Shown: piece after piece, positions 1 through 64,000 of the stretch
How the letters are laid out: each line of letters opens with the position of its first letter
Position numbering within the stretch: position 1 is the first letter of the stretch
From: Desulforhopalus sp.
GTDB lineage: Bacteria; Desulfobacterota; Desulfobulbia; Desulfobulbales; Desulfocapsaceae
Assembly: GCA_030247675.1 (NCBI GenBank)
Contig: JAOTRX010000004.1
Span: forward strand, 114,910-178,909
DNA: 64,000 nucleotides
Reading direction: 5' to 3'
The notes under the pieces: model-generated
The model's database searches: none
What the model saw: only the letters and a program-made list of their open reading frames with translations
What the model was told of the DNA's origin: nothing
Program-made: the position numbers and the translations under genes

Positions 1-1
1 G

Positions 2-766
2 GTGCCGATGCGCTCCCTGCCGCAGATAGGGATGGGGGACCGGAAGATCATCGCCCGGCGGGCGGCATTGGAGCTGGTGGCCGATAGCATTGTCAACCTC
101 GGCATCGGCATGCCGGAGGGCATCTCCAGCGTCGCCAACGAGGAAAAAATCCTTGAGTATATGACCCTGACGGCAGAACCGGGGGTTATCGGCGGGCTGC
201 CTGCCGGCGGCCTTGATTTCGGTGCCGCCTTCAATACCGATGCCCTCATCGACCAGCCTTCCCAGTTTGATTTTTACGACGGTGGCGGGCTCGACCTGGC
301 CTTTCTCGGCCTTGCTCAGGCCGATCGGCAGGGCAATCTCAATGTCAGTAAATTCGGGACGAGACTGGCCGGGGCCGGGGGTTTTATCAATATCAGCCAG
401 AATGCCAAGAAGGTGGTCTTTGTCGGTACCTTTACCGCCGGTGGCCTGGAGGTTGCCGTGCGCGACGGCAAGTTGATTATCGAACAGGAAGGATCAGTGC
501 GGAAATTTATTGAGCAAGTAGAGCATGTTACCTTTTCCGGCCCCTACGCATTCACCAAGGGCCAGACGGTCCTCTATGTCACCGAGCGCTGCGTCTTCGT
601 CCTGACCGGTGAGGGGCTGGAGTTGACGGAAATCGCCCCCGGCATTGATCTTGAGCGCGACATCCTGGCGCATATGGCCTTCCGGCCGATCATCAACGGT
701 ATTCCGCGGCTCATGGACGAGCGGATCTTCAAGCCTGAACCGATGGGACTGAACGGAAATCTGTAG
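2..766 (+). CDS. Acyl-CoA:acetate/3-ketoacid (propionate) CoA-transferase, C-terminal part (5'-truncated by window edge)
   Basis: Motifs [11 protein letters not shown]-x-G (TAEPGVIGG), [29 protein letters not shown] and YVTERCVF are typical of family I YdiF/Pct CoA-transferases. Confidence 0.9.
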
Positions 767-774
767 TATTTTTG

Positions 775-2172
775 CTACAGGTCGATGTCGTGCTTTTTCA
801 TTTTCTTGTACAGCAGGGTGCGGTGGATGCCCAAGAGGTTCGCCGCTTGCGCCTTGTTGCCCGCGGTTTTCTCCAGGGCGGTAAGGATCGCCGCTTTTTC
901 CGCATGGGCCTGGGTTGTGCGCATCGGCCGGACCTCCACGGCCGGTATTGGTATGCTTCCGCGGCTGGGAACAAAGGGCAGGTCGGCCAGTTGCACCTCC
1001 TCGCCGCGCATGGCAAGCAGAGCCCTTTCCAGGACATTCGATAACTCGCGGGCATTGCCCTGCCAGGGGTGGCCGGCAAGGGCCTGCGCAGCCTCCGGGC
1101 TGATTTTGACTTGAGGAAAACCGCGTTTCTTGCCGCATTTACTTATCAGGTGCTGGACCAGGGGCAGGATATCCTCGCGCCGTTCCCTGAGGGGCGGGAT
1201 ATGCAGGGAGATGACATTCAGCCGGTAGTACAGGTCTTTGCGAAACTGGCCGTGGTTAATCAGGCCTTCGAGGTCCTGATTGGTGGCGGCGATCAGCCGG
1301 AAGTCGGAGCGGATCAGGGTATTGCCTCCTAACCGCTCAAAGCACTTTTCTTCTAAGACCCGCAGCAGCTTCGGCTGCATCTCAAGAGGCATGTCGCCGA
1401 TCTCGTCGAGAAAGATGGTGCCGCCGTCGGCGATCTCAAATTTCCCCTGTTTGCCGCCGGACAGGGCGCCGGTGAAGGCCCCTTTGTCGTAACCGAACAG
1501 CTCCGACTCCAGCAGGTCCTTGGGAATGGCGGCGCAGTTGATTTGGATGAAGGGTTGCAGCTTACGCGGGCTGGCATGGTGGATGGCCTGGGCGAAGAGT
1601 TCCTTGCCGGTACCGCTTTCACCGGTGATCAAAACCGGTGAGGTATTGGTCGCGGCCATCAGGGCGTTTCTCTTCAGGGCGGTGATCGAGGGACCTGTGC
1701 CGATGATGTCTTCCAGGGTGTACCTGGTCGAACGGAAGTTCATCAGCTCTTTCTCGTAGCTCTTCACCCTTGATTCGAGGGAGTGCAATTTCCGGCTGAG
1801 TTTCACCACCTCACTGATATCCTGAAACATCACCAAGCCGAAAACGGCGATGACCCGCCCGGCCTTCTTTAAGGGGATACGGTGGACGACGATATTCTGG
1901 CCCCTGATCATCTGGATCTGGTTAATCTCGGCAACCCCGGTCTTGCCGACGACATGCATCCGGGTGTTTTCTACCACCTCGGTGCAGTGCTTGCCGATAC
2001 TTCTACCGATATCAACACCGAGGAACTCGGCATAGGGCCGGTTCAGATGGGTCACCAGACCGTCGGCATCGGTGAGCATCGCCCCGCTCGGGATATTGTT
2101 GAAGATGAGCTGAAAAAGCTCCAGTTGGGCCTGCAGTGCCTCTATATCAGGGGGATTCGCACCTGTATTCAT
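775..2172 (-). CDS. PAS-domain sigma-54-dependent transcriptional activator (PAS-AAA+-Fis HTH)
   Basis: GESGTGKE Walker A, ESELFGY, GAFTGA, FLDEIGDM, RLIAATN, WQGNARELSN, C-terminal AANLLGIHRTLLYKK HTH; N-terminal PAS; no receiver domain. Confidence 0.95.
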   Translation of the reverse strand: MNTGANPPDIEALQAQLELFQLIFNNIPSGAMLTDADGLVTHLNRPYAEFLGVDIGRSIGKHCTEVVENTRMHVVGKTGVAEINQIQMIRGQNIVVHRIPLKKAGRVIAVFGLVMFQDISEVVKLSRKLHSLESRVKSYEKELMNFRSTRYTLEDIIGTGPSITALKRNALMAATNTSPVLITGESGTGKELFAQAIHHASPRKLQPFIQINCAAIPKDLLESELFGYDKGAFTGALSGGKQGKFEIADGGTIFLDEIGDMPLEMQPKLLRVLEEKCFERLGGNTLIRSDFRLIAATNQDLEGLINHGQFRKDLYYRLNVISLHIPPLRERREDILPLVQHLISKCGKKRGFPQVKISPEAAQALAGHPWQGNARELSNVLERALLAMRGEEVQLADLPFVPSRGSIPIPAVEVRPMRTTQAHAEKAAILTALEKTAGNKAQAANLLGIHRTLLYKKMKKHDIDL

Positions 2173-2282
2173 AGGTTCTTCTTTTTCGGCCTCGATATGG
2201 GTATCGTGGTTGATGGTTGCCTCCGTTCCTGCCTTTTGCGGCGTACCTGGAATACAGAGCGTAGATGATTTGATACATAACC

Positions 2283-2300
2283 TGTAGCCATTTGTCTACA
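2283..2300. promoter_or_regulatory. Candidate enhancer-binding-protein site (TGT-N12-ACA)
   Basis: TGTAGCCATTTGTCTACA, an 18-bp imperfect palindrome in the intergenic region next to the activator gene. Confidence 0.4.
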
Positions 2301-2373
2301 TGAAACTCTTTCACAAGGAAACCTCGCGCAATAGTCTGCGGGGTTCCTGTATCTCTGCTTCTTCTGGAAAATT

Positions 2374-2395
2374 GCTGTCTGAAAAATCAGACAGC
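2374..2395. promoter_or_regulatory. Candidate enhancer-binding-protein site (perfect palindrome)
   Basis: GCTGTCTGA-AAAA-TCAGACAGC: 9-bp perfect arms with a TGT-N12-ACA core. Confidence 0.55.
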
Positions 2396-2853
2396 GTCCG
2401 ATTCTAAAGATTTCAAACTCTTTTTTTCCGGCACCGAGGCCTGGCTGGCGGTCCTTGCACCAGTCTTTTGTTACCGGGCCGTTTGTTATTATTCCGTTAG
2501 AATAATCGGTTACCCCGTATTGAAAGTCAATACTCGGCGTTTTTTTCATGAACGGCCCGGCAGATGAGCGGAGGCAATTCCCCGAGCTTTCCTTTCTGCT
2601 ACCGGGTCGGCGAGAGGAAAGCATGGACCAGGAAAATAACCTTGTCCATTTTTTAAGACTGAAGATAAATGTAATAAAGATAAGTGGATGGATGATATGC
2701 ATCGATGTTTTGACCCGTGATTTTTTCCGGTCCTTTTATCTCCGTGCAGTCGTTGTCCAGTATTTCGTACAGGGCAGGGGCAGCAGCGCCCAGCTGCCCA
2801 AAAAAAGTGCCGCAGTACGCGCCAATCACCCCCTTCATCAACAAGGCTCTGAT

Positions 2854-2869
2854 TGGCACGGCGGTTGCT
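2854..2869 (+). promoter_or_regulatory. Sigma-54 (-24/-12) promoter of the TRAP/lactate operon
   Basis: TGGCAC-GGCGG-TTGCT is an exact match to the TGGCAC-N5-TTGCW consensus, 130 bp upstream of dctP. Confidence 0.85.
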
Positions 2870-3000
2870 ACACTGATTACCATCACGAAAGTTGGGTAGC
2901 ATGGGTGCTCATATCAACGACGTGATACAGCATCTTTTTTATATCGATGGTGCCGGATCAACCGGTACACAAGAACATCCAATTCTTTGGAGGAGGAACC

Positions 3001-4161
3001 ATGAAGAAAAGCTGGATCATCACCGCCGTAGCCGCCCTCGGTTTGACAATGGCAGTCACCAGCGGCCAGGCAGCGGAAAAACGCGAGAAGTTCGGCGCCG
3101 ACAAACGGCACGAAGCAGTAAAAAGCGAATTGCGCTCCATCAAGCCGAGTACCGAGAACTTCAAATGGAAGATGGTCATGCCTTGGGCCAAAGGTCTGTT
3201 GTTCTATGATATGGCCCTCCACTTCGCCGACTCGGTAGCTCTCGCTTCCGGTGGTCGCCTTGAGATTAAAGTCTTTTCCGCCGGCGAGTTGGTCGGCGCC
3301 ATGGAGTCCTTTGACGCAGTCAGCAAGGGTTCCGCCGAGGTAGGTCATGACTGGCCGGGGTATTGGCAGGGTAAAGATCAGAACTTCGTTTCCTTTGCCT
3401 CCGTACCATTTGGACTCGACACTGAAGGCTACAACGTCTGGCTGTATGAGCGTGGTGGTCTTGAGCAGATGCAAGAGCTTTACGGTAAATACAATCTCTA
3501 CGCCCTGCCCGGCGGTAACGGCGGACAGGAAATGGGCTTTTTCTCCAATAAAAAAGCCACCAAGATGGAAGACTTCAAAGGTATGCGCGTTCGTACCCCG
3601 GGTTGGTACATGGACATCATGAACCGCCTTGGCGCCTCCGTTACCCCGCTGCCCGGCGGCGAGATCTATCTGGCGCTTGAGCGTGGTGTTATCGATGCCG
3701 CCGAGTTCTCCACCCCGGCTATGAACTACCCGATGGGTTTTGACGAGATCACCAAGTACGTTCTTACCCCCGGTATCCATCAGCCTTCCGTACAATGCGC
3801 CCTGTTCTTCAATAAGGACGCCTATAACAAACTGCCTGCCGACCTGAAGTACATCGTCGACATCGCTGCCAAGGAGACCCAGTTGTGGTCCACCGCCTGG
3901 CAGGAGAATCTGAACATCGAGGCGATCAAGCTGTTCAAGAAGAAGGTTGAGTTCGTGAAGATGGACGAAGCAGCCATCAGTAACTTTGCCAAGATGACCA
4001 AGGAATATCTTGAGGAATTGAAGGCCAAGTACCCGAACGTCAAGGCTACCCTTGATTCTCAGGAGCAGTTGAAGAAAGACTTCGCCGAGTGGCGTGAGAT
4101 CAGAGGCGGCTTGGCACCTTGGCCGCTCGATGATTACATCAACGGCAAACGCATGCAGTAA
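3001..4161 (+). CDS. dctP: TRAP transporter substrate-binding protein (DctP/TakP-like, monocarboxylate/lactate type)
   Basis: RBS GGAGGAGG before ATG 3001; signal peptide; WKMVMPW, VPFGL, MRVRTPG, EIYLALERGVIDAAEF motifs. Confidence 0.9.
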   Translation: MKKSWIITAVAALGLTMAVTSGQAAEKREKFGADKRHEAVKSELRSIKPSTENFKWKMVMPWAKGLLFYDMALHFADSVALASGGRLEIKVFSAGELVGAMESFDAVSKGSAEVGHDWPGYWQGKDQNFVSFASVPFGLDTEGYNVWLYERGGLEQMQELYGKYNLYALPGGNGGQEMGFFSNKKATKMEDFKGMRVRTPGWYMDIMNRLGASVTPLPGGEIYLALERGVIDAAEFSTPAMNYPMGFDEITKYVLTPGIHQPSVQCALFFNKDAYNKLPADLKYIVDIAAKETQLWSTAWQENLNIEAIKLFKKKVEFVKMDEAAISNFAKMTKEYLEELKAKYPNVKATLDSQEQLKKDFAEWREIRGGLAPWPLDDYINGKRMQ

Positions 4162-4192
4162 TTTTCCGCTTCATAGTACCAGTTGAACCTCA

Positions 4193-4218
4193 AGCGGCGG
4201 GAGGACATCCCCGCCGCT
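4193..4218 (+). terminator. Intercistronic hairpin after dctP
   Basis: AGCGGCGGG...CCCGCCGCT stem followed by CTTCCC; may stabilise or attenuate the mRNA. Confidence 0.45.
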
Positions 4219-4257
4219 CTTCCCTGAACACCCTTGCACGAAAAAAGGACGGACCTT

Positions 4258-4755
4258 ATGGAAACTCTTTCCCGGGCCATAGATGCCCTCAACGAAAAGG
4301 TTGGGCTCTACAGCTCCTACCTGGTTTTGCCGCTGATCGGTGCGGTCATCTACGAGGTCTTTATGCGCTATGTCTTTAACGCGCCGACCTCCTGGGGTTT
4401 TGAGATGACCACCTTTCTCTACGGCATGCATTTTATGTTGGGCCTGGGCGACGCCCTGCGGACCAACAACCATGTGCAGATCGATATCTTCGAATCGAAG
4501 CTGCCGAATAAAAAACGGGCGATTCTACGGATCATTACCGGCATCTGCCTCTTTATTCCGGCCATCGGCTTTATGACCTTTGGGGCAATCAAGTACGCCA
4601 TCACCTCCTGGGGGATGCTCGAACACGCCTCATCGTCCTGGGGGCCAGCCATCTATCCGTATAAAACGGTCATGGCCATCGGTTTTGTTCTGTTATTTTT
4701 GGCAGGGATTTCGAAGTTGCTGCAAGACTTCCGCACTCTGCGAACCGCCAACTAA
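4258..4755 (+). CDS. dctQ: TRAP transporter small permease
   Basis: Four hydrophobic segments, YEVFMRYVFNAPTSW and HVQIDIF motifs; lies between dctP and dctM. Confidence 0.9.
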   Translation: METLSRAIDALNEKVGLYSSYLVLPLIGAVIYEVFMRYVFNAPTSWGFEMTTFLYGMHFMLGLGDALRTNNHVQIDIFESKLPNKKRAILRIITGICLFIPAIGFMTFGAIKYAITSWGMLEHASSSWGPAIYPYKTVMAIGFVLLFLAGISKLLQDFRTLRTAN

Positions 4756-4778
4756 CCACCCGCTAGGAGATTACCATC

Positions 4779-6122
4779 ATGGGTCCAGAAGTCTTACCAA
4801 TCTTAATGTTCGTTGTCCTGATGGTGGCGATCGCCCTCGGCCACCCTCTGGCGGTGACCCTGGCGGCCGTGGCCACCCTCTTCGGTCTGATCGACAACGG
4901 TTTCAATGTCCTTGGCCTTATCGACCTTTTTACCAACAATAACTGGGGTAACTTCCTCAACTATACCCTGGTGTCGATCCCGCTGTTTATCTTTATGGCC
5001 CAGGTCCTTGACCGCGCCAAGGTCTCGGAAGAGCTCTTCGAGGCCCTGTATATTATCCTCGGTGGCCTGAAAGGCGGCCTCGGCATCGCCATCATCGTCG
5101 TCTCGACGGTCTTTGCCGCCACCACCGGTATCGTCGGTGCCTCGGTTGTCGCCATGAGTCTTATGGCCGCCCCGACCCTGTTGAAGAAAGGATATCACAA
5201 AGGATTGTCGGCCGGTATCATTACCTCCTCCGGGACGCTTGGCATCCTCATTCCGCCAAGCATCATGCTGGTTGTTTATGCCGGTCTTACCGGCCAGAAA
5301 GAGACCTCGGTCGGCAACCTCTTTGCCGCAGCCATCATTCCCGGTCTGATCCTCTCTGGCCTGTATATTACCTATGTGGCGATTCGCTGCGCCGTGAGGC
5401 CGCAGGACGGCCCGCCGATCCCCAAGGATGAGCGTACCGCCACCATTGGCCAGAAATGTGTAATGTTCGTCAAGAGCCTGGTACCGCCCTTCGGCCTGAT
5501 CCTGGCGGTCATGGGTACCATCCTGGCAGGCGTTGCCACCCCGACCGAGGCCGCGGCCCTTGGCGCCACCGGCGCGATGATCCTGGCCCTCTTTAAACGT
5601 ACCTTTACCTGGGAGATGATCAAGGGCTCGTGTATCTCAACAGCCCGGACCACCGCCATGGTATTGGCGCTGTTTATCGGCGGCAAGGTGTTCAGCGTGG
5701 TCTTCCTGTCCATGGGCGGCGGCGATGCGGTTGCCGATGTCATGCTCGGCAACAACCTCAGCCCGATCATGGTTCTGATCCTTATGAACCTAGTGGTCTT
5801 TATCCTCGGCGCCTTTATTGACTGGGCGGCAATCCTTCTCGTTACCGTGCCGATCTTCACCCCGATCGCCATGGAATTGGGTTTTGATCCGCTGTGGTTC
5901 GCCATGATCATCTGCGTTAACCTGCAGACCTCGTTCTTGACCCCGCCCTTTGGTTACTCGCTGTTCTACTTTAAGGGAGCATCTCCTCCCGACTATTCAA
6001 TGGGCGATGTCTATAAGGGTATCATTCCCTTTATCTGTCTGCAGATCATCGGCATCATATCCATCTGTATCTGGCCGGAACTGGTTACCTATCTGCCGTC
6101 GATATTCTTCGGCGATAAATAA
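4779..6122 (+). CDS. dctM: TRAP transporter large permease
   Basis: Very hydrophobic 447 aa; SIPLFIFM, GTLGILIPPSIMLVVY, TPTEAAA, SFLTPPFG motifs. Confidence 0.95.
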   Translation: MGPEVLPILMFVVLMVAIALGHPLAVTLAAVATLFGLIDNGFNVLGLIDLFTNNNWGNFLNYTLVSIPLFIFMAQVLDRAKVSEELFEALYIILGGLKGGLGIAIIVVSTVFAATTGIVGASVVAMSLMAAPTLLKKGYHKGLSAGIITSSGTLGILIPPSIMLVVYAGLTGQKETSVGNLFAAAIIPGLILSGLYITYVAIRCAVRPQDGPPIPKDERTATIGQKCVMFVKSLVPPFGLILAVMGTILAGVATPTEAAALGATGAMILALFKRTFTWEMIKGSCISTARTTAMVLALFIGGKVFSVVFLSMGGGDAVADVMLGNNLSPIMVLILMNLVVFILGAFIDWAAILLVTVPIFTPIAMELGFDPLWFAMIICVNLQTSFLTPPFGYSLFYFKGASPPDYSMGDVYKGIIPFICLQIIGIISICIWPELVTYLPSIFFGDK

Positions 6123-6157
6123 TCGGCTAATAATTTGAGATCGAAAGGAGATCAAAG

Positions 6158-6661
6158 ATGCTACCAGCAATAAAAACCATTCTGTATGCAACAGGCCTTG
6201 GTCAGGGCGCGCCGTACATCTTCCGTTACGCCTTGGCCCTTGCCCGCCAGCATCAGGCAAGTATCGTTGTCGTCCATGCCATGGAGCCGCTGACGACCTT
6301 CGGCCAGAGCCTTGTCGAACAGTATATTGACCATGATGCCTCGGCGGAGATGCACAGCAAGGCGCGCGACAGCGTCAAGGCCAACATCCAAAAGCGCATA
6401 GAGGCACTTTGTAGCCAGGAATGCCAGGGGGCGGAATGCGCCAATCTGGTCAGTTCCATCCGGGTGGTTGAGGGCTATCCCGCCCAGGTCATCATGGATG
6501 TTGCCCAGGCCTGCTCGGCCGACATGATCGTCATGGGGGCGCATCGCCATACCATGGTCGGCGAGACCTTTCTCGGCAGCACCACCCGCAAGGTCTTGCA
6601 CAGCGCCACACCACCTGTCTTCGTGGTAAAAGTACCAAAAGGATATTTTGAAAAACTCTAA
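6158..6661 (+). CDS. Universal stress protein (TRAP-associated UspA family)
   Basis: IKTILYATGL start, IVVVHA, ADMIVMGAH, FLGSTTRKVL. Confidence 0.9.
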   Translation: MLPAIKTILYATGLGQGAPYIFRYALALARQHQASIVVVHAMEPLTTFGQSLVEQYIDHDASAEMHSKARDSVKANIQKRIEALCSQECQGAECANLVSSIRVVEGYPAQVIMDVAQACSADMIVMGAHRHTMVGETFLGSTTRKVLHSATPPVFVVKVPKGYFEKL

Positions 6662-6852
6662 CAGCTTGGTGCGGTTTCCCGAATGACCGCGGGGCCGCAC
6701 ATCCTCCTCCCTCGCCGGAGTCCCGCAAACCATCCCCCTCTGTTTGGTGACCGGATTTCGGTGAGGGTACTTTCTTGAATGTCGCCTTATTATTAACCTG
6801 CAGCAACACCCGTAACGCAGTTGTAAAGATTCCACCTTCCAAGGAGAAAAAC

Positions 6853-8241
6853 GTGAAACCAAAACAAGCAGCCGCCCTTGCAGGCGCGTTCTCCGGTATT
6901 GTCGGCGCCGACAATGTCATGATCAGTGAGAATGATCGGTATGCCTATTCCTACGATGCGGCCGTTCTTGACTCGGTCATGCCGGGCATTATCGTACGAC
7001 CAACCAGCAGTGAAGCCCTTGGCCGGGTGGTGAAACTCTGTAACGATAATGGCCTGCCGCTGACCGTCCGTGGTGCCGGAACCAATCTTTCGGGGGGTAC
7101 CATCCCCGAGTTGGGCGGGGTGGTTGTCCTGACCAATGGTTTGACACGGATCCTTGAGATCAATGAGCAAGACCTGTACGCCATAGTCGAACCTGGGGTA
7201 ATCACCGCCACCTTTGCCCAGGAAGTTGCGAAGCTCGGTCTTTTCTATCCTCCCGATCCCGGCAGCCAAACGGTGTCGACTATTGGCGGCAATGTCGCCG
7301 AGAACGCCGGCGGACTGCGTGGCCTGAAGTACGGGGTCACCAAGGACTATGTCATGGGCATGGACTTCTGGGACGTTGAAGGAAAGCTTATTAAATCCGG
7401 CTCCCGCACCGTCAAGGCGGTGACCGGTTATAACCTGCATGGCCTGATGGTCGCCTCGGAGGGGACGCTCGGCGTCTATGACAAGATCATCCTTAAATTG
7501 ATTCCGCCGCCGCGGGCCGCCCGCTCAATGATGGCGGTCTTCGACTCGATCACCGCCGCCTCGGAGACGGTGGCCGCCATCATCGCCGCCAAGATCGTCC
7601 CGGCGACCCTGGAGATGATGGACAACTTCACCATCCGCACCGTCGATAACTTCCGCAAGGCCGGATTGCCGGTCGATGCCGCGGCGCTGCTGCTCATCGA
7701 GGTGGACGGCCATCCCAGCCAGGTGGCCGACGAAGCCGCCCAGGTCGAGGAGATCTGCAAAAAGCACAAGGCCCGCGAACTGAAGGTGGCAAGCGATGCG
7801 GCCGAACGCGCTACCATCTGGCAGGCCAGACGCGACGCCCTGCCGGCCCTGGCTAAGCTGAAACCGACCTGCGTCCTTGAGGACGCCACGGTGCCGCGCT
7901 CAAAGATCCCGGCGATGATTGAGGCCCTGGGTGAGATCAGCAAGAAATTTGACCTGACCATCGGCACCTTCGGCCATGCCGGCGACGGCAACCTGCATCC
8001 GACCATCCTCACCGACAAGCGCAACAAAGAAGAGTGGCACCGCGTTGAAAAGGCGATCGAGGAGATCTTTGACCGGGCCCTTGCCCTTGGCGGCACCCTG
8101 TCCGGCGAGCATGGCATCGGTCTTGCCAAATCGCGCTTCCTGGTGAAAGAGCTCGGCCAAGCTACGCTTGATTACAGTGCCCGGATGAAGGCGGCCCTTG
8201 ATCCGAAGAACATCCTCAATCCCAAGAAAATGGCGGGGTGA
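6853..8241 (+). CDS. FAD-linked oxidase subunit (GlcD-like; probable D-lactate dehydrogenase flavoprotein)
   Basis: RGAGTNLSGG, FYPPDPGS, STIGGNVAENAGG, HAGDGNLHP, SGEHGIG; GTG start after AAGGAG. Confidence 0.9.
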   Translation: MKPKQAAALAGAFSGIVGADNVMISENDRYAYSYDAAVLDSVMPGIIVRPTSSEALGRVVKLCNDNGLPLTVRGAGTNLSGGTIPELGGVVVLTNGLTRILEINEQDLYAIVEPGVITATFAQEVAKLGLFYPPDPGSQTVSTIGGNVAENAGGLRGLKYGVTKDYVMGMDFWDVEGKLIKSGSRTVKAVTGYNLHGLMVASEGTLGVYDKIILKLIPPPRAARSMMAVFDSITAASETVAAIIAAKIVPATLEMMDNFTIRTVDNFRKAGLPVDAAALLLIEVDGHPSQVADEAAQVEEICKKHKARELKVASDAAERATIWQARRDALPALAKLKPTCVLEDATVPRSKIPAMIEALGEISKKFDLTIGTFGHAGDGNLHPTILTDKRNKEEWHRVEKAIEEIFDRALALGGTLSGEHGIGLAKSRFLVKELGQATLDYSARMKAALDPKNILNPKKMAG

Positions 8242-8246
8242 AGAAT

Positions 8247-9575
8247 ATGGCGGATATTCAAAAATTAGCAGAGATGCTGAAAAAGCTCGACGACCAACTG
8301 GTCAACTGCATGCGCTGCGGGATGTGCCAGGCGGTCTGCCCCCTTTTTCAACAGACCGGCAGGGAAACCGATGTCACCCGCGGTAAACTGGCCCTGCTCG
8401 ACGGACTTGCCCAGCAGATCCTCAAGAACCCGCAGGACGTCAACGACATCCTCAACCGCTGCCTGCTCTGCGGCACCTGCCAGGTGAACTGCCCGAGCGG
8501 CGTACAGATCATCGATATCTTTCTTGAGGCCCGGGCGATTATGACCGGCTATTTCGGCCTGTCACCGGTAAAGAAGGCGATATTTCGGGGGATGCTCTCC
8601 AATCCGTCGCTGTTCAATGCCCTGACCTCCATCGGCTCGAAATTTCAGGGAATCTTTACCAAAAAGGTTGACGATCTCCTGGGTTCCTCCTGCGCCCGCT
8701 TTAATGCCCCGATCGTTGCTGACCGGCATTTCAACAGCCTGGCGACGACACCGCTACGGAAGATCTTTCCCAAGCTCGACACCCCGGCCGGCAGCAGCGG
8801 CCTGCGCGTCGCCTTCTTTCCCGGCTGCGTCGTCGATAAGATGTACCCGCAGGTGGGGGAGGCGACCATCAAGGTTCTTAAAAGAAAAGGGGTCGGCATC
8901 TTTCTGCCGCCGGGTCAGGCCTGCTGCGGCATTCCGGTTTTGACCAGCGGTGACCGCTCGACCTTTAACAACTTGATTGACATGAACCTCAAACTCTTTG
9001 CCGGTATGGACTTCGACTACCTGGTGACGCCCTGCGCTTCCTGCACCGCTACCATCAAGGAGTTGTGGCCGACCCTTTATGGCGGCAGCAAGGAGAATCT
9101 GCCGGATATCGTTGCACTGGGCAAGAAGACACTTGATATCACCCAGTTCCTGGCAGAGCACTGCCCTGTCGACAGCCTTCAGCCGATCGGCACCCAAGGT
9201 GATGCCATCACCTATCACGACCCCTGCCACCTGAAGAATTCCCTCGGTGTTACCAGTCAGCCGCGGACCTTGATCAAGGCCACCGGCAGGACATTTACGG
9301 AAATGACCGAGGCGGGAACCTGTTGCGGCTGTGGCGGTAGTTTCAACGTGGTGCACTACGAACTGTCAAAGAAGATCGGCAACCGCAAGGCGGACAATAT
9401 TATCGCCTCCGGGGCCTCGACCGTGGCCACTAGTTGCCCGGCCTGCATGATGCAGATGACCGACATGCTGTCGCGCCGGGACAAGGGTATCAAGGTCAAA
9501 CATGTAGTGGAACTGTATGCCGACAGTCTCGGCGATGACAGCGGCCCCCGGGCCCTGCAAGCACCTGAAAAGTAA
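8247..9575 (+). CDS. Fe-S/CCG-domain subunit (GlcF-like; D-lactate dehydrogenase Fe-S subunit)
   Basis: Two CxxCxxCxxxCP clusters and two CCG domains (CCGIP; YHDPCH...CCGCGG...SCPAC). Confidence 0.9.
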   Translation: MADIQKLAEMLKKLDDQLVNCMRCGMCQAVCPLFQQTGRETDVTRGKLALLDGLAQQILKNPQDVNDILNRCLLCGTCQVNCPSGVQIIDIFLEARAIMTGYFGLSPVKKAIFRGMLSNPSLFNALTSIGSKFQGIFTKKVDDLLGSSCARFNAPIVADRHFNSLATTPLRKIFPKLDTPAGSSGLRVAFFPGCVVDKMYPQVGEATIKVLKRKGVGIFLPPGQACCGIPVLTSGDRSTFNNLIDMNLKLFAGMDFDYLVTPCASCTATIKELWPTLYGGSKENLPDIVALGKKTLDITQFLAEHCPVDSLQPIGTQGDAITYHDPCHLKNSLGVTSQPRTLIKATGRTFTEMTEAGTCCGCGGSFNVVHYELSKKIGNRKADNIIASGASTVATSCPACMMQMTDMLSRRDKGIKVKHVVELYADSLGDDSGPRALQAPEK

Positions 9576-9625
9576 TGAAACGGCCTAGCCTAGGCAAATG
9601 GCAAGGCTCGGATATGGAGATAATT

Positions 9626-10273
9626 ATGGCCAACACAACTGTGATACAGGGCGAATCGGACCTTCTTTGTGCCCGGTTCACCGATAAGGCGAAGGCGGTC
9701 TCAGCCACCGTTCATGCAATCAAGAGTTTTGATGAAGCGGTGGCTTATGCCGTCAATCTCTGCGGCACCCAGGGGGCCTGCCGGATAGCCATCTCCGGGT
9801 GTGAGGAACAGCTGTCTCCTCCCGCCGATGCCCTCTGTCATTTGAAGCACGAAAAGATCGTCGTTGCCCCGGGCCTGGATCCGGAACACTCCGCGCTCCT
9901 TCAGGCGGCCTGTGCCGAGGGCGGTTTTGCCTATCTCCAGTCGGGGATGCGTGCTCACCTGAGTGGTGTCGATATCGGCTTCACGGTGGCCGATCTCGGT
10001 ATCGCCGAGACCGGTACCCTGGTCATCAATTGCCCGGGCGAAGATCTGCGTTTGGCAACGATGATCTGTGAATACCACGTCTGCGTTGTTCGTCGTTCGG
10101 CAATCGTTGTCGACGCCTTCGCCGCCGAACAGCAAATGCTGAAACAAATGCGCAAGACCCCGAATTATATGGCTTTCATCACCGGCGCCAGCCGGACTGC
10201 CGATATCGAAAGGGTCCTGGCGCTGGGAGTCCACGGACCCTTGGAACTCCATATTCTTCTGCTGGAGGATTGA
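9626..10273 (+). CDS. LUD-domain lactate utilisation protein (LutC/LldG-like)
   Basis: GIAETGTLVI and FITGASRTADIERVLALGVHGPLELHI motifs. Confidence 0.9.
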   Translation: MANTTVIQGESDLLCARFTDKAKAVSATVHAIKSFDEAVAYAVNLCGTQGACRIAISGCEEQLSPPADALCHLKHEKIVVAPGLDPEHSALLQAACAEGGFAYLQSGMRAHLSGVDIGFTVADLGIAETGTLVINCPGEDLRLATMICEYHVCVVRRSAIVVDAFAAEQQMLKQMRKTPNYMAFITGASRTADIERVLALGVHGPLELHILLLED

Positions 10274-10275
10274 TC

Positions 10276-12441
10276 ATGCAGAACGCCAAAGATCTCAAAG
10301 AATACCGAAAGGATATGCAGGAGGCCCTGGATAACACCTTTCTCCGCAAGACGCTTGACACCTTTGCCGTCGCCTATAGGGCAGGCAGGGCCAGGGCCTT
10401 TGCCGAATTCGACGTCAACCAGCTGGTGGCCGATGTTGCCTGCGCCAAGGACAGCGTTTTGCCGCGGCTAAACGAATTGTATCTGGAATTTAAAAAAAAT
10501 GCCGAGAACGCCGGGGTGAAGGTCCATTTCGCCAAGGATGCCGATGAGGCCAATGCCCTGATCGCCAAGATCGCCGCGGATACCGGCTCAAAGAAGATCG
10601 TCAAATCGAAGTCGATGACCGCCGAGGAGACCCTTCTCAACCACGCTCTGGAAGACCACGGCCTGGAGGTGATCGAGACCGATCTCGGCGAATGGATCAT
10701 CCAGCTCCGTCATGAAGGGCCGTCGCATATGGTCATGCCGGCCATTCACCTGTCGCGCTTCCAGGTCGGCGACCTGTTCAGCGATGTCACCGGCGCCAAG
10801 CAGGAGCCGGACATCGAAAAGCTGGTCAAGGTGGCGAGAAGGGAGCTGCGCGGCAAATTTGTTGAGGCCGATATGGGCATCACCGGCGCCAATTTTGCCA
10901 TTGCCGAGACCGGGACCATCGGCCTTGTCACCAACGAGGGCAATGCCCGGCTGGTGACGACCCTGCCGCGGGTGCATGTCGCCCTGATGGGTATCGACAA
11001 GCTGGTGCCGAGCCTCAGCGACGCCCTGAAGATCCTCAAGGTCCTGCCGCGCAACGCCACCGGCCAGAATATCACCTCCTATGTCACCTGGATCACCGGT
11101 GCCAATGAGTGCGGCTCGGCGGCCGACAAGAAGAAGGAAATCCATTTTGTCGTCCTCGATAACGGCCGCCTGGAAATGGCCAAAGACCCGCTGTTTTCCC
11201 AGGTCTTCCGCTGCGTACGCTGCGGCGCCTGCGCCAATGTCTGCCCGGTTTACCGCATGGTCGGCGGCCATAAGATGGGGCATATCTATATCGGCGCTAT
11301 CGGCCTGATCCTCACCTATTTCTTCCATGGTGCGGATAAGGCGAAAAATCTCGTACAGAACTGTATCAACTGCGAGGCCTGCAAGGATATCTGCGCCGGT
11401 GGCATCGACCTGCCGCGTCTTATCAAACAGGTGCATGTGCGCATCCAGGACAGTGAAGGGCATCCTTTGCCCAGTCTGCTGCTCGGGATGGTTATGAAAA
11501 ACCGTAAACTCTTCCACACCCTGCTGCGCACCGCCAAATGGGCGCAGAAGCCGGTGGCGGGGGATGACGGCTTTATGCGCCACCTGCCGATGATGTTTTT
11601 CAAGGAGCACGATTTCAAGGCCTTGCCGACGGTTGCTGAAAAGGCCTTCCGTGACCGCTGGCCGGACCTGCCGCATGGCCCGGCAAATCCCCGCCTGCGG
11701 GTTGCCCTGTTCTCCGGCTGTGTTCAGGATTTTGTTTATCCCGAGCAGATGGAGGCGGCGGCCCGGCTGTTTGCCGACCATCAGGTGGGGCTGTTGTTTC
11801 CCATGACCCAGTCGTGCTGCGGGCTGCCCCTGCAGATGATGGGCGAGGCGAAGACCTCCCGCGACGTGGCTCTGCAGAATCTCCGTGCCTTTGAAGCGGA
11901 GAATGCCGACTATATTGTCACCCTCTGTGCCTCCTGCGCCTCGCACCTCAAGCATAACTATCCGGTGTTGCTGGCGGATGATCCAAAACTTACCGAGAAG
12001 GTCCTGGCCTTTACCGCCAAGGTCATCGATTTCTCGTCGTTTGCCCACGATGTCCTTGGTTTGAAGGCGGAAGACTTTGCCGGAGACGGCAAGAAAGCGA
12101 CCTTCCATTCCCCTTGTCATCTCTGCCGGGGCCTCGGTGTCCATGATGCGCCGCGTAACCTGATCCGCTCCGCCGGTCTTGATTACCAGGAGGCCGACGA
12201 GTCGGAGGTCTGCTGCGGTTTTGGCGGCACCTTCTCGGCCAAGTTCCCGGAAATCTCCGCCCAGCTCCTCGGCAAAAAGCTCGACAACGTCGAAAAGACC
12301 GGCGCCGAGATCCTCCTCAGCGATTGCCCCGGCTGCATCATGCAGCTGCGTGGCGGCCTGAAGAAACGGGGCTCGACGATCGTTGTCCAGCATACCGCCG
12401 AGGCCCTGGCGAATAGAAGAAAAGGTGGGAGCAGGGGGTAA
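10276..12441 (+). CDS. L-lactate dehydrogenase LutB/LldH-like (LUD + 4Fe-4S + CCG fusion)
   Basis: VKSKSMTAEE, ETDLGEWIIQL, PSHMVMPAIH, CVRCGACANVCPVY, then two CCG domains. Confidence 0.9.
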   Translation: MQNAKDLKEYRKDMQEALDNTFLRKTLDTFAVAYRAGRARAFAEFDVNQLVADVACAKDSVLPRLNELYLEFKKNAENAGVKVHFAKDADEANALIAKIAADTGSKKIVKSKSMTAEETLLNHALEDHGLEVIETDLGEWIIQLRHEGPSHMVMPAIHLSRFQVGDLFSDVTGAKQEPDIEKLVKVARRELRGKFVEADMGITGANFAIAETGTIGLVTNEGNARLVTTLPRVHVALMGIDKLVPSLSDALKILKVLPRNATGQNITSYVTWITGANECGSAADKKKEIHFVVLDNGRLEMAKDPLFSQVFRCVRCGACANVCPVYRMVGGHKMGHIYIGAIGLILTYFFHGADKAKNLVQNCINCEACKDICAGGIDLPRLIKQVHVRIQDSEGHPLPSLLLGMVMKNRKLFHTLLRTAKWAQKPVAGDDGFMRHLPMMFFKEHDFKALPTVAEKAFRDRWPDLPHGPANPRLRVALFSGCVQDFVYPEQMEAAARLFADHQVGLLFPMTQSCCGLPLQMMGEAKTSRDVALQNLRAFEAENADYIVTLCASCASHLKHNYPVLLADDPKLTEKVLAFTAKVIDFSSFAHDVLGLKAEDFAGDGKKATFHSPCHLCRGLGVHDAPRNLIRSAGLDYQEADESEVCCGFGGTFSAKFPEISAQLLGKKLDNVEKTGAEILLSDCPGCIMQLRGGLKKRGSTIVVQHTAEALANRRKGGSRG

Positions 12442-12462
12442 CTCCCGGCCGGGGCTGAATGG

Positions 12463-12492
12463 GGACGGGTCCGGCGGTTGCCGGGCCCGTCC
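12463..12492 (+). terminator. GC-rich hairpin after the lactate operon
   Basis: GGACGGGTCCGGC-GGTT-GCCGGGCCCGTCC near-perfect 13-bp stem 20 bp after the stop codon. Confidence 0.55.
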
Positions 12493-12665
12493 GGCGCTTT
12501 GCAGATGTTCCGTCCCTGCGGGTGGCGTATGCCGGCCCTGCAAAATTGTCTTGGGTTTTGCTATTCAGCCACTATAATGGGGCGAAATGGAAGCGGGCGT
12601 GGCGGCGGAAGGCCATAGTCCACCGCCCATCAATGCATCCCCTCACCAGGCGGCGGCCACACGCA

Positions 12666-13502
12666 ATGATGACAGCAGATAGCCAGGAACTTTTCGAAAA
12701 AATCACTAAAAGCGTTGAATACATCACCGCCAGAACGACCATCCGCCCGACCATTGGCATTATCCTCGGTACAGGCCTCGGACGGCTGGCGGAGTCCATT
12801 GTTGTCGATGCGGAACTACCCTACGGCGAGATCCCCCATTTCGTTACCGCTACGGTTGAGCACCATGCCGGTAAATTGCTCCTCGGCAAGTTGGGAGGGG
12901 CGGAGGTGGTCTGCATGTCCGGGCGGTTTCATCTCTACGAAGGCCATTCCCTGGCCGAAGTGACCTTTCCGGTGCGGGTCATGAAGGCCCTCGGCTGCAC
13001 CAAGCTGTTTATCTCCAATGTCGCGGGAGGGCTGAATGAGTATTACCGGCGCGGCGATATCATGATCATCGACGACCATATCAACCTTCTTGGGCAGAAT
13101 CCCCTGGTCGGGCCGAATGACCCGCGCCTTGGCGAGCGCTGGCCGGACATGTTCGAACCGTACAGCCGCGACTTGCAGAAAAAGGCGATCGCCATCGCCC
13201 AGAAGCTCAATTTGCCGATCCGCAAAAAAGGCATCTATGCCTGTCTCTGCGGGCCCTGTCTGGAAACCAGGGCGGAGTACCGGATGCTGCGGACTTTAGG
13301 CGCCGATGCGGTCGGTATGTCCACTGTTCCGGAGGCGATTGTCGCCGTCCACGCCGGGCTGCAGGTCTTTGCCTGTTCGATCATCACCGATCTCTGCACC
13401 CCGGAGACCCTGCGCCCGGTGGATATCGCCGAGATCATCGCCACCGCCGGCGAGGCCGAGCCCAAGCTCGTCCAGCTCTTTACCGAGATGGCCAGCTGCT
13501 GA
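12666..13502 (+). CDS. punA: Purine-nucleoside phosphorylase (trimeric PNP family)
   Basis: IGIILGTGLG, GRFHLYEG, SNVAGGLN, GPCLETRAE, DAVGMSTVPEA, SIITD. Confidence 0.9.
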   Translation: MMTADSQELFEKITKSVEYITARTTIRPTIGIILGTGLGRLAESIVVDAELPYGEIPHFVTATVEHHAGKLLLGKLGGAEVVCMSGRFHLYEGHSLAEVTFPVRVMKALGCTKLFISNVAGGLNEYYRRGDIMIIDDHINLLGQNPLVGPNDPRLGERWPDMFEPYSRDLQKKAIAIAQKLNLPIRKKGIYACLCGPCLETRAEYRMLRTLGADAVGMSTVPEAIVAVHAGLQVFACSIITDLCTPETLRPVDIAEIIATAGEAEPKLVQLFTEMASC

Positions 13503-13600
13503 ACGGGTTGTCAGGAGCCTACCTCCTGGCGGAAATCCCCGGCGATTTGTTGCCGCTCCGCATTGCCCAAAGATTTAAGATTGCCTTTATTTTCCTTGCC

Positions 13601-14449
13601 TCAACGCTTCCACAGGTCCAGGGCCAGCTGGTAGACCTGCGACCGCGGCAGTCCAAGATCGGAAGACAGCTTGCGGCTGGCGTCTTTTAAGGACAGTTCG
13701 GAGTTGTCGCGGTACCACAGGATCAGTTCTTCGACGGTCTGCCCCTGTACCTCTTCTTTTCCGCCGGGGCAGATAATGACGACGAACTCGCCGCGATTGC
13801 GGCCTTCCTTGCTCTTGGCCAGGAGGTCGGCAAGAGTCCCCGATTGCAGATCCTCAAAACTCTTGGTCAGTTCCCGCGCCCAAAAGGCCTGCCGTTCACC
13901 GAGAATCTCCAGAGCGTCGGCCAGGAAGTCATCGATACGGTGCGGCGACTCGTAAAACACCACCGGATATTCGCAGGCGGCAACGGCCGACAATGCCTTG
14001 CGGCGCTGTCCCGATTTGGCCGGAAGAAAGCCGAGAAAGAGAAAGCCGGTGGAGGTGATCCCCGAGCCGGAAAGGGCGGTAGTCAGCGCCGAGGCCCCCG
14101 GCAGCGGCACGACGGTCAGGCCAAGGTCATGGGCCCGGCGGACGACAACCGCGCCCGGGTCGGAGATGGCCGGGGTCCCGGCATCGCTGACCAGGGCGAC
14201 ATTTTTCCCCTCCTGCAGACGAAGCAAAATCTCCTCACTACGCTCCGCCTCCTTTTCCCGGTAATAGCTGATCAGCGGCGTCGCGATGCCGAAGTGGTTG
14301 AGGAGATTGCGGGTGTGGCGGGTGTCCTCGGCGGCGATGACATCGACTTCCTTGAGAATCCGCAGAGCGCGCAGGGTGATATCTTCAAGGTTGCCGATGG
14401 GGGTGGGGACGATATACAAGGTCCCGTGGACGGTCCTAGTTTCGGTCAT
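13601..14449 (-). CDS. rsmI: 16S rRNA (cytidine1402-2'-O)-methyltransferase
   Basis: LYIVPTPIGNLEDITLRAL, AAEDTRHT, VSDAGTPAISDPG, FYESPHR, ARELTK. Confidence 0.95.
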   Translation of the reverse strand: MTETRTVHGTLYIVPTPIGNLEDITLRALRILKEVDVIAAEDTRHTRNLLNHFGIATPLISYYREKEAERSEEILLRLQEGKNVALVSDAGTPAISDPGAVVVRRAHDLGLTVVPLPGASALTTALSGSGITSTGFLFLGFLPAKSGQRRKALSAVAACEYPVVFYESPHRIDDFLADALEILGERQAFWARELTKSFEDLQSGTLADLLAKSKEGRNRGEFVVIICPGGKEEVQGQTVEELILWYRDNSELSLKDASRKLSSDLGLPRSQVYQLALDLWKR

Positions 14450-14547
14450 GCGTGATCCGTGGGGAAAGGGGTGACAGGGGAGTAATTTACCAAGCATTGA
14501 TTGCCGCTACACTATGCTCAACTCCCCGGCAAATTGCATCTGCTTTC

Positions 14548-14592
14548 TTGACTTTTCTCGGCGAGACCATTATATGAATATATGATCATATA
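14548..14592 (+). promoter_or_regulatory. Sigma-70-like promoter overlapped by an ArsR/SmtB-type operator
   Basis: TTGACT at 14548, -10-like TATATG 17 bp downstream; inverted repeat TATATGA-N8-TCATATA (14571-14592) with a TGAA-N6-ATCA core. Confidence 0.65.
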
Positions 14593-14609
14593 TTAAGATG
14601 GAGACAAGG

Positions 14610-14957
14610 ATGAACAATGATCGCTGCAGTTGCCGGATTGTCCACCAGGACAAGGTGGACTTGGCGCGAACCCAGGGCCTGGAACCAACGAAAATTGAAG
14701 GAATCAGCAACCTGTTCAAGGCCTGTAGCGACCCCGGACGGCTGCAGATACTCCATGCCCTGCAGCAGCAGGAGATGTGTGTGTGCGATCTTGCGGCACT
14801 TTTAGGGATCTCGGAGTCGGCGGTGAGCCATCAATTGCGCCTCCTCAGAACCATGGGCCTGGTTGCCAACAGACGGGAAGGGGTCGTCCTCTATTACCGC
14901 CTGGTGGACGGGCGATTTGCACAACTCATAAGTTTGGCAGGTGAGCTGCTGACCTGA
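14610..14957 (+). CDS. ArsR/SmtB family metalloregulator (CadC/ZiaR-like)
   Basis: N-terminal CSCRIVH, DPGRLQIL, EMCVCDLA (alpha3 site), SAVSHQLRLLR HTH; C-terminal DGRF lacks the alpha5 D/H ligands. Confidence 0.9.
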   Translation: MNNDRCSCRIVHQDKVDLARTQGLEPTKIEGISNLFKACSDPGRLQILHALQQQEMCVCDLAALLGISESAVSHQLRLLRTMGLVANRREGVVLYYRLVDGRFAQLISLAGELLT

Positions 14958-15018
14958 TCGTACCTGTTTTGGGCGCTTGTGCCAAGACCGGGCCAGCGGG
15001 TGAAAAATAGGTGTTGCC

Positions 15019-16212
15019 ATGTTTGAAATACTAGAAAAAATTAGCGTGGAGTGGTGGCATATCCTTGTCGACAGCTCCTTTTATGTCCTCCTCGGGATTA
15101 CCATCGCCGGGCTGCTCAGAGCGACCCTCAACCCGGACACGGTTGCCAAACACCTGGGGCGCGGCCGCTATATGTCGGTGATCAAAGCGGCCCTCCTTGG
15201 CGTACCTTTGCCCCTCTGATCGTGTGGTGTGCTGCCGGCGGCAGCATCCTTGAAAAAGCAGGGGGCCAATAAAGGTGCAACCGCAGCCTTTCTGGTCTCG
15301 ACACCGGAATCGGGTGTCGATTCCATTGCCATAACCTACGCCCTCCTTGATCCGATTATGACCGTGGTGCGGCCGGTGGCGGCACTGGTGTCGGGGATTG
15401 TCGCGGGACTTGTCGAAAATATCTGGTTTTGGCAAAAGGATGCGGACAAGGCCCCGGCCGGGGACTGCAGATGCCCGGAAGACAAGAGCTGTGGCGGCGA
15501 TTGTTCAGGTGAAAATCCTGCTAACCACCACACCCTGGCGGAAAAGTTGCTGGAAGGCCTGCGCTTTGGCTATAAGGAGGTTTGGGGCGATATTGCCGGC
15601 TGGTTCTTTGTCGGCCTGTTCGCAGCTGCCCTGATAACCGCCCTGGTGCCCGGCGACCTGATCACTACCTTTCTCGGTGGCGGGGTCAGTTCGATGTTGA
15701 TCATGCTGGTGGTGGGTATTCCTCTGTATATCTGTGCATCGGCCTCGACGCCGGTGGCCGCCGCCCTCATTATGAAAGGGGTGAGTCCGGGGGCGGCCCT
15801 GGTGTTTCTGCTGGTCGGCCCGGCCACCAATGTTACCTCGATTTTTGTCCTCAACGGCATTCTCGGCAAGAGGGGGACGGCGATGTATCTGGCCATCCTG
15901 TCAGGCTGTGCCGTGATCTTTGGTCTTGGTCTTGACGCACTGTACCTGGCCTTGGGTATCTCCGTGCAGGCGTCCCTTGGCGAGGCATCCGAGCTTTTGC
16001 CGGAGTGGATGAAACTCGCCGCCGTGGCGGTGCTCCTGGGGATATCGGTACAACCACTGACGGCCGCCCTGCGTAAGAGGTTTGCCCGGAAGGCCGCACC
16101 GAGCGTGTTCTTCAGTGATTTTCCGGCAATACATGACCACATCGGGAAGCCCGGGCAGAACCCCGTGGCGGTGCATGAAAAAGGCCATTGCGGTTGTGGT
16201 TGCGGCAGTTGA
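15019..16212 (+). CDS. DUF318/ArsP (SO_0444-like) metal permease with in-frame TGA at 15217-15219, candidate selenocysteine
   Basis: ORFs 15019-15219 and 15229-16212 are in the same frame; joined they read GVPLPL*SCGVLPAA, where the family motif is PLCSCG; also STPESGVDS, GIPLYICASASTP, FLLVGPATN. Confidence 0.85.
15226..15249 (+). ncRNA. Candidate bacterial SECIS element
   Basis: GGTG-TGCTGCC-GGC-GGCAGCA-TCC: perfect 7-bp stem extendable by a G-U and two G-C pairs; G-starting loop begins 17 nt after the TGA. Confidence 0.7.
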
Positions 16213-16376
16213 GGCAGCAGAACTCTGCGGCAAGGGAATGCGGGAAAAGCGGCGCAAAAATTTGCAAAATCGCCATGGAAGGGGTAGTTTGAGGGTGCCT
16301 GGCCCAAACAACTAAGACAACGATGACAAGTACCGTTGTGCCACGTCCAACCATGAACTGACCGCCCAAAGAACGC

Positions 16377-17306
16377 ATGGCGCCCCTGCCCAGAATCCTT
16401 ACCGCCCTTTTCATCGTTTGCCTTGCCTGGGGCCTATCCTCGTGCCGCGAACGCGAGGAGAGGGTCAAGGTTTCCCTTAATAAACGCCAGGATATTACCT
16501 TCCGGCAGCAACAACCCGCCATAACCTACGCCTGTCTTCCTCAGTACGCCCATACCGAATCCTTTCAACGCCACCACCTGCTGGTGGAATATCTTACCGA
16601 GGAGACCGGCCTCGCCATCCGCCAGGTGTTTCCCGAGACCTTTGACGATCACATAAAGATGTTCGGGCAGGGCAAGATCGACATCTCATTTTCTAATCCA
16701 TTCGTTTATGTGCGGCTGGCCAACCGCTTTGGTGCCAAGGCCATGGCCCGGATCATCGAGGAGGACGGCCGCGCCGAGTTCCGCGGTCAGATCATAGCCC
16801 GCAAGGATAACAAGGCGGTGCAAACCCTCAAAGACTGCCGGGGTAAATCATGGGTGGCGGTTGATCCGTCATCGGCCGGCGGCTATCTCTTTGCCCTTGG
16901 ACACTTTATCGATAAGGGCTTGAATCTGGGTGACTTCAAGGAGGTGGTCTTTGCCGGCGGCCGGCAGGAAAACGTTGTTCTCGGGGTATATGCCGGCCTG
17001 TACGATATCGGCTCGATACGGGAAGGTTCCTTGGCGGTGGTAAAGGACAAGATCGATGTCAGCCAGATTAAGGTGATCGAAAACTCCAGATGGTATCCGG
17101 GCTGGGTTTACGCCAGCAGCCCGAGGCTTTCTCCGGAGGTGGTTGAGATAATCAGGACTGCCCTGTTGCGCCTCGACTACCAACAAAACCCCCGGCACAA
17201 GGCGATTCTCGATGCGGCAAAGTGTATCGGCCTGGTTTCTTCCGATGACCAGGACTTTGAACCTGTTCGTGACCTGAGCAGAAAAGCGGGGCTTTATCTT
17301 GATTGA
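16377..17306 (+). CDS. PhnD-like substrate-binding (lipo)protein
   Basis: Signal with LSSC lipobox-like end; FRGQIIARKD, VDPSSAGGYL, QENVVLGV, YPGWVYA. Confidence 0.8.
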   Translation: MAPLPRILTALFIVCLAWGLSSCREREERVKVSLNKRQDITFRQQQPAITYACLPQYAHTESFQRHHLLVEYLTEETGLAIRQVFPETFDDHIKMFGQGKIDISFSNPFVYVRLANRFGAKAMARIIEEDGRAEFRGQIIARKDNKAVQTLKDCRGKSWVAVDPSSAGGYLFALGHFIDKGLNLGDFKEVVFAGGRQENVVLGVYAGLYDIGSIREGSLAVVKDKIDVSQIKVIENSRWYPGWVYASSPRLSPEVVEIIRTALLRLDYQQNPRHKAILDAAKCIGLVSSDDQDFEPVRDLSRKAGLYLD

Positions 17307-19188
17307 ACGCGTGCCCATACCAAAGATTCTCCATCGCCTGCGCCTCAGGACGAAAATCACTTTGGGCGTCACCTTCATGCTGGTATTCTGCGGCATCGGC
17401 ATTGGCCTGATCCTCTCCAACATGTCTTCCTCTGCCCTCATCGAGGAGGGGAAAAAGCGCGGCATGGCCTTGACCTCGGGGCTTGCCCTGCGCCTGGCCG
17501 AACCGATCCTGGCCATGGATTTCCTGCAGATGAAGAACTTCATCGACAATGTCCATAGCCAGTATGACGACGTTATCTATGTTTTTCTGACCGACGCCAG
17601 CGGTAACATCCTCGCCCATACCTTTAACGGCGGCTTTCCCACCGATCTGCTTGGCGTAAATCTCGACAGCCGTGGTGCACAACCCTTACTCCTCGCCACC
17701 GAGGAAAGACTGATCTATGATTTCAACGCCCGGGTCGTCCTCGGCGACAGCAATCTGGGCTCGGTGCGGTTGGGGCTGTCGCGGAGCGATATCGACATCC
17801 AGATTCGCAGCCAGCGGCTGACCAGTCTGGTGGCGACGCTTGGCGTCGTTGGCCTCGGGGTGGTCCTGGCCCTGTGGTTTGCCCGTACAGTTACCTCAAG
17901 GCTTATCCGCCTGCGGGAGTCGGTGGAGGAGATTGTCCGGGGGAATCTCGATGCCCATGCGACACTAGCCGGCGATAAAAACTTCTTTGATGATGAGCTC
18001 CAGGACCTAGCCGAGGCCTTTGACACCATGGCGATGACCGTTAAAAACCATATCGGCGAGCTCATCGAGCGGGAAAAAACCATCGTCAGGCAGCAGGGAT
18101 TGCTCAAGACCATCATGAGCGTCACCCCCGATTTTATCACCCTGCAGGACAGAAATCTGGTCTATACTTTTGCCGGCAAGGCCTTTTGTGATGATCTTGA
18201 TCTGCCGGAGGCGGCGGTGGTCGGCAAAACCGATTACCACATCTTTCCCGAACAGATTGCGGCGATCAATACCGAAGAGGGCAGGGAAATCCTTGCCTCG
18301 GGACGTACCCTCGCCAAGGAAATCTGCCTCAGGCGGTCTGATGAGAAGAGGTGGTTTCATGTTATTAAGATCCCGGTGTACGACCAGGACGGCAGCATCA
18401 TAGGGGTTCTCTCCACTGCCAGGGATATCTCCATGTTGAAGAAAATCCAGGAGCAGCTGGTCCAGTCCCAGAAGATGGAGGATCTCGGGCGCCTGGCCGG
18501 GGGGGTGGCCCATGAAATCAATACCCCGCTTGGCATAATTCTTGGGTACAGCCAGATTCTCGTGGAGGATATAAAGGACAAAGAACTCCTCGAAGGCATG
18601 AAAATCATCGAAAAACAAAGTCAGGTTTGTCGTAAGATTGTCGCCGATTTGCTGGGCTTTGCCAGAAAATCCAGGTCGGTCAGCGAAGCGGTGGATATTG
18701 TCGAATCCATCCGTACCGTTGCCAATCTGGTTGAACACACCTTTGCCATGAATGACATACAGGTGGTCATCGACACGGACAATACTCTTCCGCCACTGAC
18801 CGGTGACGACGAAAAGCTCAAACAGGTCTGGCTGAACCTCCTCAATAATGCCGCCGATGCCATCGACGCGGGTGGCATTATCACCGTCCGGGCGAGGCTG
18901 GGCGCGGAAGGGAAAACGATTGTGGTATGCGTCGCCGATACCGGCAAAGGTGTGGAGAACGCCCATATCACCAAGGTGTTTGATCCTTTCTTCACCACCA
19001 AGGAGGTTGGTAAGGGCACGGGCTTGGGGCTGTCCGTGTCCTTTGGTATCATCAAGGAGCACGGCGGGACCATTGCCGTGTTCAGCCCGTGCCCGGCGGA
19101 ATACCAGCCGGCGGATTTTTCCCGGCTGGAGCACTGCGGGCCAGGGACGGTATTTATCGTCGAGCTACCAGTGCCATTATTCAATTGA
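17299..19188 (+). CDS. Membrane sensor histidine kinase (HAMP-PAS-HisKA-HATPase)
   Basis: Two TM segments, HAMP (DELQDLAEAFDTM), PAS, AGGVAHEINTPL H-box, QVWLNLLNNA, DTGKG, DPFFTTKEVGKGTGLGL. Confidence 0.95.
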   Translation: MIERVPIPKILHRLRLRTKITLGVTFMLVFCGIGIGLILSNMSSSALIEEGKKRGMALTSGLALRLAEPILAMDFLQMKNFIDNVHSQYDDVIYVFLTDASGNILAHTFNGGFPTDLLGVNLDSRGAQPLLLATEERLIYDFNARVVLGDSNLGSVRLGLSRSDIDIQIRSQRLTSLVATLGVVGLGVVLALWFARTVTSRLIRLRESVEEIVRGNLDAHATLAGDKNFFDDELQDLAEAFDTMAMTVKNHIGELIEREKTIVRQQGLLKTIMSVTPDFITLQDRNLVYTFAGKAFCDDLDLPEAAVVGKTDYHIFPEQIAAINTEEGREILASGRTLAKEICLRRSDEKRWFHVIKIPVYDQDGSIIGVLSTARDISMLKKIQEQLVQSQKMEDLGRLAGGVAHEINTPLGIILGYSQILVEDIKDKELLEGMKIIEKQSQVCRKIVADLLGFARKSRSVSEAVDIVESIRTVANLVEHTFAMNDIQVVIDTDNTLPPLTGDDEKLKQVWLNLLNNAADAIDAGGIITVRARLGAEGKTIVVCVADTGKGVENAHITKVFDPFFTTKEVGKGTGLGLSVSFGIIKEHGGTIAVFSPCPAEYQPADFSRLEHCGPGTVFIVELPVPLFN

Positions 19189-19270
19189 AGGAAATGGCCG
19201 AAGCGGGCATAATAGCGCCCAAAAATCATGCACTGTTCGGTAATTTGAATTTGTTTCGAAAAGGGACACA

Positions 19271-20398
19271 ATGAGTAAACATATCGGGATATTGACGGCA
19301 GGTGGTGACAGTCCGGGATTGAACGCGGCGATTCGCGCCATCGGTAAGTCGGCGCTGACCGCCGGGATGGACGTAATTGGCTTTCGCGATGGCTTTCGCG
19401 GGCTTATGGAAAACAGAACGATGCGTCTTGAGCTGGAAACCCTTTCCTCTATTCTTACCAGGGGCGGGACCATCCTCGGCACCAGCCGCGACAAGCCGCA
19501 TAAGATGCCGGTCGGCAGCGAGATCATGGATATGACCCAGGTAATCTGCGACAACTACCGGCACCATAACCTCGATGCGCTGATCTGTATCGGCGGCGGC
19601 GGTACCCAGAAAAACGCCTACCGTCTGGCGCAGAAGGGTCTGAATATCCTGACCCTGCCCAAGACCATCGATAATGATGTGGCGATGACCGATATCACCT
19701 TCGGTTTTGACACCGCCATGGAGATCGCCACCGAGGCCATCGACCGGCTGCACTCCACCGCCCATAGCCACCACCGGATTATTGTCGTCGAGATCATGGG
19801 CCATAATGCCGGCTGGCTGGCCCTTGGCGCCGGCATTGCCGGAGGTGCCGATGTCATCCTCATCCCGGAGATTCCCTACGATCTGGAGGCGGTGACCGCA
19901 GCCATTCGCAAGAGAAAGCAGCGGGGCACCAACTTCAGTATTGTCGCCGTAGCCGAAGGGGCGCTATCTCAGGCTGATTACCAGCGCTACACCGGTCTGA
20001 AGACTGCCAAGTCCGAGGCCAAGGAAAAGGCCGACGCCAAGGCACTGAAGAAGATCGAGGAGGATCTCCTTGAGTTCACCACCCACCGCAGCAATCATAC
20101 CCTCAGGCTGTCCCAGGAGTTGGAAAAAATGACCGGCTTGGAGTCGCGGGTGACCATCCTCGGCCACTATCAGCGGGGCGGCACACCGTCGGCCGCCGAC
20201 CGGATGCTCGCCACCCGCCTGGGCAGTGCCTGCGTCGAGTGCATCGAGCGGGGTATCGGCGGGGTGATGATCGCCGCTGACCGCAACGGCACCAAGGCGG
20301 TGCCGCTGTCCGAGGTCGTCGGTAAAAAGAACCTGGTGCCCAAAGACCATCCAATGGTGCAGGCCGCTAGGAGGGTTGGCACCTGCATGGGCGATTGA
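19271..20398 (+). CDS. pfkA: 6-phosphofructokinase
   Basis: [56 protein letters not shown]. Confidence 0.92.
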
Positions 20399-20540
20399 CG
20401 GGTACCGAAAAGAATGGGAGAGAGCCTGCGGGGGATACGACAAGACGATTAATTGTTCTTTGACTCCAATAGCTACAAGAAGGGCGCCCGGATGGACTGA
20501 GAAGAGAGGATTCTTTTATTTTACTCTGACCCCAAAAAAT

Positions 20541-21122
20541 ATGAAGACTTACATCCAAATACTCCTGCTTTTTTTTGTTCTGTCAGCACAGGCCTCGGCA
20601 GAAATGTATACCTGGGTAGATGAAAACGGTAAAACTCAGTTTAGCAATACCATTCCGCCGCCTGGTACCAAGGCCGAAACGATAAAAGATGATACCAATA
20701 TAACTGCCAGCAGCAAACCGAGAGAAACAAGACCGAAGGAGAAAGACATTAGGCAAAGGTATGATCAATCCATCGCAACTATAGAGCGCAACCACCAAAA
20801 GGCTCTTGATAGAATTGAAAACGATCGAATTGAAGGTGAAAGACAAGAGTTGGCGGGGGAAAGAAGGTCCCTCGATTCCAAGAAAAAACGATGGCTTGAG
20901 CGATGTGAAAAAGAGACTGACGGATACGTTAATGAATCAGATTGCAGAGACCATGTAAATGAAAGGTTTGACGTAGTGTTTGGTATGATTTCCAGAACAC
21001 CGAAATATTATCTCGACCATCGCCATTCCATAGATGGTGAGACAGACAAGTTGTTAAAGGCATTCCTGAAGAAAAAACAATCAAAGAACAGGCATTCGCA
21101 TTTAATGCATAGTTCAAGATAA
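20541..21122 (+). CDS. Exported DUF4124-like protein
   Basis: Signal peptide then AEMYTWVDENGKTQFSNTIPP (DUF4124-type start); AT-richer than its neighbours. Confidence 0.7.
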   Translation: MKTYIQILLLFFVLSAQASAEMYTWVDENGKTQFSNTIPPPGTKAETIKDDTNITASSKPRETRPKEKDIRQRYDQSIATIERNHQKALDRIENDRIEGERQELAGERRSLDSKKKRWLERCEKETDGYVNESDCRDHVNERFDVVFGMISRTPKYYLDHRHSIDGETDKLLKAFLKKKQSKNRHSHLMHSSR

Positions 21123-21450
21123 TTCACCGGGTTGCATTAATTAAATGAGGTCAGAGAAGAAAATAAATTTTCCAGAAATTGCTAAAAATAGTGCAATTCA
21201 AGCCATATCTAATTTTCTTCAAGCAGAAAAAAATAGGCCTCAGTCAATCGACCGTATCTCAGCCAGTCTTTTCAAGTTTCTGAAGGTTTAGGACCAAGGT
21301 TGCTCCCGTTGGCGCAAATCAACGCACGGGCACATTTAAGGTTCAGTTTGTGGGCCATGTCTGCAATTTTGACAACTCTGGCCAGTGCCGCAACATGGGG
21401 GTGCCGCATAAGGGTAAGGTCCAGTCGCCTGGACGAAAATGCGGCGCCGA

Positions 21451-21489
21451 TCCTACGGCAACCGGCATGGGCCGCCGGTTGCCGTAGGA
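21451..21489 (-). terminator. Hairpin immediately after the MoSto-like gene
   Basis: TCCTACGGCAACCGG...CCGGTTGCCGTAGGA, 15-bp perfect arms. Confidence 0.6.
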
Positions 21490-21491
21490 GT

Positions 21492-22322
21492 TTACTGTTT
21501 GTAGATAAAGGTACCGACGTGTTCGCCGTTCAGGGCGCGGGTGATGTTACCTTCGACCATGCCGTTAATGACCTGCACTTTCTCGATAACCTCGCTGTTT
21601 TGCATGATTTCCAGGCAGGGCCGCTCAATGACCAGATCGTCCTGTTCGAGATCAAGGAGGTCCTGGGCGCCGATCTCCGGGATAAATTTGGCGTCGGGGT
21701 TCTTCTTCGGGTCGTCAGTGTACAGCCCGTCTTCATCCTTCACGAAGATGATGTTCCGCGAACCGATCAAGTCGGCAAGGATGACCAGACCGACATCGGT
21801 GCGGTGGATGGGAATTCTCCCCACCTTTGGCTTGATGGCGAAGTAGTCATAGGGCGGCATGCCGTGCATGACCGGGATTATATTCTCGGCGAAATAGGTC
21901 GGCAGTTTGACGATGTCCGAGTGAGAGATCTTGATGCCGCCCCATGGGGACAACAGGGTGGCGATCATCAGGGCGTTCTGCTCGGAGACCATGCTGCCGA
22001 ACTTGGCGATAACACCGGTGGGCATGCCCATTTCCAGGCCGATGGTATAGATGTGCCGGCTGCGTGTGCCGCCGCCAGTGGTGAGCAGCAGCTTGTGGTC
22101 ATGGCGGTTTCTGACGATTTCCTTTAGTATGGCGGGAAGCGCCTTGACACCGCGGTCGCAGATCGACTGGCCGCCGATCTTCATGATGGCGATATCCGGA
22201 TAAAGCCGCTCCTGCGGCGCGATGGCCAGCTGCTCGATAAATTCCTTGCTGACCAGACTTTCGCCCATCAGGGCGCTCTTCACATGCAGCCTCTTGCCAT
22301 CCTTTTCACGCACCAGTGCCAT
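21492..22322 (-). CDS. Molybdenum storage protein-like subunit (amino-acid-kinase/UMP-kinase fold)
   Basis: IMKIGGQSICDRG, HKLLLTTGGGTRSRHIY, GMPPYD, PIHRTDVG, FVKDEDGLYTDDPK resemble Azotobacter MosA/MosB. Confidence 0.75.
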   Translation of the reverse strand: MALVREKDGKRLHVKSALMGESLVSKEFIEQLAIAPQERLYPDIAIMKIGGQSICDRGVKALPAILKEIVRNRHDHKLLLTTGGGTRSRHIYTIGLEMGMPTGVIAKFGSMVSEQNALMIATLLSPWGGIKISHSDIVKLPTYFAENIIPVMHGMPPYDYFAIKPKVGRIPIHRTDVGLVILADLIGSRNIIFVKDEDGLYTDDPKKNPDAKFIPEIGAQDLLDLEQDDLVIERPCLEIMQNSEVIEKVQVINGMVEGNITRALNGEHVGTFIYKQ

Positions 22323-22451
22323 GGTTTTGTTTCCTCGCTAAGTTGTTGAAAATAGGTAACAGCTCGTTTCTGCCCGGGCGCAGCTATCCGCAGACAGCGC
22401 GCAGCAGGGGCATGCCTCGCCCCGGCGCGCCGCTTGATGATTATTGCTGTC

Positions 22452-22649
22452 TTATTGATGCTTGTCGCCCCGTTTCAAGGCCACAAGATCGGCGCCGACC
22501 GCCTTGGCTATCTGTTCCAGCTCGGTCTTGCGCAGATGCTGGCCATAGACTTTCAGGTCAACTCCGCAGACTGCGACGATACGGTACTGCGGGGTTTTGG
22601 CGCCTTCCTTGGCTTTTTGTCGTGATCGGTAAAATATTTGTCCTTTCAT
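22452..22649 (-). CDS. Small basic hypothetical protein (65 aa) upstream of the MoSto-like gene
   Basis: Strong RBS GGAGGA before the ATG; co-oriented, 130 bp upstream of the MoSto-like gene. Confidence 0.65.
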   Translation of the reverse strand: MKGQIFYRSRQKAKEGAKTPQYRIVAVCGVDLKVYGQHLRKTELEQIAKAVGADLVALKRGDKHQ

Positions 22650-22696
22650 AGTTTTCCTCCTTGATGGATGTGGTTTTATCTGCACGTCATCCGGCT

Positions 22697-22725
22697 AGTA
22701 TATGACCGTACGGGTCAGATGGCAA
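22697..22725 (-). promoter_or_regulatory. Sigma-70 promoter with a palindrome in the spacer
   Basis: Minus strand TTGCCA-N17-TATACT; the spacer holds TGACC-N5-GGTCA. Confidence 0.65.
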
Positions 22726-22857
22726 GTTGTGCAAATAATTGGAGGCAGAGTAAAAAAATATTACGCTGCATTCATAGGAGGGATAATTTTACTGCGACCT
22801 CAAAAAACGCATTTAATGACGTAAAAATGAATATTTATGCGGATTGTGAAAGATGTC

Positions 22858-22905
22858 GGGCATATGTTTCGTTTGAGCAGACAAGCTCTCAACTCAGCTT
22901 TAACA
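22858..22905 (+). repeat. Copy of the element upstream of the integron integrase (inverted partner at 50478-50526)
   Basis: GGGCATATGTTTCGTTTGAGCAGACAAGCT-CTCAACTCAGCTTTAACA vs reverse complement of 50478-50526; 44 of 49 positions identical by manual alignment. Confidence 0.8.
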
Positions 22906-23200
22906 CAAAGCATGTTGGTGGCCCCTGCCACGTTTGATGTACAGCGCCACCCCGAGCGCAATCGCGAACGTGTTGAACGGATTAAAAGAGTCGTGAGCGG
23001 AGAGTACATCCCCTGCGGTCTGTTTGATATCTTTTACGGCAAGCTCGACAGGGACACTCAAAAGAATATCCCTCCTCTCTCCTGCTTCGAGTCCTACTAC
23101 CGCTGAATCTGTTATCGAGGTGTAGCTTCAAAAAGGCCTGTGGATTTCCGGAAGGCAAGTCCTCTGGCAGATCGGAAAAGAGCAATAATGGAAAAAGGCT

Positions 23201-23842
23201 TTATTTCTGTCGCGAATGGGCCAGCAGGAGATGAAATTGTCGAACTTGTTCTTCCACGCCGATTTCCTTGGCGATTATATCGAGCAATTCCTGATGGTTG
23301 TCGCGGTTTTTCCAGATATTCACGGCTTGTTGAAAAATGAACATGCCTACCGGTCCCATGACTTGGTTTAATACGGCACGGATCTCATCTGTTGAACCGG
23401 CGGTGGGAAGTGGTATCGACTTTTCATGAGGAGGCGCAGTCGTTGCATTGAGACCGGTCCTGCTGATGAGCATCCTGACGATGGTATCGAGATCGTTCTT
23501 GGCGCAACTCTGGTCGATGCCGAACGCGGCAATGCCGCTTTGCACTGTCTCGCTCTTTTGATCCACCAGGGCGATAATATTTTTCTTGTCGGTGATCTTG
23601 GTGGCGAGGTGCTGCAGGAATCGATACCCATCGGCAACGCCTGGAATTTTGAGTGCTGTGATAATTTTCTGAAATGTTGAAAGCTCCAGGACGGCGATGG
23701 CTTCTTTGCGACTTGCAACAACATGCAATTTCACGGTTGCGGCATGAGGGGCAAGCTTGGCTGCTAGCTGAGAGGCGAATGCTTCTTCAGGCGTGACGAC
23801 GAGAACATTCATTACCATGGGCAACTCCTGCAGGGAAAGCAA
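23201..23842 (-). CDS. Pseudo-receiver-domain protein with a C-terminal helical domain
   Basis: MNVLVV start; IITALKIPG where receivers have IITD(L/I)xMP; C-terminal VLNQVMGPVGMFI segment. Confidence 0.55.
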   Translation of the reverse strand: MLSLQELPMVMNVLVVTPEEAFASQLAAKLAPHAATVKLHVVASRKEAIAVLELSTFQKIITALKIPGVADGYRFLQHLATKITDKKNIIALVDQKSETVQSGIAAFGIDQSCAKNDLDTIVRMLISRTGLNATTAPPHEKSIPLPTAGSTDEIRAVLNQVMGPVGMFIFQQAVNIWKNRDNHQELLDIIAKEIGVEEQVRQFHLLLAHSRQK

Positions 23843-23872
23843 TATTGGAAGGTGCAGTTGAGGGTTCTCATA

Positions 23873-24685
23873 TCATTCGATGACTTTGCGGAGAATATTG
23901 TAGTCGGAGTCGACAACCGGTTTGAAGCCGGTAAGCTCCAATGCCTTGAGGACCTCGTCGTCCTTCTTTAATTTCTGAAGAGCCTGGCGGATGTTGTTTT
24001 TCAGTTGCAATGGCATGGTTTTGTTTACCGATATTGCCCAGTTGGGAATCCAGGCGGTTTCGACAACTTTTTTCAGGGAATTTGGCCGGATAAAATCATC
24101 GGCGACGTGGTAGGCGCCTTCCTGGATGAATCCGGCATCAACATCCCCCACGCTCACGGAAATTATAACATTTTCCTGACGATTATCCGCGGCTTCGACA
24201 AGTGACAGGTCATTCTTGACATCCATACCGAGTTCTTGCAGTGAGAGTTTCTGCGAGAGATACCCGCCGGCTGAGGTCTTGCCGACGATCATTACGGTTT
24301 TTCCACGTAAATCTGCAAGGTTGGTAATATTGGAGTCTGCTCTGGCAATGACCAGACCGCGAAATCGATCTCCTCCCTGGCCTTGTATGGCGGTAGCCAG
24401 GACCTCATGCTTCTCGGAGATGTTCACATAGACCAGCGGGTTTTCATAACCGATGTCAATGGTTCCCTTGAAGATCTGGTTTTCGTAGCTGCTAAAACTG
24501 TCGGTGAGAAGCAGCTTTACCGGTTGTTGCAGCTCCTGGCTAAGATAGTTGACCAATGGGCTTGTTATGGCCGTCAATTTTTCCGGAAAATATCTTGGCA
24601 GCATCGAGAAGACTAAGGGTTCGGCTGACGCAAACGTTGCCAGAAGTGTGCAGCAAAAGCACGAGACAATCAGTGTCTTTTTCAT
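23873..24685 (-). CDS. PhnD-like substrate-binding protein
   Basis: Signal peptide; FSMLPRY, FRGLVIARADS, KTSAGGYL, QENVIISV, WIPNWAI. Confidence 0.8.
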   Translation of the reverse strand: MKKTLIVSCFCCTLLATFASAEPLVFSMLPRYFPEKLTAITSPLVNYLSQELQQPVKLLLTDSFSSYENQIFKGTIDIGYENPLVYVNISEKHEVLATAIQGQGGDRFRGLVIARADSNITNLADLRGKTVMIVGKTSAGGYLSQKLSLQELGMDVKNDLSLVEAADNRQENVIISVSVGDVDAGFIQEGAYHVADDFIRPNSLKKVVETAWIPNWAISVNKTMPLQLKNNIRQALQKLKKDDEVLKALELTGFKPVVDSDYNILRKVIE

Positions 24686-24727
24686 GATTATTCCTGAAAT
24701 ATTTCGAGTTATTGGAGGCTTTGTCGT

Positions 24728-25621
24728 TTAGTTTTTGGCAAGTCCCGCTGCCATACGGACTACGTCGTATTCGCTATCTTGGGTAAGTGCAAAGGCGTCA
24801 ACCTTCATGGCCTTGAGAGCAGGTGCATCACGTCCCAGACGCTCGATGGCAGCGATGATTTTTTTCTTGTCGGCCTCGGGCATTTTTTTGCTGAGTGAAA
24901 GAGCCCAGTTTGGAAGCCATTCGGTTCGCTCCAGAACCCTGATCGACTCCACCGGGACAAATTCCTTCACCTGCGGGAGAGCCGCCTCCTGGATGAAACC
25001 CGCATCAACGTCTCCGTTGTAAACGGAAAAAATCACGTTTTCCTGTTTGTTCTCGGTAGCTTCTTCGACAACACAATCTTCCTGTAACCGAATGCCCTGT
25101 TTTGCCAAAGAATAGCTTTGCGATAAAAAACCGCCGGTACTTGATTGACTGACAATTGCAATCTTTTTGCCTTTCAAATCCTTGATCGAACGAATAGGGC
25201 TGTCTTTGCGCGTTATGATAATTCCGCGAAATCTGAAACCCTGGCCGCCTGTAGAGGCCATGGCCACCGCATCGTGGTAGGCGGCATGCATGACATAAAC
25301 ATATGGGTTTTCATAACCAATGTGGATGGCCCCGGCAGAGAGTTGCTGGCTGTATTGTGAAAAATCGGCAGTAAGAATCGGGGTGATTGTCAAGCCGGTT
25401 TCCTTGCTGAGATACTCGGCGAGCGGGGTTATACGTCGATGAATTTCCTCGGCTCCGAAAAGCGGTAACATGGACAGCCGATATTCTGCCGCGATAGAGG
25501 CAGCGGGGAATAACAGCTGTAAAATGAGTGCCGTCACCATGGCAAGAAGATGATAATTGTTCGGTGAAGTTCGTTGGGAAAGAGGCTCCGGGAGCCCAGC
25601 CGACAAAGGATGAATGTTCAT
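24728..25621 (-). CDS. PhnD-like substrate-binding protein
   Basis: LSMLPLF, FRGIIITRKDS, SSTGGFL, QENVIFSV, WLPNWAL; paralogous to its neighbour. Confidence 0.8.
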   Translation of the reverse strand: MNIHPLSAGLPEPLSQRTSPNNYHLLAMVTALILQLLFPAASIAAEYRLSMLPLFGAEEIHRRITPLAEYLSKETGLTITPILTADFSQYSQQLSAGAIHIGYENPYVYVMHAAYHDAVAMASTGGQGFRFRGIIITRKDSPIRSIKDLKGKKIAIVSQSSTGGFLSQSYSLAKQGIRLQEDCVVEEATENKQENVIFSVYNGDVDAGFIQEAALPQVKEFVPVESIRVLERTEWLPNWALSLSKKMPEADKKKIIAAIERLGRDAPALKAMKVDAFALTQDSEYDVVRMAAGLAKN

Positions 25622-26469
25622 TTGCCCAATCTCCCGATCATATACCTGATCGATTGTTGCATTCTTTTAAAGGCATTTGCCAGTTCGCGTATCTCTCTTG
25701 GTCCGCTGGGAACGATGTTGAGGTCCATTTCACCGAGACTTATCCGGTTGACCACCGATGTCACTTCTTCTAGCGGTTTGGTTATGGCTCGATTGAGGAA
25801 GAAAAACATGATGATGCCCAGGCAAAGGACAAGAAGGGAAAGGGAAATGGTGAGTGGCGATATCAGGGCATGGCGGATGGCCTCTTCAACTTCCGATACA
25901 TAAACACCGACATGTACTTCTCCGCCGGTTTCAGATACCGCCTGGACCTTGTCATATATCTTTTGTCCGCCGATACTCAGGGTGGCACTCGCTTCTTCTT
26001 TTCCTTGACGAAGTCGATTTGCAGTAAAGATATCAACGGGGAAACCAGATTCCTTTACTTTGCCGGCAAAGTGGCTATCAAAACGACTGAGTTCACTGAA
26101 GAAACCGCCAACAACGACTCCTTTGCCGTTAATGACCGCGGCATACGCAACTCCGGGTAGCTTACTGGTCGCTTTAGCTTCTTGATTGACCTGGAGATAA
26201 TCTCGCAATAGCAATGGCTTCTTAATGGCGCTGCGAAAGGCCGTGGTAATTGCTTGATTGCGCAAATCGATCTGGTTGTTGATGATGTCCGGAATGTACC
26301 GCAGGGTGAGGAACGAAAAGGTTCCGCATACTGTGAAAAAACCTAGAGTCATCGCCAGAAGCAGATACCCTCCAACGGGAATACCCTGTTGCATAAATGC
26401 AGTGATACTTGGAACCTTTGCTGGTTGTTTTCGGATGTTTTTTTTCTGTTCAGGTTCTGATTGCAGCAT
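25618..26469 (-). CDS. Membrane protein with periplasmic domain and terminal HAMP, no output domain
   Basis: Two TM segments; ITKPLEEVTSVVNRISLGEMDL...EIRELANAFKRM HAMP, ORF ends about 12 aa later. Confidence 0.8.
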   Translation of the reverse strand: MLQSEPEQKKNIRKQPAKVPSITAFMQQGIPVGGYLLLAMTLGFFTVCGTFSFLTLRYIPDIINNQIDLRNQAITTAFRSAIKKPLLLRDYLQVNQEAKATSKLPGVAYAAVINGKGVVVGGFFSELSRFDSHFAGKVKESGFPVDIFTANRLRQGKEEASATLSIGGQKIYDKVQAVSETGGEVHVGVYVSEVEEAIRHALISPLTISLSLLVLCLGIIMFFFLNRAITKPLEEVTSVVNRISLGEMDLNIVPSGPREIRELANAFKRMQQSIRYMIGRLGK

Positions 26470-27563
26470 AGCTTCCTCGTAGCAGATTTGGATTCATCAA
26501 ATATGTGTATTGAAAGGGAACATTCCCGGCGGAAATATTTCTATGGTCATTTGTTCGGGTGTCGCCTGTAATTTTCAGATGACTATATCGCAATATTTAT
26601 GCCATGTTCCTGGCAACGATTTTATTCAAGATGAGATCGTCAATACGATATTGAGAAAATTTCTTATCTTGTTTTCGTGGTGAAGTGATAATTGATAATG
26701 GAGTTATGTAACAATATGGTATTACAAAAAAATATTGATATTTTAAGATGTATTTAAAGGGGATCCTGCCAGCAACTTGGTGATATCTTGAATATATATT
26801 CAATAGACCTTCTGGAAATATATTTGGGCTGAAAAAGATATCTTCTACTGCAAAATAGATATGGATTATTTTCACTAACGAAAATAAGAAACATTTTCAC
26901 ATGGCGTCATTTATTCGAATTCATCCAAAAACTTAAATGGAGAGAAATTGTTGTATTATTGAGGTAACATGAAATCTAATAAATAAATTCCTAACATAAT
27001 TATTGGCATTTGCATTCCGCGGCAGTACGGCAATGTTGTGAATATGGGAAAGGCAACCGAGGAGGAACAAGAATCCGACCTTTGCCGGCGGTTTAGGCCT
27101 TTATGAAGTGGAGATATCGGCAGGGGGAAAAGGCTTGCTGCATCAAGATGGATGCGTTGCGCCAAGGGTAGGAAATGAAAGAATCCTGTATTTACCCGTA
27201 AATATTCGATCGCAAAGAAATTGCGGCACTGCAACACAAATGAAGCAGGAAGAACATTATAGGAGTGCCGGCAGCAATAGCCGGAAAAATGATTCTGGCA
27301 AGGTTGATGCCGGTGTTCGATGTCCATCCGAATCAGCTAACGAACTGCAAAAGACAGCTCAGGAAGATGCTTTTGCAAGATGGGGTTGATGAGCACAAAG
27401 CGATAATCAGCCGTTAAATGTATTCTGCCCGCATGAATCAATTTTAATCGTGATCAAAAATCGGAAATTGCTTAAAATTACTAAGAATGTTAATTGAATC
27501 GTTGAGACATGCCGGTTCTCGCCATCGGCTCAGTCACACCTAACTCCAAGGAACCAAGCTCCT

Positions 27564-28460
27564 ATGACAAGCCCGCAACTTGCAGGCGTGGAAGGCAAAC
27601 CGCGCCGAACCGAGGCCCTGAAAAGGCTCCTCCTCAATTTGTTTCTATTGACCATCGGCAGCGGCATCTTTGCCGTGGGTGTCAATGCCATCCTCGTTCC
27701 TCAAAAATTTATCAGCGGGGGCGTTATCGGTATTGCCCTCGTTCTCCATTACCTTGTTCCCGGGCTGTCCATCGGGCTGATGTATTTCCTGTTGAATATT
27801 CCCCTGATTTTACTCGGCTGGTTCAGCGTCAGCCGTAGTTTCGTGCTCTACAGTTGCTTTGGTATGGCAGTTTTCTCGCTGGCGACTGCCCTGATCGTGC
27901 CGCCGCCCATCCCCGTTGACAACCAGATCCTCGCGGCGATCCTTGCCGGGATCATCTGCGGTACGGGGGGCGGAATTATCCTGAGATCGCGGGGTTCGGT
28001 GGGCGGGATCGATATTCTGGCGGTCTTTCTCAACCGCAAATGGAGCTTTCGTATCGGCGCCACCACCTTCCTCGCCAACGCCCTGGTGCTGACCGGTGGC
28101 GGTTTTTGTTTCGGTGTCGAGCAGGCTTTATATTCTCTGGTCTCGGTGTACACCAGCAGCAAGGTCCTCGATTATGTGCTGACCGGTTTCAATCAGCGCA
28201 AATCGATTTTCATCATTTCCGACCACTCGCAGGAGATTGCCGATCAGATTCTCGGACGTCTGCACCGGGGGGTGACTTTCTTACAGGGAACGGGCGGCTA
28301 TTCCGGCAGTGAGAAGAAGGTGGTTTTCTGTATCATTACCATGATCGAACTGTCGCGGATGAAGGAACTGGTTTTCGATATCGACCCCAATGCCTTTGTG
28401 GTGGTCAACGATACCCTGGAGGTACTCGGGAAAAGGCATGGCCAGATCAATGCAAAATGA
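27564..28460 (+). CDS. YitT family membrane protein (with DUF2179)
   Basis: FISGGVIGIAL, LNIPLI, GSVGGIDILA, RGVTFLQGTGGYSG, IDPNAFVVV. Confidence 0.9.
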   Translation: MTSPQLAGVEGKPRRTEALKRLLLNLFLLTIGSGIFAVGVNAILVPQKFISGGVIGIALVLHYLVPGLSIGLMYFLLNIPLILLGWFSVSRSFVLYSCFGMAVFSLATALIVPPPIPVDNQILAAILAGIICGTGGGIILRSRGSVGGIDILAVFLNRKWSFRIGATTFLANALVLTGGGFCFGVEQALYSLVSVYTSSKVLDYVLTGFNQRKSIFIISDHSQEIADQILGRLHRGVTFLQGTGGYSGSEKKVVFCIITMIELSRMKELVFDIDPNAFVVVNDTLEVLGKRHGQINAK

Positions 28461-28673
28461 TCGGTATCGATCATTGCCCCCTTGGCTCGTCGGGATGCCA
28501 ACGACTTGCAAATCCATCGTCCGCCTGACTCTATCCGCCCTGAAGCCGCGATTGACAGGATTCTGTGTCGAAACAGGCGGCTCTATGCTACTATGCTTCT
28601 CTCGGGCGACAGGACGCAAAACCGGGGCTGTGATGCGCTCTCGGCTTATTTCTGGAGATATTGCGGATTGATA

Positions 28674-30263
28674 ATGCAGAAAATAGATCACAAAAATATA
28701 ATCTTGACTGGTTTCATGGGCACCGGCAAGACGACTGTGGGGAAGATGCTGGCTGCCAGGCTGGGCCGGGAATTTGTCGACACCGACAGTTTGATAGAGG
28801 CGCGCCAGGGCCGGACCATTCCGGAAATATTTAGAGAAGCCGGAGAAGTGGCCTTTCGGCAAATGGAAGCGGAGCTGGCGAGGGAGTTGGGGGCAAGAGA
28901 CGGTTTGATCGTTTCCACCGGCGGGCGTTTCATGCTCGACCCGGCCAATGTCAAGGCCCTGGCCCATACCGGCCGGGTGTTCTGCCTGGTCGCCACTCCG
29001 CAGGAGATATTGGCGAGGGTAAAAAAGGACAGCGCTCATCGCAGGCCCTTGCTGGAGGTCTCTGATCCGAGCCAACAGATAGTTGAGCTGCTTGAAGTGC
29101 GAAAGAGGGGGTATCAACGTTTTTTAAAAATCAAGACCACTGGCAAATCCCCTGAGGCAGTCACCGATGAGCTGCTGGATCTTCTGCAAAGGGCGCCTGA
29201 GCAGTTTGCGGTAGAGAATCCTGTCCAGCCTTATGCATGTGTCGTCGGCAATGGCATATTACCGTTTATCCGGCAATTGACCGGTGCCGACGGTATGGTC
29301 GTGGTTATCACCGACGCAAATGTCGGAAGACTGTATGGTCAAAGCTGCGGGAAAATCGACCGTATAATTACCATTCCCGAAGGGCGGCAGCATAAAACCA
29401 TGGCCACTGTTCAGGCCATATACGAGCAGCTCATCGATTTTGGCTTCGACAGATCCGGAACAATTGTGGCGCTTGGCGGAAGTGTTGTCGGGGACATTGC
29501 CGGTTTCGTGGCCGGCACCTATATGCGAGGGGTGGATTTTGTCCAATGCCCCACAAGCCTGCTGGCGATGGCCGACACCAGCATAGGTGACAAAACCGGC
29601 CTGGACTTGCCCCAGGGGAGGAACCTGATCGGAATTTTCAAGCAGCCGGCCATGGTTATCGCCGATGTCGCCACCCTGCGAAGTCTCCCGGCACGGGAGT
29701 TTTCCTCGGCAATGGCCGAGATAGTCAAACACGGCTTGCTCGCCGATTGTGGTCTTTTTGAAAAACTGGAAGGTGCTAACTGGCAGCAGGGATCAGATTT
29801 TCTTCAGGCCTTGCCGGCGTTACAGGCCCTTATCGCCCAAGCGATTCGGGTGAAAATTGCCATCGTCGAGGCAGACCCGTTTGCGCACGGCAAGCAATCG
29901 GTACTCAATCTCGGTCATAGCTTTGCCCATGCCATCGAACAGGTGAGCCGTCAGGACATCCGCCATGGTGAAGCCGTTGCCATGGGACTGATCGCAGCCA
30001 TCAACCTGTCGGTGCGGCTGGGATATTGTCAGCTGCCATTGCAGGAACGCGTCGAGGCCGTTTTTCGCAAGATAGGTTTGCCGACCCGTATACCCGGAGA
30101 TCTTTCTCCCGAGAGGATTTTCCAGGCCATGGGCAGCGACAAGAAGCGGCTTGCCGGATCTCTGCCCATTGTGCTTTTACGTGCTCTTGGGCAGCCGCTG
30201 GTCGCACGGAATATCGCCGATCAGGAGATTCTGGCAAGTCTCCAAGAGTTGGTCAACCATTGA
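28674..30263 (+). CDS. aroKB: Bifunctional shikimate kinase / 3-dehydroquinate synthase
   Basis: NIILTGFMGTGKTTVG, FVDTD, VSTGG, RPLL (AroK); ALGGSVVGDIAGF, PTSLLAM, EIVKHG, LNLGHSFAHAIE, HGEAVAMG (AroB). Confidence 0.9.
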   Translation: MQKIDHKNIILTGFMGTGKTTVGKMLAARLGREFVDTDSLIEARQGRTIPEIFREAGEVAFRQMEAELARELGARDGLIVSTGGRFMLDPANVKALAHTGRVFCLVATPQEILARVKKDSAHRRPLLEVSDPSQQIVELLEVRKRGYQRFLKIKTTGKSPEAVTDELLDLLQRAPEQFAVENPVQPYACVVGNGILPFIRQLTGADGMVVVITDANVGRLYGQSCGKIDRIITIPEGRQHKTMATVQAIYEQLIDFGFDRSGTIVALGGSVVGDIAGFVAGTYMRGVDFVQCPTSLLAMADTSIGDKTGLDLPQGRNLIGIFKQPAMVIADVATLRSLPAREFSSAMAEIVKHGLLADCGLFEKLEGANWQQGSDFLQALPALQALIAQAIRVKIAIVEADPFAHGKQSVLNLGHSFAHAIEQVSRQDIRHGEAVAMGLIAAINLSVRLGYCQLPLQERVEAVFRKIGLPTRIPGDLSPERIFQAMGSDKKRLAGSLPIVLLRALGQPLVARNIADQEILASLQELVNH

Positions 30264-30280
30264 CCTAAGATGTGAATAGT

Positions 30281-31057
30281 ATGAGACAACAGAGTAAAAA
30301 ACAGCTGCATGTGCGGGGCGTCGTTATTGGCGGGTCCCATCCCCTCATCTGTTTGCCCCTCCTAGCTGGAACCAAAGAAGAGTTGCTTGACCAGGCGGCA
30401 GCCCTGGTGGAACTGGCCCCTGATCTGGTGGAGTGGCGGATTGATGGTTTTGCCGAGGTTGAAGATCTCGCGAAAAGTCTGTCAGTTCTTGGTGAATTGC
30501 GCCGCATCCTCGGGGAGATACCGCTCCTTTTTACCTGCCGGATAGACCAGGAAGGCGGGATGGGCAAAATTCCCCGGGAAAAGAGATTGGCATTGCTGCT
30601 TGCAGCCATAGAATCCGGCAATATCGATCTCATCGACATAGAATTGTGCAATGGCCGGGAATTTATCGACGCCGTCAAGACGCCTGCCCGGGCCCGCCAC
30701 GTCGCCCTGATCCTCTCCTATCACAACTTCAAGGAAACGCCGGCTGAAACCTTTATCTACGACAAGCTTCTTGCCGCCTATGAAGCGGGGGCGGACATCC
30801 CCAAGGTTGCGGTCATGCCTAAGGATTATGCGGATGTTCTGGTGCTGTTGCAGGCGACCAACCGGGCGAGAAACAGCGTCATCGATACGCCGCTGATCAC
30901 CATATCCATGGGGGAGCAGGGAGCGGTAAGCCGATTGGCGGGTGGCCTGTTTGGCTCGGACATCACCTTTGCCGTCGGCACGGCTTCATCCGCGCCGGGA
31001 CAGATCCCGATAGCCGAGATGCGAGCGGTGATGGCCGTGCTGTTTGCCGCACGCTAA
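30281..31057 (+). CDS. aroD: Type I 3-dehydroquinate dehydratase
   Basis: DLVEWRID, LLFTCR..QEGG, IDIEL, LSYHNFKETP, ADIPKVAVMP, ISMG..G..SR, SSAPGQI. Confidence 0.95.
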   Translation: MRQQSKKQLHVRGVVIGGSHPLICLPLLAGTKEELLDQAAALVELAPDLVEWRIDGFAEVEDLAKSLSVLGELRRILGEIPLLFTCRIDQEGGMGKIPREKRLALLLAAIESGNIDLIDIELCNGREFIDAVKTPARARHVALILSYHNFKETPAETFIYDKLLAAYEAGADIPKVAVMPKDYADVLVLLQATNRARNSVIDTPLITISMGEQGAVSRLAGGLFGSDITFAVGTASSAPGQIPIAEMRAVMAVLFAAR

Positions 31058-31155
31058 GGATTCCTCTCGCCGATACCAGGGTCCGCTGTCGGCGGGCGAG
31101 CTAATACGGAGGAACGGCAAAAGACCAGGCCGAATCAACGCCATTGATCGGCGAT

Positions 31156-32808
31156 TTATTTGTCGATTGCCTTCAGTTGTTCTGCCGCGCATTCAGGACA
31201 CATGCCATGGCTGAACCGAGCCTCTGAGTGATCGCTAATGTATTGTTCCAGCTGTTGCCAGCTGTCTTGCTCCGTGCGAATTTTTTTGCAATACATGCAG
31301 ATGGGGACAATTCCTTCGAGTTTTTTCACGAGACTGAGAGCCTCTTCTCGCTCGCGCTCTATCTGTTTGCGCTGAGTTATGTCCCGGGCTATCCCCAACA
31401 ATGAGGTGATTTCCCCCTGCTCATTGCGAAACGGCACCGCATGGGTCTCAAGCCAGACACGCCGGCCCTTCAGGCCAACAGCTGCAAATTCTAGTTTTCC
31501 CGGGATTCCCTGATAGATCTGTTTGGTAAGCGCGATAAAGGCGTCCCGGTATTGCTCGGTGACTAGTGGAAAGACGCATTGCCCCTGCACCTGTTCAAAG
31601 CTGTCGGCATCGAGCATTTTCAATCCCGCCGTATTCATCATCAATATATTGCCATTACTATCGAGCATTTTGATGCACTCCGGCTCAGAGTCAATGATCG
31701 TTTGTAAAAATCGTTTACTGCTAGCTAAGGCAGTAATAAGACGGTTGAAGCCGCCGATGAGTTTTCCAACTTCGTCCTCTTGATGTACCGGCAGGGGAGC
31801 TACCGGAAGGTTGGCGTCGGAGATGGCGCTCAAGGTTTTCAGGGTGGCAAACACCGGCGACAGCTGTCGTTTCAAGAGCCACCATATCAGCCCCCCTGCC
31901 AGGAGGGTCATGACAAGAGAAGAAATCAGCATTCTGTTCTGCATGTCACGAATCGGCGCATAGGCCTCCGCGGTAGGAATCCTTCCGACCAGGACCCAAC
32001 CCGCGCCAGGGATCTGTCTCGAAGATGATAAAACCTCCACTCCCCGTGAGTCGACAATACTGCCGGAGCCCTCAAAGCCATTAATGTATCGGTCCATTAA
32101 GGGATTGACACCGGGCGCGGGGATGGGTTGCATGACACGGCTTCTGTCGGTTGCGGCAACAACAACCTTATGCTGTGGGGCTATAAGGACATACCCCCCG
32201 GTCTTGCCGTAGCGATTATCGGTAATATGACTTAAAAAGGAGGGTTTGCTGAGATCGACGATCCCGGCCACCGTTCCGACGATGGTCCCCCTGCCATCAC
32301 GAATAGGCGTTGCAATGGAAAAAACAGGAAATCCCGAAATCCTTCCTATGACCGGTTCACTGATACTGGTTATCCCCTTGTTAAGGGCCAGGGCTATGCT
32401 GCTGCGGTTAATAAAATTTACGCCAACCCGGTTGGCGGAGAGTGGCACGGAGGCAATGGTGGTGCCCTCACTGTTAGTGACGAGGTACCCGCTATTGAAT
32501 AATTTCTCCAGCAGCAACCGCTCCTCTAGAAATGCTTGTAACATTTTTGGGTCGTTGAAGATGGCGGGGGTGATTCTTCCGGCAACGGTTTCCAGCGATC
32601 GCACCCGGCTGTTGAGTTCGCTGTTGATAAGCTCAGCGAATACTGAAACGGTGGCGAATTGCTGGTCATGTATCATCGTTTTGATATCTGCGCGAAGCAT
32701 TCTGCCGGCATAGGATGACAGCAGCCCGATACTGACAATAAAAATAATCAATGTGGAAACAGTCACTTTTATCTTTAGCGACCATCTTTGGAAAAAGTCT
32801 GTGTTCAT
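31156..32808 (-). CDS. Cache-HAMP-PAS sensor ending in a four-cysteine C-terminal domain
   Basis: TM-Cache(ISEPVIGR)-TM-HAMP-PAS, then GIVPICMYCKKIR...SHGMCPEC; no kinase or cyclase domain. Confidence 0.8.
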   Translation of the reverse strand: MNTDFFQRWSLKIKVTVSTLIIFIVSIGLLSSYAGRMLRADIKTMIHDQQFATVSVFAELINSELNSRVRSLETVAGRITPAIFNDPKMLQAFLEERLLLEKLFNSGYLVTNSEGTTIASVPLSANRVGVNFINRSSIALALNKGITSISEPVIGRISGFPVFSIATPIRDGRGTIVGTVAGIVDLSKPSFLSHITDNRYGKTGGYVLIAPQHKVVVAATDRSRVMQPIPAPGVNPLMDRYINGFEGSGSIVDSRGVEVLSSSRQIPGAGWVLVGRIPTAEAYAPIRDMQNRMLISSLVMTLLAGGLIWWLLKRQLSPVFATLKTLSAISDANLPVAPLPVHQEDEVGKLIGGFNRLITALASSKRFLQTIIDSEPECIKMLDSNGNILMMNTAGLKMLDADSFEQVQGQCVFPLVTEQYRDAFIALTKQIYQGIPGKLEFAAVGLKGRRVWLETHAVPFRNEQGEITSLLGIARDITQRKQIEREREEALSLVKKLEGIVPICMYCKKIRTEQDSWQQLEQYISDHSEARFSHGMCPECAAEQLKAIDK

Positions 32809-32824
32809 ACAATTCCTCTGGCCG

Positions 32825-35800
32825 CTACTCTAGTCGCGGCTCGTTGTATCTGTTTCTGGCTGGTGCATCCAGGGCCTTGCGCACGCCTGCCGCCAGGTTG
32901 TTCATGGAAAATGGTTTTTGAATAAAGTGCACGTCTTCGTTGAGAACGCCCTGATGGGCGATGACGTTGGCGGTATATCCGGACATAAACATGTGCTTGA
33001 TAGCGGGGTAGAGGGTTACGAGATGCTCAGCTAGGTCGCGGCCATTCATCTGCGGCATGATAACGTCGGTGAGCAGCAGGTCGATGGCACCGGCATGTTC
33101 TTCGGCCAGGCGAATGGCCGCATCGGGGGTGGCGGCCGCCAGGACCGTATATCCCTGTACCTCAAGCATGGTCTTGGTTATATCAAGGATCGTCGGGCCG
33201 TCTTCCACCAGAAGGATGGTCTCGCTGCCGCGGGCGGCGGATTCTCCCGAATCTTTGCCCTCCACGAGCGTGGCCTTTTCCAAGCAATGGGGAAAATAGA
33301 TTCTGACGGTGGTTCCCTGGCCGGGTTCACTGTAGACATTGATAAAACCGTGGTTCTGCTTGACAATGCCGTAGACCGTGGCCAGTCCCAGGCCGGTGCC
33401 CTTGCCCAGATCCTTGGTTGTGTAAAAGGGTTCGAAAAGGTGCGAGAGTTCTTCGGCATCCATGCCGCAACCGGTATCACTGACGACAAGCTGGGCATAG
33501 CTGCCGGGTACTGCCCCCGGATGAAGGGCACAGTATGCTTCGTCAAGGGTGATGGCGCCAGTTTCGATGATGATCTTGCCGGTGCCTTCTATCGCGTCTC
33601 GGGCGTTGACACAGAGGTTGACGAGGATTTGATCGATCTGGGACGGGTCCATCATTATCGTCCCCGGCTTATTGCCCGGCAGCCAGGAGAGGGTGATGTT
33701 TTCGCCTATGAGGCGCTGCACCATTTTCAGCATTCCTTCGACAGTTTCATTAAAATCAAGGACCTTCAGGGTAATGGTCTGCTTGCGGGCAAAGGCCAAG
33801 AGCTGGCGGGTGAGGTCGGCGGCGCGTTCGGCCGCTTCACGGATGCTCTTTAACCGGGCGAATAGTGGTTGACCGGCATCCATGTTGAGCATGGCCAGCT
33901 GGGTATGCCCTAGGATAACGCTGAGCATGTTGTTGAAGTCGTGGGCCACGCCGCCGGCCAGACGGCCGATGGAGTCCATCTTCTGTGACTGGATGAGCTG
34001 GAGTTGCAGTTTTTCCCCCTCCGCCTCCGCCTTTTTTCGCCCGGTAATGTCCTGCAGGCTGAGCTGAATGAGGACCCTTTCCCGGTGGATAAAGGGCATC
34101 AGGTGCACCGCTGTGTCCCAAATCTCGCCGTTTGGCCTCTGGTGCTGCCATTCAAAGAAGGCAAAGCCCTTGTCGAGTGCCTCTTGGATACGCCTGGTCG
34201 CGGCCAGTTCCGAGGGATCGCCGTCATACTGCCCCGGTGTTGAGAGGTCAATCGGCAGTTTACCGAGGAGTTCGTCGCGATGGGTGAAGCCATAGATGCG
34301 TACAGCTGCCTGATTGCAATCTATGAACCGACCGGTATCCGGTTCCAGCACGGCGAGAGGAATGTGCGAATCTTGGAACAGCACCTTGTTGTAGGATTCG
34401 CTGTCGCGCAGGGCATTCTCCGCCCGCTTTCTCTCGGTGTAATCGTGGACCAGCGACAACATGACGGCCGAGCCGCCCAGGGTGATAGTTTCCGCCGACC
34501 ACAGGCTGTCGCGTATTTCCCCGGATTTGGTGCGGAAACAGATCGGCTCATTATGAAACGAACCCTGCTCCTTCACCCGTTTTCCAAGGCGGGCCCTTTC
34601 TTCCGGGTTACCCCAGATTCCCAGTTCATACGAGGTATGGCCGATGGTTTCTTCCCGGGTATGGCCGGTGATACGCAGCCATCGTTCGTTGGCGTCGATA
34701 AACCGGCCGGTTTCGATATCGGAGATGACCATTGGGGCGGGTGACAGGGTGAAGGCCTTGGAAAAGCGCTCTTCGCTCTCGCGCAGGGCCAGATCGGCCT
34801 TTTTTCGCTCGGTGATGTCGGTGAGGCTGCCGATGATCGATGACGGCCTGCCTTCGGCGTTGTGCAGCAGTCGTGCCGAGAGCCAGCAATCTGCGATCGA
34901 GCCATCGCGATTTTTCAACTGTACCTCATAATCGGCAATATTGCCCTCGCCCATCAGCCGTTCCAGGAAGGCGGCGCGGTCGCCGGCTTTGGCGTAGAAG
35001 TCCTTAAGCGGTCTGCCCAGCAGGTCCTCGCGGGTGTAGAGTCCTTTGGAGAGGGTGCTGACCGATGGACTGATGTCAAGAATCATGCCGTCAACGCTTG
35101 TCTCAAAAAATGTCTCGCGGACATTATTAAATATATTCCTGTAGTTGCGTTCGCTCTTCTGGATGGTTGCTACCATCCTGTTGACGCTGTCGGCGAGAAG
35201 CTGGAATTCATCATCGGTGCCGGAGGAGACTTGCCGCCAGGTGCCGTCACGGCCGATGGTGTCGACATCGGCGATCAGCTTGTGCAGGGGGCGGGTGGTT
35301 TTCAGGCCGAGATACGAGCCGATCAGGGCGGCGGTTGTGGCCACTGCGGCGAGGAGGGCCAAGATCCACAGGCCGCCTTCCCAGAAGATTTCACTGCTGC
35401 GTTCAAGGAGCCTGGCGACCGGGACCTTGATCTCCGCTAGGGGCATGGCGGTGACCATGATCCAGCCGGTTTCCTCGACGGTGGCGGAGGCGAAGACCAT
35501 CGGCCCGGAGGCGGTGGGGTGGACGTTGACGCCACTGGCGCGGCCAAGGATAGCCGCGGCCAGCCCTTGCATCTCCGGCAGGCAGGTGTCACCGATCATG
35601 GCGACCTCGCCTTCCGGCTGGGGGGTTCCGCCGGGCGTTTGGGTGAAGAGCCGCTGGTAGCTCGCGGCAATCGCCGTGGTGCCGAAGAACTGGTCGATGG
35701 CCTTGGCGGGCAGGGCGACAGGATAGCCTTCGCCATTAAGGAGCAGGGCGTAGCCGTTGTCGCCGAGCCGCAGGTCCTGGATCTGTGCGGTCATCGACTG

Positions 35801-36607
35801 GAGGAGAATATCAAAGCCGGTGGTGCCGATGAAGGTGTTGCCGTTATACAGTGGGGCGACGCAGCTGACCATCCAGGCACGTTTGATGGCGTCCCGGTAG
35901 GGCTTCATCCATTGCATCTTTCTCTGGGGATTGTGCTCCGCATCGAACAGCCGCACATAGTCCTCCTGCGCCTCGTTCAGTTCGTTGAAGGTGGGGTGTG
36001 CCGCCAAGCGTGCCGCGTAATCGTTGGGATAGGTGACATCGATGCCGTCGGTGAGGACGATCCAGATTAAATCGATACTATCGGGATGGAGGGAGTGGAA
36101 CACCTCCATCAAAGGGGCGGCGGGCATGATCTGCTCAAGAAGGCCAATCGCCCGCTGCCGGAAGGCTGCATCGGTGCGGATCTTCTCAACTACGGCGCGG
36201 CGGATGAGCGGGCTTGACTTGCCCGCCAGCATATCCCAATTGGCATAGGTACCGTATTCGGGGTGGATGTATCCGTAGCCGGGAAGGAGTGCGTTGTCAG
36301 CCGGGTAACGCTTGCCCAGGGCCGGGGGAGTGGCCAGCGGCGTTTTTCCGGCGCCCGTGCTGACGCTTTGCCGCACGGCCTCCACCTGATCCTGGTAGGT
36401 CTTGAGGAAGGCACTGATCTTCATGGCGCTCAGCCTGGCCTTCTGCAGGACGACCTCCTTTTCCGTTGCCAACAGCGCTTGGCTACCCTGGTCGATCATC
36501 TGCGAAGCGGTATTGCGCATGAGGAAAAGCCCGATGACCCCGACGAGGAGGATGGGCAAGAGGCTGGCGACCAGGATAAGGGAGATATATCGTCTGGTGA
36601 TTGACAT
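32825..36607 (-). CDS. Hybrid sensor histidine kinase (Cache-HAMP-3xPAS-HisKA-HATPase-REC)
   Basis: GGVAHDFNNML H-box, QILVNLCVNARDA, DTGCGM, FYTTKDLGKGTGLGL, ILLVED...LLLTDVIMP...FIQKPF. Confidence 0.95.
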   Translation of the reverse strand: MSITRRYISLILVASLLPILLVGVIGLFLMRNTASQMIDQGSQALLATEKEVVLQKARLSAMKISAFLKTYQDQVEAVRQSVSTGAGKTPLATPPALGKRYPADNALLPGYGYIHPEYGTYANWDMLAGKSSPLIRRAVVEKIRTDAAFRQRAIGLLEQIMPAAPLMEVFHSLHPDSIDLIWIVLTDGIDVTYPNDYAARLAAHPTFNELNEAQEDYVRLFDAEHNPQRKMQWMKPYRDAIKRAWMVSCVAPLYNGNTFIGTTGFDILLQSMTAQIQDLRLGDNGYALLLNGEGYPVALPAKAIDQFFGTTAIAASYQRLFTQTPGGTPQPEGEVAMIGDTCLPEMQGLAAAILGRASGVNVHPTASGPMVFASATVEETGWIMVTAMPLAEIKVPVARLLERSSEIFWEGGLWILALLAAVATTAALIGSYLGLKTTRPLHKLIADVDTIGRDGTWRQVSSGTDDEFQLLADSVNRMVATIQKSERNYRNIFNNVRETFFETSVDGMILDISPSVSTLSKGLYTREDLLGRPLKDFYAKAGDRAAFLERLMGEGNIADYEVQLKNRDGSIADCWLSARLLHNAEGRPSSIIGSLTDITERKKADLALRESEERFSKAFTLSPAPMVISDIETGRFIDANERWLRITGHTREETIGHTSYELGIWGNPEERARLGKRVKEQGSFHNEPICFRTKSGEIRDSLWSAETITLGGSAVMLSLVHDYTERKRAENALRDSESYNKVLFQDSHIPLAVLEPDTGRFIDCNQAAVRIYGFTHRDELLGKLPIDLSTPGQYDGDPSELAATRRIQEALDKGFAFFEWQHQRPNGEIWDTAVHLMPFIHRERVLIQLSLQDITGRKKAEAEGEKLQLQLIQSQKMDSIGRLAGGVAHDFNNMLSVILGHTQLAMLNMDAGQPLFARLKSIREAAERAADLTRQLLAFARKQTITLKVLDFNETVEGMLKMVQRLIGENITLSWLPGNKPGTIMMDPSQIDQILVNLCVNARDAIEGTGKIIIETGAITLDEAYCALHPGAVPGSYAQLVVSDTGCGMDAEELSHLFEPFYTTKDLGKGTGLGLATVYGIVKQNHGFINVYSEPGQGTTVRIYFPHCLEKATLVEGKDSGESAARGSETILLVEDGPTILDITKTMLEVQGYTVLAAATPDAAIRLAEEHAGAIDLLLTDVIMPQMNGRDLAEHLVTLYPAIKHMFMSGYTANVIAHQGVLNEDVHFIQKPFSMNNLAAGVRKALDAPARNRYNEPRLE

Positions 36608-36820
36608 TTTTAACGGAAAATCAAATCATTGGAGGAGAATTCATGGGAGCTGAAAACGCCTGCAGCACCTCGTAAACCTTGTTTGCCTGTATACCTTTGG
36701 CGGCGTGCTGCTCGGCAAGAGGTGGAGAATGCACAGCACTTCCGTGAGTTCACTGCATTACGATTTTAATCCTATATCAGGAGTCCATCCATCACCAAAT
36801 ACAAAATGCAATTTCCGCTG

Positions 36821-37591
36821 TTATAGCTGATATTTGTCCCGGTAGCCGCGGGGAGTGATCATCAGCTCCTTCCAGGTATAGGTCTGGCTGTTGCCGATGA
36901 TGACGGTGGATTGCATGCCGATCTCGCAATCGAGCATCTTGCCAAGAGTGGTGATGACGACCGTCTCGTTGTCGCGGCTGGCGGCGGTGACGATGCCGAC
37001 CGGGGTGTCGGGCGAGCGATGGGCAAGAAAGATCTCCCGGGCGCGGATGATCTGGCCGGTGCGCTTCTTGGAGCGCGGATTGTAGATGGCGGTGACGAAA
37101 TCGGCCATGGCAACAGCGGTGAGCCGCTTTTCGATGACCTCCCAGGGGGTGAGCAGGTCGGAGAGGCTGACTGCGGCAAAGTCGTGCATCAGTGGCGCTC
37201 CGAGGCGGGCGGCGCAGCCGTTGATGGCGGCGATGCCTGGAATGATCTCGATCCTGCAGGGCGAGTCGGTTTCTTTGGCCAGTTCGTACACCAGGCCGGC
37301 CATGGCGTAGATGCCGGGGTCGCCGCCGGACACTAGAGCAACATCTTTCCCCGATTCAGCGGTGGTGAGGGCTAAGCGGCAGCGCTCGACCTCCTTCATC
37401 ATCTCCGAGGAAACCACCTCCTTGCCGGTCAGAAAGTCCGGGATCAGATCAAGATAGGTCTTATAGCCGATGATGACTTCAGCCTGGTTGAGGGCGTCGC
37501 AGGCCGCAAGGGTCATTTGCTTTACTGATCCGGGTCCGGTTCCGACAACGAAAAGGCTGCCCGGGCGATTGCCATGGTTACATTTTTCCAT
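36821..37591 (-). CDS. cbiH: Cobalt-precorrin-3B C17-methyltransferase
   Basis: LFVVGTGPG, IIGYKTY, EVERC, VSGGDPGIYAMAG, APLMHDF, SLSDLLTPW, YNPRS, TPRGY. Confidence 0.95.
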   Translation of the reverse strand: MEKCNHGNRPGSLFVVGTGPGSVKQMTLAACDALNQAEVIIGYKTYLDLIPDFLTGKEVVSSEMMKEVERCRLALTTAESGKDVALVSGGDPGIYAMAGLVYELAKETDSPCRIEIIPGIAAINGCAARLGAPLMHDFAAVSLSDLLTPWEVIEKRLTAVAMADFVTAIYNPRSKKRTGQIIRAREIFLAHRSPDTPVGIVTAASRDNETVVITTLGKMLDCEIGMQSTVIIGNSQTYTWKELMITPRGYRDKYQL

Positions 37592-38523
37592 TTTCTTTTC
37601 CTGCTGAGAAGATGATTGCTGCCCGCGCTGAGGAGGGCGGCCGGTTCGGCGACGCCGATGGCGCCGACCGCCTGCAGTGCGGCAAAGGATATTGCTAGGT
37701 TGTGAAGGGTATTTATTTGTTCGCCGGGGAAGAAATCAACCTGCCAGCCGTGCCCGGCGGCAAATTGTAGAAGGCCCGGTTCGTCGTCTTTTTTGTCGAT
37801 GGAGGCGAGGTTGCGGATGCAGGCCACGTCGAGGCGGAGAGCCGATAGTAATTCGGTCAGGGCCGCCTCGAACTCTGCCTTCGGGGTGCCCCGGTTGCAG
37901 CCAACACCGATCACCAGATTGCGGGGGCGGAAGATCGTCGTTTCTCCGGCAAAGCCGGTTGATGCCGAGACGATAATATCAGCCTGTGCGGCTTCGTCCA
38001 CCCGGATTAGCCCTGGCGGCAGGGAGATCACCGTCTCGTCGGTATAGAGGCGTAACTCGCCGCGGTTGACTAAAAGGGCTGCTGCTGCAGTAAGCTTCTG
38101 CCGGCTGGGGGGTACCAGGGCCTGCGCCTTCGCCCAGAGATCGAGGGCGGCAAGATGCAGGGTGTCGGAGGCGGTGGTGATGACCGGCGTCCCACCGGTC
38201 AGTGCCGCCACCTTGCGGGCCAGCTCGTTGCCGCCGCCGAGGTGTCCGGACAGGAGGCTAACGGCATGTTGACCCCTCTCATCCATGACGATGACGCAAG
38301 GGTCGGTGTGTTTACCCTGGAGCAGCGGCGCGATGGCCCGGACGACAATGCCGGTAGCCATGATACATACCAGGCCGTCAAAACGCTGCCAGTTGGCGGC
38401 GATGAGCTCGGCAATTTTTTGCTCCTCGGCCTGGTGGAGGAGGGATGCTCCCTCAAGGCGGGCGACAAGTTCCTGGGCCAATTTTTTACCGCCCTGGGTT
38501 ATGGCGACAATGGCGACGTTCAT
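37522..38523 (-). CDS. cbiG: Cobalt-precorrin-5A hydrolase
   Basis: IMATGIVVRAIAP, DPCVIVMDE, SLLSGHLGGGN, VITTASD, GVGCNRG, GVAEPAAL. Confidence 0.95.
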   Translation of the reverse strand: MNVAIVAITQGGKKLAQELVARLEGASLLHQAEEQKIAELIAANWQRFDGLVCIMATGIVVRAIAPLLQGKHTDPCVIVMDERGQHAVSLLSGHLGGGNELARKVAALTGGTPVITTASDTLHLAALDLWAKAQALVPPSRQKLTAAAALLVNRGELRLYTDETVISLPPGLIRVDEAAQADIIVSASTGFAGETTIFRPRNLVIGVGCNRGTPKAEFEAALTELLSALRLDVACIRNLASIDKKDDEPGLLQFAAGHGWQVDFFPGEQINTLHNLAISFAALQAVGAIGVAEPAALLSAGSNHLLSRKRKWKNVTMAIARAAFSLSEPDPDQ

Positions 38524-39329
38524 TACTCGCCGCTACCCTGGCGATAGCCGTGGGTAAAGCTGCGGTCGTAGAGCTTTGACAGGGCCGGTGGCGGGCCATC
38601 GGCCAGGACCCTGCCAACGGCGATGATCGCCGTTTTGGTGATGCTAGCCTCTTTCACTTGGCCGGCAATGCTTGCCAGGGTACCGCGCAGCTGCCTTTCG
38701 TCAGGCCAGCTGACCTTCTCGACAATGGCAACCGGGGTATCGGGCGGATAGCCACCGGCGATGAGGTCGGCGACCACCTCGTCGATCATGCCGACGCTGA
38801 GAAAGATCATCATCGTCGCCTGATGGCCGGCAAGGGAGCTGAGGTTTTCGCCCTCAGGAACCGGCGTTCTGCCGCCGCGTCTGGTAAAGATGACCGTCTG
38901 CGACACCTCCGGCAGGGTCAACTCGGTGCCGAGGGCCGCCGCCGAGGCGGTTCCAGAACTGACTCCGGGGACGACAGTGAAGGGGATGGCATGGTCGCGC
39001 AGCAGGGTAATCTGTTCATTGATCGCCCCGTAGATCGACGGGTCGCCGGTGTGCAGGCGGACCACGCGTTTGCCGTCCTGCCAGGCCGCAAGGATGAGGG
39101 CAAAGACCTCATCGAGGTTCATCCCCGCCGAATCGTGGATCTCCGCGGTGAGGCCTTCAATAAGGGAACGCGGCACGAGGCTGCCGGTAAAAATAACCAG
39201 ATCGGCTTCCCGCAGGAGGCGCTGGCCCTTGACGGTGATCAGCTCCGGATCGCCAGGCCCGGCCCCGACAAAATGGACCATGTGGCGGGGTGGAATTCCT
39301 GAGGTAAACAAGTTATCTGCTACGTTCAT
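38523..39329 (-). CDS. cbiF: Cobalt-precorrin-4 C11-methyltransferase
   Basis: FVGAGPGDPELITVKG, RLHTGDPSIYGAI, LTLPEVSQTVIFTR, SKLYD. Confidence 0.95.
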   Translation of the reverse strand: MNVADNLFTSGIPPRHMVHFVGAGPGDPELITVKGQRLLREADLVIFTGSLVPRSLIEGLTAEIHDSAGMNLDEVFALILAAWQDGKRVVRLHTGDPSIYGAINEQITLLRDHAIPFTVVPGVSSGTASAAALGTELTLPEVSQTVIFTRRGGRTPVPEGENLSSLAGHQATMMIFLSVGMIDEVVADLIAGGYPPDTPVAIVEKVSWPDERQLRGTLASIAGQVKEASITKTAIIAVGRVLADGPPPALSKLYDRSFTHGYRQGSGE

Positions 39330-40540
39330 CGGCTTCCTGTCATGATGGATATTGGATTGAAATGTATGGTATTTCCGTGTGGATCGGTGCGCGATACCTG
39401 GACGGTTGCGCTCTGGACGGTAAAGCCCGCCGCCCGCAACAGCCCGGGGGCGGTGTCGATGGTCTTTTGTGCCACCCCGTTGACCACCAGGATGCCACCC
39501 TCGGCAAGCCGGGCGGCAACCGCCGGGATGATGGCCGGAAGTGCCCCGCCGCTGCCGCCGATAAAGACCCGTTGCGGGTCAGGGAGCCCGGCCAGGGCCT
39601 CCGGGGCCCTGCCGGGAACCGCTACTATATTGAAACAGCGGAATTTGACAATATTCTTTTTGATGTTTGCCAATTCTTCGTCCTTTTGTTCGATGGCGAA
39701 GACTGTCAGCCGTGGATTGGCGCGCGCCGCCTCGATGGACAGCGAGCCGCTACCGGCCCCGACATCCCACAATACCCCGGTTTCCGGCAGGCGCAGCTGG
39801 TGAAGGGTCGCCGCCCGTACCTCGTTCTTGGTGATCAGGCCGCGACTATGATGTATTATCTCCTCTGTCAGGCCGAGGCGGTATTCCGGGATGCTGAGTG
39901 CGGCGCCAGGTATCAGAAGGCATATGACGTTCATGGCGGAAAACCGCTGCGACCTGGCCTCATCAAGGCTGCATGAAGTGATTCTCTCTGTTGATAGGCC
40001 GATATCTTCGGCGACCAGCATTCTGATGGCGGCCGGCAGTTCCTGCTCGCCTATGGCCTGCAGATAGTCGAGGATCTGCCCGGCCAGGAAGTCCGGGCTG
40101 TTGGCGGCATCGGTCAGGATAAGGTGTTTGGCGTGGCCGAGCAGCAGGCCGGGCAGATGGCTGGTGGTCCGGCCATGCAGGCTGGTAATCCTGGCATCAT
40201 CCCAGGGGATGCGGAACAGGGCGCAGGCCCGTTGTACCGAGGATAAGGCCGGGAATAATTCAATCTTCTCCTGCGGGAATTCGCTCAGCAGGCGGCGGCC
40301 GATACCGTAAAAAAGGGGATCGCCGCTCGCCAGGATCGCTACCTTGCCGTGGGGTAGCGCCTCGCGGATCTTTATCAGGGCGCCCTGCAGCGGAGTGATA
40401 CTCAGGTACCGGTCGGAAAAGCCGGGGATCATTTCGCTATATCGCTCTGCCCCGATAATCAAGGTGCACTGCTGGAGGAGTTGCTCCTGCCAGGTCGCCA
40501 GCTGTTCCTCGGCAATGCCGATGACGAAGATCCTAGTCAT
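39326..40540 (-). CDS. cbiET: Bifunctional CbiE/CbiT (CobL-like) methyltransferase-decarboxylase
   Basis: ILASGDPLFYGIG, SLHGR, ITKNEVRA, LWDVGAGSGSLSIEA, VFIGGSGG. Confidence 0.92.
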   Translation of the reverse strand: MTRIFVIGIAEEQLATWQEQLLQQCTLIIGAERYSEMIPGFSDRYLSITPLQGALIKIREALPHGKVAILASGDPLFYGIGRRLLSEFPQEKIELFPALSSVQRACALFRIPWDDARITSLHGRTTSHLPGLLLGHAKHLILTDAANSPDFLAGQILDYLQAIGEQELPAAIRMLVAEDIGLSTERITSCSLDEARSQRFSAMNVICLLIPGAALSIPEYRLGLTEEIIHHSRGLITKNEVRAATLHQLRLPETGVLWDVGAGSGSLSIEAARANPRLTVFAIEQKDEELANIKKNIVKFRCFNIVAVPGRAPEALAGLPDPQRVFIGGSGGALPAIIPAVAARLAEGGILVVNGVAQKTIDTAPGLLRAAGFTVQSATVQVSRTDPHGNTIHFNPISIMTGSR

Positions 40541-41612
40541 GGGCGATGAGGTCGGCTTTATGATTTACCAGATAGACGTGCACCGCGCCGCCGGTTACCC
40601 CCTGGCAGTATTCCCGGGCCTTGCGGCATACCGCTAGGATCAGATCCTGTCTGTCGGCTGCTTCGAGGTGGTCGTACATCTCTCTTGCGGTATTGGCACC
40701 TTCGATCTTGCCAAGCAGCTCTCCTGCGGCGCCAAGGCTTGCCAAAAGACCGACCCCGTCGGCCACCTCCAGGGCGCCATGCCGTACATGGGTCTGCGGG
40801 ATGGCAAGGGCCGCCTTCATGACTTTCGCCCACATTCCGGCAAGGTGCACCGTGGCAAAGGCCCGCTGCGCCGCCTCCTTCAGGGAGAATTCCAGATAAT
40901 CGCCCATCATCGCATAGGCCTCTTCCGGCAGCTTGAGAAGCTGCTGGGCGCCCTTCTCGGAGGTCCGGCCGGTGGACAGTACCACCTCGGTAAGGCCCGC
41001 TTCTTTTGCGACATCAAGGGAGGCCTTGATGGTGGCGGTCCAGGCGTCGGCGGAGATTGGCCGGACGATGCCGGTGGTACCGAGAATCGACAGGCCGCCG
41101 GTGATGCCCAGTCGGCTGTTGAGGGTCTTTTTCGCCAATTCCTCGCCGCCGGCAACCGAGATGATCACGGTAATCTTTTCACCGCCGGTAACCTCTTGCA
41201 CCGCCTGGCGGATCATCTGCCGGGGTATCGGATTGATGGCCGGTTCGCCGACCGCAACGGCCAGGCCCGGTTTGGTGACCTGACCGACACCCTCGCCCCG
41301 GCATAGCCGGATATTGCCAAGGAGTACGCAGTTGCCGGCGCCGAGCCGCTTGCGGCCGGTGCTGACGCTGGCGATAATCTCGGCGCCGTTGGTGACATCA
41401 GGGTCGTCTCCGGCGTCCTTGATAATGGAGGCGATGGCGCCACCCTCGGTGGTCCTGCAGGTATGTACCCGAAAGGTCTTGCGGCTGCCGTCGGGGAAGG
41501 GGATGGCGATTTCCTCCGGGCAGAGCCCCTCCATGAGGGCAAGGGTTGCTGCCTTGGCCGCGGCTGCCGCGCAGGCGCCGGTGGTAAAACCGCTGCGGAG
41601 ACGTTTACCCAT
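40533..41612 (-). CDS. cbiD: Cobalt-precorrin-5B C1-methyltransferase
   Basis: LRSGFTTGACAAAAAKAA, KDAGDDPDVTNGA, PAINPIPR, GGLSILGTTGIVRP. Confidence 0.95.
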   Translation of the reverse strand: MGKRLRSGFTTGACAAAAAKAATLALMEGLCPEEIAIPFPDGSRKTFRVHTCRTTEGGAIASIIKDAGDDPDVTNGAEIIASVSTGRKRLGAGNCVLLGNIRLCRGEGVGQVTKPGLAVAVGEPAINPIPRQMIRQAVQEVTGGEKITVIISVAGGEELAKKTLNSRLGITGGLSILGTTGIVRPISADAWTATIKASLDVAKEAGLTEVVLSTGRTSEKGAQQLLKLPEEAYAMMGDYLEFSLKEAAQRAFATVHLAGMWAKVMKAALAIPQTHVRHGALEVADGVGLLASLGAAGELLGKIEGANTAREMYDHLEAADRQDLILAVCRKAREYCQGVTGGAVHVYLVNHKADLIAHD

Positions 41613-41614
41613 GG

Positions 41615-42247
41615 TCACTCCGCCGCCAGCTTGATCAAGGCGTTGATGATCGCCGCCGCTACCGGGCTGCCGCCCTTGCGGCCGAGACTGGTGATATAAC
41701 AGGAGTTTTCTTCAACGAGGAGGGCCTTTGATTCGGCGGCGTTGACAAAGCCCACCGGCACACCGACGATCAGCGGGGCGGGGGCCGGAGCGCAGGCATT
41801 GGCGTTGCGGATCGCCTGAACCAGGGCAGTGGGGGCATTGCCGATGGCGATGATGCCGATATTAGGGCCAAAGCTCTCGGCAATCGCCACCTCCGATCTG
41901 GTTTTTTTGCTCGTCGCAGCCAGGGCTGCAATCTCTGGATCGGCAACCCGACAGATGACCTTACCACCAAATTTTCCGAGGCCGACCTTGCTGATCCCAG
42001 CCGCCACCATGGTGACGTCGGTGAGGATGTCCTTGCCGTCGCGGATCGCCTGGATGCCTCTGGCAATCGCCCCAGGGGCAAAGCGCATGCTGTCCTTGAA
42101 GGAAAAATCACCGGTGGCGTGGATGACCCGCTGGATGACCCGGAAGGTCTGTTCATCGAAGTCGTGGGGGCCGAATTCGCCACTGATGATCTTAAAGCTC
42201 TCCGCCTCAATTTCCGTGGGTGCTACCTGCTGCAGCTGCACTGCCAT
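41615..42247 (-). CDS. cbiC: Cobalt-precorrin-8 methylmutase
   Basis: EIEAESFKII, RVIHATGDF, AIGNAPTAL, GVPVGFVNAAESK, GRKGGSPVAAAIINAL. Confidence 0.95.
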   Translation of the reverse strand: MAVQLQQVAPTEIEAESFKIISGEFGPHDFDEQTFRVIQRVIHATGDFSFKDSMRFAPGAIARGIQAIRDGKDILTDVTMVAAGISKVGLGKFGGKVICRVADPEIAALAATSKKTRSEVAIAESFGPNIGIIAIGNAPTALVQAIRNANACAPAPAPLIVGVPVGFVNAAESKALLVEENSCYITSLGRKGGSPVAAAIINALIKLAAE

Positions 42248-42251
42248 ATCG

Positions 42252-43598
42252 TTACTCCAGGCAATAATTGATAAATTCACTCGCCACCTGCGGCGCAAAG
42301 CCGAAATGGAGATGCATATAACCGCCGAGGACCCGGCGGTAGGCGTAGCCTTCTTTGCCCACTGCGCCGCTGGTTATCTCGTAGATCCGGGCAATGTCTG
42401 CGGGCATCGGGTCGATGTTCGAATAATGAAATTCATGGCCGCGCATGACCGTCCCCGCCGGCCCGAAACAGCTGGGGGCTGTGGTGCGGACCTCGCGGTA
42501 GCCAAGGCTTGCCCGCTTCTCCTGCATCCTTGCCCGGACCGGAAAGGCGCCGACCATGGGATGGAAGGCCCCTTGGCCGTCAACAATACCCTCGGTCAGA
42601 TACATGAAGCCGCCGCATTCGGCGTAGACCGGCCCGTCGCCCTCGATCCATTGACGGATGGATTCGCGCATCGCTTCGTTTTTACTCAGCTGTTCGGCAT
42701 AGAGTTCTGGGTAGCCGCCGCCGAGATACATACCATCGATACCCTCCGGAAGCTTTTCATCGATCACCGGGCTAAAAAATATCAGCTCTGCCCCGGCTCT
42801 TCGCAGCAGGTCGAGATTGTCCTCGTAATAAAAACAGAAGGCCCGGTCTCTGGCAACTGCTATTCGGCATGGTCGTGCCGGTGGAACCGGTAAATCATCA
42901 CCGGCCCTGATCTCGACCTGGGCGCAGAGGGATAAAATTCTATCCAGGTCGATATGCCGGGCAACCGTATCGGCGAGGAGTTGTATCGCCTCTGGGCTAA
43001 GCGGTGCCTCGTCGCTCGTTAAAAGGCCTAAATGCCTGCTGGGGATGGAGAATTCCAGGGTGCGCGGCAGGTAGCCGAGGACCTCGGCCTGGCAGTGTTC
43101 CTCAATGGCCTCCCGCACCAGCTGCAGGTGACGGTCGCTGGCGATGCGGTTGAGAATCACGCCCTTCGGCGCCGCCTCAGGCAGCAAGGTCTCAAAACCC
43201 TTGACGATTGCCGCGGCGCTCTCGGCCATGGAGCGCACGTCGAGGACGAGAATCCCCGGCAGCTTGAGGGTCTTAGCGAGGATGCCGGAGGACGACAGGC
43301 CGCCGTCGAACATGCCCATGACTCCCTCGATAACGGCAACGCCCGCGCCCCGACTATGGCGCTGGAAGGTTGCGCGGGTGAAGGCCTCACCGCACATCCA
43401 CAGGTCGAGGTTGCGCGACACCGTGCCGGTGACCAGCTGATGCAGGCCGGGGTCGATGAAGTCCGGGCCGCATTTAAAGGGCTGGACGCGCAGGCCCCGT
43501 GCCCGCAGCGCCGCCATCAGGCCAAGGGCCACGGTGGTCTTGCCCGAGCCGCTGGACGTTCCGGAGACGATAAATGACGGGACAGTCGAGTTGCTCAT
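42252..43598 (-). CDS. cbiA: Cobyrinate a,c-diamide synthase
   Basis: GTSSGSGKTT, FKCGPDFIDP, IEGVMGMFDG, AFCFYY, LGGGYPEL, AECGGFMYL, GHEFHYS, YMHLHF. Confidence 0.95.
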   Translation of the reverse strand: MSNSTVPSFIVSGTSSGSGKTTVALGLMAALRARGLRVQPFKCGPDFIDPGLHQLVTGTVSRNLDLWMCGEAFTRATFQRHSRGAGVAVIEGVMGMFDGGLSSSGILAKTLKLPGILVLDVRSMAESAAAIVKGFETLLPEAAPKGVILNRIASDRHLQLVREAIEEHCQAEVLGYLPRTLEFSIPSRHLGLLTSDEAPLSPEAIQLLADTVARHIDLDRILSLCAQVEIRAGDDLPVPPARPCRIAVARDRAFCFYYEDNLDLLRRAGAELIFFSPVIDEKLPEGIDGMYLGGGYPELYAEQLSKNEAMRESIRQWIEGDGPVYAECGGFMYLTEGIVDGQGAFHPMVGAFPVRARMQEKRASLGYREVRTTAPSCFGPAGTVMRGHEFHYSNIDPMPADIARIYEITSGAVGKEGYAYRRVLGGYMHLHFGFAPQVASEFINYCLE

Positions 43599-44551
43599 GG
43601 CTTGCCGGCCGCCTTGCCTTTTGCTTCTGGGTAGAAGGCGGCGTTGAGCTGTTCAATGCCATTGAGGATGCGCAGGGTAGGGCGGGACACCAGGGACTCG
43701 GCGATGAGGAGAATTCGGCCCTCGCGCACCGCCTTGATCGCCTGAAAACCCGGTTCGTCGCGGATGGTGGCCTCTTCAACCGGATTCATCGTGCCCTGCT
43801 GGGCAAGAAAGATATCGATCTCGCCGCCGCGACTGAGAAGACGCTCCTTGCCGTAGGCGGCGATATTGGTTTCCCGCACCTGGTCGGCGTCGGCTGCGAG
43901 ATTGATGCCGCCAGCCTGTTCCAGGACATAGACGGCAATGCTGTCGGCGGCAAAGGTCTTCATCTTGCTGTGAATCGACTGGAAAAACACCCGCGGTCGC
44001 TGGCTGGCCGGGACATCCCGCAGGCGGGCCTGCACCACGGCTAGACGGGCAGTAAAGCCGGTAATCATTTCCTCTGCCTGTTGCTCGCGGCCGGTGAGGC
44101 TAGCGAGAGTTCGCCAGTAGGCAAAGATCTCTTCAATAGTATTCGGTTGTAAGGAGACAACCGTAATGCCCGCCAGGCGCAGCTTATTGATAAATTCCGG
44201 GTAGGAGCGTTCGATCATCGGCCGCACCAGCACCAGGTCGGGGCGGGCGGCAATGAATTTTTCCGGGTCGTCACGGTAGGAAAAGGTTGGTTTGCCGAGA
44301 ACCTCCGGCGGGTAGTCATCGCCCTTGCCGATGCCGACCAGGAGGTCAGCCGCGCCGAGGCTGCAGAGATTTTCGGTATGGGCCGAATATAAGGAGATGA
44401 TCCTGGTAAAGGGCCGGGTAATCTCCAGCTTTTGCCCTGAACTGTCGATCACCGTTGTGCCGCTGGCCGGGACAGGCTGCGTCAGGCAGAGACAGAACAG
44501 GAGGGCGAGCAACAGGGCAGTGGCAAAATGTCTTTTGGGCGGGGAGGTCAT
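43595..44551 (-). CDS. Corrinoid/metal-chelate ABC transporter substrate-binding protein (BtuF-like)
   Basis: Signal peptide; RIISLYSAHTENL, PEKFIAARPDLVL, SRPTLR. Confidence 0.85.
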   Translation of the reverse strand: MTSPPKRHFATALLLALLFCLCLTQPVPASGTTVIDSSGQKLEITRPFTRIISLYSAHTENLCSLGAADLLVGIGKGDDYPPEVLGKPTFSYRDDPEKFIAARPDLVLVRPMIERSYPEFINKLRLAGITVVSLQPNTIEEIFAYWRTLASLTGREQQAEEMITGFTARLAVVQARLRDVPASQRPRVFFQSIHSKMKTFAADSIAVYVLEQAGGINLAADADQVRETNIAAYGKERLLSRGGEIDIFLAQQGTMNPVEEATIRDEPGFQAIKAVREGRILLIAESLVSRPTLRILNGIEQLNAAFYPEAKGKAAGKP

Positions 44552-44560
44552 GGCATACCT

Positions 44561-45352
44561 TTACTGAAAATATTGGAAACTCACCTGATGTGCCTGATTA
44601 TATGGGTCTATTGAGACCTGCGCCGCGACTCCGAAGACCTCGGCAATGGTCGCCGCCGTCATCGTTTCGGTGGTGGGGCCGTGCTGCTGCAATTTTCCGT
44701 CCTTCATGAAAATCAGATAATCGCAATAGGCCGCCGCCAGGTTGAGGTTATGGATGACGGCGATAATCGTCCTGCCTTCTTCGCGGACCAGGCGCCGGGC
44801 GAGATTGAAGATCTGCAGGGTGTACTTGACGTCAAGGCTCGACGTCGCCTCGTCAAAGAGCAGCACCGGCGTATCCTGGGCAAGGGCCCTCGCCACCACC
44901 GCCCGCTGTTTTTGGCCACCGGAGAGGGTATTGGTATAGCGGCCGCGCAGCTTGCTGATGCCGATTGCCGCCATGGCCCGGTCAACCGCCTGCCAGTCTT
45001 CCTGGGAAGGTGATGCGAAGCGGTCGATATGCGGATGCCTGCCCATCATGACGATTTCCTCGACGGTAAAGCCGAAACCGGTGTCAAATTCCTGGGGGAC
45101 GAGGGCCAGCTGCCGGGCAAGATCTCGCTTGCTGTAGGAGGGGAGCGGCTGCGACCGGTAGTTGATAGTACCGGTTTGCGGTTTTTTGCAGCCGGTGAGA
45201 AGGTCGAGAAAGGTCGTTTTGCCGCAGCCGTTGGGTCCGACGATGCCGTAAAATTTGCCGGGAGCAAGGCTGAGACTTAAGTCGTTTACGGCCAGTGTGC
45301 TGGCGTAGGCAAAGGATAATCCCTGTATTTCAAAGAGATAATCGCTATTCAT
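44561..45352 (-). CDS. ABC transporter ATP-binding protein (FepC/BtuD-like)
   Basis: GPNGCGKTT, LSGGQKQR, LLFDEATSSLD, VIHNLNLA. Confidence 0.92.
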   Translation of the reverse strand: MNSDYLFEIQGLSFAYASTLAVNDLSLSLAPGKFYGIVGPNGCGKTTFLDLLTGCKKPQTGTINYRSQPLPSYSKRDLARQLALVPQEFDTGFGFTVEEIVMMGRHPHIDRFASPSQEDWQAVDRAMAAIGISKLRGRYTNTLSGGQKQRAVVARALAQDTPVLLFDEATSSLDVKYTLQIFNLARRLVREEGRTIIAVIHNLNLAAAYCDYLIFMKDGKLQQHGPTTETMTAATIAEVFGVAAQVSIDPYNQAHQVSFQYFQ

Positions 45353-46385
45353 AGCTTCTGCCCTTCTGTTTCTGGCGGAAGATGACGCAGAAAAACGGCC
45401 CGCCGATGAGCGCGGTGAGGACGCCAATCGGCACCTCAGTCGGCAGCACGGCGCGGGTTACGGTGTCGGCGACAAGGAGCAGGATGGCACCGGCAAAGGC
45501 CGAGGCCGGCAGCAATTTGCGGTTGTCCGGGCCGACAAGGTAGCGCATGAGGTGCGGGACAATGAGGCCGATAAAGCCGATGATGCCGGTGATAGCGACG
45601 CAGACCGCGGTGACGAGAGAGGCGGTGAAGAGAAGGATCTTCCGAACCTTGGCGGTATCGACACCGAGGGCATCCGATGACCTTCGGCCAAGGCTCATAA
45701 TGTTCAGGTCGCGACCGTAATACAGGGTTATCGCCGCTCCGAACAGCACGGCACAGCCCACCAGTGCCACCCCCTTCCAGGTGCTCGCGGCAAAACTGCC
45801 CATCAGCCAGAAAATGATAATCGCCACCTGTTCGTCGGCCAGGTATTTCAAGAAACTGATACCGGCGGAAAGGATGGCCGAGGCGATGACCCCGGAAAGA
45901 ATGAGGGTCTGGGCCGAGATCTGGCCGTTGAAGGTGGAAAGACGCATGACCGTCAACAGGGTAAGGATCGCTCCGATAAAGGCGAAAAGCGGGGTAGAAA
46001 AATGGCCGAACAGGGTGACATTGGCAAGCAGGGCAAGTGAGGCACCGAAGGCGGCGCCGCTGGAAATCCCCAAGGTATACGGGTCGGCAAGGGGGTTCAG
46101 AAGAATGCCCTGGTAGATGACGCCGCTCATCGCCAGACCCGCCCCAACCAGTGCGGCGGTGAGGATGCGCGGCAGGCGGACGTCCATGACCACGTAGGGC
46201 ACGGTCTTTTCCAAACCGTCGAGCAGCGATGGATTGCCGAAAACCTCGGCGCCGATAACGCGGAGAATCCCCCCCGCATCGATCGCCATATAACCCATGC
46301 CGGTTGAGACGACAATCGTCACCGCCGTTGCGGCGGCAAGAATGAGAGTCAGGGCTATGAATTTCTTTTGCGAGTGACGAAGCAT
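45345..46385 (-). CDS. FecCD/BtuC-family ABC permease
   Basis: VRLPRILTA, NPLADPYTLGISSGA, FWLMGS, IGFIGLIVPH, PIGVLTALIGGPFF. Confidence 0.92.
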   Translation of the reverse strand: MLRHSQKKFIALTLILAAATAVTIVVSTGMGYMAIDAGGILRVIGAEVFGNPSLLDGLEKTVPYVVMDVRLPRILTAALVGAGLAMSGVIYQGILLNPLADPYTLGISSGAAFGASLALLANVTLFGHFSTPLFAFIGAILTLLTVMRLSTFNGQISAQTLILSGVIASAILSAGISFLKYLADEQVAIIIFWLMGSFAASTWKGVALVGCAVLFGAAITLYYGRDLNIMSLGRRSSDALGVDTAKVRKILLFTASLVTAVCVAITGIIGFIGLIVPHLMRYLVGPDNRKLLPASAFAGAILLLVADTVTRAVLPTEVPIGVLTALIGGPFFCVIFRQKQKGRSYE

Positions 46386-46404
46386 AGCAGCCGAATTGGG
46401 CAAA

Positions 46405-47364
46405 TCAAGCAAGGAAATAATACATAAAGGCCACCACGACGACACACAGCGCCCGCACCACCTGGCTGGTAACGACCAGCTGCACGGCCAGCTGCGGTGC
46501 ATAAATTCCAGTGTAATAGGGCAGTTGGTGGCGAATTGCCCTGATCGGTGTCGAAAGGATATTGCCGACCAAAAGGGCCAGAACCACCTCCTTGGTAGTA
46601 AGACTGTTTTCAGCAAGGAGGACGCTGGCAGCGGCGAGTCCCGCGGAAAACTCGGTGGTCACATGCAAAACTACAATACCCAGGCTCTGTGGGTTGAGCC
46701 AGGACAAAAACCAGGCATTGGCGGCGATGTATTCCTCAAGCCGGGTAAATAGACCATATCTATTGAAAAGAAAAAAGAGGATATACACCGGGATCATGAA
46801 CAGCATCACCTTGCCAATCCGTTTTTTCAGGCGTCTAAAGCTCTTGACCAGGGCGTCACGCCAGCCGATTTGCTTTGCGCCGGGCGCGGCAGTGTAAGCG
46901 GCACCATCACTGCCCGGCAAGAGTAAACGACCGCCGCCTACCACCAATAAAGTCTGCAGAATGGTTGCGGCAAAGGTCAGTCCGACATAGAGGAAGGCAC
47001 CGCTTTTAATCATCGGCGCGGTAAGGAAAAAAACCGTCGGCAGATGGAGAAAAAAGCGCGGCAGGGAGTTGAAGAGGTTGGCAAGGTATAGCTCGGTTTT
47101 GGCCATTCGTCCCTGGTCGTAGGCCTCGGCGAGCATGGTGTTGGAGGACACGCCGGAGATGAAGGCAATGGAAAAGCTCGCGCCGGTGATCGATGATAAC
47201 CGGCCCATTCGCAGTAAAGGGCGGACAAGCCCCGCCAAGCGGTGGGTCCAGTTGAGGCTTTCGATGAAATTGGCGATAAACAGACCGATACTGATAAAAA
47301 AGGCGATTCTGGCAATCGGCAGGATGATCTGCGGCCAAAGCTCTGCGAGGAGATCCTGGTGCAT
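46405..47364 (-). CDS. Nucleoside-recognition (Gate)-type membrane protein, first gene of the cob arm
   Basis: Multi-TM protein with two repeated halves (FISGVSSNTMLAE; ILSTPIRAIRHQLP); the start could be upstream at 47427. Confidence 0.6.
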   Translation of the reverse strand: MHQDLLAELWPQIILPIARIAFFISIGLFIANFIESLNWTHRLAGLVRPLLRMGRLSSITGASFSIAFISGVSSNTMLAEAYDQGRMAKTELYLANLFNSLPRFFLHLPTVFFLTAPMIKSGAFLYVGLTFAATILQTLLVVGGGRLLLPGSDGAAYTAAPGAKQIGWRDALVKSFRRLKKRIGKVMLFMIPVYILFFLFNRYGLFTRLEEYIAANAWFLSWLNPQSLGIVVLHVTTEFSAGLAAASVLLAENSLTTKEVVLALLVGNILSTPIRAIRHQLPYYTGIYAPQLAVQLVVTSQVVRALCVVVVAFMYYFLA

Positions 47365-47602
47365 GGTGATTGGGACAGGATGTTGGAATTGCTGGTCAGC
47401 TCCCGGTACCGTCTTCTCTACGGTCAAGAAATGCCGGGGCGGTTGATAATTCAGGGCGATACTACACCCGGTGAAGGAGAAAGCAAATAGATATTATCGA
47501 CAGGCGATTCGGGCAAAAGAGCGGTTATGGTGTTGGTCTCGCCAAGCCAAATTGCCGGGAAAAGAGTTGACTTTCTTGCCCGCTGCCTGTTTACTTGCCA
47601 TC

Positions 47603-47792
47603 ACGTTTCAGGCGCTTTTCTTGTCCGCCGCATTGGGGGGTACGGGCAAAAGCTTAAAAGGGAACCTCGTGTAAGTCGAGGACGGGCCCGCCGCTGTAAC
47701 CGGGTACAAATCCACGTTGAGCCACTGGGAGACAATCCTGGGAAGGTGTGGAAGATTGGCTGATCCGGGAGTCAGAAGACCTGCCTGAGGTG
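47603..47792 (+). ncRNA. Cobalamin (B12) riboswitch
   Basis: AAAAGGGAA-CCTCG-TGTAAGT-CGAGG, GCCCGCCGCTGTAA, GCCACTGGG...CCTGGGAAGG, GAGTCAGAAGACCTGCC B12-box, upstream of cbiK. Confidence 0.93.
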
Positions 47793-47917
47793 TTTCGTCG
47801 CTTATCCCGTGGAAAGGATGCTGCAATCGATACGAGGACAACAGGGACTCCCCGGATCATCAATGGTGATTCGGGTTTTTTTATTCTCCGGATCACGAGC
47901 ACCAAGGAGGATTACCC

Positions 47918-48901
47918 ATGTTGTCGCTGGCCAGCAGAGTATTGGTCGTCGCCCTTTTCACCGTTGTTGCCGCTACGTCTGCCATTGCCTCGGGTAATGC
48001 ACCTACCGAGGCAAAAACCGCCATACTTCTTGCCAGTTTTGGCACCACCGTACCGTCTGGTGTCAAAGCCCTCAACAATATCACCGAACAGGTGCGCAAG
48101 GCCTATCCGAAAACGGAGGTGCGGATCACCTTTACCTCGAATATGGTCCGTTCCGTATGGAAAAAGCGCCGCGCCGAGGCCGACAAATGGCTGGCCCAGG
48201 GCATCCCATCCGAGATTCTCCATGTCAAAAACATCATCCAGGCCATGGGTGATCTGCAGGAAGACGGTTACCGCAATATCATCGTTCAGCCCACCCATAT
48301 GTTCTATATGGAACAATCATACGACCTGACTAGCTATGTCAGCGCCCTCGGTTCGATCAAGACCCTCAAGGCCAAATGGCAGCCCTTTGATAGGGTTATA
48401 ATGGGGCGGCCAGCTCTTGGCATGCCCGGTGACCGGTACAGCTATTCCGACGATATCGACCGGGTTGTCAGGTCTCTTGCCGGCGATGTGGCAATGGCCC
48501 GCAAGGAGGGGGCGAGCCTCCTCTATATGGGGCATGGCAACGAAAACTGGTCGACTGGCATCTATGCCGAAACCGAGAAAAAGATGCGGGCAGCCTACTC
48601 GGACGTCGATACCTTTATCGGTGTTGTCGAGGGCACTCCGTCATTGGACGACCGCTTGCCGGCAATGAAGGCCGGCAAATCAAAGAAGATACAACTCCGG
48701 CCTTTTATGATCACCGCCGGGGACCACGCAGTCAATGACATGGCGGGCGAGGACAAGGATTCATGGAAATCGATACTTCAGGCCGAGGGCTTTACCGTGC
48801 AGCCGGTTCTGGAAGGACTGGGGTCGAATCCGGCCTTTGCCGCGCTCTTTGTTGAGAATATTGCCGATGCCGCCAAGGAAGGCGGTCTGACTTTGCAGTA
48901 G
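47918..48901 (+). CDS. cbiK: Sirohydrochlorin cobaltochelatase CbiK with signal peptide (periplasmic type)
   Basis: AILLASFGT, VQPTH, YMGHGN, PFMITAGDHAVNDM, LEGLG; hydrophobic N-terminal signal. Confidence 0.9.
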   Translation: MLSLASRVLVVALFTVVAATSAIASGNAPTEAKTAILLASFGTTVPSGVKALNNITEQVRKAYPKTEVRITFTSNMVRSVWKKRRAEADKWLAQGIPSEILHVKNIIQAMGDLQEDGYRNIIVQPTHMFYMEQSYDLTSYVSALGSIKTLKAKWQPFDRVIMGRPALGMPGDRYSYSDDIDRVVRSLAGDVAMARKEGASLLYMGHGNENWSTGIYAETEKKMRAAYSDVDTFIGVVEGTPSLDDRLPAMKAGKSKKIQLRPFMITAGDHAVNDMAGEDKDSWKSILQAEGFTVQPVLEGLGSNPAFAALFVENIADAAKEGGLTLQ

Positions 48902-49003
48902 CCAGGCAACCGGCTAAGCCTGGTGGTGCACTCCAGGAGGGTGGTAAGCGGCAGTGCCGTCCGCACTCCTCTTTAGCGGAAACATTGGAAGGAAGGTAAA
49001 AAA

Positions 49004-49729
49004 ATGCAGGGAACATTTTATGTGGTTGGTGTGGGGCCGGGAGATCCGCAGCTCATGACTTTGAAGGCGGCGGCAATCCTCAAAAAATGTCCCGTCTGGT
49101 TTGTCCCATCGGCCTTTGAAAACGGCGGCAGCATGGCCCTGAAGATCGCCTCGGGGGCCGTGGAGCAGAAAGGGAAAACTATCCTCAGTCATCGTTTCCC
49201 GATGAAACAGGTGCACCGCGGCCAACCGGCCGATCCCGAGGTAAAAAGCGCCTGGCAGGAAGCGGCCAAGACCATTATGAGTCATCTCCAGGAAGGCCGG
49301 GATGTGGTGTTCCCAACCCTGGGCGATCCGGCCATCTATTCAACCGCTTACTATGTCTGCGAAACCCTTCAGGAATACGGCTCGCCCTTCAGGGTTGAAA
49401 TTGTTCCCGGGGTCTCGGCCATTGGTGCCTCTTCCGCCGCCGCCACCGTGCCGCTGTGCCTGGGCGATGAGCGGCTGGTGGTCATTCCGGCGACCTTTGA
49501 AAACGAGCGCATCCGCGAACTGCTGAACCTCTGTGACGTGGCGGTGTTTATGAAGGTACATACGGTCATGGAACGCCTGGTTGGTTTGCTCGATGAGTTG
49601 GGGCTTGCCGACAAGGCGGTACTCGTCGAACGGTCAAGCCTTGAAGACCAGAAGATCTGGACCAATGTCCGTGAGGCGGTCGGCCGGGAAATCCATTATT
49701 TCTCGACGATGGTAGTACGCAAGGGATGA
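49004..49729 (+). CDS. cbiL: Cobalt-precorrin-2 C20-methyltransferase
   Basis: FYVVGVGPGDPQLMTLKA, FPM, TLGDPAIYST, IVPGVSA, FMKV, YFSTMVV. Confidence 0.95.
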   Translation: MQGTFYVVGVGPGDPQLMTLKAAAILKKCPVWFVPSAFENGGSMALKIASGAVEQKGKTILSHRFPMKQVHRGQPADPEVKSAWQEAAKTIMSHLQEGRDVVFPTLGDPAIYSTAYYVCETLQEYGSPFRVEIVPGVSAIGASSAAATVPLCLGDERLVVIPATFENERIRELLNLCDVAVFMKVHTVMERLVGLLDELGLADKAVLVERSSLEDQKIWTNVREAVGREIHYFSTMVVRKG

Positions 49730-49852
49730 GAGGCTCTGCGGTGTCCGACAAAAAAAGGGACGAGATCCTGGCAGAGAAAGCCAAGGAGGCTTTCACACGC
49801 TGCGGCAATTGTGCCCAAGCATCGTTTGCGGTTCTTCAGGATGCATTCACGC
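49726..49852 (+). pseudogene. 5' fragment of a C_GCAxxG_C_C-family redox protein
   Basis: AKEAFTRCGNCAQASFAVLQDAF resembles this family's N-terminus; family-like sequence stops at about 49852, where reverse-strand intI sequence begins. Confidence 0.6.
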
Positions 49853-50432
49853 TTGATATCATCCACCCCAAGCAGCTTTGGGCCTTTCCTTTCTACATAT
49901 GTTTGGAAACTGCGGGTGCATGACATGTGGGACTCCAAGGTTCTTACTGAATCATGCCGCAATTGAAGCCTGCTTTCATACTCAGTTCTACCCGCCGCCA
50001 GTCGGCTCCAGTCAATTTTGGGGTTTCCGGCATCTTTTCGCCGGTTGCCTGGATTATGACTTTTCCCTTCCGCGCATCTAATTGTCCTTGAGTTCACCCG
50101 CTTTCTTTGTTATGAAAAAGTGTGCCTTCCTCTTTTATCAAGTTGTTGTTCTGCTGATTTTCATAATTTGGCGAGTATCGCTGGGAAGCTGCATCTTCCA
50201 GAATAGTTCGATGGCCTTTTGCGCTTGCAGCCGCAACATTTCAGGTTGATTGATTTTGCCTAGTTTTTTGATAAAGACAAGAACCGAAGATTTCCAAGTG
50301 AATGAGGGTTTATCGTTCAGGGAAAAATCCCAGTAATACCGCAACTATTTTATGAAAAAATGGCAGTCTTCGATAGGAACACCCTGATCGTTGTTAAAAG
50401 GAGAGAGGTTGTTTGCAATAGCACGTGGAAGC
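49852..50432 (-). pseudogene. intI: Integron integrase, N-terminal remnant (catalytic domain deleted)
   Basis: IK*LRYYWDF...FIKKL...QAQKAIELF (in-frame TAG at 50345-50347), then after a frameshift LQLRHDSVRTLESHMSCTRSFQTY..K.PKLLGVDDIK, resembling the LRHYS.RT..Y..W SAM-like domain; divergent from an attC array. Confidence 0.75.
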
Positions 50433-50477
50433 AGGGCCCTGTGGTTATATAGGTATAGGTACCACCTGTTTTCTGCA

Positions 50478-50526
50478 TGTTATAGCTGAGTTGAGCAGCT
50501 TGTCTGCTCGTACGAAACTTATGCCC
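50478..50526 (-). promoter_or_regulatory. Conserved element upstream of intI containing the GAGCAG-ACAAG-CTGCTC palindrome
   Basis: Lies between the intI 5' end and the putative attI; a near-identical copy sits at 22858-22905. Confidence 0.55.
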
Positions 50527-50564
50527 TTGTGGTATATGCAGTTAGTAGACGACCTGCATCCTCC

Positions 50565-50591
50565 TGAATGCGTTGTATAGAAGCGTTAGGC
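50565..50591 (+). mobile_element. Putative attI site (core GTTAGGC at 50585-50591)
   Basis: First exact GTTRRRY core after the intI 5' end with no upstream attC-type left arm; AATGCGTT...AAGCGTT short direct repeat. Confidence 0.5.
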
Positions 50592-50610
50592 TCGGAGATA
50601 GAGGACTATA

Positions 50611-50736
50611 GAATAACTTGTTGAACTTTTGATATTGCATGAAAAATACAAGAAGATAGGCGCGTATTTTGCTTTTCTAGTTAATATCACTTTTATGGGT
50701 GTTGGCTGGAAGGTTCCGTCCAGTTAATACCTTGTT
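50611..50736 (+). mobile_element. Degenerate attC site, core interrupted by a MITE
   Basis: R'' GAATAAC, L'' GTT-G-AACT, L' AGTTAAT, 5-bp spacer, GTT; the R' continues as GTTAGTC after the MITE. Confidence 0.5.
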
Positions 50737-50835
50737 GAGTCTGTAGAAAAAGGCAATTCTTGATGAATTGGCTTATATGATATCAAGTAGTTACGAGTCA
50801 CAAAAAGCTCGTTTTCGGGGTTTTTCTACAGACTC
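50737..50835. mobile_element. 99-bp MITE / internally deleted IS
   Basis: Perfect 15-bp terminal inverted repeats GAGTCTGTAGAAAAA / TTTTTCTACAGACTC flanked by a GTT direct repeat. Confidence 0.8.
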
Positions 50836-50857
50836 GTTAGTCCTCTGGAGATAGCCC

Positions 50858-51067
50858 ATGAAAAAGGCAGAATTCGAGCAGGCGGTTCGAGATGAGCTTC
50901 GGCGCGTCCCAGCTGAGGAACGTCGAACCTGGGATGACAACAAACTGTTTTTCTGGTTCATGAAGGCTAAGAGCGATAACCCGGACCTCACCTGGGACCG
51001 GTGCCCAGGTGATCCTTGGCAATGGGTCCCTGGCATTTGTAAATACTTGATCGGCCCAAATGTTTGA
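50858..51067 (+). CDS. 69-aa hypothetical cassette protein
   Basis: RBS GGAG after the GTTAGTC core; stop codon just before an attC. Confidence 0.7.
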   Translation: MKKAEFEQAVRDELRRVPAEERRTWDDNKLFFWFMKAKSDNPDLTWDRCPGDPWQWVPGICKYLIGPNV

Positions 51068-51073
51068 ATATCG

Positions 51074-51176
51074 GACGAACCCCACGTTCAACTCGGACCC
51101 AACCGACACTGGCAATATTCATGTCTCTGTTCATCTTCCGGTCTCCGATTGGCCCGGTTAACTTCTTTCGTTGGGT
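51074..51176 (+). mobile_element. attC site
   Basis: R'' GACGAAC, 5-bp spacer, L'' GTT-C-AACT, L' GGTTAAC, R' GTTGGGT (exact GTTRRRY). Confidence 0.8.
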
Positions 51177-51184
51177 ATTTAAAA

Positions 51185-52351
51185 ATGGCAAACACGGTAT
51201 TCATTCTTGGAGCTGGATTTTCTTTCGACGCAGGTATTCCTCTCCTCGGAAGATTCATAGAAAGGATGCTTTTGATTGCTGCTGAAAGAGATAAAACTAC
51301 AGGTAAGCTTTCTGGAAATGATAGGAAGCTGTTTGACAAAGCCTTAGATATTCGCGACTCGATGGATGGCTACCATGGGCGAATCTCTTTTGACGACAGG
51401 AACATTGAGGATATCCTTTCTATGCTGGCCTTTAGCGTAATGGGAACTACTGGCCTAAGGAAACCTCGTGCGAATCTTGATGCGTTTATACAAGCGATCT
51501 CGAGAACTATTGAGCTAACTTGCGCGGTTAAGCACCCAGGACCACCGATTGAAAAAAAATCAGGTTTTACAATTGTTGATACTGGACCTGCAATGTACCG
51601 CCGTTTTTGGCAAGCGCTCTTTAAGGCATATAATACTGGCATGGACTTTCCTTGCCTTATTACTTTCAATTATGATCTGGTCCTAGAGCGAAGTCTTTTT
51701 CAGGTTTTAATTAACAAGATTTATAACCCCTCTAAAAACCGTTGTCCTTTTGACAGCTTCCACTTGAATTATTCGTATAAAAACTCGCCAAACTTCTATG
51801 GTGCAATTGAGCCATGTCAATATCAGTTACCAGAACACTCGTATGTACATGGAACAAAGGTCATTCCGAAAGAGGTGCAGGGGGGCAAACACTTGAATAT
51901 CGATATACTTAAGTTGCATGGGTCTCTGAATTTCTCAAGGCCAATAACAAGCGAGCATAATCAAAATCCATGTGAAGTAGTGGAGAACCCATATATATTG
52001 CCGCCTATATCAAACAAGTCTGCTAGTCCCGCAGGTGAAGAAATTTGGGGAAGAGCGCTTACTGAACTAAGAAATGCCAAGAATGTTGTTTTTATTGGGT
52101 ATAGCTTACCAACAACTGACATCTATATGCAATTCTTTATTAAGGCGGCTCTTGGACCAAATAAAGGTTTAGAAAAAGTGATCGTGATCGATCCTGTTTT
52201 TAATGAACCTTCTCAAGAATGTGAAGATATGAAAGTTAGGTATAAGAATTGTTTCTCTGAGCAACTCCGTCGTCGTCTTTCCTTTTCACCAATTACGGCA
52301 GCAAAGTTCGTTGGTGAACTAAGCAAAGATCCTGGTGCATATATTTATTGA
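51185..52351 (+). CDS. SIR2-like (SIR2_2) NADase-domain cassette protein
   Basis: VFILGAGFS, ITFNYD, KLHGSLN, LPP, VFIGYS sirtuin motifs; AT-rich; start placed after the attC crossover. Confidence 0.85.
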   Translation: MANTVFILGAGFSFDAGIPLLGRFIERMLLIAAERDKTTGKLSGNDRKLFDKALDIRDSMDGYHGRISFDDRNIEDILSMLAFSVMGTTGLRKPRANLDAFIQAISRTIELTCAVKHPGPPIEKKSGFTIVDTGPAMYRRFWQALFKAYNTGMDFPCLITFNYDLVLERSLFQVLINKIYNPSKNRCPFDSFHLNYSYKNSPNFYGAIEPCQYQLPEHSYVHGTKVIPKEVQGGKHLNIDILKLHGSLNFSRPITSEHNQNPCEVVENPYILPPISNKSASPAGEEIWGRALTELRNAKNVVFIGYSLPTTDIYMQFFIKAALGPNKGLEKVIVIDPVFNEPSQECEDMKVRYKNCFSEQLRRRLSFSPITAAKFVGELSKDPGAYIY

Positions 52352-52412
52352 TAGCTCAGTAGGTTGGGACAGATACCAAAATGATAAATGAAGGGACAGG
52401 CAATATATACTG

Positions 52413-52460
52413 CACTAACAATATAATGCACCGGGTGAGCCGGTGATCATAATGTTACCA
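52413..52460 (+). mobile_element. Short (48-bp) attC site
   Basis: CACTAAC-aatat-AAT(G)CACC-GG-gtgag-CC-GGTGATC-ataat-GTTACCA. Confidence 0.7.
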
Positions 52461-52479
52461 TTTTGAACAAGGAGAAAAA

Positions 52480-53508
52480 ATGAAGGTATTTCTTAGCTGG
52501 TCTGGAACCAGAAGTCATAAAATTGCGATGGTATTTAGGGATTGGTTGCCATCAGTAATCCAAGAAATCACTCCCTACGTGTCCTCCGAAGATATTGATA
52601 AAGGAGCACGGTGGAGTACAGATATCGCGAAGGAGCTTGAGGACTCAACATTCGGCATTCTTTGTGTCACAAGAGAAAATATTAATGCGCCTTGGCTTAC
52701 TTTTGAAGCAGGTGCATTATCAAAGACTATGGACAAATCATTCGTTAGTCCATTTCTATTTGATATCAAACGTTCTGAAGTAGATGGACCTATTCTCCAG
52801 TTCCAATCCACAATTTTTGAAAAAGATGACATTCAAAAACTTGTGAAAACGTTAAATAAGGCGTGCGGCGAAAATGGATTATCGGATGAGCGTCTCGGGA
52901 AGGCCTTCAATGTTTGGTATCCAACACTCGAAAAAGACCTAGAAGGACTTAAACAGCAGGTAGTACCTGACTTGAATCCTGAAAAACAAGAGCATATTGC
53001 TTCACCAGATTCGCAGGAGATCCTGGAAGAAATATTAGAACTTTCACGAAGCAACCAGAAGTTAATTAGGAATCCTGATGGTGCGTTTGGATCGCAGCTA
53101 GAGGAAACCCGTCAAATTGTAAAAGAAATATTGGATAGGTTGGATCGTCCGAACCCATTTAAGGGGAGAAATCCTAGGCGAATTCATCCGATGATGATCG
53201 AGGAAGTAATGCATTCTACTGCAATGAGTATGAATGGCTATGTTGGCATTCAAATGACACTGGCGCTGATCCGCCAAGATTTTCCATGGGCGTATGAGTC
53301 TGGTATGGAAGCAATCACCATTTTAAAATCTCCTGCTTCAAAAGAGGACAAACAAAGCGCATTAGAAGGCTTCTATCGTATTCTGGAATTATCCTTTGAT
53401 CATCCTATCATGCGGGATCAATACGAGAACAACAAGGAAATCCATATGATAGCAAGGGAACTACCTCGTTTGCTTAAGCGTGCCTTTGATAAAGCTCTTG
53501 AGGGCTAA
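52480..53508 (+). CDS. TIR-domain cassette protein with C-terminal extension
   Basis: MKVFLSWS, SSEDIDKGARW, GILCVT, PWLTFEAGAL (catalytic Glu position); the stop TAA lies within the attC R'' box. Confidence 0.85.
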   Translation: MKVFLSWSGTRSHKIAMVFRDWLPSVIQEITPYVSSEDIDKGARWSTDIAKELEDSTFGILCVTRENINAPWLTFEAGALSKTMDKSFVSPFLFDIKRSEVDGPILQFQSTIFEKDDIQKLVKTLNKACGENGLSDERLGKAFNVWYPTLEKDLEGLKQQVVPDLNPEKQEHIASPDSQEILEEILELSRSNQKLIRNPDGAFGSQLEETRQIVKEILDRLDRPNPFKGRNPRRIHPMMIEEVMHSTAMSMNGYVGIQMTLALIRQDFPWAYESGMEAITILKSPASKEDKQSALEGFYRILELSFDHPIMRDQYENNKEIHMIARELPRLLKRAFDKALEG

Positions 53509-53593
53509 CAAAATTATCAATCAGACCGCATGAACGTTGGTGCCACTATACGACAAGTTCATTGGTGAACTCTGGTTACAATAGCCGTGGGTG
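53503..53593 (+). mobile_element. attC site with mutated R' core
   Basis: R'' GGCTAAC, L'' TAT-C-AATCAGA, L' TCTGGTTACA, inner ATGAAC/GTTCAT repeat, R' GTGGGTG. Confidence 0.6.
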
Positions 53594-53852
53594 GTAAATA
53601 GGGCGTTTATTAGTTCGAAAGCCGAAAAATCCAGATCAACAATGTAAATTCATATCCAGGGCAAGGTTTCCCATCGCTATGCTCCAATTTCTGCTTGCTT
53701 TTTGGCTATTGTGCCGGTCATGTTTCGTTGCCCGCAGTCGTCGAGTTTTTTGCTGGGTTTGATTTTCATTGGAAAGGCGCAAAGTTCTCGTTTGGCTCTT
53801 TCCTTTCTTTGAGAGTCAGGATTAGATTCCATTTCTTGGTCGAATAAGTTAG

Positions 53853-56735
53853 ATGTCGACGCCCTTAATGAAAAATTATAGAAAAAGAGGAGCTATAATG
53901 TCACCGTATTCAGCCCAGGGTATCACTTCGATAAAAATAAAAAGACTGGCAAGAATTCTCTTTCATGATTTACGCAAAAATCCTTTACTAACTTTACTTT
54001 CCGATAACTCCATAAAAATAGAAATCGAGTATTTATTTTTCTTCTTGCGTTGGATTATGCCTTTAGCATTGCTTGTTAGATTTATATTACATGAGGACAA
54101 GGATGGCGATAAGGGCTTGACTCTTTATACAAATTACGATTTCTATATCATATTAATATTTTTTATAATTTACTTGTTTTTCACGCATAAGAAATTTCAT
54201 TCTCTAAATAATCAAACCGAGGCATCGGAAAAGAACTGGGGCAAATTCACATCGGTAGCTGTATTCTTCGATATTTCATTCATTACTGCATTTTATGTAC
54301 TTGCTAATAATCCAAGATCTGAAATCCCAATAATGTATTTTATCCCCCTTGTTTGGTCAGCAATTTATGTACCATTAAAGAAAAGTCTTTTTGGAATAAT
54401 AAGTGTTGGCATATCATTTACAGTCGGTACAGGTATTATTGGTTATCAATCATTGAACTCAACTAATTTAATAAATGAATTGATTGAAATGACACTAGTG
54501 TTAATGCCGAAATTGCTATTCTTACCGATAGTAGTTCTCTTTCTTTTATGGAATACAATTAACCGCAAACTCCAAGAGAACATGTTGCTCGCTTTGTTTG
54601 AACATTCTCCAGAAGGTATTTCATTCATTGGTCAGAAAAGCTGCAATCTCACAAGACCAGGGAGTGATATGCAGATATTAAATTTAAATGCCGCCCAGCA
54701 ACGACTAACACCTAATGCAAAAACAAATAATAATAGTTGTAGAGAAGAATTTCAGTCCTATACACTGGAAAGAACGAGTGTTTGTCCATGGTGTCCTGCT
54801 GAAAAAATCTTAGACAATAAAGCAAAACACAGTAGGAGCCTAACAAAGAACATTTCGCCATTAGGGCATCCAACCGCAGAAGAAATTTCGTTTTCTGATG
54901 CAAGTGCAACACCTTGTTATGACGAAAATGGTCATGTCATCGCTGCTGTAAAATTTGTAAAAGATGTAACGCCACAAGTATATACTGCATTTTTTGCAAC
55001 AGAAGTACTACGTCTTCAGACAGAAGAAGACGTTCTAATAACAAGTTCAGAATTTTTCAGAAAGATGTACAAGGCGGAAAGTGCAAGAATTTTAAGATTT
55101 GATATAAATAATAGTAATATACTTGGGATAGTAGCACAATCGGATATTAATAATCCATCTGGAAGTATTGTAACGGAGTTTACAGAATCTATATCAAATG
55201 AGGTAAAGCGTTTTTTTTCCGAATGCCCATCAGAAATAGATATTATAAATCGAAAGAGAGATCTTAAAGTGGGTGTCAAAATCACTGGTTGTTTAGATTG
55301 GGAGGAATATTGTTATCCAGCCTCAAAGAACCCCAATATTATGGAAATTGCGGTGAAGTTTAAATTAGAACGTGGCTTAATAATACCAATAAAAAGTGAT
55401 GATGCCTTGCTCGGTTTTGTTTTGGTAGACCAACCAGGGCATAATGTTCGTTTATCCCAATTAAATATTTTACAAGGGCAGTTGGCAGCTCAAATTGCAT
55501 TTCTAGCTGTAGACAGGGCCAAATCTTTCAGCGCAAAAAATGAAGAAATAAACACAGGGGAAAAGAAAACTAAGAGTTTGAATGATATTCAGACTCTTTG
55601 TGTGGATATGTTGAAATCAGGAAATAAAGATGAGATTTTAGGTAAAGCGTTGATCGGCACCACCTCTGGACCTGGATTAGGGTATTCTCGGGCTATATAT
55701 CTTAGCTTAATTGATAATACTTTAAAATTCGAGCTTGGAATAGGACCGATTACTGAAGAAGAAGCTGGCCACGATTGGCAAAATAGTAAAGATATTGACA
55801 ATATGTCAGAATATTATCAGAGTCCCAATTGGCTAAGTGGTATTCAAAGTAACCACATTACTACCCAATGCAAGATATGCCCCCATATTCTATTGAAAGA
55901 TATCGAAAACAGTGTTGTTGTTCAATCAATTAATAATATCCAAGGCAATAAAGGTGGAAAAGACGACTCATTTAGAAAAACTCACCTAGCGATTCATTTT
56001 GGAATTAATAGTGACTTTGTTGTTTCCCCTGTATTCTCAGGTAAAACAGTTATAGGAATAATAATTGCAGACAAGAGGCACCACCTTAATAACAATATTT
56101 CATTTGATAAAATTCAACATTTGTTTTTTCTAACTGCTTTTACTGGCGCATGCGCTATTAGCAGCCAATTAAATAGAGATCGGAGTGATGCACCTGAACG
56201 TTTCCTTCTTGAGGTACTTCGATTATTACAATCTAAGTATGATAATGAAAAGGTAAATGTTTACAAATTATATAACGTGGCCTTAAAGGTGGGTGAAAGG
56301 TTAGGTTGTACAAAAAATGAGCTTAGAGCAATCAAGGTATCTTCTTTGGCAATATGTTATACACATTTCTGTTTTCCTGATTCTTTGATTTTCGGTGATG
56401 AGAGATTAGAATCCCCAATGGATAATAGTTACATATTTAATCATCCGGACCGTGCTCGTGGGTTGATTAGACAAATTTGTGGAGACGAAGAAATTGCAAA
56501 TTCAGCCTATCAGCATACTCAAATTCTAGGGAAATATCCTGAAAGCTCGTCTTACCCCATTAAGGTTGCGAGAATATTGGGAATATGTGAAGGTTACTTG
56601 GCAATAACTGAACCAAAAAATTACCGTAAAGAAACCTCCTTAGATCATGATAAAGCGATAGAAGAATTACGGATAAAGTTAGGGACAAATGAAAATCTAA
56701 TTATTGATGCTTTAGATTTATCTATGAGAGAATAA
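53853..56735 (+). CDS. Multi-TM PAS-GAF-GAF protein with a degenerate HD-GYP-like C-terminus
   Basis: About 5-6 TM segments; PAS-like with CPWCP; GAF-like (GLGYSRAIYL; GIIIADK); C-terminal NHPDRA...QHTQILGKYP...ARILGICEGYLAITEPKNYR follows the HD-GYP layout without the HD pair; very AT-rich. Confidence 0.6.
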   Translation: MSTPLMKNYRKRGAIMSPYSAQGITSIKIKRLARILFHDLRKNPLLTLLSDNSIKIEIEYLFFFLRWIMPLALLVRFILHEDKDGDKGLTLYTNYDFYIILIFFIIYLFFTHKKFHSLNNQTEASEKNWGKFTSVAVFFDISFITAFYVLANNPRSEIPIMYFIPLVWSAIYVPLKKSLFGIISVGISFTVGTGIIGYQSLNSTNLINELIEMTLVLMPKLLFLPIVVLFLLWNTINRKLQENMLLALFEHSPEGISFIGQKSCNLTRPGSDMQILNLNAAQQRLTPNAKTNNNSCREEFQSYTLERTSVCPWCPAEKILDNKAKHSRSLTKNISPLGHPTAEEISFSDASATPCYDENGHVIAAVKFVKDVTPQVYTAFFATEVLRLQTEEDVLITSSEFFRKMYKAESARILRFDINNSNILGIVAQSDINNPSGSIVTEFTESISNEVKRFFSECPSEIDIINRKRDLKVGVKITGCLDWEEYCYPASKNPNIMEIAVKFKLERGLIIPIKSDDALLGFVLVDQPGHNVRLSQLNILQGQLAAQIAFLAVDRAKSFSAKNEEINTGEKKTKSLNDIQTLCVDMLKSGNKDEILGKALIGTTSGPGLGYSRAIYLSLIDNTLKFELGIGPITEEEAGHDWQNSKDIDNMSEYYQSPNWLSGIQSNHITTQCKICPHILLKDIENSVVVQSINNIQGNKGGKDDSFRKTHLAIHFGINSDFVVSPVFSGKTVIGIIIADKRHHLNNNISFDKIQHLFFLTAFTGACAISSQLNRDRSDAPERFLLEVLRLLQSKYDNEKVNVYKLYNVALKVGERLGCTKNELRAIKVSSLAICYTHFCFPDSLIFGDERLESPMDNSYIFNHPDRARGLIRQICGDEEIANSAYQHTQILGKYPESSSYPIKVARILGICEGYLAITEPKNYRKETSLDHDKAIEELRIKLGTNENLIIDALDLSMRE

Positions 56736-56846
56736 GACTATGGAAAGTTTCTTGAAAAAATTTATCACATTGATGACAAAAACAATAATATTTTCTCGTT
56801 TATTAGTTTTACAATTTTGGAGTGGAACGAGGGCCACTTTGCGAAT

Positions 56847-56894
56847 TTTCAACAATAAAATTCACCAGACAAGCTGGTGATTTTACCGTTATCT
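56847..56894 (+). mobile_element. Short (48-bp) attC site
   Basis: TTTCAAC-aataa-AAT(T)CACC-AG-acaag-CT-GGTGATT-ttacc-GTTATCT. Confidence 0.7.
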
Positions 56895-56912
56895 ATTTTT
56901 TGGAGCATTTGA

Positions 56913-57959
56913 ATGCAAATTGAAAAAAGATATCAGGTTTTTATTAGCTCCACATACCTTGATTTAGAGCTAGAGAGAAATGAGGTGATGCAAGCGCTTT
57001 TAGAGCTTGAATGTATGCCTGCAGGTATGGAACTTTTCCCGGCGGCGAATGATACTCAATGGGATTGGATTAAAAAGGTAATACTAGAATCAGATTATTA
57101 CATTGTTATGGTTGGTGGCCGATATGGCACTATTTCACCAGCTACAGGCTATAGTTACACTGAAATGGAATATCGGTTTGCTTTGGAAAATGATATCCCC
57201 ACAATTGGTTTTATCAGGAATAAAGCTGAAGAAATTCCTCACAAATTTTGCGAAACTGATACTGAGAAAACAAAGAAATTAGAATCATTTAAAAATTTGG
57301 TTAAAACGAAGCTTTGTAAATTTTATGATTCGCCATCAGATTTAGGAGCAAAGGTTAGCAGAAGCATAACGCAATTAAAGAAACAATATCCTGCTGAAGG
57401 CTGGGTAAAAGGAAAGGTTTTAAAAGAACTACCATCTTCTGAAGATTTATTCAAACTCAAAAAAGAAAATGATAACCTTAAAAGTCAAATAGCAGAACTA
57501 GAGAAGAAAATTGATTCAAAATTCGAAAATTATTCAAGCGGCAACGATACTGTTGATATCAAATTCAATTTCATTAGAAAAAAACTTGATCCTTCAACTG
57601 GCGGTTTCAAGAAAATTGGGGATGAAATTAAATTTTCTAGATTTACTTGGGATCAAATTTTCTACTTCGTTGGTGGTTCAATTTTTAATAAGGAAAGATA
57701 TTTGCAATTAAAATTTGTCGAGTTAATTGAGGAAAAAGAAAGAATAAAACTTGAAGCCCAATACAGCGATGAAAGAATATATGATTTTAGTGTATCGTCA
57801 TCTGTATTTAGGAAAATAATTTTTCAATTAAAAACACTAGAATTAATACATGTTAGCGATCAAATTGGGCCAGATGAATATTTCGGCTTAACCAAAAAAG
57901 GCCATAAGCTATTAGAGCAATTGGCCGCGATTCCTAAAGGTGATTGCAAAATAGAATAG
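56913..57959 (+). CDS. DUF4062-domain cassette protein
   Basis: RYQVFISSTYLDLELER, AGMELFPA, SDYYIVMVGGRYG, SYTEMEYRFA, then a coiled coil and a C-terminal winged-helix-like end. Confidence 0.85.
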   Translation: MQIEKRYQVFISSTYLDLELERNEVMQALLELECMPAGMELFPAANDTQWDWIKKVILESDYYIVMVGGRYGTISPATGYSYTEMEYRFALENDIPTIGFIRNKAEEIPHKFCETDTEKTKKLESFKNLVKTKLCKFYDSPSDLGAKVSRSITQLKKQYPAEGWVKGKVLKELPSSEDLFKLKKENDNLKSQIAELEKKIDSKFENYSSGNDTVDIKFNFIRKKLDPSTGGFKKIGDEIKFSRFTWDQIFYFVGGSIFNKERYLQLKFVELIEEKERIKLEAQYSDERIYDFSVSSSVFRKIIFQLKTLELIHVSDQIGPDEYFGLTKKGHKLLEQLAAIPKGDCKIE

Positions 57960-57964
57960 TATCT

Positions 57965-58086
57965 ATATTACCATGCCTTTCAGCTCGACTCGTTTCGCTC
58001 GCGTCTGCGGAGGAATAGGGTCGGGTCTTGAAATTTGCAGAACCCATGATATCAAAAAACAAGACCTGACCCTCAGCTCGTTCATT
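57965..58086 (+). mobile_element. Disrupted attC containing a REP-like inverted repeat
   Basis: Left arm CATGCCTTTCAGCTCGACTCGTTTCGCTCGCG, then AGGGTCGGGTCTTG (58017-58030) / CAAGACCTGACCCT (58060-58073), then GTT at 58080. Confidence 0.5.
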
Positions 58087-58119
58087 GATATTTGTTCACC
58101 AGAGCAGTGTCAATATTTA

Positions 58120-58208
58120 AAATAACAATCCCATTAACTCAGACGGGAAGAATGTTTGCGGCCTGACGGGCTAGCTCGGTGGCCCTCTGGTTACGGGTAG
58201 CGTTGTGC
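58120..58208 (+). mobile_element. attC site
   Basis: R'' AAATAAC, L'' CAT-T-AAC-T-CAGA, L' TCTGGTTACG, 6-bp spacer, R' GTTGTGC. Confidence 0.75.
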
Positions 58209-58235
58209 TTTTAGAATAGCAAAGAGGTGATCATA

Positions 58236-58781
58236 ATGGATTCAAATGTTGCTTCAGCTCTTATCTCAGGCATTTGCTCGATTATTTCTGCTTTTGGAGC
58301 CGTATATCTCAAGGAATATATGGATGCTCGGAAGACCCTGTCAACAGAGGTAAAACCGACGCAAGCACCTATCGAAGTACTTCAAGCAGAAGTTTCTCCA
58401 TCTTCTTTTAAAAGAAACTCGCGCACCTTTTGGCGGCCATTATTTATTATCATTGGCAGTTTCGTATTCGGTTTAGTAACACGATCCTTACGCCCAATTT
58501 TTAATAGCGGCACACATTGGGAATCCTTAATAGCGCTAATTGTTCTCATACTCTTCGCATTGGCTATCTCAATATTTCATAGGCGACATGGATACCAGAT
58601 AGGCTTTCAACTTGAAAATTTTGCAATGTGGACAGGGTGGGCTTCGGGTTGGAGTCTGTTTCATGGAAGCATTTGGGGAGATGTATTGGTGGTGACTATC
58701 GCTTGGTGGTTTGGTTGTGCATTAGTGGGCGGTTTATTAGTGTCAATTCGCAGAAATAGAGGCGCACAACAACGGCATTAA
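58236..58781 (+). CDS. Hypothetical integral membrane cassette protein
   Basis: RBS GAGG; one N-terminal and about four C-terminal hydrophobic segments; the stop lies inside the next attC. Confidence 0.75.
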   Translation: MDSNVASALISGICSIISAFGAVYLKEYMDARKTLSTEVKPTQAPIEVLQAEVSPSSFKRNSRTFWRPLFIIIGSFVFGLVTRSLRPIFNSGTHWESLIALIVLILFALAISIFHRRHGYQIGFQLENFAMWTGWASGWSLFHGSIWGDVLVVTIAWWFGCALVGGLLVSIRRNRGAQQRH

Positions 58782-58824
58782 GGCGACGGCAAAAAGCCGC
58801 CGCGCCTTATACCGGACGTTTCGC
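58764..58824 (+). mobile_element. attC site (61 bp)
   Basis: GCACAAC-aacgg-CAT(T)AAGGCG-ACGGC-AAAAA-GCCG-C-CGCGCCTTATA-ccggac-GTTTCGC. Confidence 0.9.
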
Positions 58825-58847
58825 ATTTCATCAATTTCAGGCCGACG

Positions 58848-59203
58848 ATGGTTAAGGAAACCAACAAGATCGATTTTATTGAGTTTCCGGCGCAGGACGT
58901 CAAAGAAATCGCTTCGGTAAAGCGGTTCTACGGTGATGTATTTGGGGGTCGTTCAAAGGCTGGGGGGAAGACTATATAGATACAAAAAGTAGCGGGCTTA
59001 GTAGCGGTTTCAATGCTGATCCACAGCATCGGCCGAGCAAACCGTTGGTGGTCGTATACAGCCAAAATTTGGAGCTTACCCGTTCGAAAATACTCGATGC
59101 AGGCGGAAAGGTGACCAAAGAGATATTCTCTTTTCCGGGAGGCAGACGTTTTCACTTCACTGACTTGGCTGCCAACGAACTCGCAGTCTGGTCTGATCAA
59201 TGA
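58848..59203 (+). pseudogene. VOC/glyoxalase-family cassette gene with a 1-bp frameshift
   Basis: KIDFIEFPA...KRFYGDVFG, frameshift near 58945, then SFKGWGEDY...PLVVVYS...AGGKVTKEIFSFPGGRRFHFTD..ANELAVWS; not in the ORF track. Confidence 0.8.
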
Positions 59204-59250
59204 ACCCCAGAAATAGGGACAGAAATTCATCCGTTTGCCAAAGAGATTGC

Positions 59251-59730
59251 ATGCAACTTCCAGACGAAAGTATCGTTGAGAAAGCCACCGTCGAAGATGC
59301 TGAAGAAATACTTGCCCTGCAAAAAACTGCGTATGTAAGTGAAGCTGAATTAATCGATGATTTTACAATACCGCCCTTGCATCAGACCATCGATGATATC
59401 ATTTCTGAGTTTAATCATCAGGTAATTTTGAAGTTTAAACTCGAAAAGAGAATTATTGGTTCAGTTCGATGCTATCTGGAAAAAGGAACGTGTTATATAG
59501 GCAAATTGATTGTACATCCTGACTATCAAAATCTTGGCATAGGCACAAAACTTTTACGTGCAGCAGAATGTCAATTTCAGCACGCAGAGCGATATGAATT
59601 ATTCACAGGCGAAATGAGCAAGAGAAACCTGCATATATATGAGAAGAATGGTTACCGGGTTTTTTATAGTAAAATAATTTCGCAAAAACTGACTTTACTG
59701 TTTCTGGAAAAGATAAACAAGAAAGCATAA
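59251..59730 (+). CDS. GNAT family acetyltransferase (cassette)
   Basis: EEILALQKTAY, IIGSVR, IGKLIVHPDYQNLGIGTKLL, NLHIYEKNGY; the stop lies in GCATAAC. Confidence 0.9.
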   Translation: MQLPDESIVEKATVEDAEEILALQKTAYVSEAELIDDFTIPPLHQTIDDIISEFNHQVILKFKLEKRIIGSVRCYLEKGTCYIGKLIVHPDYQNLGIGTKLLRAAECQFQHAERYELFTGEMSKRNLHIYEKNGYRVFYSKIISQKLTLLFLEKINKKA

Positions 59731-59816
59731 CAAGGGCATCAGCCTCGCTCCCGAGAGCAGTGTTTTACTGGACTCGGAAGTTCAGTTTCAGCGGCAGGTT
59801 ACCTCTGCAGATATTT
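59725..59816 (+). mobile_element. Degenerate terminal attC site
   Basis: R'' GCATAAC-aaggg-CATCAGCC...GGTTACC-tctgca-GATATTT (R' mutated). Confidence 0.5.
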
Positions 59817-60164
59817 CGGTCAGAGTACAATTAATCGTTCTTTTTCCGCCAGCTTACCGGACGACCCGGTTTCTTCGCCTGTATCCGCCTGCCTTTAACA
59901 CCGCGAATTCTTATCGAATTCAATACCGTATCGTATTCGTCCGTTCTTGCCTTTTTCCTTTCTTCGGCCCTATAATCGGTAAGTACCGCGATTTGCTGCA
60001 AGGGGTGCATTCCCTTGATGGTTGAGTTAAATGGTTAATTTCAAAAAGGATATCCCGAATCATGGTTCTTTACGGCAGATTTTCAGGAGTACGGCACGGA
60101 TCTTGGTCGATTAGCTGGTCTGCTTGAACGCCACAGCCAGCAATAACCTTTAGGAGGAAAAGGA

Positions 60165-61634
60165 ATGGAAAAGATTTGGCAGCAGAAATTGGTGTGGGTG
60201 GACACTGATATCACCATCGGTCATAAATCGGGCCTGTTCAGCTACTGCGATGTCGATGACGGATATGCCCTTACCGCCTTGCTTCGCTCCGAGCAGGTGG
60301 AGGTGATCGGTGTCAGCTCCACCTTGGGCAACACCGACGAAATCCGCGTTTCCACCGGGATCGCCCGCGATTTTCTTGGCAAGTATGGACCGAACAGCGT
60401 ATCCGTCTATCAGGGGGCGGCCGCCCGGCTTCCCAAGGATCTTGCCCAAACGCCGACCAACGAGGCGGTCGAGAAGTTGGCGGATTTGCTAAAAAACAAC
60501 CGCTTGACCATCCTTGCTATCGGAGCGGCCACCAATATCGCCACCCTGCTCCTCAAATACCCAGAAGCCGCCGCAGGTATCGACGAAATCGTCCTCGTCG
60601 CCGGCCGCAGAAATCTGGACGAACATTTCATCTCCGGCCACCATCAACCCAAGCCTTTCCGCGACCTGAACTTCGAGTTCGACCCGCAGGCCTTCGAGGT
60701 GCTGCTGCAATCGAAACTCACGTTGGCCCTCGTTCCCTACGAAGCCTGCCGTCAGATGTGGATCCGCTTGGGGGATCTGTCGCGCATCGGCAAGGCAAAC
60801 AAGGTGGGGCATTTCCTGGCCGAACATTCTCTTGGCTGGATCACCGAATGGGAGGTGGTCTTCGGCGCCAAGGGTTTCAACCCCTTCGATCTGGTTGCCG
60901 CCGGCTACGTCATCCGTCCCGAACTTTTTTCTGCCCGTTCCTGGCAGGCGACCATCCAATATGGTCCGGACGATACCGCACCGGGCAAGACCAAACCCTA
61001 TCTCGTCTGCAACGATTCCATCACCTGCGGACGGACGGTCAACTACTGTGTGGGCATCGCCGAAAGCTGCCCGGCGTTCCTGCTTGAGCGGATCTGCACC
61101 CACGATATGGCTGCCTTCGTAGTCGGTCAATCCCACATCAACGTAGTTGTTCCCGACATCCAGGAGGCCAGCGAATTCTACGGGCGGGTTCTCGGTTTTC
61201 AGCAGGCCTTCGACCAAGACGGCAACAAGATGGATTATGCCGGTGTCGTAATGGAACCTTTTGCCCTGGATGCTGGAATTTTAAAAGGAGGCGTCAATGT
61301 CGACGTCCGCTTCCTCAAACATCCCCAGGCCGAGATCTATCTTGAGCTGATGGCCTACCACGCCCCAAAGGGCAACCAGAGTCTGCCGCCGCAACCGAAG
61401 ACCTACGACGTTGGGGGCGTGCGGCATATCGCCCTGGAAGTCGCCAACTGCCGAGAGGTCTTCGACTACCTCCGTGGTCAGGAAGGTGTCACCATGATCA
61501 ATACCGATGCCGCCTACCGACCGGTCAAACTTGACGGTTTTCCCATCACCTTTTTCTATTGGATCGATAAATACGGAATCCAATGGGAAATGGAAGAAGG
61601 CCGGCGGATCGGCATGTCACGGGGTATCGTTTAG
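60165..61634 (+). CDS. Nucleoside hydrolase (IU-NH) fused to a C-terminal VOC/glyoxalase domain
   Basis: VWVDTD...DVDDG, LGN, LAIGAATNIA, DLNFEFDP, FDLVAA; then SHINVVVPDIQEASEFY...VLGF, LELMAY, RHIALEV, IDKYGIQWEMEE. Confidence 0.8.
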   Translation: MEKIWQQKLVWVDTDITIGHKSGLFSYCDVDDGYALTALLRSEQVEVIGVSSTLGNTDEIRVSTGIARDFLGKYGPNSVSVYQGAAARLPKDLAQTPTNEAVEKLADLLKNNRLTILAIGAATNIATLLLKYPEAAAGIDEIVLVAGRRNLDEHFISGHHQPKPFRDLNFEFDPQAFEVLLQSKLTLALVPYEACRQMWIRLGDLSRIGKANKVGHFLAEHSLGWITEWEVVFGAKGFNPFDLVAAGYVIRPELFSARSWQATIQYGPDDTAPGKTKPYLVCNDSITCGRTVNYCVGIAESCPAFLLERICTHDMAAFVVGQSHINVVVPDIQEASEFYGRVLGFQQAFDQDGNKMDYAGVVMEPFALDAGILKGGVNVDVRFLKHPQAEIYLELMAYHAPKGNQSLPPQPKTYDVGGVRHIALEVANCREVFDYLRGQEGVTMINTDAAYRPVKLDGFPITFFYWIDKYGIQWEMEEGRRIGMSRGIV

Positions 61635-61640
61635 ATTGGG

Positions 61641-63134
61641 TTAAACCGCCGGGGTCTTGTCCCCCGCGGCCGCCTTGTCACGACGGATCTTTTCCATGAT
61701 TTCAGGATAGAGCTTCTCCATGCAATCCGGGCAGACGCCATGGCTGAATTGCGCCTCGGTATTGTCCTGGATATACTTCTCGATCTTCTGCCAATAGCCC
61801 TTGTCGTCGCGAATGTTCTTGCAGTTGGCACAGATCGGAATAAATCCGCGCAGGGTCTTGATTTCGTTCAAGGCCTCCTGCAATTCCTTGATGACTGCCT
61901 CCCTTTCCTCCGCCGAGGTTTCGACGAGACGGTGCAGCGCCTGCAGGTCCTGGACCTGTTTGCTTCGGTAATCCTGCACTTCCAGGGACTGCACCGGTTC
62001 GGTGTCGGCGCGACCGACGCCGTCTTCGGCTAAAGTCAGAACGGTCATGGTCTGGCTCAGGAACATATTGTCGTCTTCGTTGCGAAAATACTCACCGTAG
62101 CAGAAAAACCCGGCGGTGGGCGCGAGACCGGCCAAGGGCTGCAGCTCCAGCTTGCTGTCTTCACCCAGCACCCATTTGCGACTGAGACAGGAATAGATAA
62201 AAACCACATCGCAGGGACTGGAGGCGAACCGGCTGAAGGTCGCCCTGGCCGATTCCGCAACCAGACCTGAATGGCAGAAGGAGAATTGTACCGTTTCGCC
62301 GGTGTAGAAGGGTGCCATGAACTCCAGGGAGCCGTCCGGCAAAACCCGATTGGCATGTCGCGCCAGAAGCACGCCATGGCGTCGCACCACCAGAGGAAAT
62401 TCGGCTGCGGATTGGGGCAGGCGCCCGGCGATATGCTCTCCAAGATAATGGGAATACAAGTCCTTGGCCGGTCGATTGTCGATGGTGTGGATGCAGGTTC
62501 CGGTGGCGGCAGTGATGGTCATTTTTTTGCCGAGTGGTACCCAGCTGAGATTGTAGTCGGTACCGACCCTCAGGGAGTCACCGGACAGGACGGCGGCGGC
62601 GGCTCCTTTGCCGGTATGGCCGTGTTCGGTGAAGACAAAGGTCTGTTTGGCCAGTCCGTTATCCCCCGCTTGACCACCGCTGATGACCAAGGTCGGGCAC
62701 GCCTCCTGAAAGCCGGCAAGCAGCGGTTCGCCGTTGACTGCCCCGCCGTCCTTGATTCCGCAACCAAAGACAATGGCTAATCGGCAATCCTTCCGGGCGA
62801 GGGCAAGCCCTAGGCGACGACCAGCATCGTGCATGTCGTCATTCTGATCGATGAAGGCAGTTTGCACCGTAGTCTTGTCGAACCGGGAGAAATTGATGAC
62901 CGTTGTCTTCTCAAGGGAGGCACCGTCCATGATCTCGCCGGCAGTAGTGGCGCCCAGTATCGGGACGCCTGGGAAAATCTTGGTCAACTGACCAAGCAGC
63001 TCTGCGACGTAGTCCTCCGCCGGATTGCCGGAGAAGACCTGAATGAGAAGATGTTGCGGGACATACTCACCGAGTTTTTGTTTGGCCTGAAAAAGATCAT
63101 CGGCGGAACTGTATTGGATATTAAAACTAAACAT
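61641..63134 (-). CDS. FIST-domain sensor ending in a four-cysteine C-terminal domain
   Basis: LIQVFSG, GATTAGEI, GGQAGDN, EFPLVV, YSCLSR, GFFCYGEY (FIST N/C); tail RGFIPICANCKNIRDDKGYW...SHGVCPDC. Confidence 0.85.
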   Translation of the reverse strand: MFSFNIQYSSADDLFQAKQKLGEYVPQHLLIQVFSGNPAEDYVAELLGQLTKIFPGVPILGATTAGEIMDGASLEKTTVINFSRFDKTTVQTAFIDQNDDMHDAGRRLGLALARKDCRLAIVFGCGIKDGGAVNGEPLLAGFQEACPTLVISGGQAGDNGLAKQTFVFTEHGHTGKGAAAAVLSGDSLRVGTDYNLSWVPLGKKMTITAATGTCIHTIDNRPAKDLYSHYLGEHIAGRLPQSAAEFPLVVRRHGVLLARHANRVLPDGSLEFMAPFYTGETVQFSFCHSGLVAESARATFSRFASSPCDVVFIYSCLSRKWVLGEDSKLELQPLAGLAPTAGFFCYGEYFRNEDDNMFLSQTMTVLTLAEDGVGRADTEPVQSLEVQDYRSKQVQDLQALHRLVETSAEEREAVIKELQEALNEIKTLRGFIPICANCKNIRDDKGYWQKIEKYIQDNTEAQFSHGVCPDCMEKLYPEIMEKIRRDKAAAGDKTPAV

Positions 63135-63529
63135 CGGCCCTTCTCCTCCCCCGTAAATAGTAGTCGATGAAATCGGTCACAGCCTTTCTCCATCAATATC
63201 TCACCCCGATTACCGGAATAAGTGGCTTTCCTGTATCGTCAGGCTACTTGCTGTTCGGGGCATTTTCAAGATGTTTCTCCGATAGTAAAGGGAGATGGCA
63301 AATAACAGGTTGTGTGGATCAGAGTATGATTAAAATCTTCTCAGGTATCCATTTCTCCATTCGAGAAATTCTCGAATTCCTGGGGGGCAGTTTGCCGAAG
63401 TGTCTGGTGAGGGAAAAACATATCTTTTCTCCTCAATTCTCGAAATCGACTATTTCTCAGTGATGGTGGTGTGCTAGGGATGAACGACCCGGGGGCTGCC
63501 GCATCTCCAAGGTTTGGCCGAGGAACTGG

Positions 63530-64000
63530 CTACCTTGCTTGCGGTGGTAAGCTGGCAATGCGCGCCTCAAACCGGGCGAAGCGCTTGTCCAGTTTGACGA
63601 TTTCCTCTGCCTTCTCGTTTTTCGACAGGAAGGAAAAGTGGATACTGTTGTAAACGACCTCTTTGAGATTGTCGTAGGAAGGTTTATAGCGACTGGTATA
63701 GAGAAGGTATTCTCCGCTCAAATTGTTGCGCGACACCCCCGGGTCGTCGGTGGAGATGACGAAGGGTACCCCATGTCTGGCATACAGGCCTACGGGATGG
63801 GCCTCGTTTTTGATGCCGAGGATGAATTCGTTGCTGGTCAGATTGACCTCAACGGCGACCTTCTTTTGTTTCATGATGTTAAGAAGCTGCGGGGCATCGG
63901 TTTCATGGGCGATATCGATGCCATGGCCGATACGATCGGCACCGGCGACCAGCACTGCCTCACGAATATGATGGCGCAGGCCCTCGGGCGGTATCATCCC
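63530..64000 (-). CDS. Adenosine deaminase-family protein, C-terminal part (5' end beyond window)
   Basis: HIREAV..AGADRIGHG, VEVNLTSN, VISTDDPGVSR. Confidence 0.8.
   Translation of the reverse strand, partial: GMIPPEGLRHHIREAVLVAGADRIGHGIDIAHETDAPQLLNIMKQKKVAVEVNLTSNEFILGIKNEAHPVGLYARHGVPFVISTDDPGVSRNNLSGEYLLYTSRYKPSYDNLKEVVYNSIHFSFLSKNEKAEEIVKLDKRFARFEARIASLPPQAR

Follow-up and report, generated by a model that had tools for sequence, protein, structure and literature searches.

Does the stretch between 15019 and 16212 (+ strand) hold a broken transporter gene, two separate genes or one gene whose internal UGA is read as selenocysteine (Sec)? The DNA analysed, hereafter called the window, comprises 64 kb. 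It stems from a wastewater metagenome, its source being an uncultured Desulfobulbales/Desulfocapsaceae-like bacterium. The permease frame opens with ATG at 15019, contains its sole in-frame TGA at 15217-15219 and then stays open until the terminal TGA at 16210-16212, which confirms the original prediction of a single TGA splitting an otherwise intact permease at the first Cys of its motif. If read through, the gene delivers a 397-aa product whose residue 67 is Sec, in the context ...GVPLPL-U-SCGVLPAAAS, where PLPL-U-SCG represents residues 63-70. The predicted U-containing peptide is GVPLPL-U-SCGVLPAAASLK. In this product Sec67 replaces the first Cys of the C-S-C motif of the family, while the second thiol of U-S-C is provided by Cys69 (TGT, 15223-15225, + strand), whose codon follows the UGA and precedes the GTG taken by gene callers for a start, which is false.

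With U67 written as C, the read-through protein scored 404.7 bits against NF033936, the 'SO_0444 family Cu/Zn efflux transporter' model (cut-off 300, E 3.4e-121). The match spans positions 2-349 of the 351 in the profile, and the gene is complete. Its Pfam match is PF03773 (ArsP_1, E 6.6e-45). The DUF318/ArsP label initially given to the gene was thus right at the Pfam level, while NF033936 allows a sharper assignment. The SaoE model NF040736 gave 174.7 bits, which is under its cut-off of 325, and there is no SAO locus around the permease.

The TGA itself is not an error of assembly or sequencing. Between 14600 and 16300, contigs from two separate runs (Logan, word depth 134 and 11) are identical to the window with 0 differences; both carry TGA, which speaks against the alternative that the raw data hold TGC or TGT. 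The one RNA run checked had zero coverage at the permease locus. For comparison, the 80 most similar loci from genomes of other species were collected, giving 81 loci with the window. The C-S-C/U-S-C motif can be aligned in 77 of the 80 relatives, and the codon at the Sec67 position is TGA in 43/80, TGT or TGC in 34/80 and TAA or TAG in 0/80, although the selection of loci by their similarity to a Sec-form query means that 43/80 overstates the frequency of Sec family-wide. The TGA/Cys pairs expected among homologues are consequently present, and alternation of UGA with Cys codons is the classic Sec/Cys pattern. Among the relatives with TGA are the isolates Desulfosediminicola flagellatus IMCC35005, where the orthologue lies at about 3,577,000-3,579,000 of NZ_CP050698.1, Desulforhopalus sp. 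IMCC35007 and Desulfopila aestuarii DSM 18488.

The coding sequence is maintained on either side of the UGA. The pN/pS ratio is 0.27 over the 52 codons 5' of it and 0.16 over the 65 codons 3' of it, despite near-saturated synonymous sites (pS 0.70-0.78), and these values indicate that both flanks are under purifying selection. Upstream stops are missing in all 44 TGA loci, window included. The S-C-G codons that directly follow the UGA are translated as well, because their amino acids are retained in every motif-bearing locus while the third positions vary. Judged by its sequence, 15019-16212 is one intact gene.

The UGA is followed by a candidate SECIS-type hairpin at 15229-15247 (+ strand), GUGCUGCC-GGC-GGCAGCAU, which is made from the codons V71-L-P-A-A-A76. 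It folds with 7 Watson-Crick pairs (stem 15230-15236/15240-15246, loop GGC at 15237-15239), and a closing G.U pair (15229/15247) extends the stem to 8 pairs. A perfect 7-bp hairpin with a G-starting loop had been proposed correctly, whereas the distance of 17 nt given for it holds for the start of the loop and not for the stem, which already begins 10 nt past the UGA. The SECIS of E. coli fdhF is likewise a stem-loop that lies within the coding region, immediately 3' of its UGA; the minimal element there is a 17-nt stem-loop 11 nt past the UGA, compared with a 17-nt hairpin starting at 10 nt here. In contrast to fdhF, however, the loop is GGC (CGGCG if the top pair opens), a bulged U is lacking, and an Rfam scan of 15150-15350 (E <= 10) delivered chance matches only and no SECIS family, while binding of SelB is putative. 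An 86-nt fold has a z of -1.75, and a perfect 7-bp hairpin beginning 5-25 nt downstream is seen at 1.7% of the window positions and at 11 of 1122 TGA triplets. Taken alone, the hairpin is weak evidence.

The comparison among relatives separates the two codon states. A hairpin beginning 6-21 nt past the codon was found in 41/44 TGA loci and in 7/34 Cys loci, so that it is not equally common in Cys orthologues, and the exact 17-mer of the hairpin recurs in 25/44 TGA loci and 0/34 Cys loci. Third-position entropy within the hairpin amounts to 0.27-1.19 bits in the TGA loci, against 1.25-1.97 bits in the Cys loci; its synonymous sites are almost fixed in the TGA group only. The entropy of about 0 bits in the 'type A' group involves some circularity, since that group was defined by a hairpin pattern, and the fair contrast is the one between all TGA loci and the Cys loci. 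Across 34 loci, 99.3% of the cells are paired, 5/8 pairs are invariant and there is one compensatory change (U-A in locus L055), while other hairpin variants retain pairing through U.G. The covariation is not significant, as its score was reached by 93 of 500 shuffles. Another TGA clade shows a second hairpin design, for which covariation is likewise not significant. Overall folding energy 3' of the codon was dropped as a discriminator, as it did not separate the groups and was no lower in TGA loci (-17.1 kcal/mol) than in Cys loci (-19.1 kcal/mol).

The genes for Sec insertion were sought in the available sequence. With the E. coli proteins SelA, SelB and SelD (from NC_000913.3) as queries, tblastn returned nothing in the 64-kb window and the 81 loci, and ARAGORN, employed for selC, finds no tRNA of any kind in the window. 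A scan of the other in-frame TGAs of the window gave no second selenoprotein; the most conspicuous candidate, the TGA at 46405-46407 (- strand), which is followed by 322 open codons, was rejected since it lies in Arg/Pro-rich alternative-frame sequence that is not a gene. Deltaproteobacteria as such are selenoprotein-rich, and Desulfotalea psychrophila possesses 12 of these proteins (PMC1794560).

That a nonsense mutation disabled a Cys-type transporter gene would fit both the 66-aa and 320-aa ORFs given by generic gene callers and the lack of Sec machinery in the window, but this idea has a negligible probability and is effectively refuted by the comparative data, because the TGA is retained in 43 other species and never appears as TAA or TAG, no additional stops or frameshifts have accumulated, both flanks are constrained, synteny is maintained and the hairpin is specific to TGA loci.

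One might also envision a split gene, in which translation restarts at GTG 15229, so that a 66-aa N-terminal part and a C-terminal part arise as separate polypeptides and come together in the membrane. A GTG or ATG does occur at the equivalent place in every TGA relative and is used by gene callers: the closest 18 database proteins are all N-truncated and start exactly at V/M-LPAAASL, and a third-party gene call on the contig of one run (L081) breaks the permease gene into 66 aa and 320 aa. However, this codon encodes Val/Met71, a conserved residue of the motif that Cys forms have too, and the GTG sits within the hairpin stem. Furthermore, the S-C-G codons would go untranslated, including that of Cys69 in the most conserved motif of the family, yet their amino acids are held with free synonymous change. 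We consequently regard separate synthesis of two parts as highly improbable. The expectation that annotation would call the locus a pseudogene or two ORFs thus proved correct for generic callers; the selenoprotein reference set of NCBI PGAP is reported to include the SO_0444 family (bioRxiv 10.1101/2022.07.06.499078).

A further possibility is that the UGA is read through without Sec, either by near-cognate Trp or Cys insertion or as a recoded UGA, and that the hairpin is a mere by-product of the LPAAA codons. The peptide in itself indeed favours a GCUGCC/GGCAGC hairpin, of which 7 Cys loci possess one, and the hairpin covariation does not reach significance. Nevertheless, genome-wide reassignment of UGA is ruled out because TGA is the stop codon of both the upstream arsR gene and the permease gene. 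Moreover, the codon alternates solely with Cys codons, the synonymous sites of the hairpin are constrained in TGA loci only, and the family has been curated as a selenoprotein family (bioRxiv 10.1101/2022.07.06.499078; PMC13188914). Read-through of this kind is therefore very unlikely.

In our opinion the gene with strong probability encodes a selenocysteine-containing metal efflux permease of the SO_0444 family, with its UGA read as Sec. The comparisons of codon, hairpin and run contigs support the integral-membrane selenoprotein that the original prediction had proposed. The UGA at 15217 would most likely be decoded by SelB bound to Sec-tRNA(Sec), and the hairpin at 15229-15247 would most likely serve as the recruiter of SelB.

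What Sec67 might do in such a protein is suggested by the internal repeat of the transporter. Its two halves are homologous (hhalign probability 97.1%, E 5.7e-11), and Sec67 in GVPLPLU of repeat 1 is aligned with Cys239 in GIPLYIC of repeat 2 (codon 15733-15735, + strand), which is invariant in the three alignments examined (A1, A3, A4). Solved relatives were found neither by phmmer against PDB sequences nor by Foldseek against the PDB (best E 0.023, TM 0.33). The geometry of the site is consequently taken from the repeat alignment and from the secondary structure of an AlphaFold model of a 65%-identical Cys homologue (P0009, pLDDT 84.2), in which residues 67 and 239 are located at helix breaks. 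Each half would thus place a (seleno)cysteine at a break between two membrane helices, Sec67 together with Cys69 in the first half and Cys239 in the second, and these three residues might form a soft-metal site that exports ions such as Cu, Zn or Cd. The presence of Se instead of S may alter affinity or exchange rate at this metal site. Besides the membrane site, the loop between the repeats is rich in Cys and His (D149 CRCPEDKSCGGDCSGENPANHH171; 15463-15531, + strand) and conserved in the alignments, with C152, D155, C157, C158, C162, H170 and H171 being nearly invariant. The model of the Cys homologue shows no helix in this region, which probably represents a cytoplasmic metal-binding loop. 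The C-terminal tail HCGCGCGS (16186-16209, + strand), a CGCG-type ending that recurs in many relatives, is a probable metal-binding tail as well.

An ArsR/SmtB-family metalloregulator of 119 aa (14598-14957, + strand; NF033788, 95.8 bits, cut-off 55; PF01022) is encoded 61 nt upstream of the permease gene on the same strand, and the gap contains no terminator-like site. The regulator carries CVC in the region of the DNA-binding helix (EMCVCDL) and CSC at its N-terminus. A repeat search detected an imperfect 14/14 inverted repeat at 14572-14599, with the perfect core TATATGA|TCATATA at 14579-14592, which overlaps the arsR start codon and is a candidate ArsR/SmtB operator. In 59/78 loci (window included) the transporter gene is immediately preceded by an arsR homologue in the same orientation, and the gene order rsmI (- strand), arsR, transporter is maintained across the clade. 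In the window, the neighbours of the permease are rsmI, arsR and genes for a PhnD-like binding protein and a histidine kinase. The permease gene is probably co-transcribed with the thiolate-type ArsR/SmtB repressor and would be de-repressed by it.

Concerning the cargo, the product of the same Sec gene might, instead of Cu or Zn, carry softer metals or metalloids, for instance Cd, Pb, Hg or As(III)/organoarsenicals, and we consider this a serious possibility, even if not the favoured one. The regulator is of the thiolate ArsR/SmtB type with CVC and an N-terminal CSC, while that of Shewanella is the ZntR-like SO_0443. One family member is induced by Cd (PMC10092412), organoarsenical exporters belong to the same Pfam superfamily, and selenium binds soft metals very tightly, which is general chemistry and has been argued in the literature as well (bioRxiv 10.1101/2022.07.06.499078). 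Against a softer cargo, the score of the protein lies above the equivalog cut-off for SO_0444 and below the one for SaoE, and there are no ars genes near the permease in the window.

Sec-containing SO_0444 transporters are already catalogued. Haft and Gwadz (bioRxiv 10.1101/2022.07.06.499078, 2022) described U-S-C selenoprotein members of this family, and a review from 2026 lists it with the motif UxC (PMC13188914). Thus, since published listings of prokaryotic selenoproteins already include the family, the novelty of the permease is low, and it represents a further member rather than a new kind. The published U-S-C members (NF033936; WP_014809615.1, Desulfomonile tiedjei) share the motif, with Sec in place of the first Cys of C-S-C, and like the bacterium studied here belong to the anaerobic former 'deltaproteobacteria'. 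By description, the published example comprises Desulfomonile 'and its closest homologs', while the permease belongs to a Desulfobulbales/Desulfocapsaceae clade; in the clade sampled here, Sec is found in the majority, the hairpin comes in at least two designs and Cys forms branch within the Sec clade. SO_0444 of Shewanella oneidensis MR-1 belongs to the same family and has the same predicted role, but is a Cys form and not a Sec form. Under ZnSO4 or CuCl2 stress the bacterium requires SO_0444 for growth, as demonstrated with complementation, and the partner of SO_0444 is a ZntR-like (MerR-type) regulator (PMC3219624), whereas that of the permease is of the ArsR/SmtB type. Another member of the SO_0444 family is induced by Cd and Cu in Nitratiruptor (PMC10092412). 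The C-S-C motif and the superfamily are shared with SaoE (CD2367 family) and the ArsP organoarsenical exporters (PF03773, TCDB ArsP family); however, the permease differs from these by its SaoE score below the cut-off and by the absence of a SAO or ars neighbourhood. SaoE was reported to have no Sec members (bioRxiv 10.1101/2022.07.06.499078).

Sec in a transporter is uncommon: besides the SO_0444 family, only a small MerT-related set of earlier examples was validated for the NCBI reference data (bioRxiv 10.1101/2022.07.06.499078). Many public entries for the clade are N-truncated (~325 aa) and have lost the metal-binding motif, because generic gene callers take the UGA for a stop. To this picture our study makes a modest addition, namely a clade-wide view with Sec in the majority of the sampled Desulfobulbales relatives, at least two hairpin designs and the match between Sec67 and Cys239, which might be of use for planning tests of selenium's role at a metal-transport site. 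The TGA loci comprise type A, a large clade in which Cys forms are nested, type B, a clade of its own, and a type-C pair, and hairpin remnants are visible in some Cys genes. One might speculate, although we consider it rather doubtful at this stage, that the codon switched several times between Cys and Sec in sulfate-reducer lineages, each time with a SECIS design of its own made from the codons of the conserved stretch just downstream. If such repeated switching took place, selenium at a non-redox transport site would alter metal affinity or turnover in a way that selection can act on in sulfidic habitats, metal efflux would hinge on the supply of selenium, and the family would provide a natural test bed for Sec in a binding rather than a redox site.

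The transporter gene of the window is very probably a genuine selenocysteine (Sec)-decoded member of the SO_0444 family. It extends on the forward strand from an ATG at 15019 to a terminal TGA at 16210-16212 (15019-16212), and the sole interruption of this frame is the TGA at 15217-15219. Mechanical ORF listing breaks the gene into 66 aa (15019-15219) and 327 aa, the latter from GTG 15229. The read-through product, translated across the TGA as Sec, is 397 aa long, and its residues 61-78 read ...GVPLPL-U-SCGVLPAAASL... Scored with C in place of U67, it reaches 404.7 bits against the NCBIfam model NF033936, 'SO_0444 family Cu/Zn efflux transporter' (curated cut-off 300), while the read-through protein also matches Pfam ArsP_1 (PF03773, E 6.6e-45) and does not pass the SaoE model (174.7 bits vs. 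a cut-off of 325).

The expected annotation as two ORFs was indeed encountered: in L081, a Logan contig carrying the gene, an independent gene call yields pieces of 66 aa and 320 aa. The 18 closest relatives in a protein search (65-85% identity) are all 324-330 aa long and start exactly at V/M-LPAAASL, immediately past U-S-C-G; full-length Cys relatives share 56-66% identity. Public entries truncated N-terminally at the UGA (~325 aa) and devoid of the U-S-C motif are P0002-P0023, P0067, P0069, P0098 and P0116, as is locus L081, and some such entries of the clade come from NCBI-held metagenome-assembled genomes. With this truncation, generic gene callers systematically mis-annotate the clade.

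At the DNA level, we read the aligned codon in the 80 most similar loci from species-representative genomes. It was TGA in 43, TGT in 20 and TGC in 14 loci, the search pattern missing the motif in 3 of the 80; as the loci were picked by similarity to the Sec-form query, the TGA fraction cannot be extrapolated to the family as a whole. Neither TAA nor TAG occurred at this codon among the 80 loci. TGA is thus aligned to a conserved Cys and kept in relatives (43 TGA, 34 TGT/TGC). Cultured isolates with TGA are Desulfosediminicola flagellatus IMCC35005, Desulforhopalus sp. IMCC35007 and Desulfopila aestuarii DSM 18488, while the window's best matches are Desulfopila-like and Desulfobacterales/Desulfocapsaceae genomes (70-72% identity), which places its source in this group as an unsampled species. 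One might envision a split gene, its C-terminal piece being restarted at GTG 15229, the start used in the ORF listing. However, at the Ser, Cys and Gly codons between the TGA and this false start, every motif-bearing locus encodes these three amino acids, while the third positions vary freely. Furthermore, none of the 44 TGA loci (window included) contains a stop in the 52 codons preceding the UGA, and their mean pN/pS is 0.27 upstream and 0.16 downstream of it, with synonymous sites close to saturation (pS 0.70-0.78). Such low values on both sides indicate that both parts are maintained as coding sequence. Reassignment of UGA can be dismissed since arsR and the transporter both terminate with TGA. 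An artefact at 15217-15219 is ruled out by two wastewater-metagenome runs in which the transporter stretch is present full-length: their Logan contigs (word depth 134 and 11), which can mask rare variants, show 0 differences over 14600-16300. The single TGA in an otherwise open permease frame is therefore read in the window and in both runs.

A SECIS-like hairpin had been placed 17 nt downstream of the TGA. The fold GUGCUGCC-GGC-GGCAGCAU (15229-15247, +) consists of seven Watson-Crick pairs (15230-15236 with 15240-15246), a closing G.U and a GGC loop (15237-15239); the 17 nt hold for the start of the loop, whereas the stem itself starts at 10 nt. By itself, this hairpin counts as weak evidence. 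For the 86-nt fold, z is -1.75, perfect 7-bp hairpins 5-25 nt downstream are found for 1.7% of all window positions and 11 of 1122 TGA triplets, and the hairpin region matches no Rfam family.

Comparison among relatives ties the hairpin to TGA. Scored as the best uninterrupted stem beginning 6-21 nt past the codon (threshold 6 or more), it is present in 41 of 44 TGA loci vs. 7 of 34 Cys loci, so that equal presence in Cys orthologues is excluded. The exact 17-mer TGCTGCCGGCGGCAGCA occurs in 25/44 TGA loci and 0/34 Cys loci. Third positions of the six hairpin codons (V-L-P-A-A-A) show an entropy of 0.27-1.19 bits across all TGA loci vs. 1.25-1.97 bits in Cys loci, while flanking four-fold sites reach 1.5-1.9 bits in both groups; the ~0 bits of type A, the TGA subgroup with the window's own hairpin, are partly circular because this subgroup was defined by the hairpin pattern. 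Variants preserve pairing (C>U to U.G; A>G to U.G; a double change in L055 to U-A). A second hairpin, YGCAGC-CGUGUC-GCUGCR, whose loop starts after 23 nt and whose closing pair is C-G, U-A or U.G, characterizes a TGA clade (L041, L046, L050, L054, L058, L061, L071, L080), and L048 and L049 share a third arrangement. Covariation was not significant for the first or second hairpin (93/500 shuffles reach the observed score), and mean folding energy 3' of the codon does not come out lower for TGA than for Cys loci (-17.1 vs. -19.1 kcal/mol). The LPAAA peptide itself favours a GCUGCC/GGCAGC hairpin; this type lies ~10 nt past the Cys codon in six Cys genes (L044, L045, L064, L070, L078, L079), while the Cys gene L063 carries the second type (L063:3169-3222). 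Hairpins in Cys orthologues may be left over from a reversion of Sec to Cys, or may simply result from the LPAAA codons.

Within the window we found neither a tRNA nor a second selenoprotein gene, and tblastn with E. coli SelA, SelB and SelD as queries matched nothing in the window or the fetched loci. Within 45430-47427 (-), the TGA closing a membrane-protein ORF (46405-47427) was rejected as Sec codon: the 322 open codons beyond it in the same frame are Arg/Pro-rich alternative-frame sequence, and ORF 45345-46616 overlaps this continuation in another frame. Selenoproteins abound in this lineage: ten of 11 Deltaproteobacteria were described to possess six or more selenoproteins, Desulfotalea psychrophila 12 (Zhang et al., 2006; PMC1794560). 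TGA at an essential Cys position in 43 species, accompanied by a hairpin (41/44), is hard to explain without Sec decoding.

In a quick neighbour-joining distance tree of the read-through proteins, the window sits within a large TGA clade of the first hairpin type in which Cys forms (L014, L017, L027/L043, L039) are nested, while the second and third types form separate TGA clades amid Cys forms, with L076 on its own. This pattern tentatively suggests repeated Cys/Sec switches. TGA and Cys loci are positional orthologues, given their conserved arsR and rsmI placement: a same-strand arsR homologue lies directly upstream in 33/44 TGA and 26/34 Cys loci, and in the Desulfocapsaceae-like clade rsmI follows beyond arsR on the opposite strand, the same order as in the window. 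There, 61 nt separate the transporter ATG from the end of the ArsR/SmtB metalloregulator gene (14598-14957, +; NF033788, 95.8 bits), whose product contains an N-terminal CSC as well as the motif EMCVCDL; no terminator-like site was seen in this gap. An inverted repeat (14572-14599; perfect core TATATGA/TCATATA, 14579-14592) overlaps the arsR start codon as candidate auto-regulatory ArsR/SmtB operator. This thiolate-type ArsR together with the palindrome suggests metal-released repression.

Neighbouring genes encode purine nucleoside phosphorylase (12459-13502), RsmI (13601-14497, -), a PhnD-like binding protein (16377-17306), a histidine kinase (17299-19188) and phosphofructokinase (19271-20398). 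Genes at 2947-12441 (+) and 775-2172 (-) encode a TRAP transporter (DctP/DctM-like), then a GlcD-like flavoprotein, an Fe-S protein and the quinone-type L-lactate dehydrogenase LdhH (1096 bits). This set, which adjoins a sigma-54 activator, resembles the gene clusters for use of lactate or hydroxy acids that are typical of sulfate reducers. A cobalamin riboswitch (47595-47802, +; Rfam RF00174, 114.7 bits, E 5e-28) precedes ORF 47918-48901, a below-cut-off match to the sirohydrochlorin cobaltochelatase CbiK. Four sizeable ORFs, 52480-53508, 53853-56735, 56913-57959 and 20376-21122 (all +), one of 960 aa, matched no NCBIfam model at the chosen thresholds.

The two protein halves are homologous (hhalign probability 97.1%, E 5.7e-11, 120 columns), GVPLPL-[U/C]-SCGVLPAAA overlaying GIPLYI-C-ATASTPVAA. 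Sec67 thus has its counterpart in Cys239, a residue that never varies in any of the alignments. In the AlphaFold model of P0009, a 65%-identical Cys homologue (mean pLDDT 84.2, pTM 0.83), residue 67 opens helix 68-80, past a break from helix 52-61, and residue 239 lies between helices 222-236 and 240-252; no solved structure among those searched resembles the fold. Sec67, Cys69 and Cys239 might form a soft-metal site at the two helix breaks, with a Cys/His-rich loop (residues 149-171) and the C-terminal HCGCGCGS tail as putative accessory metal-binding segments; we infer the details of this site, as we do substrate and regulation. Efflux would be the role by family membership: Shewanella oneidensis SO_0444 mutants do not grow under ZnSO4 or CuCl2 stress and were complemented (PMC3219624), and Cd and Cu induce a family member in Nitratiruptor (PMC10092412). 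What is actually exported may be softer than Cu/Zn.

The interpretation as a Sec-containing membrane metal transporter is thus supported, yet its kind is already catalogued. Haft and Gwadz state that the SO_0444 family 'does contain selenoprotein examples' and that CSC 'occasionally is replaced by ... Sec-Ser-Cys (USC)', as in WP_014809615.1 of Desulfomonile tiedjei and its closest homologues (bioRxiv 10.1101/2022.07.06.499078); according to them, such members are part of the selenoprotein reference set behind NCBI's PGAP annotation. The prokaryotic selenoproteins listed in a 2026 review (PMC13188914) include 'SO_0444 family Cu/Zn efflux transporter, NF033936, UxC'. Like these USC proteins, the window protein carries Sec at the first Cys of CSC. 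The window contributes a new SO_0444 Sec member from an uncultured wastewater bacterium, with three modest additions: most of the sampled Desulfobulbales relatives have Sec, the hairpin comes in more than one design, and Sec67 and Cys239 are related as repeat equivalents.

What the first reader, a model, noticed from the sequence alone, without database searches (positions are those of the whole stretch)
50585..59816. Decayed chromosomal integron whose cassette array is rich in defence-like domains
Seen: a putative attI and about nine attC-like sites with R''-spacer-L''(extra base)...L'-spacer-R' architecture. They separate co-oriented AT-rich single genes, several with stops inside or beside R''. 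Three cassettes carry SIR2, TIR or DUF4062 domains. Known: these folds recur in anti-phage NAD-depleting or nucleotide-cleaving systems, and integron arrays are recognised reservoirs of small defence genes. Inference: a defence-cassette library in a sulfate-reducer lineage that may hold undescribed single-gene systems.
Basis: partly seen in the sequence, partly recalled or inferred. Interest (0 to 1): 0.85.

Follow-up and report, generated by a model that had tools for sequence, protein, structure and literature searches.

The report
Decayed integron array of NADase defence genes
A 10-kb foreign, AT-rich island in a sulfate-reducer-like genome is the integrase-less remnant of an integron cassette array whose genes include three different NAD-destroying anti-phage enzymes; this is a further example of a recently published kind of element, not a new kind.

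Summary
The finding is partly right. The island is real: about 49.93-59.85 kb, 34-45% GC against about 57% in the flanks. It holds seven intact co-oriented ORFs and one frameshifted ORF.

Only three of the "about nine" attC sites hold up: 52413-52460, 56847-56894 and 58764-58824, all on the + strand. A motif scanner calibrated on 12 class-1 attCs finds exactly these three in the whole 64-kb window. A covariance model built without window sequence ranks them as its top three hits. Two more sites are recognisable relics. The rest fail, and the proposed attI is unsupported.

No integron integrase lies anywhere in the window, so this is a CALIN-type (integrase-less) array. Close homologues of the TIR and SIR2 genes sit in genuine cassette arrays in other metagenomes.

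- The DUF4062 gene is a homologue of Swarozyc, a portal-activated NADase (PDB KpSwz, E 2.5e-45, catalytic Glu kept).
- The SIR2-like protein keeps its catalytic residues and folds most like defence SIR2 NADases.
- The TIR protein matches a PADLOC model at 4e-116.

Integrons as defence-gene libraries were published in 2025. This is a new member of a known kind, of modest interest.

The parts
49726..49923 (+). Truncated C_GCAxxG_C_C-type gene (65 aa, CGNCAQA motif); marks the left edge of the low-GC island
   Evidence: ORF list and translation. GC falls from 0.56 to 0.44 here. The family name rests on the motif read by eye; Pfam gave no hit.
50481..50536 (+). 54-nt two-hairpin dispersed repeat of the host genome (REP-like); not an attC
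   Evidence: Word depth is 13,000-17,000 against 93-120 in the flanks in run X1. A second copy lies at 22858-22905. At least 120 metagenome contigs hold its core.
50858..51067 (+). orf69, small ORF of unknown function
   Evidence: no family match
51185..52351 (+). SIR2-like protein (388 aa), predicted NADase
   Evidence: PADLOC SIR2 and Aga_SIR2 models, best 4e-11. At least 533 homologues of about 395 aa. GAGxS, N162, D164 and H245 are invariant. AlphaFold model pLDDT 88; best folds are SIR2-HerA, PsSIR2, KomC, SPARSA, DSR2 and ThsA.
52413..52460 (+). attC site b (48 nt, minimal loop): CACTAAC-AATAT-AAT[G]CACCGG-GTGAG-CCGGTG-ATC-ATAAT-GTTACCA
   Evidence: Scanner 8 of 9. CM R2 13.6 bits, E 0.68, third-best hit in the window.
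52480..53508 (+). TIR-domain protein (342 aa) with a helical C-terminal domain
   Evidence: PADLOC PDLC03016 'TIR-TM' 4.1e-116. Pfam TIR_2 27.8 bits. At least 4233 homologues at 59-86% identity across phyla. E76 invariant.
53503..53593 (+). Decayed attC c: R'' GGCTAAC overlaps the TIR stop codon, L box 7.5 of 9, R' reads GTGGGTG instead of GTTRRRY
   Evidence: Read from the sequence. The homologous position in L027 carries an intact attC starting GGCTAACAAAAG.
53853..56735 (+). 960-aa membrane protein: N-terminal TM bundle, weak GAF and C-terminal HD_5-like matches; function unknown
   Evidence: all Pfam matches are below the gathering score
56847..56894 (+). attC site d (48 nt): TTTCAAC-AATAA-AAT[T]CACCAG-ACAAG-CTGGTG-ATT-TTACC-GTTATCT
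   Evidence: Scanner 9 of 9. CM R2 17.2 bits, E 0.072. It shares the CACCRG/CYGGTG L box with site b and with the L027 attCs.
56913..57959 (+). DUF4062 (NIR) protein, Swarozyc homologue, predicted phage-activated NADase
   Evidence: Pfam DUF4062 1.7e-25. PDB 10wc/11cq/11cv KpSwz E 2.5e-45 over residues 3-253; KpSwz catalytic E97 aligns with E86 here. Function of the family.
58227..58781 (+). TM184, small multi-pass membrane protein of unknown function
   Evidence: A 202-nt metatranscriptome contig lies at 58550-58751.
58764..58824 (+). attC site f (61 nt), the most canonical: GCACAAC-AACGG-CAT[T]AAGGCG-A-CGGCAAAAAGCCG-C-CGCCTT-ATA-CCGGAC-GTTTCGC
   Evidence: Scanner 8 of 9. CM R1 14.6 bits. 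CM R2 20.3 bits, E 0.011, best hit in the window. Constrained fold -13.0 kcal/mol.
58848..59203 (+). VOC/glyoxalase-family pseudogene, +1 frameshift at a G run near 58945
   Evidence: Three-frame translation. The read-through product hits Pfam Glyoxalase at 22.2 bits, above the 20.6 cut-off.
59200..59730 (+). GNAT acetyltransferase
   Evidence: Pfam Acetyltransf_7, _1 and _10
59725..59746 (+). attC 5' half only (GCATAAC-AAGGG-CAT[C]AGCCTC); no matching L'/R'. Right end of the array.
   Evidence: Read from the sequence. It resembles the 5' half of the arr-3 attC extracted. No pairing partner was found.

Best explanation
**What it is.** This is the integrase-less remnant of an integron cassette array (a CALIN, in IntegronFinder's terms). 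It sits in the chromosome of a Desulfobacterota-like bacterium from a wastewater culture. Cassettes were once captured by IntI-mediated recombination at the G|TT of folded attC sites. That step is inferred from the anatomy.

**State of decay.** Three attC sites are still well formed. At least two have decayed: one has a point change in R', and one is cut to its 5' half. Neighbouring cassettes are therefore now fused into two-gene blocks. No integrase or provable attI remains nearby, so any further movement would need an IntI supplied in trans.

**Cargo.** At least three cassettes carry stand-alone enzymes built on three different NAD-cleaving folds.
- The SIR2-like protein keeps its N, D and H catalytic residues.
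- The TIR protein has an invariant Glu76.
- The DUF4062 protein is a Swarozyc homologue with Glu86 at the catalytic position.

**Likely mechanism.** Each probably works as a single-protein abortive-infection system. A C-terminal domain senses a phage product; for Swarozyc this is the portal protein. The N-terminal enzyme is then released and depletes NAD+, and the infected cell stops before phage are released.

**Shown and inferred.** Shown here: the attC architecture, the homology, the conserved catalytic residues, and homologues that are cassette-borne elsewhere. Inferred: past IntI capture, NADase activity, and phage triggering.
For: **The island and the missing integrase**
- The GC drop and the co-oriented ORFs are clear.
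- No IntI was found by tblastn or by three-frame reading.

**attC sites**
- Three canonical attCs were found by a scanner calibrated on 12 real attCs. They are the only strict hits in 128 kb of both strands.
- The chance expectation is 0.135 per strand.
- The same three are the top hits of covariance model R2.
- Each R' lies 19-24 nt before the next start codon.

**Cassette origin of the genes**
- The TIR homologue at 86% identity lies in array L027, which has five attCs. One starts in its stop codon and uses the same CACCRG L box.
- The SIR2 homologue lies in array L152, which has near-identical attCs after each ORF.
- TIR, SIR2 and DUF4062 homologues have unrelated neighbours from place to place, so they are single-gene units.

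**Function**
- KpSwz matches at E 2.5e-45, with the catalytic Glu aligned. The papers show NADase activity and abortive infection.
- The SIR2 model's best fold matches are defence NADases, and its catalytic residues are invariant.

**Genomic setting**
- The island is one contig at the same depth as its flanks, with no alternative joints.
- It is absent from relatives that keep the nucleoside hydrolase-FIST gene pair.
Against: - Only three attCs pass. Two of them (b, d) are unusually short at 48 nt and have weak R-box pairing beyond AAC/GTT (0-1 of 4). Their R2 E-values (0.07, 0.68) are not significant on their own.
- My models are home-made and missed several real attCs with long variable regions. 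IntegronFinder's own model was not run.
- Sites b and d are 4.39 kb apart, beyond IntegronFinder's default 4-kb clustering distance as I recall it.
- No attI and no integrase fragment were found, so the integron origin is inferred from the attCs and from homologues only.
- The TIR call sits just under Pfam's cut-off. Its structure model was poor (pLDDT 63).
- No defence activity was tested.
- The 960-aa, TM184, orf69, VOC and GNAT genes have no defence signal.
Confidence: 0.75

Rival explanations
1. It is the distal part of a complete, still active chromosomal integron. Its intI and attI lie outside the 64-kb window or elsewhere in the genome, so the array is not truly orphaned.
For: - The source contig is 444 kb and only 64 kb were seen (longest contig of P0001).
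- Three attCs look functional.
- Contigs from other metagenomes share 50484-50736 at about 98% and diverge right after a GTT at 50734-36, followed there by AGGC or CGGC. This could mark a recombination point.
Against: - Cassettes point away from the left flank. There, 50 kb of ordinary core genes (cobalamin genes, a cobalamin riboswitch) and a truncated core gene abut the array, with no integrase.
- Core genes resume 400 bp after the last cassette.
- At least two attCs are broken.
- No alternative joints or excised forms appear in two DNA runs.
- The 50734 junction coincides with the edge of a palindromic repeat that has variable flanks in run X8.
Confidence: 0.1
2. It is an ordinary horizontally acquired defence island with no integron history. 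The three hairpins are transcription terminators or chance palindromes that happen to start with AAC and end with GTT.
For: - Hairpins b and d read as terminator-like on the opposite strand in the consensus scan.
- Site d is followed by a T-rich stretch.
- R-box pairing is weak for b and d.
- Generic AAC...GTT hairpins are common in the GC-rich remainder of the window.
Against: - The exact spacing (5-nt and 5/6-nt unpaired spacers, one bulged base after 3 bp, then 6 bp) matches 12 of 12 real attCs and occurs nowhere else in the window.
- An independent covariance model puts these three first.
- The terminator scan found no excess over shuffles: 11 found against 8.5 expected.
- The TIR and SIR2 homologues are true cassettes elsewhere, with related attCs.
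Confidence: 0.12
3. The two-gene blocks between intact attCs (orf69+SIR2, TIR+960-aa, DUF4062+TM184) are genuine two-gene cassettes that encode two-component systems. They are not fusions caused by attC loss.
For: Each intact attC closes a two-gene unit. Several known defence systems pair an NADase with a membrane or sensor partner (background knowledge).
Against: - Homologues of TIR, SIR2 and DUF4062 have no conserved partner in nine other contexts.
- The TIR homologue in L027 is followed directly by its own attC.
- A recognisable relic attC lies between TIR and the 960-aa gene.
Confidence: 0.08

Closest known systems
CALINs and sedentary chromosomal integron arrays as anti-phage defence libraries (Cury et al. 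2016 for CALIN, from my own knowledge; Darracq et al. 2025, Kieffer et al. 2025 and Getz et al. 2025 as listed)
   Same: Co-oriented, mostly promoter-poor single genes separated by attC sites. Foreign base composition. Small single-gene defence systems as cargo. No integrase next to the array.
   Different: The host is a Desulfobacterota-like anaerobe, not Vibrio or an enterobacterial plasmid. The array is short and half decayed. The attCs are very short (48-61 nt). Cassettes reach 2.9 kb. No experiment was done.
Swarozyc (KpSwz), a single-protein DUF4062/NIR NADase activated by the phage portal (bioRxiv 10.64898/2026.05.01.722283; NIR domain in 10.64898/2026.09.04.749371)
   Same: N-terminal DUF4062 domain. 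The catalytic Glu aligns (E97 to E86). A helical stalk follows the domain. Similar length (348 aa here; the solved KpSwz chain is 326 residues). Single gene. Homology E 2.5e-45 over residues 3-253.
   Different: The last 95 or so residues (the sensor end) do not align, so the trigger may differ. Here it lies in a cassette array, not a classical defence island.
Defence SIR2 NADases (SIR2-HerA/Nezha, PsSIR2, KomC, SPARSA SIR2, DSR2, ThsA)
   Same: SIR2 Rossmann fold with GAGxS, N/D and H residues. These are the best structural matches, ahead of sirtuin deacylases.
   Different: No HerA, pAgo, KomB or SLOG partner or domain. About 390 aa with its own inserted beta-rich region. TM-scores are only about 0.5. 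Sequence identity is 11-17%.
PADLOC-DB v2 model PDLC03016 'TIR-TM'
   Same: Near full-length match, 4.1e-116, covering 1-285 of 293 model positions.
   Different: I could not find which system the model belongs to or any experiment on it. I saw no convincing membrane helix when reading the C-terminal sequence, and the structure model was too poor to settle this.

Membership tests
Complete integron | intI gene (integron-type tyrosine recombinase) next to the array | tested here: not met
   tblastn with IntI1 gives nothing better than E 0.36 anywhere in the 64 kb. The probe itself is 100% identical to plasmid intI1. Three reverse frames upstream of the array show no recombinase motifs.
Complete integron | attI site with the recombination point upstream of the first cassette | tested here: inconclusive
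   The proposed GTTAGGC at 50586-50592 is only a heptamer. A conserved-to-variable junction after the GTT at 50734-36 exists in other metagenomes. It coincides with the edge of a palindromic repeat.
CALIN (cluster of attC sites lacking an integrase) | At least two attC sites on one strand, close together | tested here: met
   Three sites on the + strand. Spacings are 4.39 kb and 1.87 kb. The first gap exceeds the 4-kb default of IntegronFinder as I recall it, so that program might report only the last two as a cluster.
CALIN (cluster of attC sites lacking an integrase) | No integrase within the clustering distance | tested here: met
attC site | R''...AAC and GTT...R' at the ends, 5-nt and 5/6-nt unpaired spacers, L box with one extrahelical base, size 40-200 nt | tested here: met
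   Met by sites b, d and f (8, 9 and 8 of 9). Not met by the other claimed sites.
attC site | Accepted by a covariance model of attC sites | tested here: inconclusive
   The home-made model R2 ranks b, d and f first in the window (E 0.011-0.68). It is insensitive to long attCs. IntegronFinder's attc_4 model was not available.
attC site | Recombined by IntI as a folded bottom strand | not testable with these tools
   Needs a conjugation-based recombination assay.
Swarozyc (DUF4062 NADase defence) | DUF4062 domain with the catalytic glutamate | tested here: met
   Pfam 89.4 bits. E86 aligns with the mutated E97A position of KpSwz.
Swarozyc (DUF4062 NADase defence) | C-terminal stalk and auxiliary domain of the Swz type | tested here: inconclusive
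   The alignment runs to residue 253 of 348. The last 95 residues do not align.
Swarozyc (DUF4062 NADase defence) | Portal-triggered NAD+ depletion and abortive infection | not testable with these tools
   Known for KpSwz only.
SIR2-HerA, SPARSA, DSR and Thoeris ThsA systems | The partner gene or fused domain that defines each system (HerA, pAgo, long DSR C-terminus, SLOG) | tested here: not met
   The neighbours are orf69 and the TIR gene. The protein is 388 aa with a SIR2 region only. It is a stand-alone SIR2 family of about 395 aa.
TIR-domain NADase | TIR fold with a conserved catalytic Glu | tested here: inconclusive
   Pfam TIR_2 27.8 bits against a cut-off of 28. E76 is invariant in 38 sequences. 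The structure model was too poor to check the fold. No PDB relative by sequence.

The most novel reading that the evidence does not exclude
The stand-alone 342-aa TIR family has at least 4,000 members at 59-86% identity across unrelated phyla. The stand-alone SIR2 family of about 395 aa has at least 500 members. Both may be experimentally uncharacterised single-protein abortive-infection systems that spread as integron cassettes. The 960-aa membrane protein with GAF-like and HD-like regions, sharing the array, may be a further new defence or signalling cassette.
Probability: 0.4. Interest if true: 0.5.

Novelty: new member of a known kind. Interest (0 to 1): 0.35.

Why it matters
- It extends the 'integrons are defence-gene libraries' picture from Vibrio and clinical plasmids to an anaerobic Desulfobacterota-like lineage.
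- It shows what such an array looks like while decaying: attCs lost one by one, and cassettes fused.
- One 7-kb stretch stacks three unrelated NAD-cleaving folds (SIR2, TIR and DUF4062). This gives ready candidates for testing two large, still uncharacterised single-gene families beside a Swarozyc homologue.
- It does not change any concept.

Tried and rejected
1. **Covariance model R1** was built from six full-length class-1 attCs. It was too narrow: it missed the dfrA5, dfrA14 and dfrA27 attCs in control plasmids, and it gave only site f at E 0.23 in the window.
2. **Model R2** was built from trimmed attC cores. It handles short attCs but misses real ones with long variable regions, even some of its own seeds. 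A negative result for the other claimed sites is therefore weak evidence. I did not build a third model.
3. **Generic constrained folding** of every AAC...GTT pair is not specific. It gave 83 hits in the GC-rich remainder of the window.
4. **Synteny with relatives.** The nearest genomes are only about 70% identical in the flank protein. They keep the nucleoside hydrolase-FIST pair but not the left flank, so no empty site could be shown.
5. **Search for the same cassettes elsewhere.** No near-identical copies exist in other sequencing runs; only the two runs of the source study hold the island.
6. **The 54-nt repeat at 50481-50536 as a possible attC family.** I rejected this. It has GTT before AAC, two separate hairpins, and no R/L box layout.
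7. **TIR structure prediction** gave pLDDT 63, so I did not run a fold search on it.
8. **The PADLOC name 'TIR-TM'** could not be traced in the literature.
9. **Conserved partner genes** of the TIR, SIR2 and DUF4062 genes: none were found.
10. **tRNA and Rfam scans** of the island were empty.

Full report
**The region and its flanks**

- GC drops from about 0.56 to 0.33-0.45 between roughly 49.93 and 59.85 kb.
- Left of the drop lie cobalamin-related core genes behind a cobalamin riboswitch (47595-47802). They include a tetrapyrrole methylase at 49004-49729.
- Next comes a 65-aa stump of a C_GCAxxG-type gene (49726-49923), cut off where the GC falls.
- Right of the drop is a fused nucleoside hydrolase/glyoxalase gene (60165-61634) and then a FIST-domain gene.
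- That gene pair is conserved at about 70% identity in Desulforhopalus, Desulfosarcina and Desulfocapsaceae genomes, and none of them has the island upstream. The 'sulfate-reducer lineage' guess is therefore reasonable.
- The genes are not syntenic core genes at that distance. No closer relative was available to show an empty site.
- The island carries seven intact ORFs and one frameshifted ORF, all on the + strand.

**No integrase**

- I probed the window with an IntI1 sequence that proved 100% identical to plasmid intI1. It finds nothing better than E 0.36 in the window.
- The three reverse frames of 49700-50600, where a divergent intI would lie, show no recombinase.
- There is no tRNA gene in 45000-64000 and no Rfam match in 49700-60300.

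**attC sites: method**

No attC model was on hand, so I made two independent tests from real integrons.

- I fetched class-1 arrays from 12 plasmids and read 12 different attCs from them.
- All 12 obey one strict layout: AAC, 5 unpaired nt, 3 bp, one bulged base, 6 bp, a variable region, 6 bp, 3 bp, 5 or 6 unpaired nt, GTT. Each has at least 8 of the 9 L-box pairs.

**attC sites: results**

- Scanning the whole window on both strands with that rule gives exactly three hits: 52413-52460 (b), 56847-56894 (d) and 58764-58824 (f).
- All three are + strand, at or just after the end of an ORF (site f overlaps the last 18 nt of TM184), and each R' lies 19-24 nt before the next start codon.
- Dinucleotide shuffles of the island give 0.135 hits per strand, and none of 200 shuffles reached three on one strand.
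- A first covariance model, from six full-length attCs, was too narrow.
- A second model (R2) used the R/L cores of eight class-1 attCs and one metagenome attC, with no window sequence.

| Site | Coordinates (scanner) | Scanner (of 9) | R2 bits | R2 E-value |
|---|---|---|---|---|
| f | 58764-58824 | 8 | 20.3 | 0.011 |
| d | 56847-56894 | 9 | 17.2 | 0.072 |
| b | 52413-52460 | 8 | 13.6 | 0.68 |

- These are R2's three best hits in the window.
- R2 misses real attCs with long variable regions. It can support sites but cannot firmly reject them.
- Site f is the most canonical. It has both bulged bases and a short GC stem.
- Sites b and d are 48-nt minimal versions that resemble each other. Both have AACAATAW-AAT-K-CACCRG ... 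CYGGTGAT.

**The other claimed sites**

- After the TIR gene, 53503-53593 keeps R'' (GGCTAAC, holding the stop codon), the 5-nt spacer and an L box scoring 7.5 of 9. It has GTG where R' needs GTT. I read this as a decayed attC.
- After the GNAT gene, 59725-59746 is a good 5' half (GCATAAC-AAGGG-CAT[C]AGCCTC, much like the arr-3 attC). It has no partner strand downstream. I read this as a truncated attC at the end of the array.
- The candidates after orf69 and after the DUF4062 gene fail both the motif test and the constrained-fold test.
- The long palindrome at 50737-50839 has no attC layout.
- The array is therefore three intact attCs plus two relics, not nine. Each intact attC now closes a two-gene block.

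**Independent support from homologues**

- The TIR protein has an 86%-identical relative in a sediment metagenome contig, L027.
- That contig is a plain cassette array. It has five attCs in 9.4 kb. One starts in the TIR stop codon (GGCTAACAAAAG-CAT[G]CACCAG ... CTGGTG-ATG-CAGATC-GTTGAGC) and uses the same CACCRG L box as window sites b and d.
- A 49%-identical relative of the SIR2 protein lies in contig L152, where nearly every ORF is followed by an almost identical attC.
- My strict scanner missed the L152 attCs. This again shows that it is conservative.
- In the other contexts examined, TIR, SIR2 and DUF4062 relatives sit alone among unrelated neighbours, often defence-type genes such as Cap15-like, Mrr, OLD-family, or toxin-antitoxin pairs. 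No partner gene is conserved.

**The cargo**

- **DUF4062 protein (56913-57959).**
  - It matches the solved Swarozyc protein KpSwz at E 2.5e-45 over residues 3-253.
  - The position of the E97A mutation in that structure aligns with Glu86 here.
  - Two 2026 preprints show that DUF4062 (also named NIR) is a TIR-like NADase. They show that Swarozyc is a single-protein abortive-infection system switched on by the phage portal.
- **SIR2-like protein (51185-52351).**
  - It belongs to a family of at least 533 proteins of about 395 aa. GAGxS, N162, D164 and H245 are invariant in the 37 aligned.
  - Its model (pLDDT 88) matches the SIR2 subunits of SIR2-HerA/Nezha, PsSIR2, KomC, SPARSA, DSR2 and ThsA ahead of sirtuin deacylases.
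  - It has none of their partners.
- **TIR protein (52480-53508).**
  - It matches PADLOC model PDLC03016 at 4e-116.
  - Its family has at least 4233 members, still 59-86% identical across Teredinibacter, Chlorobaculum and Zixiibacteria. Glu76 is invariant in the 38 sequences aligned.
  - Its model was poor, and no solved relative exists by sequence.
- **The remaining genes** show no defence signal.
  - They are orf69, a 960-aa membrane protein with weak GAF and HD_5 matches, a 184-aa membrane protein, a frameshifted VOC gene and a GNAT gene.

**State in the source sample**

- Two DNA runs of one wastewater study hold the island as a single contig, at depths of 93 and 18.
- In the run where the left flank was also laid, depth is 93 for the island and 120 for that flank. 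There are no alternative joints.
- No other public run holds near-identical cassettes.
- A metatranscriptome of the same study has a contig inside the 184-aa gene.

**Left border**

- Public contigs break at 50507 because 50481-50536 is a 54-nt high-copy repeat of the host.
- Contigs from three other metagenomes share 50484-50736 at about 98% and diverge just after a GTT at 50734-36. This could mark an old recombination point.
- The same position is also the edge of a palindromic repeat that has variable flanks in another run. I leave it open.

**Comparison with what is known**

- Integron arrays as stores of small anti-phage systems were shown experimentally in 2025, for mobile integrons, the Vibrio cholerae superintegron and V. 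parahaemolyticus (references listed).
- Integrase-less attC clusters are a named category (CALIN; my own knowledge of Cury et al. 2016, and mentioned).
- This locus fits that category and adds a new host lineage and a snapshot of decay.

**Verdict**

- It is a new member of a known kind, with interest about 0.35.
- The most novel reading still open is that the stand-alone TIR and SIR2 families are untested single-protein defence systems that travel as cassettes.

Noticed in passing
window 50481-50536 (+) and 22858-22905 (-); loci L032-L151: A 54-nt dispersed repeat, consensus TAAAGCTGAGTTGAGCAGCTTGYCTGCTCAAACGAAACTTATGCCCTTTGGGTATAA. It forms two hairpins. In the source metagenome it has well over 100 copies by depth (13,000-17,000 against about 100). 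At least 120 JGI metagenome contigs hold its core. Copies are mostly solitary and intergenic, and sometimes tandem with a 54- or 57-nt period. The first 29 nt look like a CRISPR repeat, but the 'spacer' is constant. It is not in Rfam.
   Followed up: partly
window 50484-50736: A 250-bp module (the 54-nt repeat plus 200 bp) is about 98% identical in contigs from sediment, soil and other runs. It diverges immediately after the GTT at 50734-36, followed there by AGGC or CGGC. This may be a relic recombination junction or just the edge of a repeat insertion.
   Followed up: partly
window 50737-50839: A long palindrome (arms GAGTCTGTAGAAAAA / TTTTTCTACAGACTC) is flanked by GTT on both sides. A groundwater metagenome holds the same arms with a different loop and variable flanks, so it is a repeated element in its own right.
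   Followed up: partly
window 49726-49923: A C_GCAxxG-type gene is cut to 65 codons exactly where the low-GC DNA begins. The island's arrival, or a later deletion, destroyed a core gene.
   Followed up: no
window 58848-59203: A VOC/glyoxalase-family cassette gene is broken by a one-base frameshift in a run of G near 58945. Both source contigs agree with the window here, so it is probably real and not a read error.
   Followed up: partly
window 47595-47802: A cobalamin riboswitch (114.7 bits) lies upstream of + strand ORFs at 47748-48901 and the tetrapyrrole methylase gene (49004-49729), just left of the island.
   Followed up: no
window 26001-27000: A second low-GC patch (0.38 against about 0.50 around it) has no long ORF. 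I did not examine it.
   Followed up: no
window 58550-58751: A 202-nt metatranscriptome contig (depth 132) from the same study lies inside the 184-aa membrane-protein gene. It is the only island RNA seen in that run.
   Followed up: no
L152 1690-6100: A metagenome contig carries a very homogeneous cassette array: attC YCTAACAAAYCARAGGAGACCAATCAAAAA...TTTTTGATTGCTCATTTYAAACGTTA after nearly every small ORF. My class-1-calibrated scanner missed all of them because the L box has a 2-nt bulge.
   Followed up: partly

What the first reader, a model, noticed from the sequence alone, without database searches (positions are those of the whole stretch)
52480..53508. TIR cassette directly behind the SIR2 cassette: a Thoeris-like pair built from separate cassettes?
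Seen: a TIR domain with the catalytic-position Glu (WLTFEAG), a coiled-coil linker and an unrecognised C-terminal domain (HPMMIEE...DFPWAYE). An attC separates it from SIR2. Known: Thoeris couples TIR signal makers to a SIR2 effector through a SLOG domain, which I do not see here. Inference: either two independent defences or a non-canonical TIR-SIR2 circuit.
Basis: partly seen in the sequence, partly recalled or inferred. Interest (0 to 1): 0.65.

Follow-up and report, generated by a model that had tools for sequence, protein, structure and literature searches.

The report
Stand-alone TIR defence gene cassette
The TIR gene is real and sits on its own integron-type cassette, but it is an independent single-gene candidate phage-defence protein that happens to lie beside a SIR2 gene, not half of a Thoeris-like TIR-SIR2 pair.

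Summary
ORF 52480-53508 (+) encodes a 342-aa protein with three parts: an N-terminal TIR domain with an invariant Glu76 at the catalytic position, a long helical neck, and an all-helical C-terminal domain that matches no Pfam, PDB or BFVD entry. A 48-bp attC-like palindrome (52413-52460) separates it from the SIR2 gene.

None of 31 genomic TIR loci holds the SIR2 family. None of 80 SIR2-family loci holds the TIR family. None of 28 other TIR-bearing genomes holds a full SIR2-family member. Neither gene has any conserved neighbour, and no ThsA, ThsB or SLOG profile matches.

The TIR fits the PADLOC 'TIR-TM' profile (4e-116). This is the TIR component of the validated 2TM-1TM-TIR system of phage P2_AC1. 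Both TM partners are absent from this genome and from 26 homologue-bearing genomes.

The closest homologue (86% aa) lies in a different cassette array. DNA homology there starts about 10 nt before the ATG, 14 nt after the upstream attC-like GTT, and ends in the downstream attC.

The wider family couples a conserved TIR+neck to hypervariable C-termini and occurs alone on phages, a 4.7-kb plasmid and defence islands.

Best reading: a self-contained TIR NADase-type abortive-infection protein. Ordinary to moderately interesting.

The parts
51185..52351 (+). Neighbouring stand-alone SIR2-family gene (388 aa from ATG 51185). It is an independent cassette and not a partner of the TIR gene.
   Evidence: Pfam SIR2_2 1.3e-4; partial PADLOC SIR2/Aga_SIR2 hits; no ThsA or SLOG. 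About 2000 homologues of 385-405 aa. Invariant GAGxS, NYD and KLHGS motifs. No conserved neighbour in 80 loci.
52413..52460 (+). 48-bp attC-like imperfect palindrome at the end of the SIR2 cassette. AAC at 52417-52419 pairs with GTT at 52454-52456, and there is one extrahelical base.
   Evidence: Four pattern copies in the genome. A covariance model finds seven copies at E<=6e-5, the four it was built from plus three more, including a small array at C16:307.9-308.8 kb. Homology with the L131 TIR cassette begins 14 nt after this GTT.
52470..52474 (+). Shine-Dalgarno AGGAG, 5 nt before the ATG.
   Evidence: Read directly from the sequence. Conserved in L131.
52480..52884 (+). TIR domain (aa 1-~135). 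The catalytic-position Glu76 codon is at 52705-52707.
52885..53145 (+). Helical neck (aa ~136-222). Up to about aa 200 it is conserved together with the TIR domain across the superfamily, including phage P2_AC1 gp02.
   Evidence: AF2 helices 136-159, 167-197 and 203-222. BLASTP gives 52% identity to AC1 gp02 over aa 1-199. Most of the 150 best representatives match only aa 1-~200.
53188..53505 (+). C-terminal all-helical domain of unknown fold family (aa ~237-342). Invariant PW.Y..G and F..HP motifs. Proposed sensor or regulatory domain.
   Evidence: Unrelated to the AC1 gp02 C-terminus.
53503..53563 (+). First half of the TIR cassette's own attC-like region. GGCTAAC overlaps the TAA stop at 53506-53508. 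The 3' end of the site is unclear or decayed.
   Evidence: blastn homology with L131 runs to 53563, 55 nt past the stop. L038 has GGCTAAT...GTTAGGC at the same place.

Best explanation
The gene encodes a self-contained, single-protein candidate anti-phage defence of the TIR NADase type. It was acquired as its own integron-type gene cassette, and its position next to a SIR2 cassette is a coincidence of array assembly.

Shown:
- It has a TIR fold with an invariant Glu at the catalytic position.
- It belongs to the same profile family as the TIR protein of the experimentally validated 2TM-1TM-TIR system of phage P2_AC1.
- That system's two membrane partners are absent here.
- It has no conserved neighbour of any kind.
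- Relatives ride alone on phages, a tiny plasmid, defence islands and cassette arrays.
- The family combines a strongly conserved TIR+neck (aa 1-200) with highly variable C-terminal tails.

Inferred:
- The C-terminal helical domain senses a phage-derived trigger or keeps the protein autoinhibited.
- The neck mediates oligomerisation.
- Trigger-dependent assembly of TIR domains forms composite active sites that hydrolyse NAD+, possibly with cyclic ADPR side products. This depletes NAD+ and aborts the infection.
For: TIR identity and Glu76.

Family link to the validated AC1 system: the window protein scores 385.9 bits and AC1 gp02 393.1 bits on PDLC03016. AC1 gp03 and gp04 are the 1TM-TIR and 2TM-TIR components. 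Defence activity of the cloned three-gene AC1 locus is reported in PMC9122126.

Partners absent: PDLC02977 and PDLC02978 give no hit in the own genome or in 26 genomes with full-length homologues, while the AC1 control is positive. None is found in 15 viral loci.

No conserved neighbour: in 31 loci the neighbours are Gabija, IetA, AbiL, PARIS AriA, mads, OLD and integrases.

No SIR2 co-occurrence.

Solitary cargo: it is the only gene on a 4.7-kb Serratia Mob plasmid annotated as neither replication nor mobilisation, apart from nadS, and an isolated gene between Q and the holin genes in phage mEp390.

Conserved module plus variable tails: 4341 representative clusters at E<=1e-30. Most of the best 150 match aa 1-~200 only. 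Among the window protein plus 117 representatives, the tails fall into 84 BLAST clusters.

Cassette status: the 86%-identical homologue lies in another unidirectional array, with 82% DNA identity confined to 52470-53563.
Against: No biochemical or phage data exist for this protein or for any solitary member that I could find. In AC1 the three genes were cloned together, so it is not shown that such a TIR works without partners. The Pfam TIR_2 score is just under the gathering threshold. The AF2 model has low confidence around the active-site loop (residues 75-86, pLDDT <50). The fold-search E-values are modest. A sensor role for the C-terminal domain is pure inference from its variability. A trans-acting effector elsewhere in the genome cannot be excluded by neighbourhood analysis.
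Confidence: 0.6

Rival explanations
1. Non-canonical Thoeris-like circuit. The TIR makes an ADPR-derived signal that activates the adjacent SIR2 NADase despite the lack of a SLOG or Macro receptor domain.
For: The two genes are adjacent on the same strand, 128 bp apart. Both domains occur in Thoeris. Both have intact catalytic motifs.
Against: The two families never co-occur: 0/31 TIR loci, 0/80 SIR2 loci (55 of them with >=1.2 kb of flank), 0/28 other TIR-bearing genomes with a full SIR2-family member, and no SIR2 family in 40 relatives. There is no ThsA, ThsB or SLOG profile hit. The SIR2 protein is almost entirely catalytic domain, with no room for a ligand sensor. An attC-like site lies between the genes, and cassette-limited homology shows they were acquired separately.
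Confidence: 0.03
2. Orphan remnant of a 2TM-1TM-TIR system. The TIR needs membrane partners as in phage P2_AC1 and is inactive on its own here.
For: It fits the PADLOC TIR-TM profile as well as AC1 gp02 does. AC1 defence was shown only for the three-gene locus.
Against: The solitary 340-345-aa form is the rule. There are more than 4000 full-length homologues at 54-86% identity across many phyla, with a near-invariant TIR domain. None of 26 host genomes or 15 viral loci carries the TM partners. The C-terminal domain differs from that of AC1. This is the pattern of a functional stand-alone family under purifying selection.
Confidence: 0.1
3. Signal-generating TIR whose effector is unlinked, elsewhere in the genome or a housekeeping target, rather than a self-contained NAD+ depleter.
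For: Thoeris ThsB proteins are small TIR proteins that signal rather than deplete NAD+. The extreme conservation of the TIR surface could reflect a specific product.
Against: Defence signal and effector genes are as a rule co-transferred. This gene travels alone on a 4.7-kb plasmid, as an isolated phage gene and as a single cassette. No neighbour is conserved in 31+15 loci.
Confidence: 0.12
4. Not a phage defence. A TIR protein with another role, such as element addiction or exclusion, or interference with eukaryotic TIR signalling as in TcpB/BtpA.
For: It is carried on mobile elements. Some bacterial TIR proteins are host-targeting effectors; BtpA and TcpB appear among the fold hits.
Against: There is no secretion signal or secretion-system context. 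Neighbours in other genomes are dominated by known defence genes. The family includes the TIR of a validated anti-phage system. Hosts are mostly environmental bacteria.
Confidence: 0.08

Closest known systems
TIR component (gp02) of the 2TM-1TM-TIR system of Escherichia phage P2_AC1 (Rousset et al. 2022, PMC9122126; PADLOC PDLC03016 'TIR-TM')
   Same: Same profile family (385.9 vs 393.1 bits). 52% identity over aa 1-199, covering the TIR domain and helical neck, with the same catalytic-position motif APW..FEAGAL.
   Different: The C-terminal ~140 aa are unrelated to the C-terminus of AC1 gp02. The 1TM and 2TM partner genes are absent from the locus and from the whole genome. It is carried on an integron-type cassette, not in a P2 hotspot.
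Thoeris (ThsB TIR + ThsA SIR2-SLOG)
   Same: A TIR gene next to a SIR2 gene. Both domains use NAD+.
   Different: No ThsB or ThsA profile match, no SLOG or Macro domain, no co-occurrence of the two families anywhere else, and an attC-like site between the genes.
SpbK of Bacillus subtilis ICEBs1 and other single-protein TIR abortive-infection NADases
   Same: Best structural match of the TIR domain is the SpbK filament 9phb. Single gene on a mobile element. TIR plus a non-catalytic domain. This is the functional analogy I propose.
   Different: No detectable sequence homology. Different non-TIR domain. The trigger for the window protein is unknown.
Integron cassettes that encode phage defence (BRiCs; bioRxiv 10.1101/2024.07.02.601719)
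   Same: A promoterless defence-type ORF followed by an attC-like site, in a unidirectional array with other defence-type cassettes. ThsB-like TIR cassettes are reported there.
   Different: Here the array has no adjacent intact integrase, and the attC-like sites of one type are only 48 bp. This TIR family is not mentioned in that paper.

Membership tests
Thoeris | TIR protein recognised as ThsB | tested here: not met
   PADLOC scan at E<=0.1 returns only PDLC03016 TIR-TM and no ThsB model.
Thoeris | Effector with a signal-binding domain (ThsA SIR2-SLOG, or Macro/other) | tested here: not met
   The SIR2 protein hits only SIR2_2 and partial SIR2/Aga_SIR2 models. No SLOG, ThsA or Macro.
Thoeris | Conserved co-occurrence of the TIR and effector genes | tested here: not met
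   0/31 TIR loci, 0/80 SIR2 loci, 0/28 other TIR-bearing genomes and 0/40 relatives.
2TM-1TM-TIR (Rst_2TM_1TM_TIR) | TIR component matching the system's TIR profile | tested here: met
   PDLC03016 4.1e-116, protein 1-317 against profile 1-285/293. AC1 gp02 itself scores 2.7e-118.
2TM-1TM-TIR (Rst_2TM_1TM_TIR) | 1TM partner gene | tested here: not met
   PDLC02977 has no hit in the whole own genome; the AC1 control scores 1.6e-76.
2TM-1TM-TIR (Rst_2TM_1TM_TIR) | 2TM partner gene | tested here: not met
   PDLC02978 has no hit in the whole own genome; the AC1 control scores 1.2e-58.
Catalytic TIR (NADase) domain | TIR (flavodoxin-like) fold | tested here: met
   Pfam TIR_2 4e-6, 0.2 bits under the cut-off. 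Foldseek top hits are solved TIR domains, TM on target 0.59-0.69.
Catalytic TIR (NADase) domain | Conserved catalytic glutamate | tested here: met
   E76 is invariant in 41 homologues and aligns with the Glu of the SSWCLDEL motif of AtTIR 3jrn. The catalytic role of that Glu is from my own knowledge. The alignment E-value is weak (0.08) and the model is locally uncertain.
Catalytic TIR (NADase) domain | NAD+ cleavage activity | not testable with these tools
   Needs an enzyme assay.
Integron gene cassette | ORF followed by an attC recombination site (paired R''/R' with AAC/GTT, L boxes, extrahelical bases) | tested here: inconclusive
   The upstream boundary is a clear attC-like 48-bp site. 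The TIR cassette's own 3' site starts with GGCTAAC on the stop codon and is homologous to the L131 attC for 55 nt, but its right half is not recognisable. The IntegronFinder attC model is not available here.
Integron gene cassette | The same gene found in other arrays with homology limited to the cassette | tested here: met
   Window 52470-53563 matches L131 2385-3479 at 82% over 1096 nt. The flanks are unrelated and the neighbours differ.
Integron gene cassette | Adjacent integron integrase and attI | tested here: not met
   No TIGR02249 match in the window. Intact and frameshifted intI lie elsewhere, at C16:548001-548954 and C16:50751-51692. tblastn of that IntI against 49600-50700 gives no hit. 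The array is at best a cluster of attC sites without an integrase.

The most novel reading that the evidence does not exclude
The window protein represents the dominant, so far uncharacterised solitary form of a very large superfamily (>4300 clusters at 50% identity). In this form a near-invariant TIR+neck effector module is fused to swappable C-terminal sensor domains, each tuned to a different phage trigger. On this reading the validated three-gene AC1 system is an atypical offshoot, and the family is a major single-protein abortive-infection system that current defence-finder rules miss because they require the TM partners.
Probability: 0.45. Interest if true: 0.5.

Novelty: new variant of a known kind. 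Interest (0 to 1): 0.3.

Why it matters
The result removes a tempting but wrong inference, that an adjacent TIR and SIR2 gene make a Thoeris-like circuit. It shows with comparative boundaries that defence genes in this array were collected one cassette at a time. It also flags a practical annotation gap. The TIR family of the 2TM-1TM-TIR system is mostly found without its TM partners, so rule-based tools presumably leave thousands of probably functional solitary TIR genes uncalled. The conserved-effector and variable-tail architecture would make the family a convenient model for studying how TIR NADases are coupled to phage sensing.

Tried and rejected
1. Thoeris membership: rejected. No ThsA, ThsB or SLOG hits and no co-occurrence.

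2. Complete 2TM-1TM-TIR system: rejected. The partners are absent genome-wide.

3. The two minus-strand ORFs at 49696-50344 have no Pfam hit at E<=0.1. There is no TIGR02249 hit in the window and no tblastn hit with the genome's own IntI.

4. My regex and RNAfold heuristic for attC sites was too noisy to delimit the 3' attC of the TIR cassette.

5. Promoter and terminator scans of 50300-54000 gave counts at chance level, so they say nothing about co-transcription.

6. Fold searches of the C-terminal domain against PDB and BFVD found nothing. A PDB sequence search with the family profile found only coiled-coil noise.

7. The 17-nt repeat at 52304-52320 and 53555-53571 (16/17 identical): by my estimate about 0.2 such pairs are expected by chance in 10.5 kb, so I did not pursue it.

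9. A Pfam test of the truncated ORF at 49726-49920 gave no hit.

Full report
**Setting**

The window is G000:C24:114910-178909. A low-GC stretch (33-45% GC against about 57% in the flanks) runs from about 50.0 to 60.1 kb. All its sizeable ORFs lie on the + strand:
- a 69-aa ORF;
- a SIR2-like gene (51185-52351);
- the TIR gene (52480-53508);
- a 960-aa membrane/GAF-like protein;
- a DUF4062 protein;
- a 184-aa hydrophobic protein;
- a GNAT acetyltransferase.

**The observation**

TIR identity:
- Pfam TIR_2 matches aa 3-99 at E 4e-6, 27.8 bits against a 28-bit cut-off.
- PADLOC PDLC03016 'TIR-TM' matches nearly full length at 4.1e-116.
- An AlphaFold2 model built on 41 homologues (mean pLDDT 72) has an N-terminal α/β domain. 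Its best PDB matches are solved TIR domains (SpbK filament 9phb, SPARTA TIR-APAZ, BtTir, AbTir, PdTIR; TM on target 0.59-0.69, probability ~1).

Catalytic Glu: Glu76 in APWLTFEAG is invariant in the alignment. It aligns with the Glu of the SSWCLDEL motif of Arabidopsis AtTIR. That this is the catalytic residue is from my own knowledge.

Linker and C-terminus:
- Residues 136-222 are predicted as long helices.
- Residues ~237-341 form a helical bundle, pLDDT about 80 when modelled alone.
- That bundle has no Pfam family, no PDB sequence relative and no structural match in PDB or BFVD.

All elements of the observation therefore hold.

**The attC claim**

The 128-bp spacer holds a 48-bp imperfect palindrome (52413-52460) with AAC...GTT ends and one unpaired base. 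A near-twin lies at 56847-56894.
- A pattern search found two more copies in the genome.
- A covariance model built from the four copies found three further copies at E<=6e-5. Two of them bracket a single gene in a small same-strand array of four ORFs at C16:307.5-310.0 kb.
- The sites always follow genes on the same strand.
- The genome encodes a bona fide integron integrase (C16:548001-548954, 395.8 bits) and a frameshifted one (C16:50751-51692). None lies next to this array.

**Decisive comparative evidence for cassette status**

The closest homologue (P0002, 86% aa identity) lies on a sediment-metagenome contig (L131). That contig is a unidirectional array:
- a Cap15-like effector followed by a nucleotidyltransferase-like gene;
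- the TIR gene;
- an unknown 338-aa gene;
- a Cys-rich repeat peptide followed by a radical-SAM enzyme;
- a helicase;
- a RES-domain gene.

Classical-looking attC sites lie between the genes.

blastn aligns window 52470-53563 with L131 2385-3479 at 82% over 1096 nt. Homology begins about 10 nt before the ATG, 14 nt after the GTT of the preceding site. It ends 55 nt after the stop codon, inside an attC whose left core GGCTAAC overlaps the stop. Sequences outside that span are unrelated.

A second close homologue (L038, Methylocucumis, 85%) has GGCTAAT...GTTAGGC at the same place.

The TIR gene has therefore moved as a unit of its own, and the SIR2 gene is simply the preceding cassette.

**Is there a TIR-SIR2 pair?**

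- The TIR family is large: more than 4000 clusters at 90% identity, proteins of 340-345 aa, 54-86% identical across Desulfobacterota, Zixibacteria, Bacteroidota, Nitrospirota, Campylobacterota, Gammaproteobacteria, Bacillota, Planctomycetota and a CPR genome.
- In 31 genomic loci with up to 8 kb of flank on each side, tblastn with every gene of the window's island found nothing.
- Clustering the neighbours of those loci found no conserved partner.
- The immediate neighbours are a changing set of known defence genes and integrases: Gabija GajA, IetA, AbiL, PARIS AriA, mads, OLD.
- The SIR2 gene belongs to a separate family of about 2000 stand-alone proteins of 385-405 aa. It too has no conserved neighbour in 80 metagenomic loci.
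- Family HMMs searched crosswise gave zero hits in both directions. The SIR2 loci offered 376 kb of flanks, and 55 of them have at least 1.2 kb on one side or the other.
- At whole-genome level, none of 28 other TIR-bearing genomes has a full SIR2-family member; two have unrelated 43-bit partial hits.
- Among 24 congeneric and 16 same-order genomes, none has the SIR2 family and only two have distant TIR relatives.
- No ThsA, ThsB or SLOG profile matches either protein.

The Thoeris-like reading is therefore not supported. The juxtaposition is unique to this genome.

**What the TIR protein is related to**

PDLC03016 is the TIR component of the three-gene system of phage P2_AC1.
- AC1 gp02 scores 2.7e-118 on that profile.
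- gp03 is PADLOC '1TM-TIR' and gp04 is '2TM-TIR'.
- Rousset et al. cloned the three genes and showed protection against lambda, LF82_P8 and P2-like phages. They proposed that the TIR signals to the membrane proteins (PMC9122126).

The window protein is 52% identical to gp02 over aa 1-199, but its C-terminus is unrelated.

Both TM partners are absent from the whole own genome and from 26 genomes that carry full-length homologues, with the AC1 record as positive control. They are also absent from 15 viral contigs that carry TIR+neck relatives.

An exhaustive phmmer search of 1.84 billion representatives found 4341 clusters at E<=1e-30. Most of the best 150 match only aa 1-~200. Among the window protein plus 117 such representatives, the C-terminal tails fall into 84 BLAST clusters, the window's type being the largest with 21.

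Relatives also occur alone in two other settings:
- on a 4.7-kb mobilisable Serratia plasmid, where it is the only gene annotated as neither replication nor mobilisation apart from nadS;
- as an isolated, oppositely oriented gene between Q and the holin genes of phage mEp390.

**Mechanism**

Shown: a catalytically equipped TIR, a conserved helical neck, a variable tail, and solitary mobility within defence contexts.

Inferred, from established knowledge of TIR NADases (activity requires self-association; examples are SpbK, SPARTA, TIR-SAVED and TIR-STING):
- The tail senses a phage trigger or autoinhibits the protein.
- The neck oligomerises.
- Assembled TIR domains deplete NAD+ and abort the infection.

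Rivals are a signal-generating TIR with an unlinked effector, a non-functional orphan of the AC1-type system, a non-defence role, and, least likely, cross-talk with SIR2.

**Novelty and score**

- Defence genes on integron cassettes are already described (bioRxiv 10.1101/2024.07.02.601719).
- TIR NADase defences are well known.
- The family is already represented in PADLOC.
- What is new is modest. This is the solitary form, which in my samples is the only form found apart from AC1, and it carries a distinct unrecognised C-terminal domain. The window also gives clear evidence of cassette-wise assembly.

I rate it a new variant of a known kind, interest 0.3.

**Limits**

- The attC model of IntegronFinder was not available.
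- The co-occurrence samples are tens of loci, not the whole database.
- The AF2 model is poor around residues 75-86.

Noticed in passing
window 56847-56894; G000 C1:1612804-1612851, C15:126342-126389, C16:188120-188167, C16:307978-308025, C16:308724-308769: A family of 48-bp attC-like palindromes (TTCCAAC...AATgCACCGG...CCGGTGAT...GTT). There are seven copies in the genome, each just downstream of a gene in a low-GC stretch. The copies at C16:307.9-308.8 kb lie within a small same-strand array of four ORFs (155-206 aa) with no integrase nearby.
   Followed up: partly
G000 C16:548001-548954 (-) and C16:50751-51692 (+): One intact integron integrase (TIGR02249, 395.8 bits, inside a 444-aa open frame with an unusually long N-terminal extension) and one frameshifted copy. 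The 48-bp site family was not found next to either.
   Followed up: no
L131:4844-6333: In the metagenomic cassette array that holds the closest TIR homologue, a 130-aa peptide made of about 13 tandem CTINQP(x)GKGG repeats is followed directly by a radical-SAM/SPASM enzyme. This looks like a RiPP precursor and maturase pair carried in a cassette array.
   Followed up: no
L131:666-2296: A Cap15-like membrane effector (Pfam Cap15_TM and Cap15_CD_rec) followed by a 337-aa nucleotidyltransferase-like protein. This is probably a minimal CBASS carried as a two-gene cassette directly upstream of the TIR cassette.
   Followed up: no
window 53853-56735 and 56913-57959: Two downstream cassettes. One is a 960-aa very AT-rich membrane protein with weak PilS-like 6TM and GAF hits. 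The other is a DUF4062 protein (1.7e-25) with a helical region and a C-terminal wHTH-like hint. The second 48-bp site lies between them.
   Followed up: no
window 51097-51176: An 80-nt hairpin with perfectly complementary ends, ACCCAAC...GTTGGGT, just before the SIR2 start at 51185. It is a plausible attC of the preceding 69-aa cassette. It argues that the SIR2 start is ATG 51185 (388 aa, as in homologues) and not TTG 51149.
   Followed up: partly
window 52304-52320 and 53555-53571: A 17-nt direct repeat (16/17 identical). One copy is inside the SIR2 3' end and the other is in the attC region after the TIR gene. By my estimate it is marginally above chance expectation.
   Followed up: no
window 49726-50100: At the left edge of the island a short + strand ORF (65 aa, with a CGNCAQA motif) overlaps a minus-strand ORF. 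Neither has a Pfam hit. The GC drop begins at about 50.0 kb.
   Followed up: partly
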